From NCBI GenBank assembly GCA_949288805.1, contig CASELL010000003.1, positions 1,789 to 65,788 on the forward strand: a DNA stretch of 64,000 bases. The letters are read 5' to 3'. The stretch is from an uncultured Alphaproteobacteria bacterium. Lineage in GTDB: Bacteria > Pseudomonadota > Alphaproteobacteria > Rickettsiales > UBA1997. A model generated the notes under the pieces. The model searched no databases, had not been told where the DNA came from, and saw only the letters and a list, made by a program, of their open reading frames with translations. Both the position numbers and the translations under genes were made by a program. Below are positions 1 through 64,000 of the stretch, piece after piece (within the stretch, counting starts at the first letter, position 1; each line of letters begins with the position of its first letter).

Positions 1-1199
1 TCATTTTCTACATCAATTTTTCCATTATGTGGTATAATTTTAAAACCATCATCACTTAAATTATAAAATTTAACATATTTATTATGTGGATGTGGTATTC
101 CTTTTGTCCAACCAAAAATAGCAGTAGAAACTGACCTATTTTGTTCACTAAAAAGATCAGATGGCATTTTTAAATAAAAATCTAATGTATTATATTTTAA
201 TAATTCCTCAATATCCTTGTTTATCTTTTGAAAAGTATTTTCTTTTATAATTACAATTAATTTTCCACCTACTTCTAAAAAATCTAAACCTTGTTTTGTA
301 AAAAGAAAACAATTATTTCCTTCATAAGGTGGGTTTATTATACATTTTGTAGGTTTTAAAGATTTAATATAATCAAAAAATCCATTATCTCCAAAAGTTA
401 TATCATCTTTAATAGTATCTTTATCATATAATTGACTTCTGCCATCACCATGTAAAAACATATTGCTACATGCCAAAACAAATAATTTTGTATCAATTTC
501 ACTACCAATCAATTGTCTATTATGTATTTCTTTCTTTTTTTCTTCGTCAATATCATTAAAAGATTCCATTTTTTCCATAGCTTCCATAAGAAAACCACCG
601 GTCCCCATACAAGTATCTAAAACAACATCATCTTTGTTTAAATCTGATAATTCAATCATTAAATGCTTTATATGATCTGGTGTTAAAATTATATTTTTAT
701 TATCAACTTTTCCTGCTTTTGATAAAAATATTTTATATGCTCTACCTAAAATATCTTGTTTTTGTCCCGCTCTAAAACTTTTATATATTTTTTCATTGAT
801 TTGATATATAATTTCTTTATATTCATATAAATCAATATCTAAATTTCTAATAAATATAAATTGATCTTTCCATTTTTCTTTCGATGTTGTATTTATTTTA
901 TTACTTATTAATTTATCAACAATATCAATCATTGTATTTGATATCTTATAAACAGCCTCTTTTTTATATTCAATTTCTTTTGCTTTCTTATTCTTAATTG
1001 GAACATCAGCAATTTTTTCTTCATAAATATTTATTTGATTATCAACTTCATGTAATAATTTTAATTCTTTTATTGCTATCATTATAGCACTAAAAAATAA
1101 ACTCCTATCTGTATCTTTAAGAGTTCTTATTTTATGTAATTTTTCATTTAAATTATTTAAAACTTTTTTTAACTCATCTTCTGTTATTTCTTCTCTTAC
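1..1199 (-). CDS. N6-adenine DNA methyltransferase module (gamma class, N6_Mtase/HsdM-like). The 3' end lies beyond the left window edge. Probably part of a disrupted type IIG-like R-M gene.
   Basis: Manual minus-strand translation (codons 1199-1197, 1196-1194, ...) is open from 1199 to base 1. Motif I VLDTCMGTGGFL is at about nt 591-626 and motif IV IINPPYE has NPPY at 324-335; the I-before-IV order indicates gamma class. The first in-frame ATG is at 1080-1082. It is not in the supplied track because it runs off the edge. Confidence 0.8.
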
Positions 1200-1250
1200 C
1201 TCTATTTCTTGATTTAATTCAATTTTATTAAATAAAATTTTTAAAATATT

Positions 1251-1664
1251 TATATTGTTTGTATTAAAATCATAAGTTGCTAAATCTTTATCATTCGGTA
1301 TTGCTTCTATTATCTTATTTATAATATTGTCTTTTAAATTAGATGGAGTTAATTTATTCCAATTTATATCTTTTATTTCATTCAATCTATTTTTTACAAT
1401 ATTTGTTTTCATAAAAGATAATCCTTTTTCATCAAAAACACCTATATATTTTTTAAATGGTATATTGTGCTTTTTATGTGTAGCTATTAATTGAGCATAC
1501 ATTTCAGGATAAGTTGTTTTAGAATTATATTTACTTTCAAAAGTTATGTTATTACAAACTAAATCAATTTTATTTTGTTCAACTTTACCTTCTCCATTAA
1601 AAAATAATTTTAAAAAAACATTTTTTAAATTCTGCTCACTACCAGCATTTAACAATTCTTGCAT
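1251..1664 (-). CDS. 137-aa ORF upstream of, and possibly formerly fused to, the methyltransferase; possible PD-(D/E)xK nuclease module
   Basis: Manual translation gives ATG at 1662-1664 and TAA at 1251-1253 (MQELLNAGSEQNLKNVFLKLFFNGEGKVEQNKIDLVCNNITFESKY...DFNTTI). It is absent from the supplied ORF track. The D-x8-E-x-K pattern IDLVCNNITFESK (nt 1530-1565) resembles the catalytic motif of MmeI-type enzymes, but this is a weak, motif-only call. Confidence 0.45.
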
Positions 1665-1707
1665 GAATAAAAAAGTATTTATATATTAATAATCTAATAT
1701 AATATTT

Positions 1708-2119
1708 CTAATATTCAACATAATTATTAACATGACAAATAGCGATAGCAAGAGCATCTGCTTCATCTTCTGTTTTTAAATCAACAGCAGGCAAAAGAGT
1801 TTTTACCATCATACCAACTTGATCTTTTGTAGCTTTACCAACTCCTGTAACACTTTTTTTTATAGTATTAGGTTTATATTCTTAATGAGCTAATTGGATT
1901 ATTATTTACAAAAGTTTCTTCTATTGAAAAAAAATCCGGTTTATATTCTTTTATTATCTTTGTCAATTCATCATAAATATTCTTTAATCTTAATTCTATT
2001 GATATTTTTGTGTCTGTAAATATAGTTCCACTAGCAACATATTTTAAATTATTGTTGTTAAAACTAACAACTCCAAAACCCGTTTTTATTAATCCAGGGT
2101 CAACTCCTAATACTATCAT
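1708..2119 (-). pseudogene. ruvC: Holliday junction resolvase RuvC, disrupted by an internal deletion plus frameshift
   Basis: The N-terminal 81 codons (MIVLGVDPG...FFSIEETF) end at the stop at 1874-1876. The C-terminal remnant [48 protein letters not shown] (stop 1708-1710) follows in another frame. About 20 residues equivalent to E. coli RuvC GQARGV...FEY are missing. Confidence 0.8.
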
Positions 2120-2120
2120 A

Positions 2121-4739
2121 TTAAAATATTAAATCATTAAATTCTTCAGTTGTGTTTTTATTTAAGGAATTACCATCATCAGAAGATACATCACCATTAA
2201 AGTAATATTGATTGTTTTCTTCTACATTGTCTTCTTCATTATATATTCTAAAAACATTTTCTTCTTCATTATTATAATGAGTATCTTCTTCAATATCTTT
2301 TAAATCTTTTGTTTTAAAAGCCTCAAAAATTATATTCCTGTCTTTTGATATTAATGTCGGTGATTTACCAGTGGAAGAATCTATTCTCTTTAAAACTATA
2401 TCAGATGGAACCCTAAATGGTATAGATGGTTCATCTTTTAATATTACCTTTGCAGCATCTATAAATATAGGTAGAGCAGCCCTAGAACCAGTTTCATTTT
2501 CCCCTAAACTTCTATTATCATCAAAACCAACATACACACCAATAACAATATCAGGAGAAAAACCAATAAACCAAGCATCTCTAAAATCATTACTTGTTCC
2601 AGTTTTACCACCAATAATTTTTCCTATACTTTTAGCTCTCCAAGCAGTTCCATAATTAACAACACCCTCTAATATTGATATAATTTGATAAGTACTTGCT
2701 TCATCGGAAATACTTTTTCTATCTTCTTCTAAAAATGGAACCTCAATATCTTCTATTTTTAATTTTTTGTCTGTTATTATACAATTTTTACATTCCCTTT
2801 CGTCTCTTTTATATATGGTTTTTCCATATTTATCTTGTATTTTTTCTATTGTTTCAATATCAATATATTTACCACCATTAACTATCATAGAATAAGCTCT
2901 AGCCATATTTATTAAATGAGATTCTACAGATCCAAGAACAACAGAATAAACTCTTTTTGGTCTCTCGTTTATACCAAATCTTTTAATTGTATTAGTAACT
3001 TTAGAAACTCCCAATTCACTAACTAATCTAACAGTAGCAACATTATAAGAGTTTTGTAAAGCAGTTCTTAATGTAACAAGTCCATGATATGTATTAGAAA
3101 AGTTTTTAGGTCTGTAATTAGGAACTCCCATACCTTGTGGTAAAACTATTTCTTCATCCATTATGGTATCTGTTGGCTTATATCCATTTTCAAAAGCAGT
3201 TAAATAAACAAAAGGTTTAATAACCGAACCAGGTTGTCTTTTTGCCTGTGTAACTCTATTAAATGTAATTTCCGAATCTATGTAACCACCAACCATTCCC
3301 AAAACTCTACCAGTATGCGGATCAAGAGCAACCGCACCACCATTAACCTGTGGAGTTTGTTTTACTAAATAACCACTTCTAATTGTCGGTCCAACGAAAA
3401 TAACATCACCTATTTGTAAATTAACATCGTTTGTTGTTTTTACTTCATATTTAACTTCAACTTCATTGCCTTCTTCATCAGTTATTGTCATATTTAATAA
3501 ACTAGGATCTATAACCCATTTTATATTACTTAATAATAAATAACTTTTTTTAGCCTTTATACCATTAATTTCAACTAGTTCATCATATTCATAATTTTCA
3601 GTATCTTTATTTTCTAAAAGTCCTATAACTATTCTATCTTCTAATTTTTCTAAAATAACAGCTCTTTGCCAATCTTCTCTATAATATTCTTTAATTTCAA
3701 ATTCTTTTAATTTTTCAGCCCAATTATTATTAAAATCCTTATTGTTATCAGCTATATTTCCTAAAGACTTTCTATAACCATGTCTTCTATCATAAGCCTC
3801 TAATCCATTTTTTAGAGCATCATCAAGAGCTTTTTGAATTTTTGGCTCTATTGTTGTAGAAACAACAAAACCATCTTTCATTAAAGATTCCTCAGAATAC
3901 ATATTTGATAAAGTTTTTCTAACTTCTTCTACATAGGCACCATAATTAAAATCTCTATTAAATTCCCTTTTTTGTAGATTTATTGGTTGTGTTATGGCTT
4001 TTTCATACTCACTTTTTCCTATATAACCATCTTTATACATTCTTTCTAAAACCCAATTTCTTCTAGCTAAAGCAGCATCATAATTGTTAACAGGATTTAA
4101 TTTTCCAGGTGCTTTTGGCATAGCAGCAAGCAAAGCAGCCTCTTCTGTTGTAATTTCATTCAATGATTTATTAAAATAATTTAAGGCAGCAGAAGCAACA
4201 CCATAAGCATTATTTCCAAGATAAATATGATTTAAATACAATTCTAAAATTTTATCTTTACTAAAATCTTTTGTAATTCTATAAGATAAAATTGCTTCTT
4301 TAATTTTTCTTTCAATCGTTCTTTCGTTTGTTAGTAGTAAATTTTTTACAACTTGTTGAGTTATAGTACTACCACCTCTAAACTGTTGCTTATTAAAATA
4401 AGCAAAAACATTATAAATAGAAGCTGATATTATGGCTTGAGGGTCTATTCCTCTGTGTTTATAAAAGTTTTTATCTTCCGCAGATATAAAAGCATTTTTA
4501 ACTACATTTGGTATATTTTCTATTGGAGTAAAAATCCTTTTTTCATCCGCATATTCTTTCAATAAAATACCATTACTACTATATAACCTAGATGTTATGG
4601 ACGGTTGATAATCTTCAAGATTTGTATGTTTAGGAACCTTAAAACTATAATAAACAAACACACTAACAACAGCAATAGTTCCAATAGCAAAACATATCAG
4701 TCCAAAAAAAAATAAAAACTTAAATATTTTTTTCTTCAT
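2121..4739 (-). CDS. mrcA: Penicillin-binding protein 1A (bifunctional transglycosylase/transpeptidase)
   Basis: 872 aa with an N-terminal TM segment. It carries the GT51 motifs EDKNFYKHRGID and GGSTITQQ and a transpeptidase region with SVIKP and KTGT. The C-terminal tail is acidic and Asn-rich low complexity. Confidence 0.93.
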   Translation of the reverse strand: MKKKIFKFLFFFGLICFAIGTIAVVSVFVYYSFKVPKHTNLEDYQPSITSRLYSSNGILLKEYADEKRIFTPIENIPNVVKNAFISAEDKNFYKHRGIDPQAIISASIYNVFAYFNKQQFRGGSTITQQVVKNLLLTNERTIERKIKEAILSYRITKDFSKDKILELYLNHIYLGNNAYGVASAALNYFNKSLNEITTEEAALLAAMPKAPGKLNPVNNYDAALARRNWVLERMYKDGYIGKSEYEKAITQPINLQKREFNRDFNYGAYVEEVRKTLSNMYSEESLMKDGFVVSTTIEPKIQKALDDALKNGLEAYDRRHGYRKSLGNIADNNKDFNNNWAEKLKEFEIKEYYREDWQRAVILEKLEDRIVIGLLENKDTENYEYDELVEINGIKAKKSYLLLSNIKWVIDPSLLNMTITDEEGNEVEVKYEVKTTNDVNLQIGDVIFVGPTIRSGYLVKQTPQVNGGAVALDPHTGRVLGMVGGYIDSEITFNRVTQAKRQPGSVIKPFVYLTAFENGYKPTDTIMDEEIVLPQGMGVPNYRPKNFSNTYHGLVTLRTALQNSYNVATVRLVSELGVSKVTNTIKRFGINERPKRVYSVVLGSVESHLINMARAYSMIVNGGKYIDIETIEKIQDKYGKTIYKRDERECKNCIITDKKLKIEDIEVPFLEEDRKSISDEASTYQIISILEGVVNYGTAWRAKSIGKIIGGKTGTSNDFRDAWFIGFSPDIVIGVYVGFDDNRSLGENETGSRAALPIFIDAAKVILKDEPSIPFRVPSDIVLKRIDSSTGKSPTLISKDRNIIFEAFKTKDLKDIEEDTHYNNEEENVFRIYNEEDNVEENNQYYFNGDVSSDDGNSLNKNTTEEFNDLIF

Positions 4740-5253
4740 AATCTTTTCTAGTTAATTTAAAAAAATGTAAATCTTTACCAAATTCTTTTTCGGTTTTAAT
4801 TAACTTAAAACCAATTTTTTTTAATAATTTAACAGAAGCCACATTTTCATCAAAAGCACTACAAGTTAGTTCTTTTATATCTTTAAAATTATCAAATATA
4901 TAATTTTTAACAATATTTCCAACCTCTGTTCCTATACCTTTACCCCAATATTTTTTTCTATAAGCATAACAAAAATTATTTTCATTTAACCAAGTCCTAA
5001 TAACTCCACATTGTCCTATAAACTCATCGTTTTTATCATAAATGGCCCAATAACTGTAACCATACTTATTTTGTGCTATTGCGATATCTTCATATTTTTC
5101 AACACATTCTTTAAATGTTTTTGGTTTTCCATCATTATGATTAACATATTTAGCAACAACTGGATCTTGATTTATCTCACAAAATAAATCAAAATTATCC
5201 ATTGTAAAAGTTTTTATTTTATATTTATCTGTCTCAAAAATTAACTCACTCAT
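4720..5253 (-). CDS. GNAT family N-acetyltransferase (RimJ/RimL-like)
   Basis: 177 aa with a GNAT core pattern (YWGKGIGTEV) and typical size. It overlaps the mrcA start by 20 nt. Confidence 0.7.
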   Translation of the reverse strand: MSELIFETDKYKIKTFTMDNFDLFCEINQDPVVAKYVNHNDGKPKTFKECVEKYEDIAIAQNKYGYSYWAIYDKNDEFIGQCGVIRTWLNENNFCYAYRKKYWGKGIGTEVGNIVKNYIFDNFKDIKELTCSAFDENVASVKLLKKIGFKLIKTEKEFGKDLHFFKLTRKDYEEKNI

Positions 5254-5256
5254 AAA

Positions 5257-6093
5257 TTACCTGTTATTATTAAAACATTTCAATGTATTTTCTAAAAGAC
5301 AAGCTATAGTCATGGGGCCAACTCCTTTTGGAACAGGGGTTAAATAACAATCTCTATCTTTAAACTCTTCAAAATCAACATCCCCACATATAGAACCGTC
5401 TTCTAATCTGTTTATTCCAACATCAATTATTATTGCTCCATCTTTTATCATATTTGATTTTAAAAATTTAGGTCTACCTATTGCTACAATAACTATATCA
5501 GCTTGTTTTGTTAGTTCTTCAAGATTTTTTGTTTTACTATGAGTAATAATAACACTACAATTTTCATTTAATAACATTTGAGCAACTGGTTTACCAACTA
5601 TATTCGATCTACCAATAACAACTGCTTTTTTACCAGCTAAATCAGTTTCTACTGTTTTTATTAGTTTAATACAACCACTAGCAGTACATGGAACCGTAAA
5701 ATAATTTTTACCAATAAAAAATTTACCAACATTAATAGGACTAAAACAATCCACATCTTTATACGGTGATATAGTAGACATAATTGTTTCAAAATTAATA
5801 TGATCTGGTAAAGGAGCTTGAACTAAAATACCATCAACAGTATTATCATTATTTAATTTTTCTATTAACTCAATTAATTCTTTTTCTGTTGTTTGTTCGC
5901 TAAGTTTATATAAAACAGACTTAAAACCACATTCATTACAAGCTTTTTCTTTATTTTTTACATAAACTTGACTAGCTGGATTATCCCCAACTAAAACAAC
6001 AACTAGACAAGGTTGTCTATCAAATTTATTAACTTCTTCTTTTATAGTTGTTTTTATATTTTTAGCTAATTCTTGCCCATTTATTATTTTCAT
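5257..6093 (-). CDS. folD: Bifunctional methylenetetrahydrofolate dehydrogenase/cyclohydrolase
   Basis: 278 aa with LVGDNPASQVYVKNK, VIGRSNIVGKP and GGVGPMT-like VPKGVGPMTIA motifs. Confidence 0.95.
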   Translation of the reverse strand: MKIINGQELAKNIKTTIKEEVNKFDRQPCLVVVLVGDNPASQVYVKNKEKACNECGFKSVLYKLSEQTTEKELIELIEKLNNDNTVDGILVQAPLPDHINFETIMSTISPYKDVDCFSPINVGKFFIGKNYFTVPCTASGCIKLIKTVETDLAGKKAVVIGRSNIVGKPVAQMLLNENCSVIITHSKTKNLEELTKQADIVIVAIGRPKFLKSNMIKDGAIIIDVGINRLEDGSICGDVDFEEFKDRDCYLTPVPKGVGPMTIACLLENTLKCFNNNR

Positions 6094-6101
6094 TATATTT
6101 C

Positions 6102-6563
6102 CTAATTAACATTATTATAACAATTAATTAATTTAATATCATATAATGGGTGTTCTAAACTAGATACACTAGGACTAGAAGAAAAAAACCAACCATAAAA
6201 AATATTTTCTTTCAATATGCTTTTCTTCTTTTTTTCATTTATTTTTAATAACAACTTATTTTCAACTCTTTCTTCTGGATAAGATTTCCAACATTTTAAA
6301 GCCTCTATTTCTAAATCACCAACCTTTGCAATATCTCCAATTTTTATATCTAAAATTACAGTTTCTCCTGTAGCTTTATTTAAAACCTGTATTTTTGTAT
6401 AATCAACAAACCGGTCGCTTGGTTGGTTTTTTATTAAATTTTTTTCTTCTTCCGGAACATTCTTTGAATTTAAATCATTTAAAAAACTACTTATATCATC
6501 AGACGAATAAGAACTCAAAGAAAAGATAAAAAAAATAAAAAAAAATAAACTACTTTTTATCAT
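6102..6563 (-). CDS. DUF2155 domain protein (secreted)
   Basis: 153 aa with a signal peptide. The core KIQVLNKATGETVILDIKIGD...LEIEALKCW is typical of DUF2155. It is adjacent to mlaD, as in many alphaproteobacteria. Confidence 0.65.
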   Translation of the reverse strand: MIKSSLFFFIFFIFSLSSYSSDDISSFLNDLNSKNVPEEEKNLIKNQPSDRFVDYTKIQVLNKATGETVILDIKIGDIAKVGDLEIEALKCWKSYPEERVENKLLLKINEKKKKSILKENIFYGWFFSSSPSVSSLEHPLYDIKLINCYNNVN

Positions 6564-7005
6564 TTGATGCCTTATTTAACATAAATCTTGTAATTAAATC
6601 TTCCAAATCCATAGTAGATTCTGTAAATTCAAAACTATCCCCATCAGCAAAATATTCTTCATCTCCACCAACTAAAATCTTTAAATATTTACCACCAATG
6701 ATCCCACTAGTGGATATTTTTAAATTACTATCAATTGGAAGTTGAACATCTTTTCTAATTCTTAAAGTTAATGTTGGTCTATAACTTTCGTCTATAAAAT
6801 AACTTTCAACGTCACCAATTTCTATGCCACCAATCTTAACTTTTGTGCCAATATTAACTCCCTCTATATTATCAAAGGAAGCATTTAGCCTATAATAATC
6901 CTTATTTATAGATCTATTGGTAATTCTTATTGTAAAAAATACAAAAAATACAGAAAATATTATAACCAAAAATCCAATTAAAGTCTCTAATTTGTTTATT
7001 TTCAT
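6550..7005 (-). CDS. mlaD: MlaD/MCE-domain outer-membrane lipid asymmetry protein
   Basis: 151 aa with an N-terminal TM anchor and an MCE domain (ASFDNIEGVNIGTKVKIGGIEIGDV). Confidence 0.85.
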   Translation of the reverse strand: MKINKLETLIGFLVIIFSVFFVFFTIRITNRSINKDYYRLNASFDNIEGVNIGTKVKIGGIEIGDVESYFIDESYRPTLTLRIRKDVQLPIDSNLKISTSGIIGGKYLKILVGGDEEYFADGDSFEFTESTMDLEDLITRFMLNKASNDKK

Positions 7006-7085
7006 AAAAAATATAAAATAAATAACTAAATATATTTTAAATTATAAAAATAAAAAGTAAATTATTTATTTTATATTTTATTTTT

Positions 7086-7532
7086 TTACCAAAAACTAAA
7101 AATATTTGAATTAATTCTTATTCTATCAGGATTCATTCTCTTATCTATTTCCATTATCCACAATTCCATTGGAATTTTTTTATTACTTATATTTTTATCT
7201 AACTCTGAAGGGTTTATTCCCAACTCTACCAATCTATCCTCTATTGCTATTCTAAAAGGATATGCTGGATCACCTTCTTTTTCTGCTCTAAACATTCTTA
7301 GATAATCAAAAACACTATTTCCACGCTCATCTGTCTTTTTCATATTTTCTAAAAATTTGTTAGGATCAGAATATTTAACACTAGCAATTAATAAATCATA
7401 AGAACCAACAATTATAGCAAAAATAATTGGGTTTTTAAATTCTTTTTCTAGATTTTTTGAAATTTTTAATCTTTCTTGTTCATAAAGACGTTTTTCTTCT
7501 TCCAATAAATCTTCATCTTTACTTAAATACAT
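7086..7532 (-). CDS. Hypothetical protein (148 aa)
   Basis: Clean ORF in a coding-dense context. I recognise no motif. Confidence 0.5.
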   Translation of the reverse strand: MYLSKDEDLLEEEKRLYEQERLKISKNLEKEFKNPIIFAIIVGSYDLLIASVKYSDPNKFLENMKKTDERGNSVFDYLRMFRAEKEGDPAYPFRIAIEDRLVELGINPSELDKNISNKKIPMELWIMEIDKRMNPDRIRINSNIFSFW

Positions 7533-7721
7533 TTTGTTTTTTATTGTTTACCATATTTTCATTATATATCAATTATTTTAAATGAACAAAAAAATAATAA
7601 AATTAATTTATATACTAAAAATTGTATATTATTAATCCAATATTTTATTTTTTTATAAAACTTCTTGAAATTATTATTTGAAAGTTTAATAATAGAAATA
7701 AACAAAAACTATTTTATTTAA

Positions 7722-10700
7722 ATGAGTAAATTTCAAAAGTTACCGATAGATGGAAACGAAGCAGTTGCTAGAATAGCATATAAAATGTCTGATGTTTTTA
7801 CTATCTATCCAATTACTCCTTCTTCACCTATGGGTGAATTAGCAGATCAATTTTCAGCTAAGGGAGATAAAAATATTTTTGGTTTAAAGCCTAGTGTTAC
7901 AGAAATGCAAAGTGAAGCTGGAGCAGTTGGTGCTATGCATGGTGCTTTACAAACAGGAAGTTTAGCTTCTACTTTTACTTGTTCTCAAGGTCTTTTATTA
8001 ATGATTCCTAATATGTATAAAATAGCTGGTGAATTAACTCCTTGTGTTATGCATATAGCAGCAAGAAGTCTAGCAGCACAAGGTTTATCTATATTTGGAG
8101 ATCATCAAGATGTTATGTCAGTTAGACAAACTGGTTTTGCTATGATATCTAGTGGATCAGTTCAAGAAGCACACGATACAGCTTTAATAGCACATTTAGC
8201 TACTTTAAAATCAAAAGTTCCTTTTATTAATTTCTTTGATGGTTTTAGAACTTCACATGAAATTAACAAAATAGAATTAATTGATGATGAAACTATTAAA
8301 TCATTAATTGAAGATAAATACATAATTGAACATAGAAATAGATCTTTAAGACCTGATGAACCAGTTATGAGAGGAACCGCTCAAAATCCTGATGTTTATT
8401 TTCAAGGAAGAGAAGTTTCTAACAAACTATATAATGAAATACCAAGTATAGTTCAAGAATATTTTGATAAATTTGCTAAATTAACAGGAAGACAATATCA
8501 TTTATTTGATTATTATGGTTCAAAAGATGCAGAAAGAGTTATAGTTATTTTAGGTTCAGGAGTTCAAGCAGTTAAAGAAACAATTGAAACTTTAAATAAT
8601 GAAAAAATCGGTGTTTTACAAGTTAGATTATACAGACCATTCTCTGCGAAAGATTTTGTAAAAGCTATTCCTTCTACTTGTAAAAAAATAGCCGTATTAG
8701 ATAGAACAAAAGAACCAGGAAGCTTAGGAGAACCTTTATATTTAGATGTTGTTTCTGCTTTACATGAGGAAGGAAGAAATAATATAGAGGTTATAGGTGG
8801 TAGATATGGCTTATCTTCAAAAGAGTTCACGCCACCTATGGTAAAAGCTATTTTTGATGAATTAAATAAGTCTAATCCTAAAAAACACTTTACAGTTGGT
8901 ATTAAAGACGATGTAACAAATTTAAGTCTTGATTATTCTAGTGATTTTGCAATTAAAAATAATGATGTAAAAGAAGCTATATTTTTTGGTCTAGGAAGTG
9001 ATGGAACAGTTGGTGCCAATAAAAATAGTATAAAAATCATTTGTGATAGAGAAGAGTATTATGGTCAAGCTTACTTTGTATACGATTCTAAAAAATCTGG
9101 CTCTATTACAGAATCTCATTTAAGATTTGGTAAAAATAAAATCGATTCTACTTATCTAGTACAAAAAGCAGACTTTATTGGTTGCCATCAATTTACATTC
9201 TTATTTAAAATTGATATTTTAGGAAGAATTAAAAATGGTGGAACTTTATTGTTAAATACTCATTATTCTAAGGATGAAGTTTGGGATCGCTTGCCAAAAG
9301 TAGTTCAACAAACAATAATTGACAAAAATGTTAAATTATATGTTATAGATGCTTATGAAGTAGCTGAAAAAGCAAAAATGGGTGCTAGAATTAATACAAT
9401 CATGCAAACTTGTTTCTTTAAGCTTGCTAATGTAATTCCAGCAGAAGAGGCTATTGAAGAAATTAAAAAAGCTATTGTTAAAACATATAGTAAAAAAGGT
9501 CAAGAAATTGTTGATAACAATATAAAAGCAGTAGATGGCAGTCTTGCTAATTTATATGAAGTAAATTATCCTAAAAATATTACAAGTAATATAGAATTAG
9601 ATAAGAGTGTTACTGACGATGCTCCTGAATTTGTAAAAGATTTTACTGCTAAAATCATAGCTGGTAAAGGTGAAGAAATTAAAGTTTCTGAAATGTCATT
9701 AGATGGAACTTTCCCTACTGATACTACAAAATATGAAAAAAGAAATATAGCAGATAAAATAGCAGTATGGGATCAATCAAAATGTATTAGTTGTGGTCAA
9801 TGTGTTTTGGCTTGTCCTCACTCTTGTCTTGAAGCTAAAGAGTATACAGACGATCAAATTAAAAACGCTCCTTCTTGCTTTAAATTCAAAGAAGTATTAG
9901 GTGATAAAACAGGTACAAAAAGATATACAATTCAAATCTCTCCTGAAGATTGTACGGGTTGTAGTATATGTGTCTTAGCTTGTCCTGTTGACGCTTTATC
10001 AATGCAACATAAACACGAAGTTATTGATAACGAAAAAACAAGTAAAAAATTCTTTGATACAATTAAAGGTAATGAAGTAGCAGATCCTAATAATATCAAA
10101 GATATTCAATATAAAGACTCTTTGTTTAAATATTCTGGTGCTTGTGCTGGTTGTGGTGAAACACCTTACCTATCATTAATTACAAAATTATTTGGTGATA
10201 GAATGGTTGTTGCTAATGCTACCGGTTGTTCTTCAATTTATGGTGGTAATTTGCCTACAACGCCATGGTCTAAAAACAAAGAAGGTAGAGGTCCAGCTTG
10301 GTCTAACTCTTTATTTGAAGATAATGCAGAATTTGGTCTTGGTTTTAAATTAAGCCAAGAAACACAAAGAGATGAAGCAATTGATCTTTTAAATAATTTA
10401 AAAGCTGAAATTGGTGAAGATTTAGTTAATGCTATAATTGAAAATTATGGTAAAAATAAAGATCAAGAAATTAAAGATCAAAGAGAAAGAGTTCAAGCTG
10501 TTAAAGATAAATTAGCTAAAATCAATACTTTTGAAGCTAAGCATTTAATAGCAATTATTGATGTAATGGTTGAAAGAAGTGTTTGGATTATAGGTGGTGA
10601 TGGCTGGGCTTATGACATCGGATTCGGTGGTTTAGATCATGTTATAGCAAGTGGTAAAAATGTAAATATATTAGTAATGGATACAGAAGTTTATTCAAAT

Positions 10701-11225
10701 ACAGGTGGACAAGCTTCAAAAGCTACTAATATGGGTGCTTCTGCTAAATTTGCTGTAAATGGAAAACCAACATTCAAAAAAGATCTTGGTGCTATTGCTA
10801 GAACATATGGTAATGTTTATATAGCACAAGTTGCTATTAGAGCAAATCCAATGCAAGCAATGAAAGCAATTAAAGAAGCTGAAGCTTATAATGGTCCATC
10901 AATTATAATTGCTTACTCTTCTTGTATAGCTCATGGCGCTCCATTAGAAACAAGCTTCACTCAACAAAAAAACGCTGTTGAAAGTGGTATGTGGTTATTA
11001 TATAGATATAATCCAGATTTATTAGCACAAGGAAAATCTCCAATGCAATTAGATTGTAAAGAACCTAAATTAGATTTATTGGAAACTTTCTTATATGCTG
11101 AAACTAGATATAGTTATATAAAGAAAACTAACCCAGAATATGCTAGTCAAGCTGTTGAACACTTGAAAGAACATATTACTAAAAAATGGAAAGAATATAA
11201 ATTATATGCAGATAATGCATTATAG
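7722..11225 (+). CDS. nifJ: Pyruvate:ferredoxin (flavodoxin) oxidoreductase, single-polypeptide type
   Basis: 1167 aa. It has two 4Fe-4S motifs (CISCGQCVLACP, CTGCSICVLACP) and the TPP-binding motif GGDGWAYDIGFGG. Domain order is typical of PFOR. Confidence 0.96.
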   Translation: MSKFQKLPIDGNEAVARIAYKMSDVFTIYPITPSSPMGELADQFSAKGDKNIFGLKPSVTEMQSEAGAVGAMHGALQTGSLASTFTCSQGLLLMIPNMYKIAGELTPCVMHIAARSLAAQGLSIFGDHQDVMSVRQTGFAMISSGSVQEAHDTALIAHLATLKSKVPFINFFDGFRTSHEINKIELIDDETIKSLIEDKYIIEHRNRSLRPDEPVMRGTAQNPDVYFQGREVSNKLYNEIPSIVQEYFDKFAKLTGRQYHLFDYYGSKDAERVIVILGSGVQAVKETIETLNNEKIGVLQVRLYRPFSAKDFVKAIPSTCKKIAVLDRTKEPGSLGEPLYLDVVSALHEEGRNNIEVIGGRYGLSSKEFTPPMVKAIFDELNKSNPKKHFTVGIKDDVTNLSLDYSSDFAIKNNDVKEAIFFGLGSDGTVGANKNSIKIICDREEYYGQAYFVYDSKKSGSITESHLRFGKNKIDSTYLVQKADFIGCHQFTFLFKIDILGRIKNGGTLLLNTHYSKDEVWDRLPKVVQQTIIDKNVKLYVIDAYEVAEKAKMGARINTIMQTCFFKLANVIPAEEAIEEIKKAIVKTYSKKGQEIVDNNIKAVDGSLANLYEVNYPKNITSNIELDKSVTDDAPEFVKDFTAKIIAGKGEEIKVSEMSLDGTFPTDTTKYEKRNIADKIAVWDQSKCISCGQCVLACPHSCLEAKEYTDDQIKNAPSCFKFKEVLGDKTGTKRYTIQISPEDCTGCSICVLACPVDALSMQHKHEVIDNEKTSKKFFDTIKGNEVADPNNIKDIQYKDSLFKYSGACAGCGETPYLSLITKLFGDRMVVANATGCSSIYGGNLPTTPWSKNKEGRGPAWSNSLFEDNAEFGLGFKLSQETQRDEAIDLLNNLKAEIGEDLVNAIIENYGKNKDQEIKDQRERVQAVKDKLAKINTFEAKHLIAIIDVMVERSVWIIGGDGWAYDIGFGGLDHVIASGKNVNILVMDTEVYSNTGGQASKATNMGASAKFAVNGKPTFKKDLGAIARTYGNVYIAQVAIRANPMQAMKAIKEAEAYNGPSIIIAYSSCIAHGAPLETSFTQQKNAVESGMWLLYRYNPDLLAQGKSPMQLDCKEPKLDLLETFLYAETRYSYIKKTNPEYASQAVEHLKEHITKKWKEYKLYADNAL

Positions 11226-11234
11226 TTTATAATT

Positions 11235-11260
11235 AAAGGTGGAGTTAACTCCACCTTTTT
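11235..11260 (+). terminator. Rho-independent terminator after nifJ
   Basis: aaaggtggag-ttaa-ctccaccttt stem-loop followed by a T run, 10 nt after the nifJ stop. Confidence 0.85.
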
Positions 11261-11277
11261 AATTAATAATTAAAAAT

Positions 11278-12195
11278 ATGACAAAGATTATAATTACTTT
11301 TAATGAAAACTCTAATGTGGAACTTTTTCTTAATAATATAAACATATTAGAAAGAATTAAAGATGGTGTTTTATTGTGTGAAAATAAACAATTATCTTAT
11401 AAAGAATTAAGTAATTATATTAGAAACAACAATCTTTTTGTTAGACATATACAACCAGCAGACATTATTAATAATAGTTTTGATTTTAGTAATCTACTAG
11501 ATAAAAATAAAACATATTCTATACAAATAAGGGATAGAAATATAGAATTATATAATAAAATAAAAAGTTATCTTAATAATTTTAAAGAAGATGTAAAGAA
11601 TCCAGAGCAAGTTATATCAATTACTGAACATAATGGTATCTTATATGGTGGAATTAGTGAAACAAGGTATAATTTATCAAAATGGATGAGTGGAGAATGT
11701 AGATATAATGTAAAAGATTTAATATCAAGAGCAGAATTAAAATTAATTGAAGCCATTGAAGTTTTTAATATAGATATTAAAAAATATAAAACAGCTATTG
11801 ATCTTGGTTGTGCCCCTGGTGGTTGGAGTAAAGTTTTGCTTGATAATAATATAAAAGTTATTGGCATTGATCCAGCAAATATTGATAGTAGAGTTTTGAA
11901 TAATAAAAACTTTACACATTTCAAAGGTAAAGTAGAAAACTTTAAAAATAAAGAAGTTTTTGACTTAATAGTTAATGATATGAAAATGGATTTTAAAAAA
12001 TCTATTGATATTACAAAAAAATTACTAAAAAACTTGAATAGTAATTCAGTTATTATAATGACAATAAAATTATATAAAAAAGACGATATTATAGAAAGTT
12101 TAAAATATCTTAAAAATAATTTTACAATACTACAAAAAAGACAGCTATATCATAATAGAAACGAATATACAGTATTAATAAAAATAAATAATTAA
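11278..12195 (+). CDS. FtsJ-fold SAM-dependent RNA 2'-O-methyltransferase, RlmM-like
   Basis: 305 aa. SRAELKLIEAIEVF...AIDLGCAPGGWSKVLL...VNDM parallels E. coli RlmM SRSTLKLEEAF...AVDLGACPGGWT...CDM. Confidence 0.6.
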   Translation: MTKIIITFNENSNVELFLNNINILERIKDGVLLCENKQLSYKELSNYIRNNNLFVRHIQPADIINNSFDFSNLLDKNKTYSIQIRDRNIELYNKIKSYLNNFKEDVKNPEQVISITEHNGILYGGISETRYNLSKWMSGECRYNVKDLISRAELKLIEAIEVFNIDIKKYKTAIDLGCAPGGWSKVLLDNNIKVIGIDPANIDSRVLNNKNFTHFKGKVENFKNKEVFDLIVNDMKMDFKKSIDITKKLLKNLNSNSVIIMTIKLYKKDDIIESLKYLKNNFTILQKRQLYHNRNEYTVLIKINN

Positions 12196-12334
12196 TTATA
12201 TATTAAATTATGTTATATTTTGAAACAAAAATTAATATATATATATAATCATTATTATTTGTTTTATAATTTTATTAGTATTTATTAAAAGTTGTATTAT
12301 AATTTTTTTGGAAAAAATAACAATTAAAAAAAAT

Positions 12335-12962
12335 ATGAAAAAATATTTTCAATAACATTATTAAGTTTTTTACTTTTAGTAAATAACTCTTTTGCAAAAC
12401 ATAATTTCTATATTGGTACTAATATCCAACATACAAATTATGATTTAAATATAATTATAATGACGATAATGGTATAACAAAAAATAAAGGTGTTTTTTCT
12501 GATGATAAAGTATTATCAGGAATAAGTGTCGGTGCTAGATTTTATTTCATGGATACTAAAATATTTATATCTCCAGAATTAATTATTAATATTTCAAATA
12601 ATATTGCTGAAGAAGTTGATGCATCAACTTTAAACAAAACAAGCATAAAAGAATTAGTTTCAAATAATTTAAAATTTGGATATGACCTTAAAGAAAAACT
12701 ATCTGTTTTTGTTTTAGTTGGAGGTTCATTAATGAAAAATACAGTATTTAAAAACAATTATTCTGGTTCCAATTTTATAGAAGATGAATTCCAAACAATT
12801 AATATTGGTTTCGGATTTGAATATTTTATAAAAAACAATATAGCGTTTGGTTTATCTTGGGTTATGAAAAATTCACTTAAAGAAGAATATGTTGGACCAT
12901 ATTATGAAGAATTTGAATCTTCTATGGATTCTATAATTTTTTCTATAAATTCATATTTTTAA
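12335..12962 (+). pseudogene. Outer-membrane beta-barrel protein gene with two frameshifts
   Basis: ATG at 12335 hits TAA after 6 codons. The signal peptide KIFSITLLSFLLLVNNSFA-KHNFYIGTN is readable one frame over, consistent with a one-base change in the A6 run at 12338-12343. That frame stops at 12475-12477. The remainder is track ORF 12549-12962, which is open from 12444 and ends in the OMP-type ...SINSYF. Confidence 0.7.
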
Positions 12963-12979
12963 TTATATAAAAAATATAC

Positions 12980-13017
12980 AAACTTGTTTAAGTTTATAAA
13001 TTTAAACAAGTTTTTTT
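12980..13017 (+). terminator. Rho-independent terminator after the OMP pseudogene
   Basis: aaacttgtttaa / ttaaacaagttt 12-bp stem followed by a T7 run. Confidence 0.7.
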
Positions 13018-13063
13018 GATTGATAATTTAAATATTATCAATATTCTATACTAAACTAAAATT

Positions 13064-13545
13064 ATTAAAAAATATCTTATTTTTATTAACAATAAATAAT
13101 TCTTTACTAAAACTTTTATATTAGTAATAATTTTAAACACACCAATCACAATATAATAGCTACATATAAATAGAGATAATTGATAACCTATATTATATAG
13201 AAACAAACAAAAAAATTAATTTTTTGTTTGGAATTAATGTTGAATATAAATATTATTATAAACCAAGCTTATTGGTATTACAAGAATTTAATATTAATTT
13301 ATTAAATACAACTTTTAATAACAAAATGTATTAAAAAATTATTAAAATATCTTTTAAAAAACAAAAAGAAATAACTACAGATATTTGTTTTAGTATTAAA
13401 TATTATCTTAACAATAAGATATCTCTCGATGCTTCATATATATTAAAAAAACTTTTCTTATTATATCAATAGCATGAATTACGAAACACTGAGTATGGAC
13501 AACATAATATCATTGCTTGATTTTGGTTTAAACTATTATTTTTAA
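13064..13545 (+). pseudogene. Heavily eroded tandem paralog of the upstream OMP gene
   Basis: Similarity to copy 1 is colinear. The start is attaaaaaatatc versus atgaaaaaatatt. The signal-peptide end is taaataattctttactaaaac versus taaataactcttttgcaaaac. The peptide GINVEYKYYYKPSLLVLQEFNINLLN parallels GISVGARFYFMDTKIFISPELIINISN. The C-terminal remnant is ...LLDFGLNYYF-stop (13543-13545). Multiple stops occur in all frames. Confidence 0.5.
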
Positions 13546-13559
13546 AAATTTAATTACAT

Positions 13560-13592
13560 AAAAAAACTACACTTTTATAAGTGTAGTTTTTT
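13560..13592 (-). terminator. Bidirectional hairpin terminator downstream of rbr
   Basis: aaaaaactacactt-ttat-aagtgtagtttttt is a perfect stem flanked by A and T runs, 18 nt after the rbr stop. Confidence 0.8.
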
Positions 13593-13609
13593 ATTACTTT
13601 ATAATAAAA

Positions 13610-14188
13610 TTAATATAATTTTTCATTTAATTCAATAAAGTATTCTTGTTTGTGGTTACAAGCAGGGCACACTAATGGAGCTTCAGCAGAAGCAACATGA
13701 TAACCACAATTTGTACATTTCCAAACAACTAGACCAGCTTTTTTGAATAATCCTTGTTTGTTTAAATCTTCAATAAGTTTATTGAATCTTTCTTCGTGAT
13801 AAGTTTCAGCAGTAGCTATATTTTCAAAAGCCTTAGCTATAACTTCAAAACCTTCATCTCTAGCTATTTTAGCAAATTCTGGATACATGTCGGCCCATTC
13901 TTCATGTTCACCATTAGCTGCTGCAACAAGATTTTCCATTGTTGTTCCAATTTTTCCTGCTGGGAAGGTAGCTGTAATTTCTAACATGTCACCTTCTTCT
14001 AAAAACTTAAAAAATCTTTTAGCATGTTCTTTCTCATGATTAGCTGTTTCTTCAAAAATAGCAGCTATTGTAGGATATCCTTCTTTTTTTGCTACACTAG
14101 CAAAATAAGTATATCTATTTCTAGCTTGAGATTCACCAGCAAAAGCTTTCATTAAATTTTCTTTTGTTTTGGTTCCTTCTAATTTCAT
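13610..14188 (-). CDS. rbr: Rubrerythrin
   Basis: 192 aa with an N-terminal ferritin-like diiron domain (EsqARNRY, EHAK, EEW motifs) and a C-terminal rubredoxin-like CTNCGY...CPACNH. Confidence 0.95.
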   Translation of the reverse strand: MKLEGTKTKENLMKAFAGESQARNRYTYFASVAKKEGYPTIAAIFEETANHEKEHAKRFFKFLEEGDMLEITATFPAGKIGTTMENLVAAANGEHEEWADMYPEFAKIARDEGFEVIAKAFENIATAETYHEERFNKLIEDLNKQGLFKKAGLVVWKCTNCGYHVASAEAPLVCPACNHKQEYFIELNEKLY

Positions 14189-14218
14189 TTTTATTTGTTA
14201 ATTGTTAAAACTATCGAA

Positions 14219-14246
14219 ATAATATTGCTCTTTTTTTAATAGTCAA
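14219..14246 (-). promoter_or_regulatory. Candidate sigma70 promoter for rbr (TTGACT-N16-TATTAT)
   Basis: On the minus strand the -35 ttgact is at 14241-14246 and the -10 tattat at 14219-14224, about 30 nt upstream of the rbr ATG. The AT-rich background makes chance matches likely. Confidence 0.35.
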
Positions 14247-14329
14247 TATTTAAATAATTAATAAATATATTTTATTGTTTTTTATTTTTTATATATTAAA
14301 ATCAACTAAGAAATATTGTCATTAAATTT

Positions 14330-15676
14330 ATGCTAAAAATAAGAAAAAATCTAAATTTAAATAATAATAATTTAAAAGAAATAAATCTATCTGGAGATAT
14401 ATTAATATCGAAATTAATATTATTAGTAGCCAGTTTGTGTGATGGTATATCTACAATAAAAAATATATCTGTATCGAAAGATATTATATTATTAGAAAAT
14501 ATATTAAAAAACTTTGGTATAAACATAATTAATAATGATAACACGTTGGTGAATGGTCTAAATATTAAAAAATGGAAACAGCCGAGTAATTTTATTGATT
14601 TTGAGAAATTGGTTGATATACTTTTTTATATGTTAAATATATTATCAAAAACTAATTTTAAAACTTTTATTACTATGAATGAAAATTTGTTAAATATTAA
14701 TTTTGATAATTTAAGTTATTTACAATCAAACAATAATTTGGTTTTTAGGGATAAACATACTCTCCCGGTGTTAGTTAATGGAACTTCGGATTTTAAAAAA
14801 AATAAAATAGATGTTGATAATACAATTGATAAATATTCCATAATATTTAATGCAATTGCTAATAATTATGATTGTTTAATTAATGAAAAAGAATTAAAAG
14901 AAGAATACCTTGAATCAATAATAAGATATTTTGGTTTTAACATAAAAGAAAAGCTTTCGGAAGCTAGAAATATATTAAATAAAGACTGTAAAAAAAGCAA
15001 AGAAATATTGATTTTATCAAATAAAGAGAAAATAACCGGAAAAGAATTTGTTGTTCCTGCGTCACAGCTAGAAGCTTCTTATGTTTTGTTCTTATCTTCG
15101 ATTTTGGGGGTTAAAGAATTATTAATACCAAATATAGCATTAAATGAACTAAATACGGACATTGTAAAAACACTGTCAGACAATGGTCTTAATATAACTT
15201 ATAAAAATCAAAAGATAGTAAATAACTTAAAGGTTTTAGATATACACTTTAAAGAAAGTATATTAAATGAGGTTTCTGTATCTGAAAAAAGATTGTCAAA
15301 CATAATTGATGATCTTCCTCTTATTATAATGTTAAATGTTTTAAAAAAGAATAAAATAAACATAGTTGGAATAAAAGAATTAAAATTAAAAAATAATAGA
15401 AATTATGTAGAATTCTTAAATATAATAAAATCTATTAATGTTTCCGCAATAGAAAATAAAAATATATTAGAAATCAATCCAGAAGCGTTATCTATACCAG
15501 ACAATCCAATTTTATTAGACGAAATAGATGGAATTACCAACAAAACAAAATTAGTTTTGTTTTTAAGTAATATAGCTCTTTCTAAAAATGTTTTTGAATT
15601 AAATGATAGAGAAGTTTTTGATGTATTTCCAAATATATATGGAGTTTTAGAACAATTAAATTTAGAAATAGAATGA
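14330..15676 (+). CDS. EPSP-synthase-fold protein (AroA-like), highly divergent with catalytic motifs not conserved
   Basis: 448 aa, the normal AroA length. LSGDILISKLILLVASLCDGISTIKN aligns with PGDKSISHRALLLAALAEG.T.I.N. VPASQLEASYVLFLSSIL aligns with VPGD.SSAAF. LKLKNNRNY sits in the place of LR.KESDR. Confidence 0.5.
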   Translation: MLKIRKNLNLNNNNLKEINLSGDILISKLILLVASLCDGISTIKNISVSKDIILLENILKNFGINIINNDNTLVNGLNIKKWKQPSNFIDFEKLVDILFYMLNILSKTNFKTFITMNENLLNINFDNLSYLQSNNNLVFRDKHTLPVLVNGTSDFKKNKIDVDNTIDKYSIIFNAIANNYDCLINEKELKEEYLESIIRYFGFNIKEKLSEARNILNKDCKKSKEILILSNKEKITGKEFVVPASQLEASYVLFLSSILGVKELLIPNIALNELNTDIVKTLSDNGLNITYKNQKIVNNLKVLDIHFKESILNEVSVSEKRLSNIIDDLPLIIMLNVLKKNKINIVGIKELKLKNNRNYVEFLNIIKSINVSAIENKNILEINPEALSIPDNPILLDEIDGITNKTKLVLFLSNIALSKNVFELNDREVFDVFPNIYGVLEQLNLEIE

Positions 15677-16485
15677 TTAAAATATCAACATGGAATGTTA
15701 ATTCAATTAGATCTAGACTAAATAGTCTTGATTATTTTATTAAAAATAGCAATCCAGATATAATTTTATTACAAGAATTAAAATGTACTGACGAACAATT
15801 TCCACAATTGGAATTGTCTCAATATAATTATAATATAATTTTAAAAGGTCAAAAAGCATATAATGGAGTTGCTATCTTATCAAAATATCCACTATATGAT
15901 GTAAAATATGATTTACCATTATACAATCTAGTAGATAAAGATGAAGATTCTAGATATATTGAGGCAAGAGTTGATATTAATGGCAAAACATTAAAAATTG
16001 CTTCAATTTATGTTCCTAATGGTGGAACAACAGAAGATGTAAAAGATATTACTGAAACAGAAAAATTTTATAATAAAATAAAGTTTTATAGAAGATTAAA
16101 GGAACGTTTTAAATTAGATATTAAAAATAAAGAAATGGTTATATATGGTGGAGATTTTAATACCTGCCCACAATTAATAGATATGTACAGTATTAAAAAA
16201 GATGGAGATATTTGTTGTAATATAAAAGAAAGAGTTGAGTTTGAAAAAATATTAAATATTGGACTATACGATTTATTTAGAAAGTTTTATAAAGAAAATA
16301 AAGAATATAGTTGGTGGGGTTATAGAGCTAAAAGCTGGGAAAAAAATCTTGGTTTAAGAATAGATGCTTTATTAACTAGTGATGATCTAATAAATAATAT
16401 TACTGATTGTTTTGTTGAAAAGAATATTAGAGAATTAGAAAAACCATCAGATCATGTACCAATGACTTGTTTAATTAATTTATAG
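15673..16485 (+). CDS. xthA: Exodeoxyribonuclease III (AP endonuclease)
   Basis: 270 aa with ISTWNVNS, LQELK, SDHVP motifs. ATGA overlap with the upstream gene. Confidence 0.92.
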   Translation: MIKISTWNVNSIRSRLNSLDYFIKNSNPDIILLQELKCTDEQFPQLELSQYNYNIILKGQKAYNGVAILSKYPLYDVKYDLPLYNLVDKDEDSRYIEARVDINGKTLKIASIYVPNGGTTEDVKDITETEKFYNKIKFYRRLKERFKLDIKNKEMVIYGGDFNTCPQLIDMYSIKKDGDICCNIKERVEFEKILNIGLYDLFRKFYKENKEYSWWGYRAKSWEKNLGLRIDALLTSDDLINNITDCFVEKNIRELEKPSDHVPMTCLINL

Positions 16486-16492
16486 GTTTTAT

Positions 16493-16954
16493 ATGAAAAT
16501 ATTATTATATCAACCAGATATAGCAGGTAATGTTGGAACTATAATTAGAATGGCTGTTTGTTTTGACATTGAATTAAATATAATTGAGCCATGTGGCTTT
16601 CCTTTCGATGAAGATAAAATAGTAAAAAGATCCGCTATGGACTATTTTAAATTTGTAAAATTAAAAAGATATGACTCTTTTGAAAGTTTTAAAGAAAATA
16701 ATAAAGATTGTAGAATAATTTTATTAACCACAAAATCTTCTATGCCTTATTATGATTTTAAGTTTGAAGAAAATGATGTAATTATGGTAGGAAGAGAAAG
16801 TGCTGGTGTTCCAGAAGAAATACATAATAATGTAGATAATAGATTATTAATTCCTATGAAGAATGGTGCTAGATGTTTAAATGTGGCAGTTAGTTTATCA
16901 ATAGTAGTTAGTGAATGTTTAAAACAATGTAAATTATTTAAAAAAGATTGCTAA
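16493..16954 (+). CDS. trmL: tRNA (cytidine/uridine-2'-O)-methyltransferase TrmL (SpoU family)
   Basis: 153 aa. ILLYQPDIAGNVGTIIRM and GRESAGVPEE...IPM are typical of TrmL. Confidence 0.88.
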   Translation: MKILLYQPDIAGNVGTIIRMAVCFDIELNIIEPCGFPFDEDKIVKRSAMDYFKFVKLKRYDSFESFKENNKDCRIILLTTKSSMPYYDFKFEENDVIMVGRESAGVPEEIHNNVDNRLLIPMKNGARCLNVAVSLSIVVSECLKQCKLFKKDC

Positions 16955-16968
16955 AAGCAATCTTTTTT
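16941..16968. terminator. Bidirectional terminator between convergent trmL and dut
   Basis: aaaagattgc-taaaa-gcaatctttt hairpin with flanking A and T runs. The trmL stop codon lies in the loop. Confidence 0.75.
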
Positions 16969-16970
16969 AT

Positions 16971-17414
16971 TTATTTTCTAGTTCCAGTAGAACCAAAGCC
17001 ACCATCACCTCTTTCTGTATTATCTAATTCTTCTACAACTTCAATGTCTGCTTTTTCATATTTTGCTATAACCATTTGAGCTATTCTTGATAGATGTTCT
17101 ACTTTATAATCTTCATTACCACAATTCATTAAAATAATACCTATTTCACCTCTATAATCAGAATCCACAGTACCAGGGGAGTTTAAAACTATAATACCAT
17201 TTTTTAAAGATAGTCCGGATCTAGATCTAATTTGCGCTTCATAACCATCAGGTAAAGACATAGCTAGTCCAGTCTTAAATAATTTTATTTCTCCTTTTTT
17301 TAAAATATATTCTTCTGTATCCAATAGAACATTTAAGTCAAAACCAGCAGAGCCTGTTGTTTTATATTCAGGAATAATTGCTCTACTATCTAATTTTTTA
17401 AATTGTATTTTCAT
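16971..17414 (-). CDS. dut: dUTP diphosphatase
   Basis: 147 aa with GSAGFDL, RSRSGL, GTVDSDYRGEI, RGDGGFGSTG motifs. Confidence 0.95.
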   Translation of the reverse strand: MKIQFKKLDSRAIIPEYKTTGSAGFDLNVLLDTEEYILKKGEIKLFKTGLAMSLPDGYEAQIRSRSGLSLKNGIIVLNSPGTVDSDYRGEIGIILMNCGNEDYKVEHLSRIAQMVIAKYEKADIEVVEELDNTERGDGGFGSTGTRK

Positions 17415-17523
17415 AAAATTATACTATTTTTTATCAAAAAAATAATATTTTTTATTTTAAAAAAAGCAAGATTATAAATAGATACAAAAAAACTAGCGTC
17501 ATCAGCTAGTAATTTTATTTTAG

Positions 17524-17598
17524 TGGCTCCACAAGTAGGGCTCGAACCTACGACCGATCGGTTAACAGCCGATTGCTCTACCACTGAGCTATTGTGGA
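17524..17598 (-). tRNA. tRNA-Asn (anticodon GUU), CCA encoded
   Basis: Full cloverleaf read by hand: acceptor TCCACAA/TTGTGGA, D stem GCTC/GAGC, anticodon stem ATCGG/CCGAT with loop CTGTTAA, T stem GTAGG/CCTAC with loop TTCGAGC. It forms a local GC spike. Confidence 0.95.
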
Positions 17599-17610
17599 AC
17601 AACTGCAATC

Positions 17611-17638
17611 ATTATAATTTACATTTTTAAAATGTCAA
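17611..17638 (-). promoter_or_regulatory. Consensus sigma70 promoter for tRNA-Asn (TTGACA-N16-TATAAT)
   Basis: On the minus strand ttgaca is at 17633-17638 and tataat at 17611-17616. The -10 ends 12 nt upstream of the mature tRNA 5' end. Confidence 0.65.
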
Positions 17639-17662
17639 GAAAAAAATATTAAAAAAATAAAA

Positions 17663-17694
17663 AAAGATAGTTGATTTAATAATCAACTATCTTT
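17663..17694 (-). terminator. Orphan terminator-like hairpin upstream of the tRNA-Asn promoter
   Basis: aaagatagttga-tttaataa-tcaactatcttt is a 12-bp stem. A T-rich run follows on the minus strand (17641-17662). No upstream minus-strand gene is evident. Confidence 0.4.
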
Positions 17695-17886
17695 CGTACA
17701 AAGGAGGCACTTTTAATTATAAAAACTAGTTTTTAAAATACAAGTATTAATTGTAATTTTTATTTTTATAAACTAATGGTATATATTAATAATATTTTAT
17801 ACAATTAAGCTTATATTGTATTTATAAAAATTACAAAATAAAATTTCAGAAAATTTTTTATTACTATAAAATTTTTTCAATATATG

Positions 17887-17914
17887 TTGACTTTAAAATA
17901 ATATTTAGTAAAAT
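17887..17914 (+). promoter_or_regulatory. Candidate sigma70 promoter for add (TTGACT-N16-TAAAAT)
   Basis: ttgact is at 17887-17892 and taaaat at 17909-17914, about 29 nt upstream of the ATG at 17943. Confidence 0.4.
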
Positions 17915-17942
17915 AAATAAAATAATAACAAAATAAAGAGAT

Positions 17943-18863
17943 ATGAAAGATTTACACTTACATTTATCTGGAGCAACATCTCCAATTCTTTTATTCGAAA
18001 TGATTAGTGAAACAGGTATCAAGATAAAGGCAAAACAATATGAACAATTTGTTAATACATTATTAATGGAAGATAATAAAGTTAAAAATCTTGACGATTA
18101 TCTCGATATTATACATACAATAGATGAAACACAAAGTTCTCCAAGAGCTGTTGAACTATCTTTTTATGATAGTTATAAAAACTCTTTTTTATCTGGTTGT
18201 AAATATTTAGAGTTAAGATGGAACCCTTATAAAAGAAGTCAAAACTTTAAGATAGATTTAGATAAATTGATAGTTTCTGCTAGAAGTGGTTATGAAAAAG
18301 CAAATTCCATATTCGGTATTGAAGGAGCCATGATATTTTGTCTAGGTAGAGATTGTACAGAAGAACAAAACGAAGGTATTTTTAAAAAAGCAATACAATA
18401 TTATAAAAAGGGTGTTATAGGAATAGACACTGCTGGACCTGAATCAAAGGTTCCTATAAAACCAGAATTCGAACAATATTATAAAACCGCTAATGCTCTT
18501 GGTATGATGACTACAATTCATTGTGGGGAACCAGATTATGAAACAGTTGAAGATACATTAGCAACGGTTTTAGAAAAATATAAAGTAAAAAGAATAGGAC
18601 ATGGAGTTCAAATACATAGATTTCCTAATTTAATGAAACTTGCTTCTAGTATGGGTGTTATGTTTGAAATATGTATATCAAGCAATCTTGTTACTAAAGC
18701 TGTTAATTCATTAGATGATTTTATAAAAATATTTAAAATATTTGAAGAATATCAAATTAATTATACAATATGTACAGATTCAACCTTTTCATTAAAAACA
18801 AACATAGCTAATGAAAATAAGATATACAATGATTTAATGGAAAAATCAAAAAAAAAGAAGTAG
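17943..18863 (+). CDS. add: Adenosine/adenine deaminase family amidohydrolase
   Basis: 306 aa with LHLHLSGA, TIHCGE, RIGHGV, CTDS metal-binding motifs in the canonical order. Confidence 0.8.
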   Translation: MKDLHLHLSGATSPILLFEMISETGIKIKAKQYEQFVNTLLMEDNKVKNLDDYLDIIHTIDETQSSPRAVELSFYDSYKNSFLSGCKYLELRWNPYKRSQNFKIDLDKLIVSARSGYEKANSIFGIEGAMIFCLGRDCTEEQNEGIFKKAIQYYKKGVIGIDTAGPESKVPIKPEFEQYYKTANALGMMTTIHCGEPDYETVEDTLATVLEKYKVKRIGHGVQIHRFPNLMKLASSMGVMFEICISSNLVTKAVNSLDDFIKIFKIFEEYQINYTICTDSTFSLKTNIANENKIYNDLMEKSKKKK

Positions 18864-18869
18864 TAAAAA

Positions 18870-19721
18870 ATGAAAGCTTTATTAATTAGTAATCCATTAT
18901 CTGGTAATTATAATGATAAAAAAATAAATCTTTTAATATCTTCATTAAATAAAAAAAATATAATTATTGAAAGATATAATTTACAAAAAGAAGAAAAAAT
19001 AGATAATATTATACAGAAGATCAACCCAGATGAATATAGTGAATTAATATTAGCTTTTGGTGATGGTACGATAAATAGTGCCTGTAATGCCTTATTAGAA
19101 AGAGATGATTATGATAAATTTAATATTTTAATTATTCCAATAGGAACTGCCAATGTTATATCAATGGAATTAAATTGTAACAAAACTAAGAATGCAGTAA
19201 AAGCTTTTTTAAAAGGTAATGTAAAAAGAGTTCATATAGGTATTGCTAATGATAGATATTTTGTAGCTATGGCTAGTGCAGGTTTTGATTCTGTTTCTGT
19301 TCAAAATGTTAACGAAAATCTAAAAAGAAAAATTGGTAAATTAGCTTATATTTATTCTTTTTTAAAAATTTTATTTAAGAAAAAAGATAAATTAATTACA
19401 AAAGTCAATGGAAAAAAATATGAAAATATTTTAACATGTGCTAGCAATGGTATGTATTATGGAATAAAAGTAAAAGCAACAAATTCAAAAATTATAAATA
19501 ATAGTTTTGATGTTGTTATAATAAAAAAATTTAATATGTTTCATGCTATTAAATATTTGTTTACTAGAAAATCTAATAATTCAATAGAATATATAAAAGA
19601 TGTAGATAAACTATCAATTGATGGTTCTATACCATTTCAAATCGATGGCGATTGTATGGGAGAATTACCAATTGAAATAAAATCTACAAATAAATTTTTA
19701 AACTTTTATTATTATAAGTAA
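18870..19721 (+). CDS. Diacylglycerol-kinase-family lipid kinase (YegS/BmrU-like)
   Basis: 283 aa with GDGTINSA and IPIGTAN motifs of DAGK_cat. Confidence 0.8.
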   Translation: MKALLISNPLSGNYNDKKINLLISSLNKKNIIIERYNLQKEEKIDNIIQKINPDEYSELILAFGDGTINSACNALLERDDYDKFNILIIPIGTANVISMELNCNKTKNAVKAFLKGNVKRVHIGIANDRYFVAMASAGFDSVSVQNVNENLKRKIGKLAYIYSFLKILFKKKDKLITKVNGKKYENILTCASNGMYYGIKVKATNSKIINNSFDVVIIKKFNMFHAIKYLFTRKSNNSIEYIKDVDKLSIDGSIPFQIDGDCMGELPIEIKSTNKFLNFYYYK

Positions 19722-19724
19722 TAA

Positions 19725-22454
19725 TTAATCATTTCCAAGCCATTCATCAACTCTACTTAAATGAGTAAAATTACTATAACCATTCTTGTTTGTTGCTATA
19801 AATGGGCTATTTTTTATAGCATCTATTATTGTAATTAATCTATTTTCTATAATTTTAAGATCAAAATTACCAGAATTAAAAGATTTCACTTCTTGTTTAT
19901 TAAAATTAATATACCAATATTCAAATTGACTAACTTTATAATTATTTTTGTTTAGTATATAATATTCAAGAGGTAATTGTATCTCTCTTAAATTTTCAAC
20001 ATCTTTATCTTTTTTTTCTCCACCAGTTTTATAATCTACTATATCAATAATATTATCAATTTTTTTTTCTATTCTATCAATTTTAGCACTTATATTAAAA
20101 TCATTTAATCTTACAAAAAATCTATTTTCAGTTAAAACGCTTTCAAAATGTCTTTCTTTTCTTATTCTAATAAAATTATCAAAAGCAACTTTTACTTTAT
20201 CATAATAGAGCCTTATCATTGTTTTATTGTTTAAAAATAAATTATTTAACTCTTCGTTTATTATATTATCACAATTTTTTGGTTTTTCATTTTCATATCT
20301 TTCAAGTATTTTATGTATTAAATTACCAATTGCTAAGTTTAAATTATAATTTTCAAACACATCTGTTTCATATAATTTTAATATGTATTGAGCATATATA
20401 TCATATGGATTTTTTATAAAAGTATTTATTAAAGTTGGAGATAGATTCATTAATCTATATTTTTTATCTGGACAAGGCTCAGGTCTTTTTGCTTTATAAT
20501 TATATTCTTCTATTTCATTAATAAGTTTATAAATATCCTTAATTTTATTGTCTGTATTTAATTGTAATTTATTACAATATAATAAAGTTTTTATTCTTTG
20601 TAAAAATCTTGACTCAAACGATATATTTCCAGCGACTTTCTTTGATCTAGTAATAACAACATTTTTTTGAGATATTAATTGTATAAAATCATGTGCACTT
20701 TTCCCTATTTCTATATCTCTTGATAATAACCCAAAACTTTTTCTCATACTTTTACTCATCCAAGGATCTGTAGCTATATTTCTAGGAAAAACGCCATCAT
20801 TCATATTAAATAATACAACTAAATCATAATTTATTAATCTTGCCTCTTGTTGTGATATTATATTTATTGCTTTATTTTTTGAATAATTTTCACTATATGA
20901 TTGTTGAGAAAAAATATAACTAATTAACTTAAAATATGTTTCTACATTAATATTTTTACATAAATCTATTGATAATATATTTTTATTTATAAAATCAATA
21001 ATTTCCAAATCTTCATCTTTTAAATCAAAACTTATATTTTTTAACAAAGCAATATGATTATTTAAAAAATTACTAAAACTATCTTTTTCTTTAAAAATAG
21101 AATAATATTCTAATATTTTATCAAGAAATATATTTAATTCATTGTCCCCTTTTAATTTATAAAAATCTATATTGTCATCATTTAGAGAATATACAAAAAT
21201 ATTTTCTTTTAATTCAATTTTGTAATTATTTAATTCTTCTTTATTATAACCAAAACTTATTCTTTCATTATTAAGCAAATCAATAAAAACTTCTTTCTTA
21301 AACTCATCAATATAACATTGAATTATTAATAAAAAATATTTCACAAAATTATTATTTATATATTTATTACCAAAAGCATTATTAATTGGTAAATTATATT
21401 TTTTTAGGTTTAATTCTATTAAATGAGAATATTCATCGGTTGATATTATAGCTATATTATTTAAAGTATTTTTAGCTATATAATCTAATAAATATAAAGT
21501 TATTACATCAATTTCTTCATAAATATTATCACATTCAAAATATTTTATATTATCAAGATTATTTAAGTCTTTGTTGTTATGCCAATTATTAGTTAAAGAA
21601 TAATTTGACATGGCTTTATTTATTAGATCAACACTATTTATTGTTTTGTATTCTTCATATTCTATATTTTTTATATCTTTAATATCTAAATATTTAATTA
21701 TGTTATTATAATAATAATTACTGTCTATTTCATCAGCTATACAATCTTTTATATAACCCTTCATAAAATAATATGTATTATCATAAACAGATAAAGTTTT
21801 TATTAATTCATTTGTTATTTTAATATCTGTAAAAATACCAGCAAAAATTATAGGATTTTTTGGTTTTTTATTTTTAAAAGAATCTTTATAAAACTTTAAA
21901 TTAATTAAAGAGTTTTTATTTTTAGATATAATATTATTTTCATTTAAAAACTTATTCCATTTCTTACCAAAAACTTTTAAAAACTTTAATATTTTTTGCC
22001 AATGTAAAGAATATTCATCATCAACTATATTCTCTAAATCGTCCAGATTTAATTCTTGTTGTTCTACTTCTTGAAAAAAATTACTTAATTCATTAGCAAG
22101 ATTTATTGCTTGGTCTATATTTATATTTTCTTCTATTAATTTTTCTATTAATAAAAGTTTATATTTAATAGCAGAAGTGGATTTTGTAATATCAAGATAC
22201 TTTTCTATATTATCATAATCAAGACTTAATATTTCATCATAATCTATATCACCTATCGCTTTAATATTTGGTAAAATTATTGACTTCTTGTTTGAATTTT
22301 CTAAAAAAATTTTTTTTAATTCATTTACTGATCTTCTACTTGGCAAAAATACATCAACAAAAGACATATCTATGTCATTATCAAAATTATCAACTATGTA
22401 CTTATATAAACTTCTTAAAAAATCATAATTTGATGGGATATTTAAAAAAATCAT
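19725..22454 (-). CDS. addB: Double-strand break repair protein AddB, alphaproteobacterial type
   Basis: 909 aa. The N-terminus has ...VFLPSRRSVNELKKIF. The C-terminal PD-(D/E)xK nuclease has DRIEK...IIDIVDYKTG. It is divergent and Asn/Ile-rich. Confidence 0.7.
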   Translation of the reverse strand: MIFLNIPSNYDFLRSLYKYIVDNFDNDIDMSFVDVFLPSRRSVNELKKIFLENSNKKSIILPNIKAIGDIDYDEILSLDYDNIEKYLDITKSTSAIKYKLLLIEKLIEENINIDQAINLANELSNFFQEVEQQELNLDDLENIVDDEYSLHWQKILKFLKVFGKKWNKFLNENNIISKNKNSLINLKFYKDSFKNKKPKNPIIFAGIFTDIKITNELIKTLSVYDNTYYFMKGYIKDCIADEIDSNYYYNNIIKYLDIKDIKNIEYEEYKTINSVDLINKAMSNYSLTNNWHNNKDLNNLDNIKYFECDNIYEEIDVITLYLLDYIAKNTLNNIAIISTDEYSHLIELNLKKYNLPINNAFGNKYINNNFVKYFLLIIQCYIDEFKKEVFIDLLNNERISFGYNKEELNNYKIELKENIFVYSLNDDNIDFYKLKGDNELNIFLDKILEYYSIFKEKDSFSNFLNNHIALLKNISFDLKDEDLEIIDFINKNILSIDLCKNINVETYFKLISYIFSQQSYSENYSKNKAINIISQQEARLINYDLVVLFNMNDGVFPRNIATDPWMSKSMRKSFGLLSRDIEIGKSAHDFIQLISQKNVVITRSKKVAGNISFESRFLQRIKTLLYCNKLQLNTDNKIKDIYKLINEIEEYNYKAKRPEPCPDKKYRLMNLSPTLINTFIKNPYDIYAQYILKLYETDVFENYNLNLAIGNLIHKILERYENEKPKNCDNIINEELNNLFLNNKTMIRLYYDKVKVAFDNFIRIRKERHFESVLTENRFFVRLNDFNISAKIDRIEKKIDNIIDIVDYKTGGEKKDKDVENLREIQLPLEYYILNKNNYKVSQFEYWYINFNKQEVKSFNSGNFDLKIIENRLITIIDAIKNSPFIATNKNGYSNFTHLSRVDEWLGND

Positions 22455-23149
22455 TGTATTTCTTCTAAAAAAGCCTTCTCTAATGATTGTATATTATATT
22501 TATTTTTTAATTCTTCGGGAGTTCCAATAAATTGTATTTTATTATTATTTAAAACTCCAATTCTATCACATATTTCATCAATATCCGAAAGTATATGAGA
22601 GCTAAAAAATATAGATTTATTATCTTTTTTATAATCTAACAAAATATTTTTTAAATTAATTCTAGCTTTAGGATCAAGTCCACTCATAGGTTCATCAAGT
22701 ATCATTAATTTTTTATTATTTAAAACACTTGTAATCAAACCTATTTTTTGGCTCATACCTTTTGATAAACTAGATATTTTTTTATTTAATACACTTTTAT
22801 CTAAATCTAAACTCTCACATAAGATATTAACTTTATCTATATCAAAATTATTAGCAAATATTTTTATAAACTCTATACATTTCAACTGTTGATTTGGTTG
22901 AAATTTTTCAGGTAAATATGATATATTGTCTCTACTATTTTTGTTATTAACATCAATTCCGCATATATCAATACTTCCAGATGAAGGATTTAAAAGATTT
23001 AATATAGTTTTAATCAAAGTAGTTTTACCAGCTCCATTTAACCCTATTAAACCAAATATTTCACCTTCTTTAATTTCAAGATTAATATCATTCAATATAG
23101 TTTTATCAAAATATTTTGTATATAAGTTTTTAATATTTAAAACAAACAT
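22451..23149 (-). CDS. ABC transporter ATP-binding protein (no adjacent permease)
   Basis: 232 aa with Walker A GLNGAGKTT, signature LSKGMSQK and Walker B LMILDEP. Confidence 0.9.
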   Translation of the reverse strand: MFVLNIKNLYTKYFDKTILNDINLEIKEGEIFGLIGLNGAGKTTLIKTILNLLNPSSGSIDICGIDVNNKNSRDNISYLPEKFQPNQQLKCIEFIKIFANNFDIDKVNILCESLDLDKSVLNKKISSLSKGMSQKIGLITSVLNNKKLMILDEPMSGLDPKARINLKNILLDYKKDNKSIFFSSHILSDIDEICDRIGVLNNNKIQFIGTPEELKNKYNIQSLEKAFLEEIQ

Positions 23150-23150
23150 G

Positions 23151-23906
23151 TTATTTGCTATTTTTTAAAAAATATAAGTAAAAACCCCAACTAATAATTA
23201 TCATAATAATATAAGCTATACATATTATTATACTAAATAACCAAGTTCTAATTAACAAACCAATTAACAAAACACATAATAACAATAAAATCATTTGTTT
23301 ATATGTTGTTTTTAATTTTAATTTTTTTAAACAAGGTGTAGGTATTGTACTACCTGCTAATAGAGCAACTATAGAAGTGTTTATTATAACATATAATGGA
23401 CATATATTTAAGGTTGAAAATTCTAAACTTAAAGCTAATGGCAATAAAACTAATGCTGCCGCCATAGGAGCAGGAACGCCTTTAAAAAAGTATTTATTTA
23501 ATGGATTTTCATGATCTTCATTATTTAATGCTACATTAAATCTTGCTAACCTGATAGCCATACATATAGCTAATAATAAAACTGGAAACCAAGCAACATT
23601 TTTTATTGCTGTATATTCTTCCATTTTCCAAAAATACATTAAAAACCCAGGGGCAATACCAAAATTAAAAAAATCAGCCAAAGAATCCATTTGTGCACCA
23701 AATTCACTAGCAGCATTCAATTTTCTAGCAACTCTTCCATCTATACCATCAAAAAGACAGGCAATAATTATACATATTCCAGAAGAACTAAAATCTCCAC
23801 TTATAGCTAGTTTTACAGATAACAACCCTAAACATAAAGCAGTCATTGTTATCATATTTGGAATTAGTTTTGTTATTTCAAAACTGCTTTGTTCTTCTTT
23901 TTCCAT
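23151..23906 (-). CDS. pssA: CDP-diacylglycerol--serine O-phosphatidyltransferase
   Basis: 251 aa, multi-TM, with the CDP-alcohol phosphatidyltransferase motif DGIDGRVARKLNAASEFGAQMDSLAD. Confidence 0.88.
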   Translation of the reverse strand: MEKEEQSSFEITKLIPNMITMTALCLGLLSVKLAISGDFSSSGICIIIACLFDGIDGRVARKLNAASEFGAQMDSLADFFNFGIAPGFLMYFWKMEEYTAIKNVAWFPVLLLAICMAIRLARFNVALNNEDHENPLNKYFFKGVPAPMAAALVLLPLALSLEFSTLNICPLYVIINTSIVALLAGSTIPTPCLKKLKLKTTYKQMILLLLCVLLIGLLIRTWLFSIIICIAYIIMIIISWGFYLYFLKNSK

Positions 23907-23943
23907 AATATTACCTATTTTTTATTTATAAAATTATTTAAAA

Positions 23944-24618
23944 TTATTTAATTCTAGCTAAAATACTTTCACCAGCTATCATAGTTTGTCCTATTTGAAC
24001 AGCAGGTACAACTCCTTCTGGTAAATAAATATCTACTCTACTACCAAACTTTATTATACCATATTTATCACCTTTTTTAACTTCTTGATTTAAAGCTAAA
24101 TTACAAACTATTCTTCTAGCAACTAGACCAGCTATTTGAACTACTGGAAATTGTAACCCATTCTCTGTTTCAATAACACAAGATTGTCTTTCATTATCTT
24201 TACTATATTTATCAACAGAAACATTTAAAAACTTACCTTCTCTATAATGAAGTTTTGTAATTTTACCAGCAACTGGTATTCTTTGTAAATGAACATTAAA
24301 AACACTTAAAAATATACTAACTCTTGTCCATTTTTTATTTTCGTCCATTTCCAATTCTTCAGGTGGAAAAACTTCTTCTATAGCATCAACAACACCATCA
24401 GCAGGAGCCACAACAACGTCATCTTCATTATTTATAACTCTAACTGGATCTCTAAAAAAATAAATTGATAATAATAGAAGTATTACAAAAATCATACCGA
24501 AAATATTCGATATTAAAGAAGCAATAACGCTTAAGAAAGCAATTGTTAATATTATACTATACCCTTCATTGTTTATTGGTATAATAACTCTTTTTAATGT
24601 ATCTTTTATTGTTGACAT
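23944..24618 (-). CDS. psd: Phosphatidylserine decarboxylase proenzyme
   Basis: 224 aa, short membrane-anchored type with the FGSR self-cleavage motif (IIKFGSRVD). Adjacent to pssA. Confidence 0.88.
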   Translation of the reverse strand: MSTIKDTLKRVIIPINNEGYSIILTIAFLSVIASLISNIFGMIFVILLLLSIYFFRDPVRVINNEDDVVVAPADGVVDAIEEVFPPEELEMDENKKWTRVSIFLSVFNVHLQRIPVAGKITKLHYREGKFLNVSVDKYSKDNERQSCVIETENGLQFPVVQIAGLVARRIVCNLALNQEVKKGDKYGIIKFGSRVDIYLPEGVVPAVQIGQTMIAGESILARIK

Positions 24619-24739
24619 AATTTTTTAAACTTTGTTTTTTTTTACTATTTTTAATATAGTTTTTTTGAAAAGTCAATAATTTTAATCATATATTGATACA
24701 AACAAAACATTTTTTAAAAATATACTTAAATAAATTCAA

Positions 24740-26542
24740 CTAAAAAAAATATTTAAAGTTTATAGAAAAATTACTATAATTTTCTTTCATGTTAAAATAT
24801 TCATACTCAAAACTAAAAGAAAATTTATCATTAAAATAAAAACTTTGATTTAATTTTAAATAATTTTTGTAATCTAGATTATTTTTAATAGGCAAATAAA
24901 AACTAACAATAGTATTACTAAAATTAAACAATTTTAAACTAAAACCCAATTCTTGTTCAAAATACAATTTATCAAAATATCTAATAGAAGGCAAAAAATA
25001 AATATTTAAAACATCTTCAATTAAATTATATGTTTTACCAATTCCAAAATTAAAATCAACATTGCCATTATTTTCACTTAATTCATATAATTCTCTATAA
25101 CCTATATTTAATTTAAAAGACAATGTAGGCAATAAAATACTGCTAGGATTTAATGACTTAATATTTATTAAATCTATATAGTTTATATTAATTTTATTTG
25201 TAGACAAATTATAATTAATTTTAGTTTTTAAAAAATTTAATTCAAAATCATTAAAATATTGAGAATTATTATCATATATTTCTTTATAAACAGGATAAAA
25301 AGTCAAACTAATTACATTATCTTTTTTGTAATTTTCATAAGATAATTTAATAGCACTAGAATATTGACTTTCTAGTGGATTTTTAACTTTTTGTCTTAAA
25401 TTAACATATTCCCAACCTTTAAAATTATCATAAATAATTTTTTGTATATTATTATATTTATTAATATTGATTTTATTTCTTAAAACAAGATCACCAGATA
25501 CATAATCAGCAACCACAAAAGATTCTTGATTTTTTATATAATTTACATTTTCAGTTTTTATAAATTTTTTAATATTTATTTCTTCTTTAATTGTAAAATT
25601 ATCTTTAATCATTTTAATTTTATAAGAATCACTAGGACTTAATTCTATATTTTTAATTAAATTATTTTTATATATATTTTTTAAAATATCCAAAGGTGTT
25701 TGCCAAGGCTTCTTATTTAATTTATAAAACTTTTCATTAATACTGGATAATAAAAAAATAGTAGCAGTGCCACAATTATGATTTATAAAATTATAAGGCA
25801 CTTTAATACTTTTTAACTCCCAAATATGATATATAAAATTTTCAATTTCTTCTTCACTTAAATCTAATTCATAATTCCAAATATTCCTTTTATCAATATC
25901 ATTATATTCTTCTAATTTATTTTTATATGGTGTTAAAACATAATAACCAATAGAACTAGTAAATAACGATTTTAAATAAAACAAAAAATTATCTTCCATT
26001 ATAGCATAATAACTTAAAGCGTTTTCTCTATCATTATCTCCAACTATTCTTATAAACATATGACCCATCATACTAGCTATTGAAGTAATTTGTTCTGAAG
26101 CATAAGATATATATATTTTTTTAGCAGATAAACTTTTTATATATTTTTTAAACTCTTTACAATCAGGTTTAGGAAAAATATCTCTATTTAAATTTAATTG
26201 TTTTAATATATAATTAAATCTAGCAGGATATTTACAAATAGAATGATTTTCACTCAAATCATCATCTTTTAAAAAACTTATTATTGTAGCAATAAACTCT
26301 TCTTTTAAATCGTGATTTTTTGTTATAAAAAAGTTTTTGTCTTTAATAATACTTTTTTTCCCATTATAATGTAATAGAGATTTCCATTTTATATTATTAT
26401 AATCTTTATCATGATATTTAATTATTATATTATTATATTTTATAAAATTATCTTCTACTATAAAACTATTATCTACTAATGTTTTAGAATATACATTAGT
26501 AGATAATATAAAAATAAATAAAATTTTATTTACAAGTGCCAT
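24740..26542 (-). CDS. DUF4105 (Lnb-like N-terminal domain) protein with a C-terminal beta-barrel-like region
   Basis: 600 aa with a signal peptide. KWKSLLHYNGKK...FFIT...ICKYPARFNY...GHMFIRIVG matches the DUF4105 pattern. The C-terminus shows alternating hydrophobics and ends ...FKYFF. Confidence 0.65.
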   Translation of the reverse strand: MALVNKILFIFILSTNVYSKTLVDNSFIVEDNFIKYNNIIIKYHDKDYNNIKWKSLLHYNGKKSIIKDKNFFITKNHDLKEEFIATIISFLKDDDLSENHSICKYPARFNYILKQLNLNRDIFPKPDCKEFKKYIKSLSAKKIYISYASEQITSIASMMGHMFIRIVGDNDRENALSYYAIMEDNFLFYLKSLFTSSIGYYVLTPYKNKLEEYNDIDKRNIWNYELDLSEEEIENFIYHIWELKSIKVPYNFINHNCGTATIFLLSSINEKFYKLNKKPWQTPLDILKNIYKNNLIKNIELSPSDSYKIKMIKDNFTIKEEINIKKFIKTENVNYIKNQESFVVADYVSGDLVLRNKININKYNNIQKIIYDNFKGWEYVNLRQKVKNPLESQYSSAIKLSYENYKKDNVISLTFYPVYKEIYDNNSQYFNDFELNFLKTKINYNLSTNKININYIDLINIKSLNPSSILLPTLSFKLNIGYRELYELSENNGNVDFNFGIGKTYNLIEDVLNIYFLPSIRYFDKLYFEQELGFSLKLFNFSNTIVSFYLPIKNNLDYKNYLKLNQSFYFNDKFSFSFEYEYFNMKENYSNFSINFKYFF

Positions 26543-26915
26543 TGCTATTTACTGGCACAACTATTGTATCATCATAAGTCCATAAAGCACCACTAACAGC
26601 ATCTGTTGTAGTTCCAATAACTCCACCAGTAATTATATTACCAAGAAATATAGGATTAATTCTAGCATTTGATATTGTAGTAGTTTGTCTATAACATTTA
26701 TCTTTTACTGTTATAATAACAGGTTGATTTTTTGTTTTTAATGTAGTAATAGAAGGGATGGCAGTATTTTGTACTAATTCTCCATTTCTAATTTCTATAT
26801 TAACCTTATCAACACTAGAATCACTAGGAATAACATTAACAATTTTAGATGTTCCACTAAATAATGTAGCACAACTTGTTAATAAAATTGGCAATAATAA
26901 AAAAACTTTTTTCAT
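26526..26915 (-). CDS. Small lipoprotein (129 aa)
   Basis: Signal peptide with lipobox LLTSC. A Gly/Thr-rich segment GNIITGGVIGTTTDAVSGALW is present. It overlaps the downstream DUF4105 gene by 17 nt. Confidence 0.6.
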   Translation of the reverse strand: MKKVFLLLPILLTSCATLFSGTSKIVNVIPSDSSVDKVNIEIRNGELVQNTAIPSITTLKTKNQPVIITVKDKCYRQTTTISNARINPIFLGNIITGGVIGTTTDAVSGALWTYDDTIVVPVNSNGTCK

Positions 26916-27053
26916 AAATATATAAGAATTAATAACAATTTAATAATATAATATATTTTTTTATATTCAACATTATTCTATTTATCAAAAACTATATTTA
27001 TATACAATTTATATTAATCTTTACAATAAGCAACTATTGATTTATGATATATT

Positions 27054-29618
27054 TTATTTTCTTCTAGCCCTAACAAACTTTTCAGCTTCAGAAAATAATA
27101 TTACTATTAATGCTAAACAAAACATTACAAATATTTCTTTTATATTTAAAGCTTGTATTCTTAATATTTTGTTCATTATTAAACTATTACTTGCTATTAA
27201 ATGAATAGAAACAGCCGACAAAATACCAATTAACAATTTTTTATTTTGTTTTATACTATGTTTAAATATTGATTTTGTTTCTGATCTACTATTTAAAACT
27301 TGTAAGTTTTGTATAAATACAAATAACATTAACAATAAACTAGCAGATTTTACATGACTATAATTTAAAATATTAGTACAAGAATAGTAAACAGATATAC
27401 ATAAAACTGTAATAATTGCTATCATCCAAGTACATCTTTTTATCATTATATCATTAAATATTGGTTCTTCTGGTCTTCTAGGTTTTTGAGTCATTTCATT
27501 ACCCTCACCTCTTTCAAAAGCAAGGAATATATTTTGAACTCCCTCTGTCATTACATTTAACCATAATAATTGAGAAGCATTAAATGGAACTGGTAAACCA
27601 AACATTATTGCTAAAATATAAATAATTACTTTTGGAATACCACAAGAAACAGCAAAAAATATTACTTTTCTAATATTATTATAAACAATTCTTCCTTCTT
27701 CTACAGCATTAGTAATTGAAGCAAAATTATCATCCATTAATATAATGTCAGCACTTTCTCTTGCTATATCTGTTCCACCTTTACCCATAGCAATACCAAC
27801 ATTAGCATTTTTCAAAGCAGGCGCATCATTTACACCATCACCTGTTACGGCTACAAAATTACCATTTCTAATCAAAGATTGAACTATATCTAGTTTTTGT
27901 GTTGGTTCCATTCTTGAATAAACTCTAGTAGATTTTGTCAAATTATCCAATTCTTCTTCGCCTTTATTTTTAGCTTCTTTAACATCAAGTCCAGTTTTTA
28001 CTTCTTTTTGAGTTTTAACAAAACCAAGTTGATTTGATATAGCAAAAGCAGTTTTAGGACTATCTCCTGTAATCATAGCTATTTTTATACCTGCTTTTTG
28101 ACATTCTTCAACAGCGCTTTTTGCTTCTGGTCTTAATGGATCTAACATAGAAACAAGAGATACAAAATTAATATTTTTTATATCTTCAAGACTATATTCT
28201 TTCTTTTCAATAATCTCACCACAACCCAAAGCCAATACTCTCATACCATTATTAGATAATTCTTCTAATTTATTTAAAACATTAGAATAATTAACATCTT
28301 CCTTACACATTGATAAAATTGTTTCAGGCGCTCCCTTAACAAAAGCATAATTTTTACCATTAATTTTATTAATACTAGCAGAACATCTAGCATCAGAAGT
28401 ATAATAAAATAATTTTATTCTTTCAAATGTATCAAGTATTTTTTTAAAATTATAACCTTTTCTTTCTACATATTGTAAAAAAGCGATATCAACAGCATCT
28501 CCAAAGAAATCATCTCCTTCACAATTTGATTCGTTAGGTAAAACAGCACATAAAACACCTAATTCTTCAAGATTTAAATTATTAAAATTACTTTCTTTAA
28601 TTTCTTCTTTATTTATAATTGATAAATCAACACTAGAACCATCTAAATTATAAACCTCTACAACCTGCATTTTATTTTGAGTTAAAGTTCCTGTTTTATC
28701 AGAAGCAATAACTGTACAAGAACCAAGAGCCTCAACAGCAGAAAGATTTCTAACAACTACATTTCTTTTTGCCATATTTATCATACCAATAGACAATGTA
28801 ATTGTAATTGTAATTGGCAACCCCTCCGGAATAGCAGCAACAGCAAGACTAACTGCCATTAAAAATGTTTCAGTAGCATTGTCTCCTCTTAATATCGCAG
28901 CAATTATAATTATAACAACGGCTACACCTATAATTAAAGTGAACATTTTAGAAAAACTTTCCATTCTAACAACTAATGGAGTTTCTGCTTCAGATTTTTG
29001 AGTAATTTTATCGGCAATCTTTCCCATTTCAGTATTTATACCAGTAGCCTTTACTATACCTTTTGCTACACCTTTTGTAATAATTGTTCCAGCAAAAAGT
29101 TCATTAAACTTTTCTTGTATTTGACAACCATCTTTTTGTTTATAATTAGCATCTTTTTTAACTACTTCACTTTCACCTGTTAACATTGATTCGTTAACTT
29201 CAAGATTTTCACTTTCAATTAAAGTAATATCAGCAGGAACTTTGGCACCATCTTTTAAAATAACTAAATCACCATTAACAAGATATTTAGCCTCTATTTC
29301 CATTTCATAACCATCACGAACAACAACTGCTTTTGACACAACCATATTTTTTAATGAATCAGCGGACTTTTGGGCAGAATATTCTTGAATACAACCTATT
29401 AAAGAATTAATTGATAATATTATAAATATAAAAATACCATCAGAATATTCTTTTAAAAATATTGATATACAACCACCAAAAAGTAAAATATAAATTAATG
29501 GATCACAAAATTGTTTTAAAAAAGTAATTAATATATGTTCTTTTTTAATTTGTGGTAATTCATTTAAACCATTCTTTTCAAGTTTTATTTTTGCTTCTTC
29601 ACTAGTTAATCCAATCAT
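27054..29618 (-). CDS. P-type cation-transporting ATPase, type IIA (Ca2+/SERCA-like)
   Basis: 854 aa with TGES, IPEGLP, DKTGTLT, TGDGVNDAPALK motifs and about 10 TM segments. Confidence 0.9.
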   Translation of the reverse strand: MIGLTSEEAKIKLEKNGLNELPQIKKEHILITFLKQFCDPLIYILLFGGCISIFLKEYSDGIFIFIILSINSLIGCIQEYSAQKSADSLKNMVVSKAVVVRDGYEMEIEAKYLVNGDLVILKDGAKVPADITLIESENLEVNESMLTGESEVVKKDANYKQKDGCQIQEKFNELFAGTIITKGVAKGIVKATGINTEMGKIADKITQKSEAETPLVVRMESFSKMFTLIIGVAVVIIIIAAILRGDNATETFLMAVSLAVAAIPEGLPITITITLSIGMINMAKRNVVVRNLSAVEALGSCTVIASDKTGTLTQNKMQVVEVYNLDGSSVDLSIINKEEIKESNFNNLNLEELGVLCAVLPNESNCEGDDFFGDAVDIAFLQYVERKGYNFKKILDTFERIKLFYYTSDARCSASINKINGKNYAFVKGAPETILSMCKEDVNYSNVLNKLEELSNNGMRVLALGCGEIIEKKEYSLEDIKNINFVSLVSMLDPLRPEAKSAVEECQKAGIKIAMITGDSPKTAFAISNQLGFVKTQKEVKTGLDVKEAKNKGEEELDNLTKSTRVYSRMEPTQKLDIVQSLIRNGNFVAVTGDGVNDAPALKNANVGIAMGKGGTDIARESADIILMDDNFASITNAVEEGRIVYNNIRKVIFFAVSCGIPKVIIYILAIMFGLPVPFNASQLLWLNVMTEGVQNIFLAFERGEGNEMTQKPRRPEEPIFNDIMIKRCTWMIAIITVLCISVYYSCTNILNYSHVKSASLLLMLFVFIQNLQVLNSRSETKSIFKHSIKQNKKLLIGILSAVSIHLIASNSLIMNKILRIQALNIKEIFVMFCLALIVILFSEAEKFVRARRK

Positions 29619-29635
29619 ACTATCTCCTTTATAAA

Positions 29636-30403
29636 TTAATTGAAATATTTTAAGTTTAATTCATTTACTGCTTCTTTTGGAATAAAATCCAATATAATAA
29701 TTGTTTGCTGTGTTTTCTTAATTTCATCTTCCACATTTATATTTGTATTTGTATTATTTATTTGGTCAACTCTATCATTTAATGTTTTATTTATTTCTGC
29801 TATGTCTTCTTTATCGATCGTATTAAACAATTTATCCACTGTTATACTAGTCTTATAACCAACCTTTTTGTTTATCAACAGGTCGTAGTAAATATTATCT
29901 TTTTTGGTCATTTTTATAAAAAAATTTATAGCTCCATCACCAATAGTTGGTTTTTCGTTTTCTTTAAGAAAATCTGTTTCTAAACTAATATAAATATAAT
30001 CTCCATCCTTTACTCTTCTGTTAAGATCTATTTTATTATTTTTTAATCTATCTTTATATATCTCATCAAGCCTATATAAAACAAGAAATAAATTAGTAGT
30101 ATTTTCTATATTTTCTTCTTCTTTGTTTTGTTCTACTTGAATCTCTTTTTTCACAATCTCTTTATCTGTCAATGAATCTTTTTTATTATTTAAAGTTTCT
30201 TTCTTTTTATCTTCGTTAAATATAAATTCAAGATCTTTTTTGTCTTTTGTTTTTAGTGTTTTAATAACATCTTTAGCTTTCTCTTTATCTATATATTGTT
30301 CTTTAGCTCCTATTATAATTAAAGTCATAAATACAATAAAACCAATTAAAAATCTAATACTTTTTCTAGATAATAAATCAAATATAATTTTTAATATTTT
30401 CAT
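29636..30403 (-). CDS. Hypothetical membrane-anchored Lys/Glu-rich protein
   Basis: 255 aa with one N-terminal TM segment and a charged low-complexity region. No recognisable motif. Confidence 0.5.
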   Translation of the reverse strand: MKILKIIFDLLSRKSIRFLIGFIVFMTLIIIGAKEQYIDKEKAKDVIKTLKTKDKKDLEFIFNEDKKKETLNNKKDSLTDKEIVKKEIQVEQNKEEENIENTTNLFLVLYRLDEIYKDRLKNNKIDLNRRVKDGDYIYISLETDFLKENEKPTIGDGAINFFIKMTKKDNIYYDLLINKKVGYKTSITVDKLFNTIDKEDIAEINKTLNDRVDQINNTNTNINVEDEIKKTQQTIIILDFIPKEAVNELNLKYFN

Positions 30404-30412
30404 ATAACCTCC

Positions 30413-31159
30413 TTATTCAAGATTTTCATTTAATTCTAATATTCTATCTAATAAACTAGTTTCAACACCCTGTTCTTTATTAATCTGATCGTTTATTTTT
30501 TTTAACTCACCAAGATTATTTAACATAGATATTCTTTCTAATCTTCTGCTTTCAATTTGCTCTTCTGTGTCTCCTTCATAATTATAATTTAAATCTTGCA
30601 TTAATATCATTTTAACAATTTTATCTGGATCTTTAACTATACCATTTTGATCATCCGTTGATGACTTTAAATTATCTATTAATTCCATACCTCCAATTAC
30701 TTGACCCCATATAGTATATTCACCATCAAGATGAGGGGCATAATCACTTGTTACTATAAAAAATTGACTGTCAGCACTATTTATATCAGAAGCTCTAGCC
30801 ATAGAAACCATACCTCTTGTATGTTTTAAATCATTTATTTCAGCGTACATTTTACCAAACTTACTACCACCTGTTCCTGTATTAGTTGGATCTCCAGTTT
30901 GAGCTATAAAATCATCTATTACTCTAAAAAAACCAAGACCATCATAAAACCCTTCCCTAATTAATAATTTTACTCTGTAAACATGTCCAGGGGCCTTATC
31001 AGGAAAAGTATTTATAACAACAACTCCATCTTCTAACTCCATTAATATTAAATCATTTAATTCAATATCTTTTGAAATATTATATGTAGCTGCTTTAGAA
31101 TTGGCTAATAAAAATATGTTTATAAAAAATAAAATCAATAAATATCTAGTTATTTTCAT
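30413..31159 (-). CDS. Cyclophilin-type peptidyl-prolyl cis-trans isomerase, secreted
   Basis: The likely start is the internal Met [12 protein letters not shown] (31157-31159), preceded by aggag. It has a signal peptide, FFRVIDDFIAQTGDP and SQFFIV motifs. The start overlaps the ftsH 3' end by 14 nt. Confidence 0.88.
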   Translation of the reverse strand: MKITRYLLILFFINIFLLANSKAATYNISKDIELNDLILMELEDGVVVINTFPDKAPGHVYRVKLLIREGFYDGLGFFRVIDDFIAQTGDPTNTGTGGSKFGKMYAEINDLKHTRGMVSMARASDINSADSQFFIVTSDYAPHLDGEYTIWGQVIGGMELIDNLKSSTDDQNGIVKDPDKIVKMILMQDLNYNYEGDTEEQIESRRLERISMLNNLGELKKINDQINKEQGVETSLLDRILELNENLE

Positions 31160-33035
31160 TATTGTCTCCTTTAAAAGTTGTAGCAAACAAAGAGGAATGT
31201 AAAGAGTTATCAACTTCTGCTTTATTCTCGTCCACTCTAATTTCTTCACCATTAATAAGTTTTTTAATTTCATCACCTGTTAATGTTTCATATTTTAATA
31301 AAGCATTAGCTATAATATCTAATTTATCTCTATTATCAAGTAAAATCTGTTTTGCCCTATCTTTTGCTCTTTGTATAGTATTTTTAACTTCTTCATCAAT
31401 TAATTTTAAAGTTTCATTAGATGCAGCTTCAAAACCATAACCGTTTTCATTTTGTAATTTATCAGCAAAATAAACAGGCCCAACTTTATCATTCATACCC
31501 CAACTAACTACCATATTTTTAGCATAGTAAGTAGCACCTTTAATATCACTCAAAGCACCAGCAGTAATTTTGTCTTCACCAAATACAACTTCTTCTGCTG
31601 CCCTACCACCCATTGATATAGTAATATCATCAATAATACTAGCCTTAGTCATTGTTGTGTAGTGTTTATCATTTTCAGGAAGTCTAGCAACATAACCACC
31701 AGCACCACCTCTTGATATAATTGTTGCTTTATAAATAGGATCAGTATTTTCACAATTTAAAGTAACAAGAGCATGTCCTGCTTCATGATAAGCTATTAAT
31801 TTAGTTTCTTCTTCTTTTTTAACTTTGCTTTGATTCTTTACACCCATTACAACTCTTTCTTTAGCCTCTTCAATTTCATCATTTGTAATTACTTTTTTAT
31901 TTAACCTAGCAGCAAGAAGTCCTGCTTCGTTAATTATATTTGCTAATTCAGCACCACTAAAATTAGGAGTAGATTTAGCAATAGATTTTAAATCTACATT
32001 AGGAGCCATTTTAACCTTTTTAGCATGAACTTTTAAAATCTCTTCTCTACCTTTAACGTCAGGAAGTTGTACTCTAATTTGTCTATCAAATCTCCCTGGT
32101 CTTAGTAAAGCTTTATCTAAAACATCTTCTCTATTAGTCGCAGCAATTACAATAACCCCTTCATTACCCTCAAAACCATCCATTTCAACTAACAATTGAT
32201 TTAAAGTTTGTTCTCTTTCGTCGTTTCCACCACCAATACCAACACCTCTATGTCTACCCACAGCATCTATTTCATCAATAAATACTAGACAAGGAGCATT
32301 CTTTTTTGCCTCACTAAACATATCTCTAACCCTACTAGCACCTACACCAACAAACATTTCAACAAAATCAGAACCAGATATAAAGTAAAAAGGCACATTT
32401 GCTTCACCTGCTATTGCTTTTGCCAATAATGTTTTACCAGTTCCAGGAGAACCAATTAATAAACAACCCCTAGGTATTTTAGCACCAATTTCAGTATATT
32501 TTTCAGGATCTTTTAAAAAATCTACTATTTCAGTTAATTCTTCTTTTGCTTCATCAATACCAGCAACATCAGCGAAAGTAACTTTACCTTTTACTTGTAG
32601 TAATTTTGCCTTTGATTTAGCAAAACTAAATGGACTTGTAGCTCCATCTTTTGAAGAAAATCTAAAAAAATAAAATCCAAATAACAATAACAAAGGAAAC
32701 CAACCCAATAAGAAATCACTTAAAAAAGAGCCTTTATTAGATGGTTGTGAAACCTTTACTTCTCCACCAGATTTTAGTATTTTATCCATAAAGCCTTCTT
32801 GGCTTAAAATATAAGCACCGTATGTTGAAATTTTTTCGCCGTTTTTTTTCTCAGCTAAAACATCGTTTCCTTTTAATTCTACAAGTTTTATCTCTTTGTT
32901 ATCTACATTAGTAACAAATTCAGAAAAAGATATTTTTTTATAACCAGTATTTTGGGTTTCAAAAAAAGTCGAAAAAAAATAAATAACTATAAATATTAAA
33001 ACCCACAATAAAAAATTGTTTTTTCCTTTTTTCAT
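31146..33035 (-). CDS. ftsH: ATP-dependent zinc metalloprotease FtsH
   Basis: 629 aa with Walker A GSPGTGKT, the SRH region and the HEAGHA zinc motif. Confidence 0.97.
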
Positions 33036-33157
33036 TTTTTCACAAAAATATTAATTATATTGAATAATAAAAAAATAATATAAAAAAACAAGAAAAAAAT
33101 TTATTTACTTTTTTAAATAAACAAATATTATAAAAATATACAACAAATATTTTTTTT

Positions 33158-33541
33158 ATGAAAAAAAACAATATGATATATAAATGTAGTGTTTGTGGTA
33201 ATGTAATTGCCATTAATCACTTTGGAGGAGGCAAATTAGTATGTTGTAATAAAGAAATGTTTCTTTTGGACGAAAAAACAAAAGATGGGGCTAACGAAAA
33301 ACATCTCCCAGTATTAACAAAAATAGATGATAATACCTATAAAGTTGTTGTTGGAGAAGTTGAACATCCAATGACAGAAGAACATTATATAGAATACATT
33401 GAAGTTCTTACAGACAAAAATGAAAGGCTTACATCTTTTATAAAAGATAAACCAGAAGCAATATTTAAAACAGAAAACAAAATAGTTAGTGTTTCTTCAT
33501 ATTGTAATCTTCATGGTTTATGGACTTTAAATATTAAATAA
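33158..33541 (+). CDS. dfx: Desulfoferrodoxin (2Fe superoxide reductase)
   Basis: 127 aa. The N-terminal desulforedoxin motif is CSVCGN...VCCNKEM. Center II ligands are EKHLPV, HPMTEEHYIEYI and CNLHGLW. Confidence 0.92.
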   Translation: MKKNNMIYKCSVCGNVIAINHFGGGKLVCCNKEMFLLDEKTKDGANEKHLPVLTKIDDNTYKVVVGEVEHPMTEEHYIEYIEVLTDKNERLTSFIKDKPEAIFKTENKIVSVSSYCNLHGLWTLNIK

Positions 33542-33559
33542 GAATTAGAAACAGATAAT

Positions 33560-34015
33560 TTATTTATCTGTTTCTCCATATCTATTTGCCTCAGGATCTC
33601 CCTTTTTCAAAAAAACATAGAGCATGTATACAAAAAACATTATTTGTATAATTAAAATTGACAATAAAACCGAAAGACTTTTTATTTTATCGCTTATAGC
33701 AAGAATATATAGCATAAAACTCAATATAAATGGAAACAAATACACAAAAAAGAATAATTTTGTGCTTTTATTGGAATCGTGAAATCTTCTTACAGCAACA
33801 GATAGTCCAGGTATAAACAATATTAAAGAATAAATTGTATATAATATGTTTAGGGTTGTAATTTTTGATATGAGTAATACAAATATTGCCACTATAATAG
33901 AAGATAATGTAAATAACCAAAAGTTCTTTCTACTACATCTTCCTTTAAAATCAAAACAATTTTTAAAAGTTTTTATATATATGTTATATAAAGTTATAAA
34001 AAAATTTTTTATCAT
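33560..34015 (-). CDS. DUF805 family inner-membrane protein
   Basis: 151 aa. FKGRCSRKNFWLF and VRRFHDSNKS are hallmark DUF805 motifs. Confidence 0.8.
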   Translation of the reverse strand: MIKNFFITLYNIYIKTFKNCFDFKGRCSRKNFWLFTLSSIIVAIFVLLISKITTLNILYTIYSLILFIPGLSVAVRRFHDSNKSTKLFFFVYLFPFILSFMLYILAISDKIKSLSVLLSILIIQIMFFVYMLYVFLKKGDPEANRYGETDK

Positions 34016-34151
34016 AATTATAATAGTTTTTTCTTAAATAATATTTTATTAGTTTAAAAATACAAGAGAAATATTTATATTAAATATTGACTTTTAAAAA
34101 TATAGTTTTATTAATATATATTGTAATTGATATATATTAATTTTACTATAT

Positions 34152-34742
34152 ATGGGGGTTATTATGAACAAAATAGAAAATGTAAAAGAATTTGTTGAAA
34201 AAATGGATCAAGCAAAAAAAGTAAATCCAAAAGATCTATCTTCAGATCAAGATTTAACAATAGGTATAATGAACTTAATATCAATAGAAGAACATTTAAT
34301 GTTTTCTGGTGCTAAAACTGGTAAAAACTCTTTTTATGATTTAATTGAAGGTATTAGAGAATTAAGAAAGAAATTAATGCAAAAAGTTATTCCTGCTTAT
34401 GAAGGTGAGGTTTGGTGTATATCTAAACATCTGTTATCTTCATCTATGAGATTAATGGAAGTTGGAACTAAACAATTATCGTTAGGAAATAAAAAAGAAG
34501 CCTATGAATTATTTGATGAATCATATAACTTATATTGTATGTTTTGGGGTTTAAATATGAATATGATAAATGTTGATGACGTGAAATGGATTGAAGATAG
34601 TAAAGAAGATATAAAAAACATTAGAGATAAAATAGAAATCATAGATGATAAAGATATTAAAGTTGAAAAAAAAGAAGAAGATGGAGCTATTTCAAAAATG
34701 AAAAACTTTGTAAAAAAAGCTGTTAATTGTTGTATAGAATAG
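34152..34742 (+). CDS. Hypothetical protein (196 aa) ending in a polybasic stretch plus CCIE
   Basis: Clean ORF. The alternative start at 34164 is preceded by a ggggg SD-like run. No recognisable family. The C-terminus is ...KMKNFVKKAVNCCIE. Confidence 0.55.
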   Translation: MGVIMNKIENVKEFVEKMDQAKKVNPKDLSSDQDLTIGIMNLISIEEHLMFSGAKTGKNSFYDLIEGIRELRKKLMQKVIPAYEGEVWCISKHLLSSSMRLMEVGTKQLSLGNKKEAYELFDESYNLYCMFWGLNMNMINVDDVKWIEDSKEDIKNIRDKIEIIDDKDIKVEKKEEDGAISKMKNFVKKAVNCCIE

Positions 34743-34750
34743 GAGTTTTT

Positions 34751-35101
34751 ATGAAAAAATATTTATTATTATTGTTTTTATTTTTTAGTACTTCTGTTTT
34801 CGCAGAAAATATGTCTCGTATAAAAGAGGTAGTGATATTTTCCCAACCTTGTTTTTATTGTGAAAAGTTAAAAACTTGGTTAAAAGAAAGTAAAGTAGAA
34901 GAAAAATATCCAGATGTAAAGTTTACAATTTTAGATATACAAGAAAGAAAAAATTATAATCTTTTACTACAAAAAATTAAAGAATATAATATTGATGGAG
35001 ATAGAGTTGGAATGCCATTAATTTTTGTTGGTAAAAACTATATAATGGGTTGGTCAGAATCATACTATCAAATATTCGATAATTATATAAAACAACTTTA
35101 A
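34751..35101 (+). CDS. Secreted thioredoxin-fold protein with a CxxC motif
   Basis: The ATG at 34751 is preceded by aggag. It has the signal peptide MKKYLLLLFLFFSTSVFA, then VVIFSQPCFYCEKL (CxxC) and a MPLIFVG-type cis-Pro region. Confidence 0.7.
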   Translation: MKKYLLLLFLFFSTSVFAENMSRIKEVVIFSQPCFYCEKLKTWLKESKVEEKYPDVKFTILDIQERKNYNLLLQKIKEYNIDGDRVGMPLIFVGKNYIMGWSESYYQIFDNYIKQL

Positions 35102-35298
35102 TTAAGATTTTTGTCCTCTGGAAAAAGAAAAGATTTGGTATTAGATTTTTCATCAGGATCGGTAAGATAGTATTTGGCTATCATCATTATTTCCTTTCTG
35201 TTTGATTCGTCTTCAATCTTTTCTTCCTCTTCCTTTAAAGAAGTATTTTTTTTATCTGAATTTTTATTTTTAAAAAAACCAAATATTCCCATAATCAA
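35098..35298 (-). CDS. Small hypothetical protein (66 aa)
   Basis: It is an ORF only, charged, with no motif. It lies between convergent genes. Confidence 0.3.
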   Translation of the reverse strand: MIMGIFGFFKNKNSDKKNTSLKEEEEKIEDESNRKEIMMIAKYYLTDPDEKSNTKSFLFPEDKNLN

Positions 35299-35352
35299 TA
35301 AAAAAATTCTCTAAAAGAATATTAATTACATTTTTTATAATGTCAACAAACA

Positions 35353-37509
35353 TTAACATATATCAACAAAACTCTTTAAAATTACTTTCTCACCACATTT
35401 TTCAAAAACTATAGTTAACTTGTCTCCATCTTCTTTTTTAATATAACCATAACCAAACTTATTGTGAAAACATTTTTTTAATTGAGTATTAATGGTTGTA
35501 ATATTCAAGCTGTTAGAATAGTTACTATAATTATCATAATTACTATAATCATTATTATATTGATCATATTTATTGTATTGATAATAATTACTATAATTAT
35601 TTTCTATAACATTATCAATAATTTCTACACTATCACTATTTTTTATTTCCTTTAAAAACTCTGATTCTTCTATATTTATTAAGGTATCACCATCATATTT
35701 ATATCTTGAATTACTAATATATAATCTCCTTTTTGCTCTTGTTATAGCAACATAAGCCAATCTTCTTTCTTCTTCTATATGTCCTTCTTCAACAGATTTG
35801 GGACTTGGAAAAACTCCTTCTTGCCAATTAGGTAAAAATACATTGTCAAATTCAAGTCCTTTTGCAGAATGTATAGTCATAATATTTACAGCATCTATGA
35901 TTTTTCTTTCGTTATTATCATTAACTAGACTAGTATATTCTAAAAAATCGCTTATATTATCAAAATCATTCAAAGTATTTAAAAACTCATCAATGTTTTC
36001 ATTTTTATTTTTTATCTCATCATCTTTTTCTAAAAACTCTTTATACTTTATTGTTTTTAAAACCATATCCATTAAATCTTTTAGTTTTGTTGTTTTACTA
36101 ATATTAGACCAATAATTAATATTTTTTATAAAATTGATTATTTCAATTGAATTTTTGCCTTTTATAGTTCCATTAGAAACACAATATTCAGCAGATTTTA
36201 AATAAGATAAGTTATTTTTTATTGAAAAGTTTTTAATTTTATCAATAGTTGATAGCCCTATTCCTCTCTTTGGAGTGTTTATAATTCTTTCAAAGGCAAG
36301 ATTATCTTCTTTATTATTAATTAATCTTAAATAAGCTATACAATCTTTTATTTCTTTTCTTTCATAAAACTTTAACCCACCAATTATAATATAAGGTATT
36401 TCATATTTTAAAAAAATATCTTCTATAATTCTAGTTTGATAACTTGCTCTAACAAGTATGGCAAAATCTTTATAATTAATATTATCTTTCTTTTTTAATT
36501 GTTCTATTTCGTTTGCTATATTTATAGATTCTTTTTTTACATCGTTTGAGTTTATAATTATTACTTTATCGTTATAATCTTTAATATTTGTATATAATTT
36601 TTTTTCGTGTCTGTTTTTATTATTTGATATAACATTATGAGCCACATTTAAAATATTTTGTGTAGATCTATAATTTCTTTCAAGTTTAAATATTTTAGCA
36701 TTTTTAAAATCTTTTTTAAAATCTAAAATGTTTTTTATTTCTGCCCCTCTCCAACCATAAATAGATTGATCATCATCTCCAACACAAGTAATATTTATAT
36801 TGTTTTTATTATCTTCAAGGCCAGATATTAACTTTAATAAAGTATTTTGTATTTTATTTATATCTTGATATTCATCTATTAATATATATTTAAACTTATT
36901 AGAATAATACTCTCTAATGTCTTTATGTTCTGTTAATAATTTTATTGTATACAATAATAAATCTGAAAAATCACACATGTTTTCTTTTTTAAGTCTTTCA
37001 TTATATAAATCAAAAACTTCATTAAACTTATACAATTCATCTGTATTATACTTTATTTTTTCTTTAATTTTTGATATAACTTCAACATAATATTTTGTAG
37101 AAAACTCTTTTGAGTCTATATCCAATTCTTTAAATATTTGTTTTACTATACTATTCTGTTCACTTGTATCTATTATCAAAAAATTAGTATCTAATCCTAT
37201 TAAATTACCGTTTTGTCTTAATATTCTAGCACATATAGAATGAAACGTTCCTAACCACATAGAATTAACATCAAGTCCAGTCATTAAAGCAGTTCTTTCT
37301 TTAATTTCATTGCCTGCCTTGTTTGTAAATGTTAAAGCTAATATTTGAGATGGAAAAGCAAGATTTGATTTTATAATGTAAGCTATTTTTGAAGTTAAAA
37401 CTCTTGTTTTACCAGTTCCAGCACCTGCTAATACTAGTGTAGGCCCTTCTGTATTTATAACAGCATCTAATTGTTCTTTATTTAAGTTATTAAGTATTGT
37501 ATCCATCAT
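35353..37509 (-). CDS. uvrD: UvrD/Rep-family DNA helicase
   Basis: 718 aa with motif I AGAGTGKT, DEYQD, GDDDQSIYGWRGA and a C-terminal Tudor-like HNKFGYGYI...V.F. An Asn/Tyr-rich insertion precedes the C-terminal domain. Confidence 0.93.
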   Translation of the reverse strand: MMDTILNNLNKEQLDAVINTEGPTLVLAGAGTGKTRVLTSKIAYIIKSNLAFPSQILALTFTNKAGNEIKERTALMTGLDVNSMWLGTFHSICARILRQNGNLIGLDTNFLIIDTSEQNSIVKQIFKELDIDSKEFSTKYYVEVISKIKEKIKYNTDELYKFNEVFDLYNERLKKENMCDFSDLLLYTIKLLTEHKDIREYYSNKFKYILIDEYQDINKIQNTLLKLISGLEDNKNNINITCVGDDDQSIYGWRGAEIKNILDFKKDFKNAKIFKLERNYRSTQNILNVAHNVISNNKNRHEKKLYTNIKDYNDKVIIINSNDVKKESINIANEIEQLKKKDNINYKDFAILVRASYQTRIIEDIFLKYEIPYIIIGGLKFYERKEIKDCIAYLRLINNKEDNLAFERIINTPKRGIGLSTIDKIKNFSIKNNLSYLKSAEYCVSNGTIKGKNSIEIINFIKNINYWSNISKTTKLKDLMDMVLKTIKYKEFLEKDDEIKNKNENIDEFLNTLNDFDNISDFLEYTSLVNDNNERKIIDAVNIMTIHSAKGLEFDNVFLPNWQEGVFPSPKSVEEGHIEEERRLAYVAITRAKRRLYISNSRYKYDGDTLINIEESEFLKEIKNSDSVEIIDNVIENNYSNYYQYNKYDQYNNDYSNYDNYSNYSNSLNITTINTQLKKCFHNKFGYGYIKKEDGDKLTIVFEKCGEKVILKSFVDIC

Positions 37510-37582
37510 AAAAATATAAATATTTAATATAACTTTATTAAATATTTTTAAATAATCAATAATTTATTCTTACCTCAAATAA

Positions 37583-38215
37583 CTAAAAATTTCTGTTTAG
37601 TTTATCATATCTTTTATGAATACATTGTAAAGTGGTTTTATGAACTCCTTTTGTTATATCGTAGTATACAAATCTTCCATCTCTTTTACATTTTACAAAT
37701 CCATCATCATGAAGCTTTTTTAAATACTGCGATACTTTTGCCTGTTTAATATCTGTATTTTTAACAATTTCCGAAACACAATTCTCACCATTAACAAGCA
37801 AAAAATCTAATATTTTAACTTTATCTATATTAGCAAATAATTTTATTCTACTAGCAACCATAGAAGTATAATCAATTGGTAGTATTTCTTTATAATCGTC
37901 ATCTAAAAATCTATCTTGATTAGATATAACAGCAAAAAGTTTTCTAATACAAACAAAAATGCTCGCTGGATATTCTTCAAATATACTATAATAAACAAAT
38001 ACACCGTCTTTTTTTGATTTTACTAGTTTAGCATCTTTTAGCTTTTTTAGATTTTGAGATATTATAATCTGTTCTTCATTTAAATCTGTTGTTATTTTGG
38101 ATACAGAAGAAGAACCACAAACATCAAGATATTCAAGTATTCTTAATCTTAATGGATGGGCTATATATGTCAGTCCAACTACAGCTTTTTTTAGAATATT
38201 TTCAGGTAATGTCAT
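37583..38215 (-). CDS. Transcriptional regulator with two tandem ArsR/SmtB-type winged-helix domains
   Basis: 210 aa. HPLRLRILEYL...VSKITTDL...ISQNLKKLKDAKLV...GVFVYYSI is repeated as KVKILDFLL...VSEIVKNT...VSQYLKKLHDDGFV...GRFVYYDI. Confidence 0.75.
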   Translation of the reverse strand: MTLPENILKKAVVGLTYIAHPLRLRILEYLDVCGSSSVSKITTDLNEEQIIISQNLKKLKDAKLVKSKKDGVFVYYSIFEEYPASIFVCIRKLFAVISNQDRFLDDDYKEILPIDYTSMVASRIKLFANIDKVKILDFLLVNGENCVSEIVKNTDIKQAKVSQYLKKLHDDGFVKCKRDGRFVYYDITKGVHKTTLQCIHKRYDKLNRNF

Positions 38216-38317
38216 TACAATAATAAAAAATACTTAATTTTAATTCTAAAATTATATTTTATTTTTTCAAATATTTTTTATTATATTGACTAATAAAATA
38301 ATTATTTTATTATCAAA

Positions 38318-39451
38318 ATGGTTAACCGTTTATTTAATATGTTAGAAAACAATTTGGCTAATATAATTAATAACGAAATATTACATAGAGTTATTGTTTC
38401 TATGTCTTATATTGTCATAGCTTATATATCTACAAAATTATTGGCTTTAATTTTAAAAAAAATAGAAGGAAAATTAAAAAATACAGAATATATATATAAT
38501 CTTGCTATTATATTAACAATAAAACAACCGATAATTATATTCATATGGATAACTTGTATTTTTAGTATACTTGTATATAATAACATAAGTTTAACTTTTT
38601 TATTTGAAGCTAGAATTATAATAATATCATTTGTTGTATTATGGTTATTAATGAGATTTATATCTCAGTATGCTCAAAGTGTAATACAAAGAAAAGAAAA
38701 AAATAAAGAAAATATAGATTATGGTGGTATAAGTTTTTTAAAAAAAATAACACAGATTTTTGTTTTTTTAATTGTTTCCATAATATGCTTAAGCAAACTT
38801 GGATTTGGGATGCAAAGTTTATTAGCTGTATCGGGTGCGGGTGGTTTGGCAATAGGTTTCGCAGCAAAAGACTTATTGTCAAATGTTTTTGGTGGATTAA
38901 TGATCTTTCTTGATAAACCTTTTAATGTTGGAGATTGGATAGCTTCACCAGATAAAGACATAGAGGGAGATGTTGAAGAAATAGGTTGGCGACAAACAAG
39001 AATATTAACATTTGCTAAATACCCAATTTATGTTCCAAATTCTGTTTTTTCTAGTATTATAATAGAAAATAAAAGTCGAATGAAATCAAGAAGAATAAAT
39101 GAAAACTTATCAATTAGATATCTGGATGTTTCTAAAATGGATAAGATAGTAAAAGAAATAAAAGATATGCTAAAAAATCATTCTAATATAAACCAAAGAA
39201 TGACAACAATAGTATGTTTTGATTCTGTAGTAATGCCAAACTCGGTGTTAAAATTAATGATTTATACTTTTGCTAACACAATAGAATGGGTTAGATATAC
39301 AGAAATTAAACAGGACATACTAATAAAAATTATAGATATAATAAAAAGTAATGGTGGAGAATTAAGTTATCCAGTTAGTGAAATTGTTATTAAAAACAAT
39401 AAAGAAACAAATTCACATTTTTCTTTAGAAAACAATATTTTTGATGAATGA
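38318..39451 (+). CDS. Mechanosensitive ion channel, MscS family
   Basis: 377 aa with N-terminal TM helices and the pore-helix/beta-domain signature GGLAIGFAAKDLLSNVFGGLMIFLDKPFNVGDWI. Confidence 0.9.
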   Translation: MVNRLFNMLENNLANIINNEILHRVIVSMSYIVIAYISTKLLALILKKIEGKLKNTEYIYNLAIILTIKQPIIIFIWITCIFSILVYNNISLTFLFEARIIIISFVVLWLLMRFISQYAQSVIQRKEKNKENIDYGGISFLKKITQIFVFLIVSIICLSKLGFGMQSLLAVSGAGGLAIGFAAKDLLSNVFGGLMIFLDKPFNVGDWIASPDKDIEGDVEEIGWRQTRILTFAKYPIYVPNSVFSSIIIENKSRMKSRRINENLSIRYLDVSKMDKIVKEIKDMLKNHSNINQRMTTIVCFDSVVMPNSVLKLMIYTFANTIEWVRYTEIKQDILIKIIDIIKSNGGELSYPVSEIVIKNNKETNSHFSLENNIFDE

Positions 39452-40419
39452 AAATTGGAATAGCTAGATTATACACTAAAAATTGTAGTTTAAATTTTAA
39501 TTATAAAAATGTTATAAAACTATATAAAGAAGCAACAAAAAACGATATAGATATAATTGTTTTTCCAAGATTATCTTTTACTGGTTTAAATATTAATAAC
39601 AACTTTAATAATAAAAAGTTTATTAATAGTTATATAGAATATATGAAAAAATTAATAAACTTAACAATAGGTGAAAAAACAAAAATATTAATAGGAAATC
39701 CATGTATAGAGGATACGTTTTTAGATTCTGTTTTTTTTATTGATGATGGTTATATAGATAGTATATCATCAAGAAAAGAAATAAATAAAAATAATATATT
39801 TAATGATTATAAATATTTTGATAAAAACTTAACACTAAATCAATTTATATATCAAAAGAAAAAGTTCACAATATTAATAAGTGATGATATTTATTCTAAT
39901 TTTAATGTTTTTCTTGTTAATGATAATAAACCTGACTATATTTTTTGTTTTGACACATCAATAAAAAATATAGAAGAAATAAAAAAACAATTAATAAAAA
40001 TATCAAAATTTGCCAACTGTCCTGTATTCTATATAAATAATGCTACAATATATAACTGTAATTATTTTAAAGGAGAGTTAATATTAATAAACGAAGATTT
40101 TGATATTAAACACTATGATATATATAAAAAAAATGAAATATTTTATTTTGATATAGATTGTGAAGATGGAACTGAATTATTTATAAATAAAAATAATAGC
40201 AAATCTAATTTTGATATAAGTTATTTATTGAAAAAAGAAAGATGTTTAATAGATATTAAAAATATTAATAAAGAAGATTTAAAATATATTAAAAATTTTA
40301 AAGTATTAGATGAAAATATAATATCAAAATATATAAATATTGATTTGTTTAATAGTTTATCAGAAGAAAGTAAAAATGAATTAAAAGATATAATATCAAA
40401 AAATATTGACTATTATTAA
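39448..40419 (+). CDS. Degenerate carbon-nitrogen hydrolase-like protein (resembles the NadE glutaminase domain)
   Basis: 323 aa. MKIGIARLY...IDIIVFPRLSFTGL parallels MKIALAQLN...ADLVVFPELALTGY, but the catalytic Glu is Arg. No NAD-synthetase ATP-PPase domain follows. Confidence 0.4.
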   Translation: MKIGIARLYTKNCSLNFNYKNVIKLYKEATKNDIDIIVFPRLSFTGLNINNNFNNKKFINSYIEYMKKLINLTIGEKTKILIGNPCIEDTFLDSVFFIDDGYIDSISSRKEINKNNIFNDYKYFDKNLTLNQFIYQKKKFTILISDDIYSNFNVFLVNDNKPDYIFCFDTSIKNIEEIKKQLIKISKFANCPVFYINNATIYNCNYFKGELILINEDFDIKHYDIYKKNEIFYFDIDCEDGTELFINKNNSKSNFDISYLLKKERCLIDIKNINKEDLKYIKNFKVLDENIISKYINIDLFNSLSEESKNELKDIISKNIDYY

Positions 40420-40434
40420 TAACAATGTTATAAT
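40406..40434 (+). promoter_or_regulatory. Near-consensus sigma70 promoter for tRNA-Arg (TTGACT-N17-TATAAT)
   Basis: ttgact is at 40406-40411 and tataat at 40429-40434. The -10 ends 8 nt before the tRNA 5' end. The -35 lies inside the 3' end of the upstream ORF. Confidence 0.65.
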
Positions 40435-40442
40435 CTTATTGA

Positions 40443-40519
40443 GCACCTATAGCTCAACTGGATAGAGTATCTGGCTTCGAACCAGACGGTTTAGGGTTCG
40501 AGTCCCTATGGGTGCACCA
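40443..40519 (+). tRNA. tRNA-Arg (anticodon UCG), CCA encoded
   Basis: Cloverleaf read by hand: acceptor GCACCTA/TGGGTGC (one G-U pair), anticodon stem TCTGG/CCAGA with loop CTTCGAA, T stem TAGGG/CCCTA with loop TTCGAGT. Confidence 0.93.
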
Positions 40520-42364
40520 CTATATATCGTTATCTATAGCGTATTTTAATATATCAACAGCTATTGGCGCAGCAGAAATAGATCCACCACCACCATGTTC
40601 CACAACAACACTAATAACATATTTTGGTTTTTCAAAAGGGGCAAAACCAATAAAAAGACCATGATCTCTAAACCTTTCTTCCAATTCTTCATTTTCTTCT
40701 AAAAGCCTTTCTTTGGTCGCCAAAGATATAACTTGTGCGGTTCCTGTTTTACCAGATAATTCATACTTTTTATTTTTTTGTTTTAACCATTTTGATGTTC
40801 CTTTTTTATCATTTATAACATTAAACATACCTTGTTTAATTATATTTATGTTCTCTTTATTAAACATAGGTTCATTTAAATATAAATAATCGTTGTAATC
40901 TCTTATAGAACTATTATAAATCAAAAATGGTTTTATAGGATATCCACCATTAACTATTCTTGATAACATAACAGCCATTTGTAGAGGATTAGCTAAAATA
41001 AAGCCCTGTCCTATTGACATATTTATTGTATCCCCCATAGTCCATGGCTCTTTATAAACACGTTTTTTCCATTTTGGGTTTGGTAAAACTCCTTTATTAT
41101 ATTCTGATAAATTAATATCAAAGTCCTCACCAATTCCCAATTTTTTAGCCACTGTATAAATATTATTTACACCAGAAAAAATACCTATATTGGCAAAAAA
41201 TATATTACAGGAAGAAGCTATCGCATCTATCATATTAGTTTTTCCGTGACCCTTCTTACTATATGTCCAACATTTGAATGTTTGTTTTTTTGTAATATTC
41301 ATTATTCCTTTACAATCAACTTCTTTATCTTTATCCCAACCATTTTCTAAAGCAGACATAGCAACAATAGGTTTAAAGGTAGAACCCATAGCATACAATG
41401 CACTTATTGTTTTGTTAAACATAGGTTTATCATCATTATTAACCAACTCACCCCAATAATCATTAGAAATACCATCTATAAATTCGTTTGTTTCAAAAGA
41501 TGGGGTAGATACCATAGCCAATATCTCTCCTGTTATTGGATTTAATACAATAATAGCTGCCCTTAAATCTTTTACTCTTTCGTAAATAAAATTCTGTAAT
41601 TTCATATCTATTGTTAATCTAATATCCTCTCCTTCAGTAGCCTCTTCTCTTTCTAATTCTTTTATTGGTATATTAAAAGCATTTGTTTCTATTTTTTTAT
41701 AACCGGAATTGCCAGTTAAAACTGAATTAAAAGAAGATTCTATCCCATTTTTTCCTATCTTAAAATTTGGATGCATCAGTATTTCTTTTTTTATTTTTTT
41801 CGATAATTTTTCTATATCTGTGTCATTAGGAGTAGCAACATAACCCAAAACATGTGCAAACTGTTTACTATATAAATATTCTCTGGTATAACCCTGTTCT
41901 ATTTTAATATTATTAAACATGTGCGCATTACTTTCTATTTTAACTAATTCTGTCCACGTTAAATTACTTAAAACAGATAGCATTTTTTTATTTTTATTAT
42001 TTTTTAATTGTTTTTTTATTTTATTAATTTTGTCATCATTTAAATCCAAAACAATTGAAAGATCTTTTATAAACTGATTCTCATCGAAGTCTTTGTTTTT
42101 ATATAATATTAGTTCATAACTATTTCTATTGTTTGTTAGTTTGTTCTCGTTTCTATCTAAAATATTACCTCTTAAAGGAGGTATTATTTCTATTTTAATT
42201 CTATTGTTTTCCGATCTATTTTTAAAATCATAGAAATTCAATATTTGTAAAAAAAACAATCTACCTACAAGTAACAATATAAGCAAGAATTGTATTATTA
42301 CAGCTATAATAACTCTTTTAATAAAAATACTACCTTTGTTATGTTCTTCTAATAGACTGGACAT
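40520..42364 (-). CDS. mrdA: Penicillin-binding protein 2 (elongasome transpeptidase)
   Basis: 614 aa with an N-terminal TM segment, the active site GSTFKP, and SCN-like and KTGTAQ motifs. The stop abuts the tRNA-Arg 3' end. Confidence 0.93.
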   Translation of the reverse strand: MSSLLEEHNKGSIFIKRVIIAVIIQFLLILLLVGRLFFLQILNFYDFKNRSENNRIKIEIIPPLRGNILDRNENKLTNNRNSYELILYKNKDFDENQFIKDLSIVLDLNDDKINKIKKQLKNNKNKKMLSVLSNLTWTELVKIESNAHMFNNIKIEQGYTREYLYSKQFAHVLGYVATPNDTDIEKLSKKIKKEILMHPNFKIGKNGIESSFNSVLTGNSGYKKIETNAFNIPIKELEREEATEGEDIRLTIDMKLQNFIYERVKDLRAAIIVLNPITGEILAMVSTPSFETNEFIDGISNDYWGELVNNDDKPMFNKTISALYAMGSTFKPIVAMSALENGWDKDKEVDCKGIMNITKKQTFKCWTYSKKGHGKTNMIDAIASSCNIFFANIGIFSGVNNIYTVAKKLGIGEDFDINLSEYNKGVLPNPKWKKRVYKEPWTMGDTINMSIGQGFILANPLQMAVMLSRIVNGGYPIKPFLIYNSSIRDYNDYLYLNEPMFNKENINIIKQGMFNVINDKKGTSKWLKQKNKKYELSGKTGTAQVISLATKERLLEENEELEERFRDHGLFIGFAPFEKPKYVISVVVEHGGGGSISAAPIAVDILKYAIDNDI

Positions 42365-42869
42365 TGTTTAGAAATTTGTTTCCAAAAATATAAAAAATTA
42401 CACAATATACAATATTAAAGAGTATATTCAATAAAAAAGTAACAAACGGCAAAAAATTTAAACTATAATACGATAAAACAAACCACTCTAAAACAAAAAA
42501 TATAATCATAAAAATAGAAACATCTCTTATAAAATATATAAAATATGTATCGTTTACCAAAAATTTTTTAATTAAAAAAAATAACCTATAAGAAATTAAT
42601 AAACAAAAACTAGATAAAAACATAGGAATAAAAGTATAAGAGTCCATTATCAAACCAAGTAAAAATAAATTAATTGAGGAATACAAATTAATATTTGTAT
42701 TCCACAAAAACTTAAAAAATATTAAAGTTATACATAAATTCGGAAGTGTTTTTAGCAATACATTTGAACTATTGCTAAAAATAACAAAAAAAATAAATAT
42801 AGAGTAAAATATAAAATATCTAACTATTATATCTATTTTGCTTTCCGAATTGCCACCATGTTTAAACAT
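42339..42869 (-). CDS. mreD: Rod shape-determining protein MreD (putative)
   Basis: 176 aa, polytopic membrane protein immediately upstream of and overlapping mrdA, the canonical mreD position. Confidence 0.55.
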   Translation of the reverse strand: MFKHGGNSESKIDIIVRYFIFYSIFIFFVIFSNSSNVLLKTLPNLCITLIFFKFLWNTNINLYSSINLFLLGLIMDSYTFIPMFLSSFCLLISYRLFFLIKKFLVNDTYFIYFIRDVSIFMIIFFVLEWFVLSYYSLNFLPFVTFLLNILFNIVYCVIFYIFGNKFLNNVQSIRRT

Positions 42870-43432
42870 TATTTACTTTTTTTACCATAATTGTTTATAT
42901 AATCACCTATTAATTGAGTTATAACATTAATAGTTGTATCTTTATTCAAGTATGTAGTATTAACAACTATATCTGTTGTATTATATATAGGATATTTTTC
43001 ATTATATAATTGAGTCATAGTTTCTGCTTTATCTTTACCTTCTAAAACAGGTCTATTGTTTCTTCTTTCGACTCTTTTTATTAAAACATCCAAATCAACA
43101 TCTAGAAAAATAGATATAGCTTTTTCTTTTATTATTTTTCTAACTTCCTCATTGTCATACGAATTGCCTCCTATTGATAAAACTTGCGGCTTCGTAATAT
43201 TTAATATTTTTTTTATAACTTTTTTCTCAACTTCTTTATAATATTGTTCGCCTTTTTTCTCAAAAATTTCAGTAGTAGTCATATTTTCTGATTTTTCTAT
43301 TTCTCTATCAGAATCTACAAACTTAATACCTAATCTTTGTGCTAAACCAAAACCTGTGGTTGTTTTTCCTGCCCCCATCATTCCTATTAAAACTATAGTT
43401 CTTCTTTGTGACGGGTGTAAAGTCTCTTCCAT
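42869..43432 (-). CDS. aroK: Shikimate kinase
   Basis: 187 aa with Walker A LIGMMGAGKTTTG, DSD and GGN(S) motifs. Confidence 0.85.
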   Translation of the reverse strand: MEETLHPSQRRTIVLIGMMGAGKTTTGFGLAQRLGIKFVDSDREIEKSENMTTTEIFEKKGEQYYKEVEKKVIKKILNITKPQVLSIGGNSYDNEEVRKIIKEKAISIFLDVDLDVLIKRVERRNNRPVLEGKDKAETMTQLYNEKYPIYNTTDIVVNTTYLNKDTTINVITQLIGDYINNYGKKSK

Positions 43433-43553
43433 TTTCTTAAATTAATGTTTATAAATTAATAAAAAATACTTGAATATTTCTTTAAAAGAAACAAAATAAT
43501 CGTAGTATACATATATATTTAATTATTTTTTTTAAAATATCAATAGAAAAGTT

Positions 43554-44159
43554 ATGACAAAAATACTAAATATTTCTACAATAGATAAAAATATTAATGT
43601 TTTTATACAAGAAGATAATAATATTATTGATTTTATAGAATCAAATAAAACAAACAGTCAAGCTGAATTACTTGTATATCTAGTTGAAGAATTATTTAAA
43701 AAAAATAATTTATCTTATAAAGATATTGATTGTTTTTCTGTGATAAATGGTCCAGGTAGTTTTATAGGAATAAAAGTAGCTATATCTTTTATTAAAGCAA
43801 TTAAATCTGTATATAAAAACAAAAAGTTTATAGTTAACAATGTATTTGATATATTATCATTTGATGAACAATATGATTATATTTTATTAAAAGCTGATTT
43901 AAAAAATTATTATATAAAAGATAGAAATAATAATATTAATATAATAAACTCTTTTGAAAATATAGAAAACAATAGCATTTTACTAACAAATATTAATGAT
44001 ATAGATATAAAAAAAAATATTGTATTAAAAAATAAAGATATTAGTATCAACAATATATCTAAACTAAATTATTTTAAATATAAAAATAATTTATTTAATG
44101 ATAATATAGAAGCTTTATATATTAGAGAACCACAAATTAATATAAAGAAAAATGAATAA
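43554..44159 (+). CDS. tsaB: tRNA t6A37 biosynthesis protein TsaB (divergent)
   Basis: 201 aa. INGPGSFIGIKVAISFIKA matches the TsaB GPGSFTGLRIG motif. Confidence 0.7.
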   Translation: MTKILNISTIDKNINVFIQEDNNIIDFIESNKTNSQAELLVYLVEELFKKNNLSYKDIDCFSVINGPGSFIGIKVAISFIKAIKSVYKNKKFIVNNVFDILSFDEQYDYILLKADLKNYYIKDRNNNINIINSFENIENNSILLTNINDIDIKKNIVLKNKDISINNISKLNYFKYKNNLFNDNIEALYIREPQINIKKNE

Positions 44160-44748
44160 AAATTATATTATAAACAATCTAGTTAATTCTTTACAAAAAT
44201 TACCTACTATTGGTAATAGAAGTGCTAAGAAAATAGCTTTATCAATTTTACAAAACAAAGATACAATTATAAAACCATTGATAGATTCTCTAAATGATGT
44301 ATATACAAAAATTAATAGATGTAAAGAATGTGGTAATTATACTGTCGGTGATTTATGTGATATATGTTCAAATGAAAAGAGAGATAAAAAAACAATATGT
44401 ATAGTAGAAAGTATAGCCGATTTATGGGCAATAGAAAATACTGGTGTCTATAATGGGCTTTATCATATATTGGATGGAACTTTATCTGCAATAGAAGGTA
44501 GAGGAGAAGAAGTTTTAAAAATAGAAGAACTAAAAGATAGAATTAATAAAAATAATATAGAAGAAGTTATTATTGCTACAAATCCTACATTAGATGGTCA
44601 AACTACTGCTTTTTATATAGTTAGTAGTCTTGAAGAATTGAATATAAAAATTACTCAACCAGCACTTGGGGTTCCAATTGGTAGTGAATTAAATTATCTT
44701 GATGATAATACATTAAATATTGCTTTTAAAAATAAAAAGGATTTTTAA
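44152..44748 (+). CDS. recR: Recombination protein RecR
   Basis: 198 aa with an HhH N-terminus (LPTIGNRSAKKIA), the C4 zinc finger CKECGN...CDICSN and a Toprim domain. Confidence 0.95.
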   Translation: MNKNYIINNLVNSLQKLPTIGNRSAKKIALSILQNKDTIIKPLIDSLNDVYTKINRCKECGNYTVGDLCDICSNEKRDKKTICIVESIADLWAIENTGVYNGLYHILDGTLSAIEGRGEEVLKIEELKDRINKNNIEEVIIATNPTLDGQTTAFYIVSSLEELNIKITQPALGVPIGSELNYLDDNTLNIAFKNKKDF

Positions 44749-44750
44749 AA

Positions 44751-45449
44751 ATGGAAAAAATTACAGAAATAAATGCTATAATTTTTAATTACTTACTAAT
44801 GACATTAAAAAAACTAGGTCTTGATGCTGACAAAAGAAGTTTTGATGAAATAAGATATATGCTAAATAATAACATTGTATTTGAAGCAGATGATTTCGCT
44901 TATGAATGTTTTTATGTTGTATGTGTTGCTGGCTTTAAACAAGATTATGCTAAAGCTATGTGTAATAAAATTATAAAATTAACAAAAGAAAATAAAAACT
45001 TTACTATTGAAGATCTATCAAAAATCTATGGTAATAAATTAAAAGTAAAAGCTATAAAAAATATTTGGGACAATAGAGAAACCTATAAAAACAAGTTTTA
45101 TGAATTAAAAAATATAGAAGATAAAGTAGAGTTTTTAGGTAGTCTGCCATATATAGGTAATATAACAAAATATCATCTAGCAAGAAATCTTGGACTTGAT
45201 TTTGTGAAATACGATATATGGATACAAAGATTGGGGGTTGCTTTGTATGGAACCGAAGATTTTGTTGATAAAGTAAATAATACAAAACTAATACCAGAAA
45301 TAAAACAATTTTGTGATATTATGTTTAATAAATTAAAAGAAGAAACTGGTGAAAAAGTTGGTTTTATTGATGTTGTGTTATGGCGATCTTGTCAAAAAGG
45401 ATTAATAAAAATTAGTAACAAAGATGTTTTTATTAGAAAAAAATTATAG
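44751..45449 (+). CDS. HhH-GPD-like putative DNA glycosylase
   Basis: 232 aa. KVKAIKNIW...LGSLPYIGNITKYHLARNLGLDFVKYDIWIQRL follows the helix-hairpin-helix plus downstream Asp pattern of the EndoIII/AlkA superfamily. Motif-level evidence only. Confidence 0.4.
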   Translation: MEKITEINAIIFNYLLMTLKKLGLDADKRSFDEIRYMLNNNIVFEADDFAYECFYVVCVAGFKQDYAKAMCNKIIKLTKENKNFTIEDLSKIYGNKLKVKAIKNIWDNRETYKNKFYELKNIEDKVEFLGSLPYIGNITKYHLARNLGLDFVKYDIWIQRLGVALYGTEDFVDKVNNTKLIPEIKQFCDIMFNKLKEETGEKVGFIDVVLWRSCQKGLIKISNKDVFIRKKL

Positions 45450-46641
45450 TAATATTTTTAATAAGAATTTAATTGCTTTATTTAAAATATTAATAAATAA
45501 AGGAGATGAAGCTAGATTAGTTGGTGGTTGTGTTAGAAATTATATTTTAAATAAAGAAATAAATGACTATGATATAGCAACAATATATACTCCTAATGAA
45601 TTGGAACAAATATTAACAAAAAACAATATTGCTTTTTTAACTGTTGGTAAAAAATTTGGAACAATAACAGCCTTATATAGAGGAGAAAAATATGAAATAA
45701 CAACATTAAGAAAAGATATAAAAACAGATGGAAGACATGCAATTGTAGAGTTCACAAGAGATTATAAAGAAGATGCAAAAAGAAGAGACTTTGCTTTTAA
45801 TGCCATGTACATAGATTTTAATGGAAAATTATATGATTATTTTAATGGACTAGAAGATTTAATTAATAATAATATATCTTTTATAGGGGATGCACAAAAA
45901 AGAATAGATGAAGATAATTTAAGAATACTACGTTTTTTTAGGTTTTATGGTTCGTATTGTTTTTCATCAAATTATAATGATTTATCTATTTGTAAAAAAA
46001 ATAAAAACAAAATAAAAAACCTTTCTTTAGAAAGAATTAGTGATGAAATACATAAAGCAATGCTATCAGATTCTTTTCTTGATATATTAACAATTATGCA
46101 AAATAACGATATTTTACAAGATATTTTCAAGACATATATAAATTTTAATAATCTAGAATTGTTTTTTTATATAAGAAAAAATCTCAATTTTCACTATAAC
46201 CATCTTTTTATTATAGCGTTGATATTATCAAACAATAAAATAAACTATGAACTATTACTTTCAAAAAAAGAAAAAAAATATATAAATACAATACTTCAAA
46301 ATATTCCAAAAATAATCAATAAATTTGAGATTAAGAAATTATTGTTTAATTTAAAGGATAAATTGTTAGTAAAAAATATAATAATTATTTATTTTTGTAA
46401 TAATTATAAAAACTTTAAAATTATAGAAAAAAACTTAAAACTTGTTGATAAATTAAATATACCAGCATTAGAAATAAATGGTGATGATCTAAAAAATAAT
46501 AATTTTAATATTAATAAATATGAATATAAAAAACTATTAGAACAAGCAAAGAATATTTTTGTAAGCAGTAATTTTAAAATAAAAAAAGAAAAAATTATAA
46601 AAAAACTATTAAAAGTAAATAACAAAAAAGAACATAAATAA
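45424..46641 (+). CDS. cca: CCA-adding enzyme / poly(A) polymerase family nucleotidyltransferase
   Basis: 405 aa with RLVGGCVRNYIL...DYDIAT and the RRDF..NAM motif. Confidence 0.88.
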   Translation: MFLLEKNYSNIFNKNLIALFKILINKGDEARLVGGCVRNYILNKEINDYDIATIYTPNELEQILTKNNIAFLTVGKKFGTITALYRGEKYEITTLRKDIKTDGRHAIVEFTRDYKEDAKRRDFAFNAMYIDFNGKLYDYFNGLEDLINNNISFIGDAQKRIDEDNLRILRFFRFYGSYCFSSNYNDLSICKKNKNKIKNLSLERISDEIHKAMLSDSFLDILTIMQNNDILQDIFKTYINFNNLELFFYIRKNLNFHYNHLFIIALILSNNKINYELLLSKKEKKYINTILQNIPKIINKFEIKKLLFNLKDKLLVKNIIIIYFCNNYKNFKIIEKNLKLVDKLNIPALEINGDDLKNNNFNINKYEYKKLLEQAKNIFVSSNFKIKKEKIIKKLLKVNNKKEHK

Positions 46642-48036
46642 GATAACTAAAAAAATTGAGAAATATGTTGTTAATAAAAGTCTTTTATTTGTTTTTGTAT
46701 CACTGTCTTCTTGTCTTTCGATAATATTTTTATTTACTAAAACCTTAAATATAATAAAAACAATGGATATTTTATTAACTATAAATGGCACTAAAAGAAT
46801 ATAATTTTTATCACTAAAAATAGATATAAAAAAATATTTATTAGCGATAAAACTCGAAGCTATTGGTAAATAAAGTCTATATAAAAGTATAACTATAAAA
46901 AAAACTTTTAAAAACTTACTATTATTTAACGCTGCTATGTTGTTTGTTTTATATTTTAAAGATATCATATCAGAAAAAAAATATAATGTTAAACTTATAA
47001 ATAGAAAATCTAAAACATAATCTATAACAATAGCAACATCATCATATAAAAATATAGCAATTACTGTATAAAATATACCGATCAAATTTAGTCTTATAAA
47101 AATATTAAATATAGAATTGTAGTTTTCCTTTTTAAACAACAATATAGAGTTATATATAATAGAAATAATAGATAAATATATAAATATTTTATCAATAAAA
47201 AATAAGTTAAATATATTTTCTGTTGGCAAAATATAAAAAATAACATTTGAAAGAAGAAAAATACCCAAAAGGCTATTTACAAATATATTTGATATTGAAA
47301 TAAAATTAACCGTTTTATAATCAGTATTATGATATCTACTAACACTATTTGTAAAAAACCTAATAACCACAGAAAAAACAAATAATAATATTATTAAGAA
47401 TATATTATAATATTCTTCTAATCTAATTGTTAATAATTGTTGTTTTATCAAAAAAATACTACTTGTATTAAAATATACTAACATATAAAATATGCTTAAC
47501 ATATTTAATATTGAACCAAAGATATTATTTGAGAAATATTTATATGACAATATGTTTAAATTTGTATCTTTATAATTTGTTATTATTATATAATTTGAAA
47601 AAGAATACAATTCTAAAAAAATAAATAAATGAAATATATTATCTGTCAATAATATACCTATAGTTGAAAATATATGTAAAAAATATATAGAGAAAAAATG
47701 TTTTATATATCCTATATCTTTCTTTTTTGTTAAAACTAAATCATCAACATAGTTTATAAAACCTATAAAATTTATAAACAAAATATTAACTAAAAAAAAT
47801 ATATTAAAAATATCCAATTTGAATTCTGTTCCTATTATATTAAACGTTGCTGTTGAATTTACAATTATAGTTGTATTTGGATCGATACTACTAAATATTT
47901 TAATTGTAAAAATTGTTAAGGTCATTAATATTAAATAACCAACATTACTTAAAAATCTCTTTCCCTCTAAGAAATAAATAAAAACAGAGGACATTAATGG
48001 AATAAAATATAATAAATAAGATAATGTATTACTCAT
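46609..48036 (-). CDS. Mrp/Mnh antiporter subunit D-like (NuoN/Proton_antipo_M family) membrane protein, degenerate
   Basis: 475 aa with about 14 TM segments. DNIFHLFIFLELYSFSNYIIIT and SYKYFSNNIFGSILNMLSI follow the family pattern. The canonical K..PFH.W.P segment reads IRFFTNSVSRYHNTD. Confidence 0.6.
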   Translation of the reverse strand: MSNTLSYLLYFIPLMSSVFIYFLEGKRFLSNVGYLILMTLTIFTIKIFSSIDPNTTIIVNSTATFNIIGTEFKLDIFNIFFLVNILFINFIGFINYVDDLVLTKKKDIGYIKHFFSIYFLHIFSTIGILLTDNIFHLFIFLELYSFSNYIIITNYKDTNLNILSYKYFSNNIFGSILNMLSIFYMLVYFNTSSIFLIKQQLLTIRLEEYYNIFLIILLFVFSVVIRFFTNSVSRYHNTDYKTVNFISISNIFVNSLLGIFLLSNVIFYILPTENIFNLFFIDKIFIYLSIISIIYNSILLFKKENYNSIFNIFIRLNLIGIFYTVIAIFLYDDVAIVIDYVLDFLFISLTLYFFSDMISLKYKTNNIAALNNSKFLKVFFIVILLYRLYLPIASSFIANKYFFISIFSDKNYILLVPFIVNKISIVFIIFKVLVNKNIIERQEDSDTKTNKRLLLTTYFSIFLVILFMFFFVIYF

Positions 48037-48304
48037 TTTTATTGCTGTTTATTATGTTATTAATTATAAATATTCCACTTAGAATATTTATTAAACAATT
48101 AAAAATTATTAAAATTATAAAATCTATAATTGAATTTTCTATATTAAAAACATTCATATTATATATAACAAAAAATAATATAATGTTATAAGCAAAAGCT
48201 AACACTAATATTTTTAATATTGGTTTTCTTGTAAATAAAAAAACAAACATTAATACAAAAAATAATAATAAAAATAAATATAAAAATAATTCTTTAAAAA
48301 ACAT
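48029..48304 (-). CDS. Small 3-TM membrane protein in the MrpC/NuoK position
   Basis: 91 aa. The assignment rests on size, topology and position immediately upstream of the D-like subunit. No strong motif. Confidence 0.4.
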   Translation of the reverse strand: MFFKELFLYLFLLLFFVLMFVFLFTRKPILKILVLAFAYNIILFFVIYNMNVFNIENSIIDFIILIIFNCLINILSGIFIINNIINSNKNE

Positions 48305-48576
48305 TACTTAACTAAAATATTTAAAAAATAATATATAAAACATAAAAAACAAAATAAAAATATACTAATAAACTTTTTAAAAGAAATAACCTTAAATGGG
48401 TTTATTTTTCCAAATCTCAAATAAAACAATATATAAGATATTAATACAGATATTGAAAAATTTAATAATGTTAAAACGCCAAATTCTTTGATATAAAAAA
48501 AACAAGTAACAGAATATAATAATAAAAACGGTATTAAAAAAGAAATTAATATCTTTAAAAACAAATCACCTATCAT
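48304..48576 (-). CDS. Small membrane protein in the MrpB/MnhB position
   Basis: 90 aa with 3 predicted TM segments. It overlaps its neighbours by 1-4 nt. Confidence 0.35.
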   Translation of the reverse strand: MIGDLFLKILISFLIPFLLLYSVTCFFYIKEFGVLTLLNFSISVLISYILFYLRFGKINPFKVISFKKFISIFLFCFLCFIYYFLNILVK

Positions 48577-49187
48577 TTTTGCCTCATATTATTTATAATA
48601 AAGAAAGATATTAACATAATTATATAAAATAATATTATTAGATTATAATGTTTAAAAAATCCATTGTTTTCTATAAAACTTATATTCTTGTTATATACAA
48701 TGTATGTTTTTTCTTTTGTATTAATGTATAATTTTTCTTGTTTTAAATCATCTTTATTTTTATAATAATAATTTTTATCTGTTAGTATATTATTATTTAA
48801 TTGATTTGTATAAAGTCTTTCTCTATTACTACTTAAAGAAAAAAAGATAAATGAAATTAAAATAAAACTAAAAACAAATATTATAATAGTTAATATATTT
48901 TTTATGTCACTGTTCTCAATATAGTCCGATGAAAGCAAATTTGAGTTGGGATCTAAATAAATATAAAAAAAAACCATAGATAATATAAAAAATATATTTA
49001 ATGTAACAATAGATAAAAAATTAATTTCATTTTTTATAATAATTGAATAATTAAAAATATTTATAAAACAAGAAATAAAAAATACCATAAACTTAGAATC
49101 AATTGTTTTTGTATAAAAAACAAAAGCTATATAAACTAATGCCACTAGTAATGTAAAAAATATATCAAGGTTGGCTATTATATCCAT
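48573..49187 (-). CDS. Polytopic membrane protein (possibly equivalent to the MrpA C-terminal/DUF4040 region)
   Basis: 204 aa with about 5 TM segments. It is the first gene of the tightly overlapping four-gene membrane set. Confidence 0.35.
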   Translation of the reverse strand: MDIIANLDIFFTLLVALVYIAFVFYTKTIDSKFMVFFISCFINIFNYSIIIKNEINFLSIVTLNIFFILSMVFFYIYLDPNSNLLSSDYIENSDIKNILTIIIFVFSFILISFIFFSLSSNRERLYTNQLNNNILTDKNYYYKNKDDLKQEKLYINTKEKTYIVYNKNISFIENNGFFKHYNLIILFYIIMLISFFIINNMRQK

Positions 49188-49251
49188 AACAACACAATAA
49201 TTACTGTTGTAAAGTTTACATCTATTTTTTAAATATTCAAGATATATTTAA

Positions 49252-49782
49252 TTATATGCCTCTCTGTTTACCAGCTGCCCTATCCCTAGCATGCATCATA
49301 TTAACCCAATAACCAGCATCATTCTGTTCTCTTAATATATCAGCTTGTTGCATCAAGCTTGTAACTCTTTGTCCCATAATTAAAGAAGTCCAATAACCAA
49401 TAGGCTTTACTATTCCTACAATATTTTTTTTATTATAATTAGGTTCTTCACCAACAACCTGTCCTACTTTCGGCAACCTTTGGACATTTTTTAATTGTAA
49501 ATCTTGTTGTCTTTGTTTTTCTTTTTCAATTATTTTAGCTTCTCTTTCTTTTTGCTTTTCTATATCTTTATCTCTAAATAAAACATCATTTCTATTAGAT
49601 GGAACATAACCACCACCACTTTCAAATGATTCTTTTGGTCTAATTAGAGATAAAAGTTGCATATACTTTTTAATTGTGTATTTATAAAATATAGTAGCAA
49701 TTATTCTTATTATTGTAATTATAAAAAAAACTACAAAAGATAAAAAACATATAAAAATAATTGCTTCTTTTAAATCAAACAT
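49252..49782 (-). CDS. Hypothetical membrane-anchored protein co-oriented 2 nt downstream of hydA
   Basis: 176 aa with one N-terminal TM segment, a KE-rich coiled region and the C-terminal block VGIVKPIGYWTSLIMGQRV...GYWVNMMHARD. No family recognised. Confidence 0.55.
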   Translation of the reverse strand: MFDLKEAIIFICFLSFVVFFIITIIRIIATIFYKYTIKKYMQLLSLIRPKESFESGGGYVPSNRNDVLFRDKDIEKQKEREAKIIEKEKQRQQDLQLKNVQRLPKVGQVVGEEPNYNKKNIVGIVKPIGYWTSLIMGQRVTSLMQQADILREQNDAGYWVNMMHARDRAAGKQRGI

Positions 49783-49784
49783 TT

Positions 49785-51089
49785 TTAATTATTATTATCA
49801 AAAGTTCTATAAAATAAAGTATGTTTATAATCTTTAGATTTACTCCAATCTAAATAGTCAATTAAATTACTATTATCAAGAGCACATTTAATTTTATTTG
49901 AATTATCAAGACTATTTAAAACAGATCTTCTTTTTTCAATTAAATCTTGTTCTGCTCCTGCCTTAGGTGGTAATAAAGGTTGACCTCCACCATTAAGACA
50001 ACCACCATTACAATTCATTACTTCAATGTAAATATATTCTTTGTATTTACCTGTTTCAATAAACTTTTTAATATTTTTAGGTGTATGTATTACAGCAACT
50101 TTCAACTTTTTATTATCAATTTCAAGTTCTGCTTCTTTGAAAGAATAATCCTCTTCATTTACTTCTTTAAATTCTAATTTATCAAGTGCTTTGTTTTCTA
50201 GCTTCTTTTTTACAACTCTCAAAGCAGATTCCATTACACCACCACTTTTTCCATAAATTACAGCACCACCACTATATTTAGATAAATCATCTGCTTCACT
50301 TTCTTCAAGATTTAAAAAGTCTATATTTTCATCTTTCATTAATTGACCAAATTCTCTAACAGTAATAGAATAGTCAACAGGATTATATTTCTTGTATATA
50401 TGTATTTCATCTTTTTTAGAAGTACAAGGCATAATTGAAACAACAACTATATTTTTAGGATCTATGTTGTTTTTTTCTGCCCACCAAGTTTTATAAGCTA
50501 TTCCTGAATGGATATGTGGCGACATTGCAGTAGTAAGATTGTTTATTAATTCTGGTTTATATCTTTCAACAAAATTTACCCATGAAGGACAACAAGAAGT
50601 AAACATTGGGAGTTTATTTTCTTCAATTCTTTCTAATAATTCTTCTGCTTCTGCATAACTTGTAATATCTGCTCCAAAATTAACATCAAAAATCTTATCA
50701 AAACCTAACATTCTTAAAGCAGTATTAATTTTCTTTTCCATTAATGGACTATGTTCTGCTTTAAATATTTCATTAATTGAAGTTCTAACCGAAGGGGCAC
50801 ATTGAACTATTTTAATTTTAGTTTTATCTTTTAATAAAGTTTTTATTTCTTCAATATTTCTTTGCTCTATCATACAATTAAAAGGACAAACAAGAGTACA
50901 TTGACCACAATTTACACAAGGATTTTCTTTTACAAAATCAAGATATCTTTCTTTGCCTTCGCCTTTAATTGTTAAATGATCTATTCCTATCAAATTACAT
51001 TTTTGTACACATTTAGTACATTTAGTACATTTAGATCTAATAAATTCAATAGAATAATCTTTTTTTACTATATCTTCCATAAAAAACAT
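49785..51089 (-). CDS. hydA: [FeFe]-hydrogenase catalytic subunit, M2 architecture (2x[4Fe-4S] plus H-cluster domain)
   Basis: 434 aa. The ferredoxin-like motifs are CTKCTKCVQKC and CVNCGQCTLVCP. The H-cluster signatures are FTSCCPSWV, IMPCTSKKDE and EVMNCNGGCLNGGGQP. Confidence 0.93.
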   Translation of the reverse strand: MFFMEDIVKKDYSIEFIRSKCTKCTKCVQKCNLIGIDHLTIKGEGKERYLDFVKENPCVNCGQCTLVCPFNCMIEQRNIEEIKTLLKDKTKIKIVQCAPSVRTSINEIFKAEHSPLMEKKINTALRMLGFDKIFDVNFGADITSYAEAEELLERIEENKLPMFTSCCPSWVNFVERYKPELINNLTTAMSPHIHSGIAYKTWWAEKNNIDPKNIVVVSIMPCTSKKDEIHIYKKYNPVDYSITVREFGQLMKDENIDFLNLEESEADDLSKYSGGAVIYGKSGGVMESALRVVKKKLENKALDKLEFKEVNEEDYSFKEAELEIDNKKLKVAVIHTPKNIKKFIETGKYKEYIYIEVMNCNGGCLNGGGQPLLPPKAGAEQDLIEKRRSVLNSLDNSNKIKCALDNSNLIDYLDWSKSKDYKHTLFYRTFDNNN

Positions 51090-51190
51090 TTTTATTAATT
51101 AATTTTATAATATAATTTAATTTTTCATAAATCAATTGATTTTTTAATAAAAAATTATATTATTGTGTAAAAAAAATAACATTTTATTTT

Positions 51191-51307
51191 ATGAAAAAAT
51201 ATTTATTTTTACTTTTTTTGATATTATGTTCTTGTGCTAATAATGATAAAATAATACAAAATAAATTAGAAATACCACCATTTTTAATAGAAAATAATGA
51301 AAATTAA
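51191..51307 (+). CDS. Possible 38-aa lipoprotein overlapping the trmD start
   Basis: Manual read below the track threshold: MKKYLFLLFLILCSC-ANNDKIIQNKLEIPPFLIENNEN. It has a lipobox-like LCSC. It overlaps trmD by 11 nt. Confidence 0.3.
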   Translation: MKKYLFLLFLILCSCANNDKIIQNKLEIPPFLIENNEN

Positions 51308-52004
51308 TATTTTAACTATTTTTCCAGAAATTATACAAGAATACTCTAATCATTCCATAATTAAAAAAAGTCTTGATAAAAAACTATGGGACCTAAAAAT
51401 AACAAATATTAGAGATTATTCAACAGATAAGTTTAATAGAGTTGATGATAAACCTTATGGACTAGAACAAGGAATGTTAATTAGACCAGATGTTTTAGGA
51501 AACTGTATTGACAATACTTGTAAAAATAGTAAAATTATTTATATGAGTCCAAAAGGTTCATTATTAAATCAAGAAAAAATTAGAGAATTATTAAATTACA
51601 ATGATTTATCAATAATATGTGGAAGATACGAAGGAATAGATGAAAGAGTTATTGAAGAATATAATATTGAAGAAATATCCATTGGAGATTTTGTAATTAT
51701 GGGTGGAGAATTACCAGCTTTAATTTTAGTGGAAGGACTTGTGCGATGTATAGATAATGTAATAGGAGACAAAAGATCACAAGAAGAAGATAGTTTTGGT
51801 GGTGCTACAACAAATAAATATAATTATTTATTAGAATATCCTTTATATACAAGACCAGAAGTATGGAAAAATAGAAAAGTACCAGATGTTTTGCTTTCTG
51901 GAAATCATAAAAAAATTGAAGAATGGAAATTAGAAAAATCAATTGAAATTACAAAAAATAGAAGAAAAGACTTATATGAAAAATATAAAAATGTAGATAA
52001 ATAA
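51297..52004 (+). CDS. trmD: tRNA (guanine37-N1)-methyltransferase
   Basis: 235 aa with ICGRYEGIDERV and GDFVIMGGELPAL trefoil-knot motifs. Confidence 0.95.
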   Translation: MKINILTIFPEIIQEYSNHSIIKKSLDKKLWDLKITNIRDYSTDKFNRVDDKPYGLEQGMLIRPDVLGNCIDNTCKNSKIIYMSPKGSLLNQEKIRELLNYNDLSIICGRYEGIDERVIEEYNIEEISIGDFVIMGGELPALILVEGLVRCIDNVIGDKRSQEEDSFGGATTNKYNYLLEYPLYTRPEVWKNRKVPDVLLSGNHKKIEEWKLEKSIEITKNRRKDLYEKYKNVDK

Positions 52005-52019
52005 TTATCTACATTTTTA
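51991..52019. terminator. Bidirectional terminator between convergent trmD and tkt
   Basis: atgtagataa-ataa-ttatctacat hairpin followed by a T run. The trmD stop lies in the loop. Confidence 0.7.
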
Positions 52020-52026
52020 TTTTAAA

Positions 52027-54006
52027 TTATTTAATATTATTTTTTATAGTATTAATAATATTTTCTTTAGTAATACCAAAGTATTCATAAACTTGTTCAG
52101 CAGGTGCAGATATACCAAATTTATTATCTTTAATACCAAAGAATAATCCGTCTTCACCTATATATCTTTCCCAACCATAAGAAGAGCCAGCTTCAATAGC
52201 AACTCTCAAAGTATTCTTATTTAATACTTCGTTTTTATATTCTTTTGTTTGTTTATCAAAAATATCTAAACAAGGAGCAGAAACTAATCTAGTTTCAATA
52301 CCTTCTTTATTTAATTCTTCACAAACTTCTAATGCCAAAGCAACTTCTGTTCCTGTTGCAATTAAAGTAATAACTGCTTTTTTATTTTCTCTTAATACAT
52401 AAGCACCCTTTTTAACTAGATTAGTTTTTTCTTTATTAGCAATAAATGGTACTGCTTGTCTTGAAAATACCAAAGCAGATGGTGTATGTTTACTTTCCAT
52501 AGCAATTTCATAACAATCAATAGCTTCTTGTAAATCAGCAGGTCTAAATACATTTAAATTAGGAACTGCTCTTAAACTTGCTAAATGTTCTACTGGTTGA
52601 TGTGTAGGACCATCTTCGCCAAGTCCAATACTATCATGAGTTAAGATATACAAAACTTGTAACCCCATCAAAGCAGATAATCTAATTGATGGTTTTTCAT
52701 AATCAGCAAAACAGAAGAAAGTTCCAGCATAAGGGATAACTCCTTTATGTAAAGCAAGTCCATTCATTATACCAGCCATTGCATGTTCTCTAATACCATA
52801 ATTTATATATCTTCCACCATAATTATTTTTATTTAATACTTCACTAGTAGCAGTAGTATTAGTTAAAACAGATCCAGTTAAATCAGCACTACCACCAATT
52901 AAAAGATCAATATTTTTTGTTAATACTTCTAATACTCTTTGAGAAGATTTTCTAGTTGCTTCTTTTGGTGCTTCTTTAATAATTTCATCTTTAAAGTTTT
53001 CCAATTCTGCTTTCCAATTATCATCAAAATCATTTTTTACAACCCTTGAAAACTCTTCAAACTTATCACTTGTTTCAGTGTTCTTTTTCCATTCAGCAAA
53101 TAATTCTTCGTTTCTTTCAGGTGCTTTTCTCCATAATTCTAAAACATTATTAGGAATTTCAAAATCACCCCAAGATTCACAACCCAAAGCCTTTTTAGTA
53201 GCAATTAAATCCTCGCCTTTAATTGGAGAACCATGGCATTTACTAGTTCCTTCTTTTGGAGAACAATAACCTATTTTAGTTTTGAAATCAATAAATACTG
53301 GTCTATCACTATTTTGTGCTTCTTGTAAAACTTTTCTAATTTCATCATAGTTATGACCATCTGCCTTTAAGTATTTAAAGTTTATTGATTCCATTCTCAT
53401 TTTCATATCTTCATTTCTAGTAATTTCAGTATTACCATCAATAGTAATATTGTTATTATCCCACAATACTATAAGATTTTTCAAATTCAAACTACCAGCA
53501 ATAGATAAAGCTTCATAACTAATACCTTCCATTAAACAACCATCACCTACCATACAATAAGTTTTATGATTTACCAATTCATCACCAAATCTAGCATTTA
53601 AATGTCTTTCTGCTATTGCCATACCAACCGCATTAGAAACACCTTGACCCAATGGACCAGTAGTAGTTTCAATACCATTTAAATAACCATATTCAGGATG
53701 ACCTGCTGTTTTAGCATGTAATTGTCTAAAATTTTTAATTTCTTCTAATGAACAATCTTCATAACCTGTTAAATACAATAAAGAATATATTAACATAGAA
53801 CCATGACCAGCAGATAAAATAAACCTATCTCTATCTGCCCAATTAGGCTTTAATGGTGAAAACTTTAAAAACTCACTAAATAAAACAGTAGCAACATCAG
53901 CAAAACCTAATGGAAGTCCAGGGTGTCCTGAATTAGCTTTGGCAACAGCATCTAATGATAGACATCTAACAGCATTAGCCATCAACTTTAAATCTTCGTT
54001 TTTCAT
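52027..54006 (-). CDS. tkt: Transketolase
   Basis: 659 aa with SGHPG, GDGCLMEG, the TPP-binding motif and THDSIGLGEDGPTHQP. Confidence 0.97.
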   Translation of the reverse strand: MKNEDLKLMANAVRCLSLDAVAKANSGHPGLPLGFADVATVLFSEFLKFSPLKPNWADRDRFILSAGHGSMLIYSLLYLTGYEDCSLEEIKNFRQLHAKTAGHPEYGYLNGIETTTGPLGQGVSNAVGMAIAERHLNARFGDELVNHKTYCMVGDGCLMEGISYEALSIAGSLNLKNLIVLWDNNNITIDGNTEITRNEDMKMRMESINFKYLKADGHNYDEIRKVLQEAQNSDRPVFIDFKTKIGYCSPKEGTSKCHGSPIKGEDLIATKKALGCESWGDFEIPNNVLELWRKAPERNEELFAEWKKNTETSDKFEEFSRVVKNDFDDNWKAELENFKDEIIKEAPKEATRKSSQRVLEVLTKNIDLLIGGSADLTGSVLTNTTATSEVLNKNNYGGRYINYGIREHAMAGIMNGLALHKGVIPYAGTFFCFADYEKPSIRLSALMGLQVLYILTHDSIGLGEDGPTHQPVEHLASLRAVPNLNVFRPADLQEAIDCYEIAMESKHTPSALVFSRQAVPFIANKEKTNLVKKGAYVLRENKKAVITLIATGTEVALALEVCEELNKEGIETRLVSAPCLDIFDKQTKEYKNEVLNKNTLRVAIEAGSSYGWERYIGEDGLFFGIKDNKFGISAPAEQVYEYFGITKENIINTIKNNIK

Positions 54007-54116
54007 AAATTGAAATTTTGTTTTTTAATATTGTAAAACCTTGTTTTATAAATAACAAGAACTTTTTATTATTTATATAATTCTTAAGAAACTATAAAAA
54101 TCAAAATTGCATTTAA

Positions 54117-54896
54117 TTATACAGCAACTTCACCTTTAATTGCTGGATGACATTGATAATCAACCAACTCAAAATCTTCATACTTAAAAGAAAATATATC
54201 TTTCACATCAGGATTTATTTTCATAGTAGGCAATTTATAAGGCATTCTAGCAAGTTGAGTTTTTACTTGTTCTATATGATTTAAATAAATATGAGTATCA
54301 CCAGTTGTATGGACAAAATCGCCAAGTTCTAGATCACATACTTGTGCCATCATCATAGTTAACAAAGCATAAGAAGTAATATTAAAAGGCACACCCAAAA
54401 AACAATCAGCAGATCGTTGATATAATTGACAACTTAATTTATTATTTATAACAAAAAACTGGAACATTGTATGACAAGGAGGCAAAGCCATTTTATCAAC
54501 ATCTTGTGGATTCCAAGCAGAAACAATAATTCTCCTAGAATTAGGATTTGTTTTTAAAGTATTAACCACATTAGTAATTTGATCTACACCATTAAAATTT
54601 CGCCATTGTTTACCATAAACAGGCCCTAGATCACCATTTTCATCAGCCCATTCATTCCATATTCTAACACCATGATCTTGTAAATATTTTACATTAGTAT
54701 CACCATTTAAAAACCAAAGCAATTCATAAATTATTGATTTTAAATGAATTTTTTTAGTTGTAACAATAGGAAAACCATCATTTAAATTATATCTTGTTTG
54801 AGTACCAAAAAGAGATATGGTTCCAACACCAGTTCTATCTTCCTTTTTTTCCCCATTTTCCAAAATATTTCTTAATAAATCCAAATATTGTTTCAT
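54117..54896 (-). CDS. thyA: Thymidylate synthase (ThyA type)
   Basis: 259 aa with RTGVGT, LPPCH, QRSAD motifs. Confidence 0.97.
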
Positions 54897-54904
54897 AAAA
54901 GCTC

Positions 54905-55333
54905 CTATTCTATATCAAGTTTTTCAATTCTTCTTAAATGTCTACCACCAGCAAAATTTGTATTTAAAAATACCTTTAAATTTTCCAAAGCACATTCTTT
55001 ACCAATAATCCTAGCACCCATACAAAGAATATTAGCATCATTATGCTCCCTTGTTAATCTTGCTTCAAGACTATTATGACAAAGCCCTGCTCTAATTCCT
55101 TTATATCTATTAGCACACATTGACATACCAATACCTGTTCCACATATCAATACACCAAAATCAACATTTTTAGCTAAAACTTCTTTCACAACTTTTTTAG
55201 CATAATCAGGATAATCAACTGATTCATCGATATTTGTTCCTAGATCAACAAAATTAACTTCTTTATATTCTTGAATTAAAAAGTCTTTTAATTCTTTTCC
55301 TGCTCTATCACAAGCAATAGCAACTTTTTTCAT
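54905..55333 (-). CDS. rpiB: Ribose-5-phosphate isomerase B
   Basis: 142 aa. [13 protein letters not shown] is the LacAB/RpiB motif. Confidence 0.93.
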
Positions 55334-55347
55334 ATTTTACCTCTTTT

Positions 55348-56175
55348 TTACCATAAATATTTAAAACCAATCATAATAGAACTATAATTTTTTTCAAGTT
55401 CTAATCTATACCTTAAAGTAGAATATCCATCCTTTACATCAATTTCAAAATCACCAATAGTATTAAAATATTTATATCTTAAAACCAAAAAACTATTATC
55501 TCCAACAACTATATCTAAACCAGCAAAAAATTGATAAGCTGGCAACATTTTTGACTCAATGGTTGTATTATCTATTAACCCAACTATAAAACCGCTATTT
55601 ATTTTTTCTAAATCATTAGCAACAATACCGATACCAGCACCAAAAAAAGGTATAATTTTTGAATAGTTATTTTCTAATCCAATATTAAAAAAATAATTTC
55701 TACTCTTATGACTTAAAGATAAATCATATGTATAACCTCCACTTTTATAAGAAAAAGACAGCTTATCTCCTCCACTATATTCAAAATATTCTATAGATAA
55801 AAATAGACTATCAAGAAAATATCTACCTAGTTCAGCAGAAAACGTATTCCCAAAACTATTTTTATTAAAATTATATTTTGTCCCAATATTATCTAAATCT
55901 TCTGCTGTTTTAAAAGAATTGTTATTTATCATAAAAAAAACAGATGAAAAATATCTACCCTTTCTATCATACTTAAATAAGTTATCTGATGGTTTGTATT
56001 TTAATTTTCCTTTATATTGATTTTCTATTTGTTGAACAGTATTATATCTATTTAGCATTTTTGGCATATTTTTATTCATTTCTTCAAGCTCAATACTATC
56101 AGGAACATTGAAATATACATCAGCAAAAGAACCATTTAAAAAAATAAATAAAAATAAAATTAAAAACTTAAACAT
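55348..56175 (-). CDS. Outer-membrane beta-barrel protein
   Basis: 275 aa with a signal peptide and alternating-hydrophobic strands. The C-terminus is ...IGFKYLW. Confidence 0.7.
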   Translation of the reverse strand: MFKFLILFLFIFLNGSFADVYFNVPDSIELEEMNKNMPKMLNRYNTVQQIENQYKGKLKYKPSDNLFKYDRKGRYFSSVFFMINNNSFKTAEDLDNIGTKYNFNKNSFGNTFSAELGRYFLDSLFLSIEYFEYSGGDKLSFSYKSGGYTYDLSLSHKSRNYFFNIGLENNYSKIIPFFGAGIGIVANDLEKINSGFIVGLIDNTTIESKMLPAYQFFAGLDIVVGDNSFLVLRYKYFNTIGDFEIDVKDGYSTLRYRLELEKNYSSIMIGFKYLW

Positions 56176-56282
56176 ATAAAAAATAAAACAATCTATAAAA
56201 ATTATAATAATTAAAAAAATAAAAATAAAGTTTTTTATACTACCATATTTTTAAAAAACAGTTTAAAAAAAATAAAAAAAAT

Positions 56283-56876
56283 ATGTTTTACGATATAGTT
56301 TTCCCTGAATCAATTTCTATAAAATCAAGTTATATAATTGAATACAATACAATTATAAATAAATCAAAAAATGGAGGAGAATTAAGAATATCAAACTACG
56401 ATTATCCATTATTATCTTACAATGTTATCAACGACCTCAAAACAAAAAAAGAATTAGAAGAAATAATAAATTTTTTTAAATTGGTTAAAGGTAGAGCCTG
56501 TGGTTTTAAATTTAAAGATTGGCTAGACTATAAAGCGATAAATCAAAATATAGCAATAGCTAATGGAGAACAAACAGAATTTCAATTAATAAAAACATAC
56601 AATATAAATAATAAAATACAAATTAGAAAAATAACAAAACCAGAAAATGTTTCTGTTTTTGTAAATCAACAAAATATTACACAAAATATAAATATAAATT
56701 ATAGTAGTGGAATTATTACTTTTAATACACCACCAGAAAAAGATACCATAATAACAGCCACTTTTGACTTCTATGTTCCAGTAAGATTTGATAATGACAA
56801 AATAGAAATAATAATGAAAAATGATAAAGTTGGAGAAATAAAAGATTTAAAAATAGTAGAATTATTAGGCTGTTAA
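56283..56876 (+). CDS. DUF2460 / TIGR02217-type phage or GTA distal-tail protein homolog (orphan)
   Basis: 197 aa. FYDIVFPESIS...GGELRISNY...FFKLVKGRACGFKFKDWLDY matches the conserved N-terminal pattern of the RcGTA g12 family. Confidence 0.65.
   Translation: MFYDIVFPESISIKSSYIIEYNTIINKSKNGGELRISNYDYPLLSYNVINDLKTKKELEEIINFFKLVKGRACGFKFKDWLDYKAINQNIAIANGEQTEFQLIKTYNINNKIQIRKITKPENVSVFVNQQNITQNININYSSGIITFNTPPEKDTIITATFDFYVPVRFDNDKIEIIMKNDKVGEIKDLKIVELLGC

Positions 56877-64000: not shown

What the first reader, a model, noticed from the sequence alone, without database searches (positions are those of the whole stretch)
7722..11225. PFOR completes a hydrogenosome-style pyruvate-to-acetyl-CoA-plus-H2 route, and no pyruvate dehydrogenase or respiratory genes are in the window
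Seen: a full-length, well-conserved single-chain PFOR has its own strong terminator (11235-11260). A HydA lies 38 kb away. The neighbouring genes carry alphaproteobacterial hallmarks (the mlaD-DUF2155 pair at 6102-7005, alpha-type addB, GTA-type DUF2460). Known: PFOR plus [FeFe]-hydrogenase is the core of hydrogenosomal and clostridial pyruvate fermentation. Inference: this is a fermentative, H2-linked energy metabolism in a reduced, probably host-associated, alphaproteobacterium-like organism. That would resemble the symbionts reported from anaerobic protists, though I cannot identify the organism.
Basis: partly seen in the sequence, partly recalled or inferred. Interest (0 to 1): 0.65.

Follow-up and report, generated by a model that had tools for sequence, protein, structure and literature searches.

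The report
PFOR and hydrogenase in gut alphaproteobacterium
An intact pyruvate:ferredoxin oxidoreductase gene and an intact iron-only hydrogenase gene lie 38 kb apart in a very AT-rich, tightly packed genome piece from an uncultured Rickettsiales-like bacterium whose relatives were recovered from termite guts, which fits the oxygen-free fermenting lifestyle already proposed for such reduced gut lineages, so the find is solid but not surprising.

Summary
7722-11225(+) encodes a full-length single-chain PFOR: NCBIfam equivalog TIGR02176 at 1727 bits, all 12 cluster cysteines, and the TPP motif. A real hairpin plus T-run follows at 11235-11260. A monomeric M2-type [FeFe]-hydrogenase with intact H-cluster motifs lies at 49785-51089(-). 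Both genes share the window's extreme codon bias (GC3 about 0.11) and are under purifying selection. Rubrerythrin and desulfoferrodoxin add an anaerobe signature.

For PFOR, HydA and the vertical marker FtsH, almost all named relatives are 'MAG: Rickettsiales bacterium'. Several of the HydA relatives carry locus tags I recognise as termite-gut. Contigs of relatives carry rvh-like type IV secretion genes, and one carries an N-type ATPase operon.

Published work already describes reduced gut alphaproteobacterial orders (Rs-D84/Enterousia, UBA3830, RUG11792). Rs-D84 lacks the TCA cycle and respiratory chains. UBA3830 and RUG11792 are putative protist endosymbionts.

The window holds no ferredoxin, no HydEFG maturases and no ATP-yielding acetyl-CoA step. 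The absence of pdh and respiratory genes from 64 kb says little. This organism's order, habitat and host were not established.

Verdict: a new member of a known kind, of moderate interest.

The parts
7722..11225 (+). Single-chain homodimer-type pyruvate:ferredoxin (flavodoxin) oxidoreductase (PFOR, NifJ/YdbK type), 1167 aa. It lacks the C-terminal extension of about 68 aa seen in the D. africanus enzyme.
   Evidence: TIGR02176, 1727 bits against cutoff 911; 6CIN and 1B0P, full length; 12 Cys ligands and the GDG..N motif; GC3 0.109; dN/dS 0.13 against L003.
11235..11260 (+). Intrinsic-terminator-like hairpin (10-bp stem, 4-nt loop, T-run) between PFOR and the next gene on the same strand, an RlmM/FtsJ-like methyltransferase at 11278.
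   Evidence: -17.6 kcal/mol, z -4.97. Not called by the consensus scan.
49785..51089 (-). Monomeric M2-type [FeFe]-hydrogenase HydA (two 4Fe-4S F-clusters plus the H-domain), 434 aa. The start may lie 3 codons later, because the database representative is 431 aa.
   Evidence: CpI residues 135-549, 324 bits; the H-cluster motifs are kept, with only conservative changes, across 32 clade members. GC3 0.106..
49252..49782 (-). 176-aa single-pass membrane protein of an uncharacterised family, 3 bp downstream of hydA. The same arrangement occurs in a relative. A link to HydA is possible but unproven.
   Evidence: 64% identity to the gene after hydA in L086; 108 clusters, no Pfam or NCBIfam family; helical, low-confidence model.
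13610..14188 (-). Rubrerythrin (peroxide detoxification, typical of anaerobes).
   Evidence: NF045767 equivalog, 277.5 bits against cutoff 200.
33158..33541 (+). Desulfoferrodoxin-type superoxide reductase.
   Evidence: TIGR00320, 138.7 bits against cutoff 146.9; both domain models are above their cutoffs.
6102..7005 (-). The mlaD-DUF2155 gene pair.
   Evidence: TIGR04430 MlaD, 139.7 bits against cutoff 135; PF09923 DUF2155.
19725..22454 (-). AddB. The best model is the alphaproteobacterial type. No AddA gene is adjacent.
   Evidence: TIGR02786 addB_alphas 1.7e-90, 304.6 bits, below cutoff 486.5.
56283..56876 (+). Lone GTA-type distal tail protein gene (DUF2460, Rcc01695 family).
   Evidence: TIGR02217, 142.3 bits against cutoff 136.65.
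46609..49187 (-). Four overlapping, very hydrophobic ORFs (204, 90, 91 and 475 aa). The 475-aa product is a very divergent MrpD/NuoM-like antiporter subunit. This is a probable Mrp-type cation/proton antiporter remnant, not a respiratory complex.
   Evidence: (PRK12662 3e-18, full length, far below cutoff). The adjacency to hydA is not conserved in L086.
52027..55333 (-). Transketolase, thymidylate synthase and RpiB. The first and last are non-oxidative pentose-phosphate steps, as reported for reduced gut alphaproteobacteria.
   Evidence: compare PMC12306168.

Best explanation
The window comes from an uncultured, AT-rich (24% GC), gene-dense alphaproteobacterium of the Rickettsiales-labelled lineages. 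Its named relatives are MAGs, several apparently from termite guts, and more distant ones come from other gut-type metagenomes.

Its PFOR oxidatively decarboxylates pyruvate to acetyl-CoA and CO2. Electrons pass through three [4Fe-4S] clusters to a low-potential carrier (ferredoxin or flavodoxin) that must be encoded elsewhere. The monomeric M2-type [FeFe]-hydrogenase HydA re-oxidises that carrier and releases H2. Rubrerythrin and a superoxide reductase protect these oxygen-sensitive enzymes.

Shown here: both genes are intact, carry every catalytic and cofactor motif, have the codon usage of the host genome, are under purifying selection, and are kept through a whole clade of related MAGs.

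Inferred: the direction of flux, the electron carrier, the presence of HydEFG maturases, ATP gain from acetyl-CoA, the absence of respiration, and dependence on a eukaryotic or other host.
For: PFOR identity and completeness.

HydA identity and motifs. The motifs are kept in 32 clade members.

Native genes: GC3 is 0.109 (PFOR) and 0.106 (HydA) against about 0.11 for the window's genes.

Purifying selection: 3 synonymous and 0 non-synonymous PFOR differences against strain L002. dN/dS is about 0.13 (PFOR against L003) and about 0.21 (HydA against L086), with dS near saturation.

Clade-wide retention: the PFOR clade runs from 100% to 63% identity, its named members are all 'Rickettsiales bacterium', and it is separate from all other PFORs at 59% or less. 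The HydA clade behaves likewise. In one relative the PFOR (P0022) and the HydA (P0253) both have a longest contig of 206,138 bp, and P0253 lies on ERZ16268143 scaffold_216 of exactly that length.

Anaerobe markers: rubrerythrin and desulfoferrodoxin.

Taxonomy: among FtsH's named hits, nine of thirteen are 'Rickettsiales bacterium' and one is 'Rickettsiaceae bacterium'; the other three are broader or apparently mis-binned labels. addB_alphas, MlaD+DUF2155 and the GTA gene add to this.

Host-association hints, from relatives only: a 1897-aa TrbL/VirB6-domain protein and TrbC in L086; VirB8 and CagX in L088; TrbI, VirB11, VirB8 and CagX on a 711-kb scaffold in L091.

Literature: PMC12306168 (Rs-D84/Enterousia: under 1 Mb, no TCA cycle, no respiratory chain, POR in the pathway scheme), PMC11257099 (UBA3830 and RUG11792 from termites and ruminants, low GC, ATP/ADP antiporter, putative flagellate endosymbionts), PMC9177762.
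Against: The window has no ferredoxin- or flavodoxin-like ORF (motif scans; Pfam).

No radical-SAM or GTPase maturase (HydE/G/F) is in the window or in any of the five HydA neighbourhoods of relatives that I inspected.

No Pta/AckA, ASCT/SCS or ADP-forming acetyl-CoA synthetase gene was found.

The HydA score (388.9 bits) is just under the curated TIGR02512 cutoff (405.95).

Synteny around PFOR and HydA is not conserved, so no operon logic links them.

The window is a small fraction of the genome, so the absence of respiration is not tested.

I could not tell which GTDB order the organism belongs to, nor what its sample (ENA ERZ16268199 / ERZ16268048) was.
Confidence: 0.65

Rival explanations
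1. The organism is an energy parasite. It imports ATP through a nucleotide transporter, as proposed for UBA3830 and RUG11792. PFOR mainly supplies acetyl-CoA for lipid synthesis, and HydA only vents the resulting electrons. The pair is then a biosynthetic and redox-balancing module rather than the core of energy metabolism.
For: The NTT (ATP/ADP antiporter) is reported in the related gut orders (PMC11257099). The camel-rumen study failed to find fermentation key enzymes in UBA3830 (PMC9177762). The window encodes phospholipid synthesis steps (CDP-alcohol phosphatidyltransferase, PS decarboxylase, DAG-kinase-like) but no acetate-forming, ATP-yielding enzyme.
Against: No NTT gene is in the window. 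PFOR is more conserved than FtsH between the same genomes: 77% against 67% identity for P0035 and P0295, which share a 214,770-bp contig length. That suggests a central role. Some Rs-D84 genomes do have Pta/Ack (PMC12306168).
Confidence: 0.25
2. The organism is a free-living gut scavenger or an epibiont on other prokaryotes, as proposed for some reduced gut lineages, not an endosymbiont of anaerobic protists.
For: PMC12306168 proposes a partner-dependent or scavenger lifestyle for Rs-D84 without showing a protist host. PMC11257099 notes that Rs-D84 also occurs in flagellate-free higher termites. The window keeps peptidoglycan synthesis (PBP1A, PBP2), the Mla system and a mechanosensitive channel. 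Coding density is 94% with few pseudogenes.
Against: Relatives carry rvh-like type IV secretion genes, including a giant VirB6-like protein. I know these from the literature as typical of intracellular Rickettsiales. UBA3830 and RUG11792 are regarded as putative flagellate endosymbionts (PMC11257099).
Confidence: 0.3
3. HydA is a non-functional relic or has a non-catalytic (sensory) role, because the maturases are missing.
For: No HydE/F/G was found in the window or next to HydA in five relatives.
Against: All H-cluster and F-cluster ligands are kept across 32 clade members that diverge to about 55% identity. dN/dS is about 0.2. The architecture is the catalytic group A type, not the PAS-containing sensory type. 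Maturase genes are commonly unlinked to hydA (my own knowledge).
Confidence: 0.07
4. PFOR and/or HydA are on this contig through mis-assembly, mis-binning or very recent horizontal transfer, and say nothing about the alphaproteobacterial host.
For: The PFOR clade has no alphaproteobacterial sister. The next relatives, at 59% or less, are Ignavibacteria and other phyla.
Against: Both genes lie inside one contiguous 64-kb stretch between alphaproteobacterial housekeeping genes. The same PFOR arrangement was assembled independently in two other samples at 99.6-99.8% identity, with L001 spanning window positions 1-21226. Codon usage is indistinguishable from the neighbours. PFOR identity falls in step with FtsH identity across the clade.
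Confidence: 0.02

Closest known systems
Moorella thermoacetica PFOR (PDB 6CIN) and Desulfovibrio africanus PFOR (PDB 1B0P)
   Same: Same single-chain architecture (domains I, II, III, EKR linker, ferredoxin-like domain V, TPP domain VI), the same 12 cluster cysteines and the same TPP motif. Full-length alignment at 1307 and 1199 bits.
   Different: The length matches the Moorella enzyme (1167 against 1171 aa). The alignment ends at about residue 1163 of the 1231-residue D. africanus chain, so its C-terminal extension of about 68 residues is absent. From my own knowledge, that extension confers oxygen stability.
Clostridium pasteurianum CpI and other group A [FeFe]-hydrogenases
   Same: The H-domain with motifs L1-L3 and the two accessory [4Fe-4S] F-clusters. 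The protein aligns to CpI residues 135-549.
   Different: It lacks CpI's two N-terminal domains (the [2Fe-2S] and the His-ligated [4Fe-4S]). It is therefore the short M2 form of 434 aa. Its score sits just under the NCBIfam group A cutoff.
Hydrogenosomal and clostridial pyruvate fermentation (PFOR, ferredoxin, HydA, then ASCT/SCS or Pta/Ack)
   Same: The two signature redox enzymes are both present and intact in one genome piece.
   Different: The ferredoxin, the HydEFG maturases and the ATP-yielding acetyl-CoA step were not found in the window, so only two of at least five components are shown.
Reduced gut alphaproteobacterial orders Rs-D84 ('Ca. Enterousia'), UBA3830 and RUG11792 (GTDB names; PMC12306168, PMC11257099, PMC9177762)
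   Same: Uncultured gut-associated alphaproteobacteria with small genomes. UBA3830 and RUG11792 are described as low in GC. Rs-D84 and the camel-rumen alphaproteobacterial MAGs lack the TCA cycle, and Rs-D84 lacks a respiratory chain. For Rs-D84, POR is in the published pathway scheme and the non-oxidative pentose-phosphate genes are kept, and the window likewise has tkt and rpiB. UBA3830 comes from termites and ruminants. The window's HydA relatives include MAGs whose locus tags I recognise as termite-gut.
   Different: I could not assign the window to any one of these orders. No 'Enterousia'-named protein appeared among the best hits. In the papers I could read, an [FeFe]-hydrogenase is not reported for these lineages.
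'Candidatus Hydrogenosomobacter endosymbioticus' (a Holospora-related symbiont of the anaerobic ciliate Trimyema; recalled from memory, not checked here)
   Same: A reduced alphaproteobacterial symbiont living in an anaerobic protist.

Membership tests
Single-chain PFOR (TIGR02176, pyruvate:ferredoxin/flavodoxin oxidoreductase) | Whole-protein score above the curated equivalog cutoff, with a full-length match. | tested here: met
   1726.7 bits against cutoff 911.35, residues 9-1163 on profile positions 4-1166 of 1167.
Single-chain PFOR (TIGR02176, pyruvate:ferredoxin/flavodoxin oxidoreductase) | Three [4Fe-4S] clusters (12 Cys) and the TPP-binding GDG...N motif. | tested here: met
   Cys 688/691/694/698, 744/747/750/754 and 808/811/836/1068; GDG at 959. 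Aligned with 6CIN.
Single-chain PFOR (TIGR02176, pyruvate:ferredoxin/flavodoxin oxidoreductase) | Pyruvate-dependent reduction of ferredoxin or flavodoxin. | not testable with these tools
   Needs an enzyme assay.
[FeFe]-hydrogenase group A (HydA) | H-cluster motifs L1 (TSCCPxW), L2 (MPCxxKxxE) and L3 (ExMxCxxGCxxGGGQP). | tested here: met
   FTSCCPSW, MPCTSKKDE and EVMNCNGGCLNGGGQP, kept with only conservative changes in 32 clade members.
[FeFe]-hydrogenase group A (HydA) | Curated NCBIfam score cutoff for group A (TIGR02512). | tested here: inconclusive
   388.9 bits against cutoff 405.95. Pfam Fe_hyd_lg_C scores 257 bits against cutoff 22. CpI scores 324 bits.
[FeFe]-hydrogenase group A (HydA) | HydE, HydF and HydG maturases in the same genome. 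| not testable with these tools
   None is in the window or in the neighbourhoods of five relatives. The rest of the genome could not be read.
Hydrogenosome/clostridial-type pyruvate-to-acetate-plus-H2 pathway | A low-potential ferredoxin or flavodoxin linking PFOR to HydA. | tested here: not met
   No 2x[4Fe-4S] or [2Fe-2S] ferredoxin-like ORF in any frame, and no flavodoxin Pfam hit within the window. Genome-wide status is unknown.
Hydrogenosome/clostridial-type pyruvate-to-acetate-plus-H2 pathway | An ATP-yielding conversion of acetyl-CoA (ASCT+SCS, Pta+AckA or ADP-forming ACS). | tested here: not met
   No such gene in the window. Genome-wide status is unknown.
Alphaproteobacteria, Rickettsiales-like reduced gut lineages | A vertical marker and lineage-typical genes point to Alphaproteobacteria. 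| tested here: met
   Of FtsH's 13 named hits, 9 are 'Rickettsiales bacterium' and 1 'Rickettsiaceae bacterium'; the rest are 'Proteobacteria'/'Pseudomonadota bacterium' and one apparently mis-binned 'Bacilli bacterium'. addB_alphas is AddB's best model. MlaD+DUF2155 and the GTA-type TIGR02217 gene are present. This is naming by best hit, not a phylogeny.
Alphaproteobacteria, Rickettsiales-like reduced gut lineages | Small genome, low GC, high coding density. | tested here: inconclusive
   The window is 24% GC and 94% coding. The largest scaffold seen for a relative is 711 kb. The genome size of this organism was not seen.
Alphaproteobacteria, Rickettsiales-like reduced gut lineages | Absence of the TCA cycle and respiratory chain; presence of NTT and/or T4SS. 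| not testable with these tools
   Only 64 kb is available. T4SS genes were seen only on contigs of relatives.

The most novel reading that the evidence does not exclude
PFOR and the short [FeFe]-hydrogenase are ancestral and vertically inherited in a strictly anaerobic, H2-evolving lineage that branches within or next to Rickettsiales and lives inside anaerobic gut protists. That would make it a living bacterial analogue of a hydrogenosome. One or both enzymes might also prove specifically related to the eukaryotic hydrogenosomal versions. A smaller variant of this reading is that the conserved 176-aa membrane protein after hydA tethers or partners the hydrogenase at the membrane.
Probability: 0.12. 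Interest if true: 0.8.

Novelty: new member of a known kind. Interest (0 to 1): 0.35.

Why it matters
If the whole genome confirms the picture, it adds an explicit H2-producing pyruvate pathway to the reduced gut alphaproteobacteria. Those lineages have so far been described mainly by what they lack. It would also make them H2 sources for methanogens and acetogens in guts.

Anaerobic, Rickettsiales-related, host-dependent bacteria with PFOR and HydA are also useful comparison points in the debate on the origin of mitochondria and hydrogenosomes. By itself, though, the window shows only two well-known enzymes in a lineage already suspected to be a fermenter.

Tried and rejected
- Consensus terminator scan: it found none in 7000-12000. 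I rejected this as a false negative after reading and folding the sequence.
- Rfam: only two tRNAs, and no riboswitch or other RNA near PFOR.
- Assigning a GTDB order. The single genome-collection scan gave one close genome, titled only 'uncultured Alphaproteobacteria bacterium Batch6_idba_bin.52'. Cluster look-ups gave no further names. The supplements of PMC11257099 held no matching terms. No 'Enterousia' name appeared among the hits.
- Looking for maturases through relatives. The metagenome scan with HydA returned only two unrelated loci at 51% and 38% identity. A radical-SAM motif scan of all alphaproteobacterial loci was empty.
- Conserved operon logic. PFOR flanks differ in L003/L092 (TolC-HlyD-ABC, MurG) and HydA flanks differ in L083, L085 and L088. 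I rejected the idea of a PFOR-HydA or HydA-Mrp gene cluster.
- The 176-aa protein: no Pfam or NCBIfam family even through 38 relatives. The single-sequence AlphaFold model was low in confidence (pTM 0.27), so I ran no fold search.
- The PFOR neighbour-joining tree contains two mis-extracted sequences on long branches (L013, L006). I used it only to show that the clade stands apart.
- Literature searches for anaerobic Rickettsiales with PFOR plus HydA found no direct description.

Full report
WHAT IS THERE

The window is extremely AT-rich (17-30% GC per 2-kb block) and densely coded (about 94%).

The ORF at 7722-11225(+) encodes a 1167-aa protein. Pfam finds POR_N, PFOR_II, POR, EKR, two 4Fe-4S motifs and the TPP-binding domain. 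It scores 1726.7 bits on the NCBIfam equivalog model for pyruvate:ferredoxin (flavodoxin) oxidoreductase, against a cutoff of 911. It aligns over its full length with the solved PFORs of Moorella thermoacetica (6CIN, 1307 bits) and Desulfovibrio africanus (1B0P, 1199 bits).

All twelve cysteines that hold the three [4Fe-4S] clusters are present, and so is the GDG...N thiamine-diphosphate motif. The alignment stops at about residue 1163 of the 1231-residue D. africanus chain. The C-terminal extension of that enzyme is therefore missing.

Ten bases after the stop codon lies AAAGGTGGAG-TTAA-CTCCACCTTT followed by more T residues (11235-11260). A 61-nt window folds at -17.6 kcal/mol, z = -4.97, and none of 200 shuffles folds as well. 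The simple terminator scan missed it, probably because part of the T-run pairs with the A-run of the stem.

THE HYDROGENASE AND OTHER ANAEROBE MARKERS

At 49785-51089(-), 38.6 kb from PFOR, is a 434-aa protein. It has two CxxCxxCxxxC(P) motifs, the Fe_hyd_lg_C domain (2e-76) and intact H-cluster motifs FTSCCPSW, MPCTSKKDE and EVMNCNGGCLNGGGQP.

It aligns to residues 135-549 of Clostridium pasteurianum hydrogenase I (324 bits). That makes it the short 'M2' form of a group A [FeFe]-hydrogenase. Its NCBIfam group A score (388.9) is just below the curated cutoff (405.95).

The window also encodes a rubrerythrin (equivalog, above cutoff) and a desulfoferrodoxin-type superoxide reductase. From my own knowledge, these are typical oxygen defences of anaerobes.

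ARE THE GENES NATIVE AND IN USE?

Third-position GC is 0.109 for PFOR and 0.106 for HydA. The window's genes in general sit near 0.11.

The PFOR end of the window was assembled independently in two other ENA samples at 99.6-99.8% nucleotide identity. The three PFOR differences against one of them are all synonymous.

Against more distant relatives, dN/dS is about 0.13 for PFOR (L003) and about 0.21 for HydA (L086). dS is near saturation in both, so the true ratios are probably lower.

The H-cluster and F-cluster ligands are kept, with only conservative changes, in 32 members of the HydA clade. Mis-assembly, recent transfer and pseudogenisation are therefore unlikely.

WHOSE GENOME IS IT?

PFOR has about 70 database clusters that run from 100% down to 63% identity. 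Every one that carries a name is 'MAG... [Rickettsiales bacterium]'. After that, identity drops to 59% or less, to Ignavibacteria/Melioribacter and many other phyla.

In a neighbour-joining tree the clade stands alone. It is not next to two other gut alphaproteobacterial PFORs.

HydA behaves the same way. Its named relatives carry locus tags (LBP39_, LBU15_, LBB09_, LBI29_, Ta2D_, FACS1894152_) that I recognise as termite-gut data sets, which is my own attribution.

The vertical marker FtsH gives the same picture. Nine of its thirteen named hits are 'Rickettsiales bacterium' and one is 'Rickettsiaceae bacterium'. The other three are 'Proteobacteria bacterium', 'Pseudomonadota bacterium' and an apparently mis-binned 'Bacilli bacterium'. 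Identities fall in step with those of PFOR.

Within the window:
- AddB's best model is the alphaproteobacterial addB type (below the curated cutoff).
- The MlaD equivalog sits next to DUF2155.
- DUF2460 is the GTA-type distal tail protein, above its cutoff.

Contigs of relatives carry Rickettsiales-style type IV secretion genes:
- L086: a 1897-aa TrbL/VirB6-domain protein and TrbC.
- L088: VirB8 and CagX, together with GTA head genes.
- L091, a 711-kb scaffold: TrbI, VirB11, VirB8 and CagX.

None of these is in the window itself.

WHAT THE LITERATURE ALREADY SAYS

Mies et al. [quoted passage not shown] UBA3830 is from termites and ruminants. Both have low GC and small genomes, carry an ATP/ADP antiporter, and are regarded as putative endosymbionts of gut flagellates. 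The same paper notes that Rs-D84 also occurs in flagellate-free termites.

Begmatov et al. 2025 (PMC12306168) describe Rs-D84/'Ca. Enterousia' from farm animals:
- genomes under 1 Mb;
- incomplete glycolysis;
- non-oxidative pentose-phosphate genes;
- no TCA cycle and no respiratory chain;
- ATP synthase and a proton-pumping pyrophosphatase in some genomes;
- Pta/Ack in some genomes;
- POR in the pathway figure.

A camel-rumen study reports the same two orders without TCA cycle enzymes (PMC9177762).

I found no paper that reports an [FeFe]-hydrogenase, or the PFOR-HydA pair, for these lineages. I could not determine which of these orders, or Rickettsiales proper, the window belongs to.

WHAT IS NOT SHOWN

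The route is not complete in the window:
- No ferredoxin-like ORF exists in any frame, and there is no flavodoxin hit.
- No HydE/F/G maturase is present in the window or beside HydA in five relatives.
- No enzyme that would turn acetyl-CoA into ATP was found.

The absence of pdh and respiratory genes from 64 kb is true but carries little weight.

The one complex-I-like hit is a very divergent MrpD/NuoM-type subunit at 46609-48036. It belongs to a cluster of four overlapping membrane ORFs, probably an Mrp-type antiporter.

In one relative whose PFOR is 81% identical, an ATPase operon lies 3-10 kb from PFOR. Its gene order is beta, epsilon, small ORF, a, c, b, alpha, gamma. I recognise that order as the N-ATPase order, with beta split into two ORFs. 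Membrane energetics should therefore not be assumed absent.

Gene order around PFOR and HydA is not conserved among relatives, so there is no operon argument.

MOST LIKELY MECHANISM

PFOR oxidises pyruvate to acetyl-CoA and CO2. It hands electrons to a ferredoxin or flavodoxin encoded elsewhere. HydA disposes of them as H2. Rubrerythrin and superoxide reductase protect the system.

I put this at about 0.65. The main rivals are:
- The organism is chiefly an ATP importer, and the pair serves acetyl-CoA supply and redox balance (0.25).
- The organism is a free-living scavenger or epibiont rather than a protist endosymbiont, which is a lifestyle question (0.3).
- HydA is an inactive relic (0.07).
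- The genes are there by artefact or recent transfer (0.02).

VERDICT

The enzymes are textbook members of their families. The host lineage is a little-studied but already named group of reduced gut alphaproteobacteria. This is a new member of a known kind.

It would become important only in two cases: if whole-genome and phylogenetic work showed an ancestral, hydrogenosome-like metabolism in a Rickettsiales-related endosymbiont, or if it showed a specific link to the eukaryotic enzymes.

Noticed in passing
window 49252-49782 (-): A 176-aa protein with one N-terminal membrane helix and a conserved C-terminal motif (IVGxVKPxGxWTxLxxGQ...GxWVNMxxA) lies 3 bp downstream of hydA. A 64%-identical gene follows hydA in relative L086. 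The family has about 108 clusters at 50% identity and matches no Pfam or NCBIfam model.
   Followed up: partly
window 46609-49187 (-): Four overlapping, extremely hydrophobic and AT-rich ORFs (204, 90, 91 and 475 aa). The largest is a very divergent MrpD/NuoM-like subunit (PRK12662, 3e-18). This is probably a decaying or fast-evolving Mrp-type antiporter. Its position next to hydA is not conserved in L086.
   Followed up: partly
window 1-2119; L001 1-3944: Window 1-1664 is the 3' part of a type I restriction-modification methylase gene (hsdM) that runs off the left edge. In strain L001 the hsdS-hsdM cassette sits between two 216-bp direct repeats (91% identical) and splits ruvC. The window keeps only an 81-aa RuvC N-terminal ORF at 1874-2119 and differs from L001 by an indel of about 73 bp there.
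   Followed up: partly
window 57579-64000 (-): This is the C-terminal 2,140 aa or so of a roughly 4,000-aa protein (3999-4024 aa in other strains) that runs off the right edge. It is rich in Asn and Cys (3.2% Cys), has no predicted membrane helix and no Pfam hit. It may be a giant secreted or surface protein.
   Followed up: partly
window 19725-22454 (-): An alphaproteobacterial-type AddB has no AddA gene next to it. The only UvrD-family helicase in the window (35353-37509, 718 aa) is UvrD/PcrA-sized.
   Followed up: no
L092 16801-22933 (relative, PFOR 81% identical): An ATPase operon with the gene order beta, epsilon, small ORF, a, c, b, alpha, gamma and no delta lies 3-10 kb from PFOR. I recognise this as the N-ATPase order. 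The beta subunit is called as two ORFs (155 and 296 aa).
   Followed up: no
L086 1633-7326 and 18658-19011; L088 16933-18361; L091 1-1120 and 5288-6830: Relatives carry scattered type IV secretion genes: a 1897-aa TrbL/VirB6-domain protein, TrbC, VirB8, CagX/VirB9, TrbI/VirB10 and VirB11. This resembles the Rickettsiales rvh system. L088 also has GTA head-tail genes.
   Followed up: partly
window 14330-15676 (+), 39448-40419 (+), 42869-43432 (-): There are signs of pathway erosion. An EPSP-synthase-like protein scores far below the aroA cutoff. A 323-aa protein matches only the N-terminal part of the NAD+ synthase models. Both sit in the same window as an ordinary shikimate kinase.
   Followed up: no
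L089 (ENA ERZ28654447, contig tag XIEF21-1): The nearest HydA group outside the Rickettsiales-labelled clade (435-437 aa, with a small-subunit-like C-terminus) also sits on 25% GC bacterial-looking contigs. One of them has hydA next to formate-tetrahydrofolate ligase and a lactate/malate dehydrogenase. Its organism is unknown.
   Followed up: partly

Follow-up and report, generated by a model that had tools for sequence, protein, structure and literature searches.

Why would the AT-rich genome of a bacterium that resembles the Rickettsiales carry a gene for an [FeFe]-hydrogenase, and is the encoded enzyme likely to work there? The described Rickettsiales are, to our knowledge, respiring intracellular bacteria, and they serve as the textbook comparison for the mitochondrial ancestor. 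Hydrogen-producing fermentation is the metabolism of hydrogenosomes, and is assumed for the mitochondrial ancestor by the hydrogen hypothesis. A first-pass annotation of this locus had described a complete M2-type hydrogenase in an anaerobe with a reduced genome, and had raised either a bearing on the debate about mitochondrial origins or lateral acquisition of the gene. The gene, hydA, lies in a stretch of 64,000 nucleotides (64 kb), which we refer to as the window; the gene and the parts of its product are as follows.

49785..51089, minus strand: hydA, predicted M2-type group-A [FeFe]-hydrogenase (434 aa, ATG start, stop codon at 49785-49787)
50871..51035, minus strand: F-domain with two [4Fe-4S] ferredoxin-type clusters (residues 19-73; C21, C24, C27, C31, C58, C61, C64, C68)
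49986..50813, minus strand: H-domain with the H-cluster pocket (residues 93-368; PF02906 model positions 3-245 of 245)
50577..50603, minus strand: H-cluster motif L1, FTSCCPSWV (C166, the proton-relay Cys; C167, a [4Fe-4S]H ligand)
50406..50432, minus strand: H-cluster motif L2, MPCTSKKDE (M220, C222, K225)
49977..50024, minus strand: H-cluster motif L3, EVMNCNGGCLNGGGQP (M358, C360, bridging C364)
49788..49976, minus strand: C-terminal tail of HydA, putatively equivalent to the SSU region but diverged (residues 372-434)

Translating the exact coordinates confirmed the 434-aa reading frame on the minus strand and recovered the signatures that had been claimed for it, namely the three intact H-cluster motifs, which fit the consensus TSCCPxW (L1), MPCxxKxxE (L2) and ExMxCxxGCxxGGGQP (L3), and two CxxCxxCxxxC motifs (CTKCTKCVQKC and CVNCGQCTLVC, both inside 50871-51035). 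Gene calls in public assemblies place the start three codons further in, giving a protein of 431 aa. The H-domain matches Pfam Fe_hyd_lg_C (PF02906) with E = 2e-76 and 257.3 bits against a cut-off of 22.1, well outside what chance would give, and residues 19-73 give a 4Fe-4S dicluster match (Fer4_21/Fer4_7). Against NCBIfam TIGR02512 (FeFe_hydrog_A) the protein scores 388.9 bits (E = 2e-116), 17 bits short of the curated cut-off of 405.95, a threshold set for annotation rather than for biochemistry; the shortfall is plausibly caused by extreme AT-driven amino-acid bias. Its top PDB match is CpI of Clostridium pasteurianum (1e-95 in phmmer, 39-40% identity). The 63-residue tail can be aligned with CpI as far as residue 549, and the AF2 model makes it helical; Pfam PF02256 is undetected in the tail of HydA or of its clade, and is detected in many remoter relatives of ~435 aa (such as P0028 and P0031-P0037). 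Neither a signal peptide nor, in Pfam, any extra domain was found in HydA.

The residues that the chemistry depends on are retained. The H-cluster cysteines C167, C222, C360 and C364 correspond to C300, C355, C499 and C503 of CpI and are invariant in 29 relatives, and the eight F-cluster cysteines align with the FS4A/FS4B ligands of CpI (C147-C200); C21, C24 and C27 are present in 28 of the 29 in-clade sequences, the exception being one gap, and the other five in all 29. In the proton relay, C166 (CpI C299) and E147, E150 and R154 (CpI E279, E282 and R286) are identical, and CpI S319 is replaced by Thr, a conservative change, in all 29 clade members; these are the residues by which group A is told apart from the sensory and putative groups. 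Altogether 23 of 26 functional positions of CpI are identical in HydA, with three clade-typical substitutions (S319T, Q325H, F417Y; T186, H192 and Y279 in HydA numbering). Across the 29 in-clade HydAs, which average only 67% column identity, 21 of these 26 positions are strictly invariant, and the five exceptions are the Cys columns C21, C24 and C27, in which one sequence has a gap, S100, which is Ala in one sequence, and H192, which is Gln in three. Such invariance in an otherwise diverging protein suggests selection for a working H-cluster. The AF2 model (pLDDT 87, pTM 0.89) aligns with CpI over its whole length in Foldseek (E = 7e-37, TMq 0.87-0.88, ~448 aligned columns). The Pfam matches, the PDB match, the fold and the residue map therefore agree, and by sequence and model the product is predicted to be a complete M2-type catalytic group-A [FeFe]-hydrogenase, much as had been proposed.

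The M2 assignment reflects the order of domains: Fer4-type matches alone precede the H-domain, the alignment to CpI begins at CpI residue 135, and Pfam detects no [2Fe-2S] or His-ligated cluster domain at the N-terminus of HydA. The same domain plan is found in HydA of Megasphaera elsdenii and in the short, ~50-kDa hydrogenosomal HydA of parabasalids, which we take to be M2-type as well. CpI (HydA1; PDB 1FEH, 3C8Y, 4XDC), a ferredoxin-dependent group-A enzyme, has the H-domain, FS4A/FS4B, the proton-relay residues and the C-terminal wrap in common with the HydA of the window, but is an M3 enzyme whose additional N-terminal [2Fe-2S] and His-ligated [4Fe-4S] domains (~130 residues) are missing here; the three substitutions given above also set the window protein apart. 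The large subunit of Desulfovibrio desulfuricans DdH (PDB 1HFE) follows the same plan, a 2x[4Fe-4S] F-domain and then the H-domain, and matches HydA at 6e-66, with TMq 0.83 to linked DdH variants. However, DdH is periplasmic and has a separate, Tat-exported small subunit, whereas the HydA of the window has a fused, diverged tail and no signal peptide, and its gene is followed by one for an unrelated, membrane-anchored putative partner (orfX, below).

Two other kinds of HydA-like protein were considered and set aside. A non-catalytic protein (Nar1/Narf, or the sensory groups C and D) does not fit, as the catalytic residues are all kept and there is no PAS or other signalling domain. A bifurcating HydABC enzyme (group A3) would be expected with NuoE/F-like partners; the neighbours of hydA in the window are trmD, a transketolase gene, orfX and hydrophobic reading frames, and no such gene (HydB/HydC) is near hydA in the window or in related loci, implying that HydA is not of the bifurcating type. 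This distinguishes it from the enzymes of the Anoxychlamydiales (MCF-E), anoxic lineages of a classically intracellular group with [FeFe]-hydrogenase and PFO, in which H2 is an electron sink: those are trimeric electron-bifurcating group-A3 enzymes, and the HydA of the window is of monomeric type, without HydB/HydC neighbours (PMC8242063).

What kind of bacterium carries this gene? The window has 24% GC and a GC3 of ~12%, and the host genome is AT-rich and, as the first-pass annotation had supposed, reduced. 'Candidatus Hydrogenosomobacter' was considered as the source and rejected, its genome having 41% GC. Among the best 120 matches of its FtsH, all informative names belong to MAGs labelled 'Rickettsiales bacterium' or 'Rickettsiaceae bacterium'; besides these there are two generic Proteobacteria/Pseudomonadota labels and one 'Bacilli bacterium', which is probably a mis-binned single-cell bin. 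The informatively named HydA relatives are likewise Rickettsiales MAGs, and the contig of one close relative, L001, is titled 'uncultured Rickettsiales bacterium'. The window contains a GTA-type tail gene, and relatives have T4SS genes as well as GTA remnants. In this analysis the Rickettsiales assignment is based on the labels given by submitters rather than on phylogenomics, and GTDB may put such gut MAGs in the neighbouring orders UBA3830 or RUG11792 (PMC11257099).

In this genome hydA is a native gene rather than one imported recently, and it is probably long resident and vertically inherited. With a GC3 of 0.106, close to the mean of 0.119 +/- 0.027 for the window (z = -0.47), it carries no foreign signal, so that the comparison of codon usage with core genes, which had been proposed as a check, gives no hint of transfer. 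Between the window and the relatives L001/L008, HydA is 69% identical, and the co-located FolD, MlaD and DUF2155 proteins are 64.5%, 65.3% and 56.4% identical, bearing out the claim that hydA is better conserved than its neighbours; several reading frames that flank hydA belong to no detectable family. All the related contigs with hydA have 22-31% GC and housekeeping genes aboard, and several also T4SS or GTA-like genes. OEP/MFP efflux genes adjoin hydA both in L001/L008 and in the sister lineage L102, which is 60% identical. In a scan of a genome collection L001 was the single clade member, and the matches listed from a metagenome scan with the in-clade HydA alignment were generic HydAs of no more than 50% identity.

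[FeFe]-hydrogenases are often transferred horizontally, and two large comparative studies mention no Rickettsiales hydrogenase; both points speak for a gene recently acquired from a clostridial or host source, or for a chimera of assembly or binning. We hold such an origin to be extremely unlikely: codon usage and GC3 are indistinguishable from those of core genes, the locus with its junctions is identical across independent ENA and Logan assemblies of different samples (the organism is present in ENA ERZ17292900, ERZ16268199 and ERZ16268038, and in runs ERR10610584, ERR10610572 and ERR10610472), the gene is clade-wide and has diverged in parallel with housekeeping genes, and the closest HydAs outside the clade are at most 50-55% identical among the matches listed. 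Codon usage, and a distribution that spans the clade and is roughly clock-like, thus contradict the recent form of the lateral acquisition raised earlier; the gene may have been acquired long ago, at the base of the clade. The suggested bearing on mitochondrial origins gained no strength, as no eukaryote-labelled HydA is among the best 120 matches and the next-nearest HydA representatives bearing a name are DPANN archaea, the HydA tree being a neighbour-joining tree (BLOSUM62) that has no support values and includes no hydrogenosomal sequences.

An [FeFe]-hydrogenase needs its maturases, and we were not able to find HydE, HydF or HydG in the 64-kb window, in the 4-10 kb past its ends, or up to 10 kb from hydA at some ten related loci. 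Neither a radical-SAM CxxxCxxC protein, save one spurious 68-aa reading frame in a non-coding frame of the window, nor a gene for a free-standing ferredoxin turned up in the window, in these flanks or around hydA at the related loci. Following identical proteins past the two ends of the window leads to RuvC and a type I restriction-modification system at one end, and at the other to the remainder of a ~4000-aa reading frame. As hydEFG and hydA are seldom linked, little can be concluded from not seeing the maturase genes nearby, and we infer that they are encoded elsewhere in the genome; the sequence inspected is less than 10% of a typical genome of 0.7-1 Mb.

The same absence could mean that the maturases were lost as the genome shrank, leaving a HydA that is made but cannot be matured, either an apo-protein serving in Fe-S or electron transfer or a decaying gene. 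There are precedents for HydA without maturases in Rhodospirillum rubrum and in some amitochondriate eukaryotes (PMC4967309). In the present clade, however, the residues that serve only the 2Fe subcluster and proton delivery (C364, K225, M220, M358, P99 and C166) are invariant in 29 diverged sequences, and S100 is kept in 28 of the 29; hydA has no frameshifts and is conserved better than neighbouring core genes. An unmaturable HydA is therefore very unlikely in our estimation, and a functional enzyme is the reading that we carry forward.

Alphaproteobacteria with this equipment are not without parallel. Acetobacter sp. [quoted passage not shown] 2016, PMC4967309). Because HydA, HydE/F/G and PFO had been reported together in 2016, an alphaproteobacterium with HydA is less exceptional than the first-pass annotation implied (PMC4967309). 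The CAG genomes differ from the present one in being assigned to Rhodospirillales and in having M3 and 'type A' enzymes, whereas here an M2 enzyme is found in a far more AT-rich lineage labelled Rickettsiales (PMC4967309).

The metabolic setting of hydA can be seen in three further genes of the window:

7722..11225, plus strand: pyruvate:ferredoxin (flavodoxin) oxidoreductase, PFOR (1167 aa; TIGR02176, 1726.7 bits against a cut-off of 911)
13610..14188, minus strand: rubrerythrin, anaerobe-type peroxide detoxification (NF045767, 277.5 bits against a cut-off of 200; also in Pfam)
33158..33541, plus strand: desulfoferrodoxin / superoxide reductase (Pfam Desulfoferrodox and Desulfoferrod_N)

PFOR has the Pfam domains POR_N, POR, EKR, Fer4 and TPP_enzyme_C. 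The desulfoferrodoxin scores 138.7 bits against TIGR00320, for which the cut-off is 146.9, and both of its domain models are above their own cut-offs. Because PFOR, rubrerythrin and desulfoferrodoxin share the window with hydA, the organism is an anaerobe, in keeping with the earlier proposal. We consider it likely that hydA encodes a functional monomeric, ferredoxin-dependent M2 group-A hydrogenase, vertically inherited, in an obligately anaerobic, genome-reduced, Rickettsiales-like alphaproteobacterium that is probably a symbiont of an anoxic gut or of protists; for this host we infer an intracellular lifestyle.

In such a cell PFOR would convert pyruvate to acetyl-CoA and CO2 and reduce a low-potential carrier, presumably a ferredoxin encoded outside the window. 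Electrons would pass from the carrier to the two accessory [4Fe-4S] clusters of HydA and on to the H-cluster, protons would enter at R154 and travel along an E150-T186-E147-C166 relay, and the H2 released would be an electron sink. The acetyl-CoA may yield ATP through substrate-level phosphorylation (compare the ADP-forming acetyl-CoA synthetase encoded near hydA in one relative, L011), and rubrerythrin and superoxide reductase would shield the oxygen-sensitive chemistry. Catalytic direction cannot be read from sequence, and it is from this setting that we take disposal of PFOR-derived electrons as H2 to be the most likely role of HydA.

Group-A [FeFe]-hydrogenases are bidirectional, and PFOR is reversible in principle, so that the same intact HydA might instead take up H2 in a niche rich in it, such as the surroundings of hydrogenosomes in gut protists. 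H2 would then supply the reduced ferredoxin with which PFOR could make pyruvate, or feed rubrerythrin and superoxide reductase, both of which require reductant; the origin of relatives from gut and termite-type metagenomes is in line with such a niche. Monomeric M2/M3 ferredoxin-linked hydrogenases paired with PFOR normally evolve H2, however, in fermenters as in hydrogenosomes. HydA is without a signal peptide, and no cytochrome, Tat signal or periplasmic small-subunit partner accompanies it; moreover, the ADP-forming acetyl-CoA synthetase of L011 points to oxidative use of pyruvate. We therefore regard uptake as unlikely, while giving it some weight, and favour H2 evolution.

On the downstream side of hydA, on the same strand, are five further reading frames:

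49252..49782, minus strand: orfX, lineage-specific (176 aa), directly downstream of hydA
46609..49187, minus strand: tight cluster of four very hydrophobic reading frames (204, 90, 91 and 475 aa), 64 nt past orfX

Only a 2-nt spacer separates the hydA stop from orfX, and from this arrangement orfX is predicted to be translationally coupled to hydA. The OrfX protein consists of a TM helix at the N-terminus, a helical linker rich in K and E, and a C-terminal part with the conserved motif IVGxVKPxGxWT...GYWVNM. Its homologues number only 27 and have no Pfam family, and relaxed searches of Pfam and NCBIfam returned nothing; its AF2 model has a mean pLDDT of 63 and is confident at the TM helix only. 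In the window and in the relatives L006 and L101 orfX is immediately downstream of hydA, with flanks that differ in each, and one distant homologue does not adjoin hydA. A Desulfovibrio-type small subunit was considered and rejected, as HydA already includes the putative counterpart of that subunit in its own tail, and the N-terminus of OrfX has no twin-arginine motif. OrfX would most likely tether or escort HydA at the inner membrane.

Among the four hydrophobic proteins that follow, the 475-aa one matches NCBIfam PRK12662 at 3.2e-18, with 65.8 bits against a cut-off of 700, and in the PDB matches MbhH (6cfw_H, 2.8e-6) and MrpD (7qru_D, 0.057); by sequence it appears to be an antiporter-type subunit of the MrpD/NuoN kind in degenerate form. 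The 204-, 90- and 91-aa proteins matched no family, even in relaxed Pfam and NCBIfam searches. It is conceivable that HydA, OrfX and these Mrp-like proteins form a membrane-bound, possibly ion-translocating module, an [FeFe] analogue of the Mbh/Ech-type [NiFe] hydrogenases. The putatively coupled hydA-orfX pair is kept across lineages, the TM anchor of OrfX is predicted confidently, and the top PDB match of the 475-aa protein is a subunit of the Pyrococcus membrane-bound hydrogenase; the four hydrophobic reading frames that come next share the strand, and no terminator-like site lies in between, in a promoter/terminator scan that is uninformative in 24%-GC DNA (58 sites against 57 expected). 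Yet the Mrp-like cluster adjoins hydA in this species only, other neighbours being found in L006, L101, L001, L009, L013 and L102. The 475-aa protein is also extremely degenerate, the alignment of OrfX contains no cofactor-binding residues, and its distant homologue lies away from hydA. Mrp antiporters have been reported from Rickettsiales genomes, so that the adjacency may be incidental. We attach only a very small probability to such a module, and retain the reading of HydA as a monomeric enzyme, most likely with OrfX as its tether or escort.

In wider terms, the gene is a known kind of enzyme in an undescribed host lineage. The whole group of AT-rich, Rickettsiales-labelled bacteria appears to live by fermentation. 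Two large comparative-genomics papers on Rickettsiales do not mention hydrogenases, ferredoxin or anaerobiosis in their own text, and the trait therefore appears to be undescribed, although the MAG proteins are public. A diverse, Rickettsiales-labelled lineage with a reduced genome, PFOR, an intact [FeFe]-hydrogenase and the oxygen defence of an anaerobe would demonstrate that H2-producing fermentation can sustain this body plan. It would also add a likely source or sink of H2 within gut protists, which would matter for methanogenesis and acetogenesis in termite and rumen-type systems. More tentatively, and with doubt outweighing confidence, these bacteria may represent a radiation of Rickettsiales-like, probably intracellular inhabitants of anoxic gut protists that swapped respiration for a hydrogenosome-type conversion of pyruvate to acetyl-CoA and H2, with HydA vertical since the origin of the clade, accompanied by the clade-specific, membrane-anchored OrfX and possibly docked to an Mrp-like module. 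If true, this would be a bacterial parallel to hydrogenosome evolution in the order most often compared with mitochondria. The importance of the finding is limited by the lack of any special affinity of HydA to eukaryotic enzymes, by HydE/F/G not having been found in the window, its short flanks or the ~ten related hydA loci, and by the anaerobic gut alphaproteobacteria already known to have the full hydrogenase toolkit (PMC4967309). The pairing of hydA with orfX, and the degenerate MrpD-like cluster behind that pair, are new observations.

The hydrogenase gene had been described in the first-pass annotation as a complete-looking M2 [FeFe]-hydrogenase, and we recovered the ORF, the H-cluster motifs and both cysteine motifs exactly:

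49785-51089, minus strand: hydA, 434-aa ORF with an ATG start

Public gene calls place the start at the second Met, for a protein of 431 aa. Translation of the exact sub-coordinates yields the H-cluster motifs FTSCCPSWV, MPCTSKKDE and EVMNCNGGCLNGGGQP and the ferredoxin-type motifs CTKCTKCVQKC and CVNCGQCTLVC. In Pfam, residues 19-73 of HydA form a 4Fe-4S dicluster domain and residues 93-368 match Fe_hyd_lg_C at 2e-76; no further Pfam domain was found N-terminal of these two, which indicates the M2 architecture. The NCBIfam group-A model scores HydA at 388.9 bits, 17 bits under its curated cut-off. Judged from its sequence, the enzyme is an ordinary member of the group-A M2 [FeFe]-hydrogenases.

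The closest solved relative is CpI of Clostridium pasteurianum (1e-95, 39-40% identity), and 26 functionally characterised CpI positions were mapped onto HydA and an alignment of 29 clade members. Mean column identity in this alignment is only 67%. All 8 FS4A/FS4B cysteines and the H-cluster cysteines C167, C222, C360 and C364 are conserved; invariant in the 29 members are proton-relay C166, E147, E150, R154, K225, M220, M358, A98 and P99; 28 of the 29 have Ser at S100. Substitutions typical of the clade relative to CpI are S319T (29/29), Q325H (26/29) and F417Y (29/29). The AlphaFold2 model (pLDDT 87, pTM 0.89) predicts a fold that superposes on CpI with a TMq of 0.87-0.88 over ~448 columns. 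At the C-terminus, 63 residues align to the segment of CpI that is equivalent to the small subunit; they do not trigger PF02256, which many more distant relatives of ~435 aa do match.

The maturases HydE, HydF and HydG were not found in the 64-kb window, in the flanks past both its ends, or, at about ten related loci, less than 10 kb from hydA. Nor does the window hold a free ferredoxin gene or a radical-SAM-motif protein, the sole CxxxCxxC match being a spurious 68-aa ORF in a non-coding frame. This non-detection does not show that the maturases are absent, since hydEFG often lie apart from hydA and the sequence covered is well under one-tenth of the genome. Residues that serve the 2Fe subcluster alone are invariant, an indirect argument that HydA does undergo maturation. 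There is precedent either way: some gut alphaproteobacteria have the full set of three maturases, while R. rubrum and certain eukaryotes lack them (PMC4967309).

That the organism is an anaerobe, as had been proposed from hydA, is borne out by three other genes of the same 64-kb window:

7722-11225, plus strand: full-length pyruvate:ferredoxin oxidoreductase (PFOR; TIGR02176, 1727 bits)
13610-14188, minus strand: rubrerythrin (profile match)
33158-33541, plus strand: desulfoferrodoxin-type superoxide reductase (profile match)

These three proteins are hallmarks of strict anaerobes, and with HydA they give this Rickettsiales-like genome the predicted gene set of a strict anaerobe. In clostridia and hydrogenosomes, PFOR is, via ferredoxin, the classical donor to monomeric [FeFe]-hydrogenases. 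Here PFOR would convert pyruvate to acetyl-CoA, CO2 and reduced ferredoxin, HydA would release the electrons of the latter as H2, and acetyl-CoA would yield ATP through substrate-level phosphorylation. The direction of the HydA reaction is one that we infer, and the main rival explanation is that the enzyme works in H2 uptake, in a host niche rich in H2. The putative route from PFOR through ferredoxin to H2 is the mechanism with the best support. NuoE/F-like genes are absent beside hydA at the window locus and at every related hydA locus examined, which argues against a bifurcating enzyme. One related contig (L011, from a 'Rickettsiales bacterium' MAG) encodes a HydA 48% identical to that of the window, with two metabolic genes nearby:

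12810-14894, plus strand: ADP-forming acetyl-CoA synthetase, two genes from hydA
5502-6524, minus strand: GAPDH, close to hydA

The synthetase fits an acetate-forming ATP step in the style of Entamoeba and Giardia.

hydA is native to this genome. Lateral acquisition had also been suggested; if recent, it is countered by codon usage and by a clade-wide, housekeeping-like identity ladder. In the window (24% GC; GC3 0.119 +/- 0.027) hydA has a GC3 of 0.106 (z = -0.47); in synonymous codon usage, too, it sits mid-range among the other genes. HydA homologues descend through 100, 85, 79, 71, 63 and 56% identity, a series similar to that of the window's FtsH (100, 84, 78, 76, 73, 65 and 60%). On the contig of one relative (L001/L008), HydA is 69% identical, FolD 64.5%, MlaD 65.3% and DUF2155 56.4%; OEP/MFP efflux genes adjoin hydA there and also in L102, a sister lineage at 60% identity. 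The locus recurs unchanged in independent ENA and Logan assemblies. All relatives' hydA-bearing contigs have 22-31% GC and are full of housekeeping genes; T4SS genes of the Rickettsiales style (VirB6/TrbL, VirB2, VirD4, VirB8, VirB9) occur on several of them, and two (L101 and L102) carry genes like those of gene transfer agents (GTAs). In a neighbour-joining tree without support values, HydA lies inside a clade holding all 'Rickettsiales bacterium'-labelled sequences at >=56% identity; outside it branch other M2 groups, followed by M3 enzymes.

The sole species-representative genome recovered among relatives (L001) is titled 'uncultured Rickettsiales bacterium'. Informatively named FtsH matches are all Rickettsiales or Rickettsiaceae MAGs, except for two that carry a generic Proteobacteria/Pseudomonadota label and one called 'Bacilli bacterium'. 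The last (P0157) comes from the same single-cell-derived bin as a HydA match that bears the same 'Bacilli bacterium' label (P0014; locus tag FACS1894152). Both nest among Rickettsiales-labelled sequences at 64-70% identity, so the public bin probably bears the wrong label or is a mixture. The window also contains a gene of a family (TIGR02217) typical of alphaproteobacteria:

56283-56876, plus strand: phage distal-tail gene of Rcc01695/GTA type (DUF2460, TIGR02217), above cut-off

The gene stands alone, sharing 12 nt with radC, and is probably what is left of an alphaproteobacterial GTA cluster. A 2024 study reports from termites a set of alphaproteobacterial lineages with reduced, AT-rich genomes (Rickettsiales, UBA3830 and RUG11792) that are suspected protist endosymbionts, UBA3830 being found in ruminants too (PMC11257099). 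The window is probably from a member of this group.

Anaerobic alphaproteobacteria with hydrogenases have already been described, and the window's organism extends this set (PMC4967309). For lineages labelled Rickettsiales we found no literature description of hydrogenase, PFOR or anaerobiosis, and these terms are absent from the own text of two large comparative Rickettsiales studies; hydA occurs in a host lineage where [FeFe]-hydrogenase appears not to have been described before. Anaerobic chlamydiae offer a parallel at the level of the organism, but their enzymes are trimeric (PMC8242063). No eukaryotic sequence is among the best 120 matches of HydA, and beyond the clade the nearest representatives that have a name are DPANN archaea. 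Of the first-pass annotation, the observation (ORF, motifs, M2) is confirmed and the interpretation holds in part: the anaerobe stands, whereas HydA sequences give no sign of special relatedness to the eukaryotic enzymes.

Directly downstream lies a conserved candidate partner gene that merits follow-up, succeeded after 64 nt by a tight cluster of membrane proteins:

49252-49782, minus strand: orfX, 176-aa ORF, its ATG 2 nt after the hydA TAA stop
46609-49187, minus strand: four overlapping, extremely hydrophobic ORFs of 204, 90, 91 and 475 aa, the 475-aa ORF last

orfX is translationally coupled to hydA. Its product has a confidently predicted N-terminal TM helix followed by a K/E-rich helix; the C-terminal motif IVGxVKPxGxWT...GYWVNM is conserved, and no cofactor motifs are present. 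Only 27 homologues exist among 5.8 billion clustered proteins, none of them named, and the family matches neither Pfam nor NCBIfam: it is lineage-restricted, 155-176 aa long, with an N-terminal membrane anchor. The gene directly follows hydA in the window, in L006 (10016-10501) and in L101 (6661-7143), with differing flanks, and five more homologues lie on contigs equal in size to those of HydA matches. It is missing downstream of hydA in the L001/L008 lineage, and a 33%-identical homologue does not adjoin hydA. Our guess is that OrfX is a membrane tether or escort of HydA. In the adjoining cluster, the 475-aa protein (PRK12662 at 3e-18; MbhH 6cfw_H at 2.8e-6) is a badly eroded MrpD/NuoN/MbhH-like antiporter-type subunit with a GC1 of ~0.19, and the 204-, 90- and 91-aa ORFs have no match; the cluster may be a decaying Mrp-type antiporter operon. 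Its adjacency to hydA-orfX is limited to this species, so any functional link to HydA is speculative and unlikely.

Several other features accompany these genes:

57579-64000, minus strand, running past the window end: giant ORF, listed at 2131 aa
14330-15676, plus strand: EPSP-synthase-like protein, 448 aa (75.9 bits against an aroA cut-off of 287)
42869-43432, minus strand: shikimate kinase, apparently intact
37583-38215, minus strand: 210-aa protein with tandem ArsR/winged-helix DNA-binding domains (residues ~18-67 and 132-185)
12621-15676 of L094, a public-assembly contig of the same organism, just past the window start: ruvC and a type I restriction-modification system (HsdM, HsdS)

In public assemblies of the same organism (L096-L099) the giant ORF is one gene of ~4000 aa (3999-4024 aa), without a Pfam domain. 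Such giant proteins are common in host-associated bacteria, and the one on L006 (1897 aa) has a VirB6/TrbL domain. With so reduced a gene content, the organism may be losing its shikimate pathway or have turned it to another use. The duplicated-domain ArsR regulator is unusual for so small a genome, and the restriction-modification genes represent a defence system kept despite strong genome reduction.
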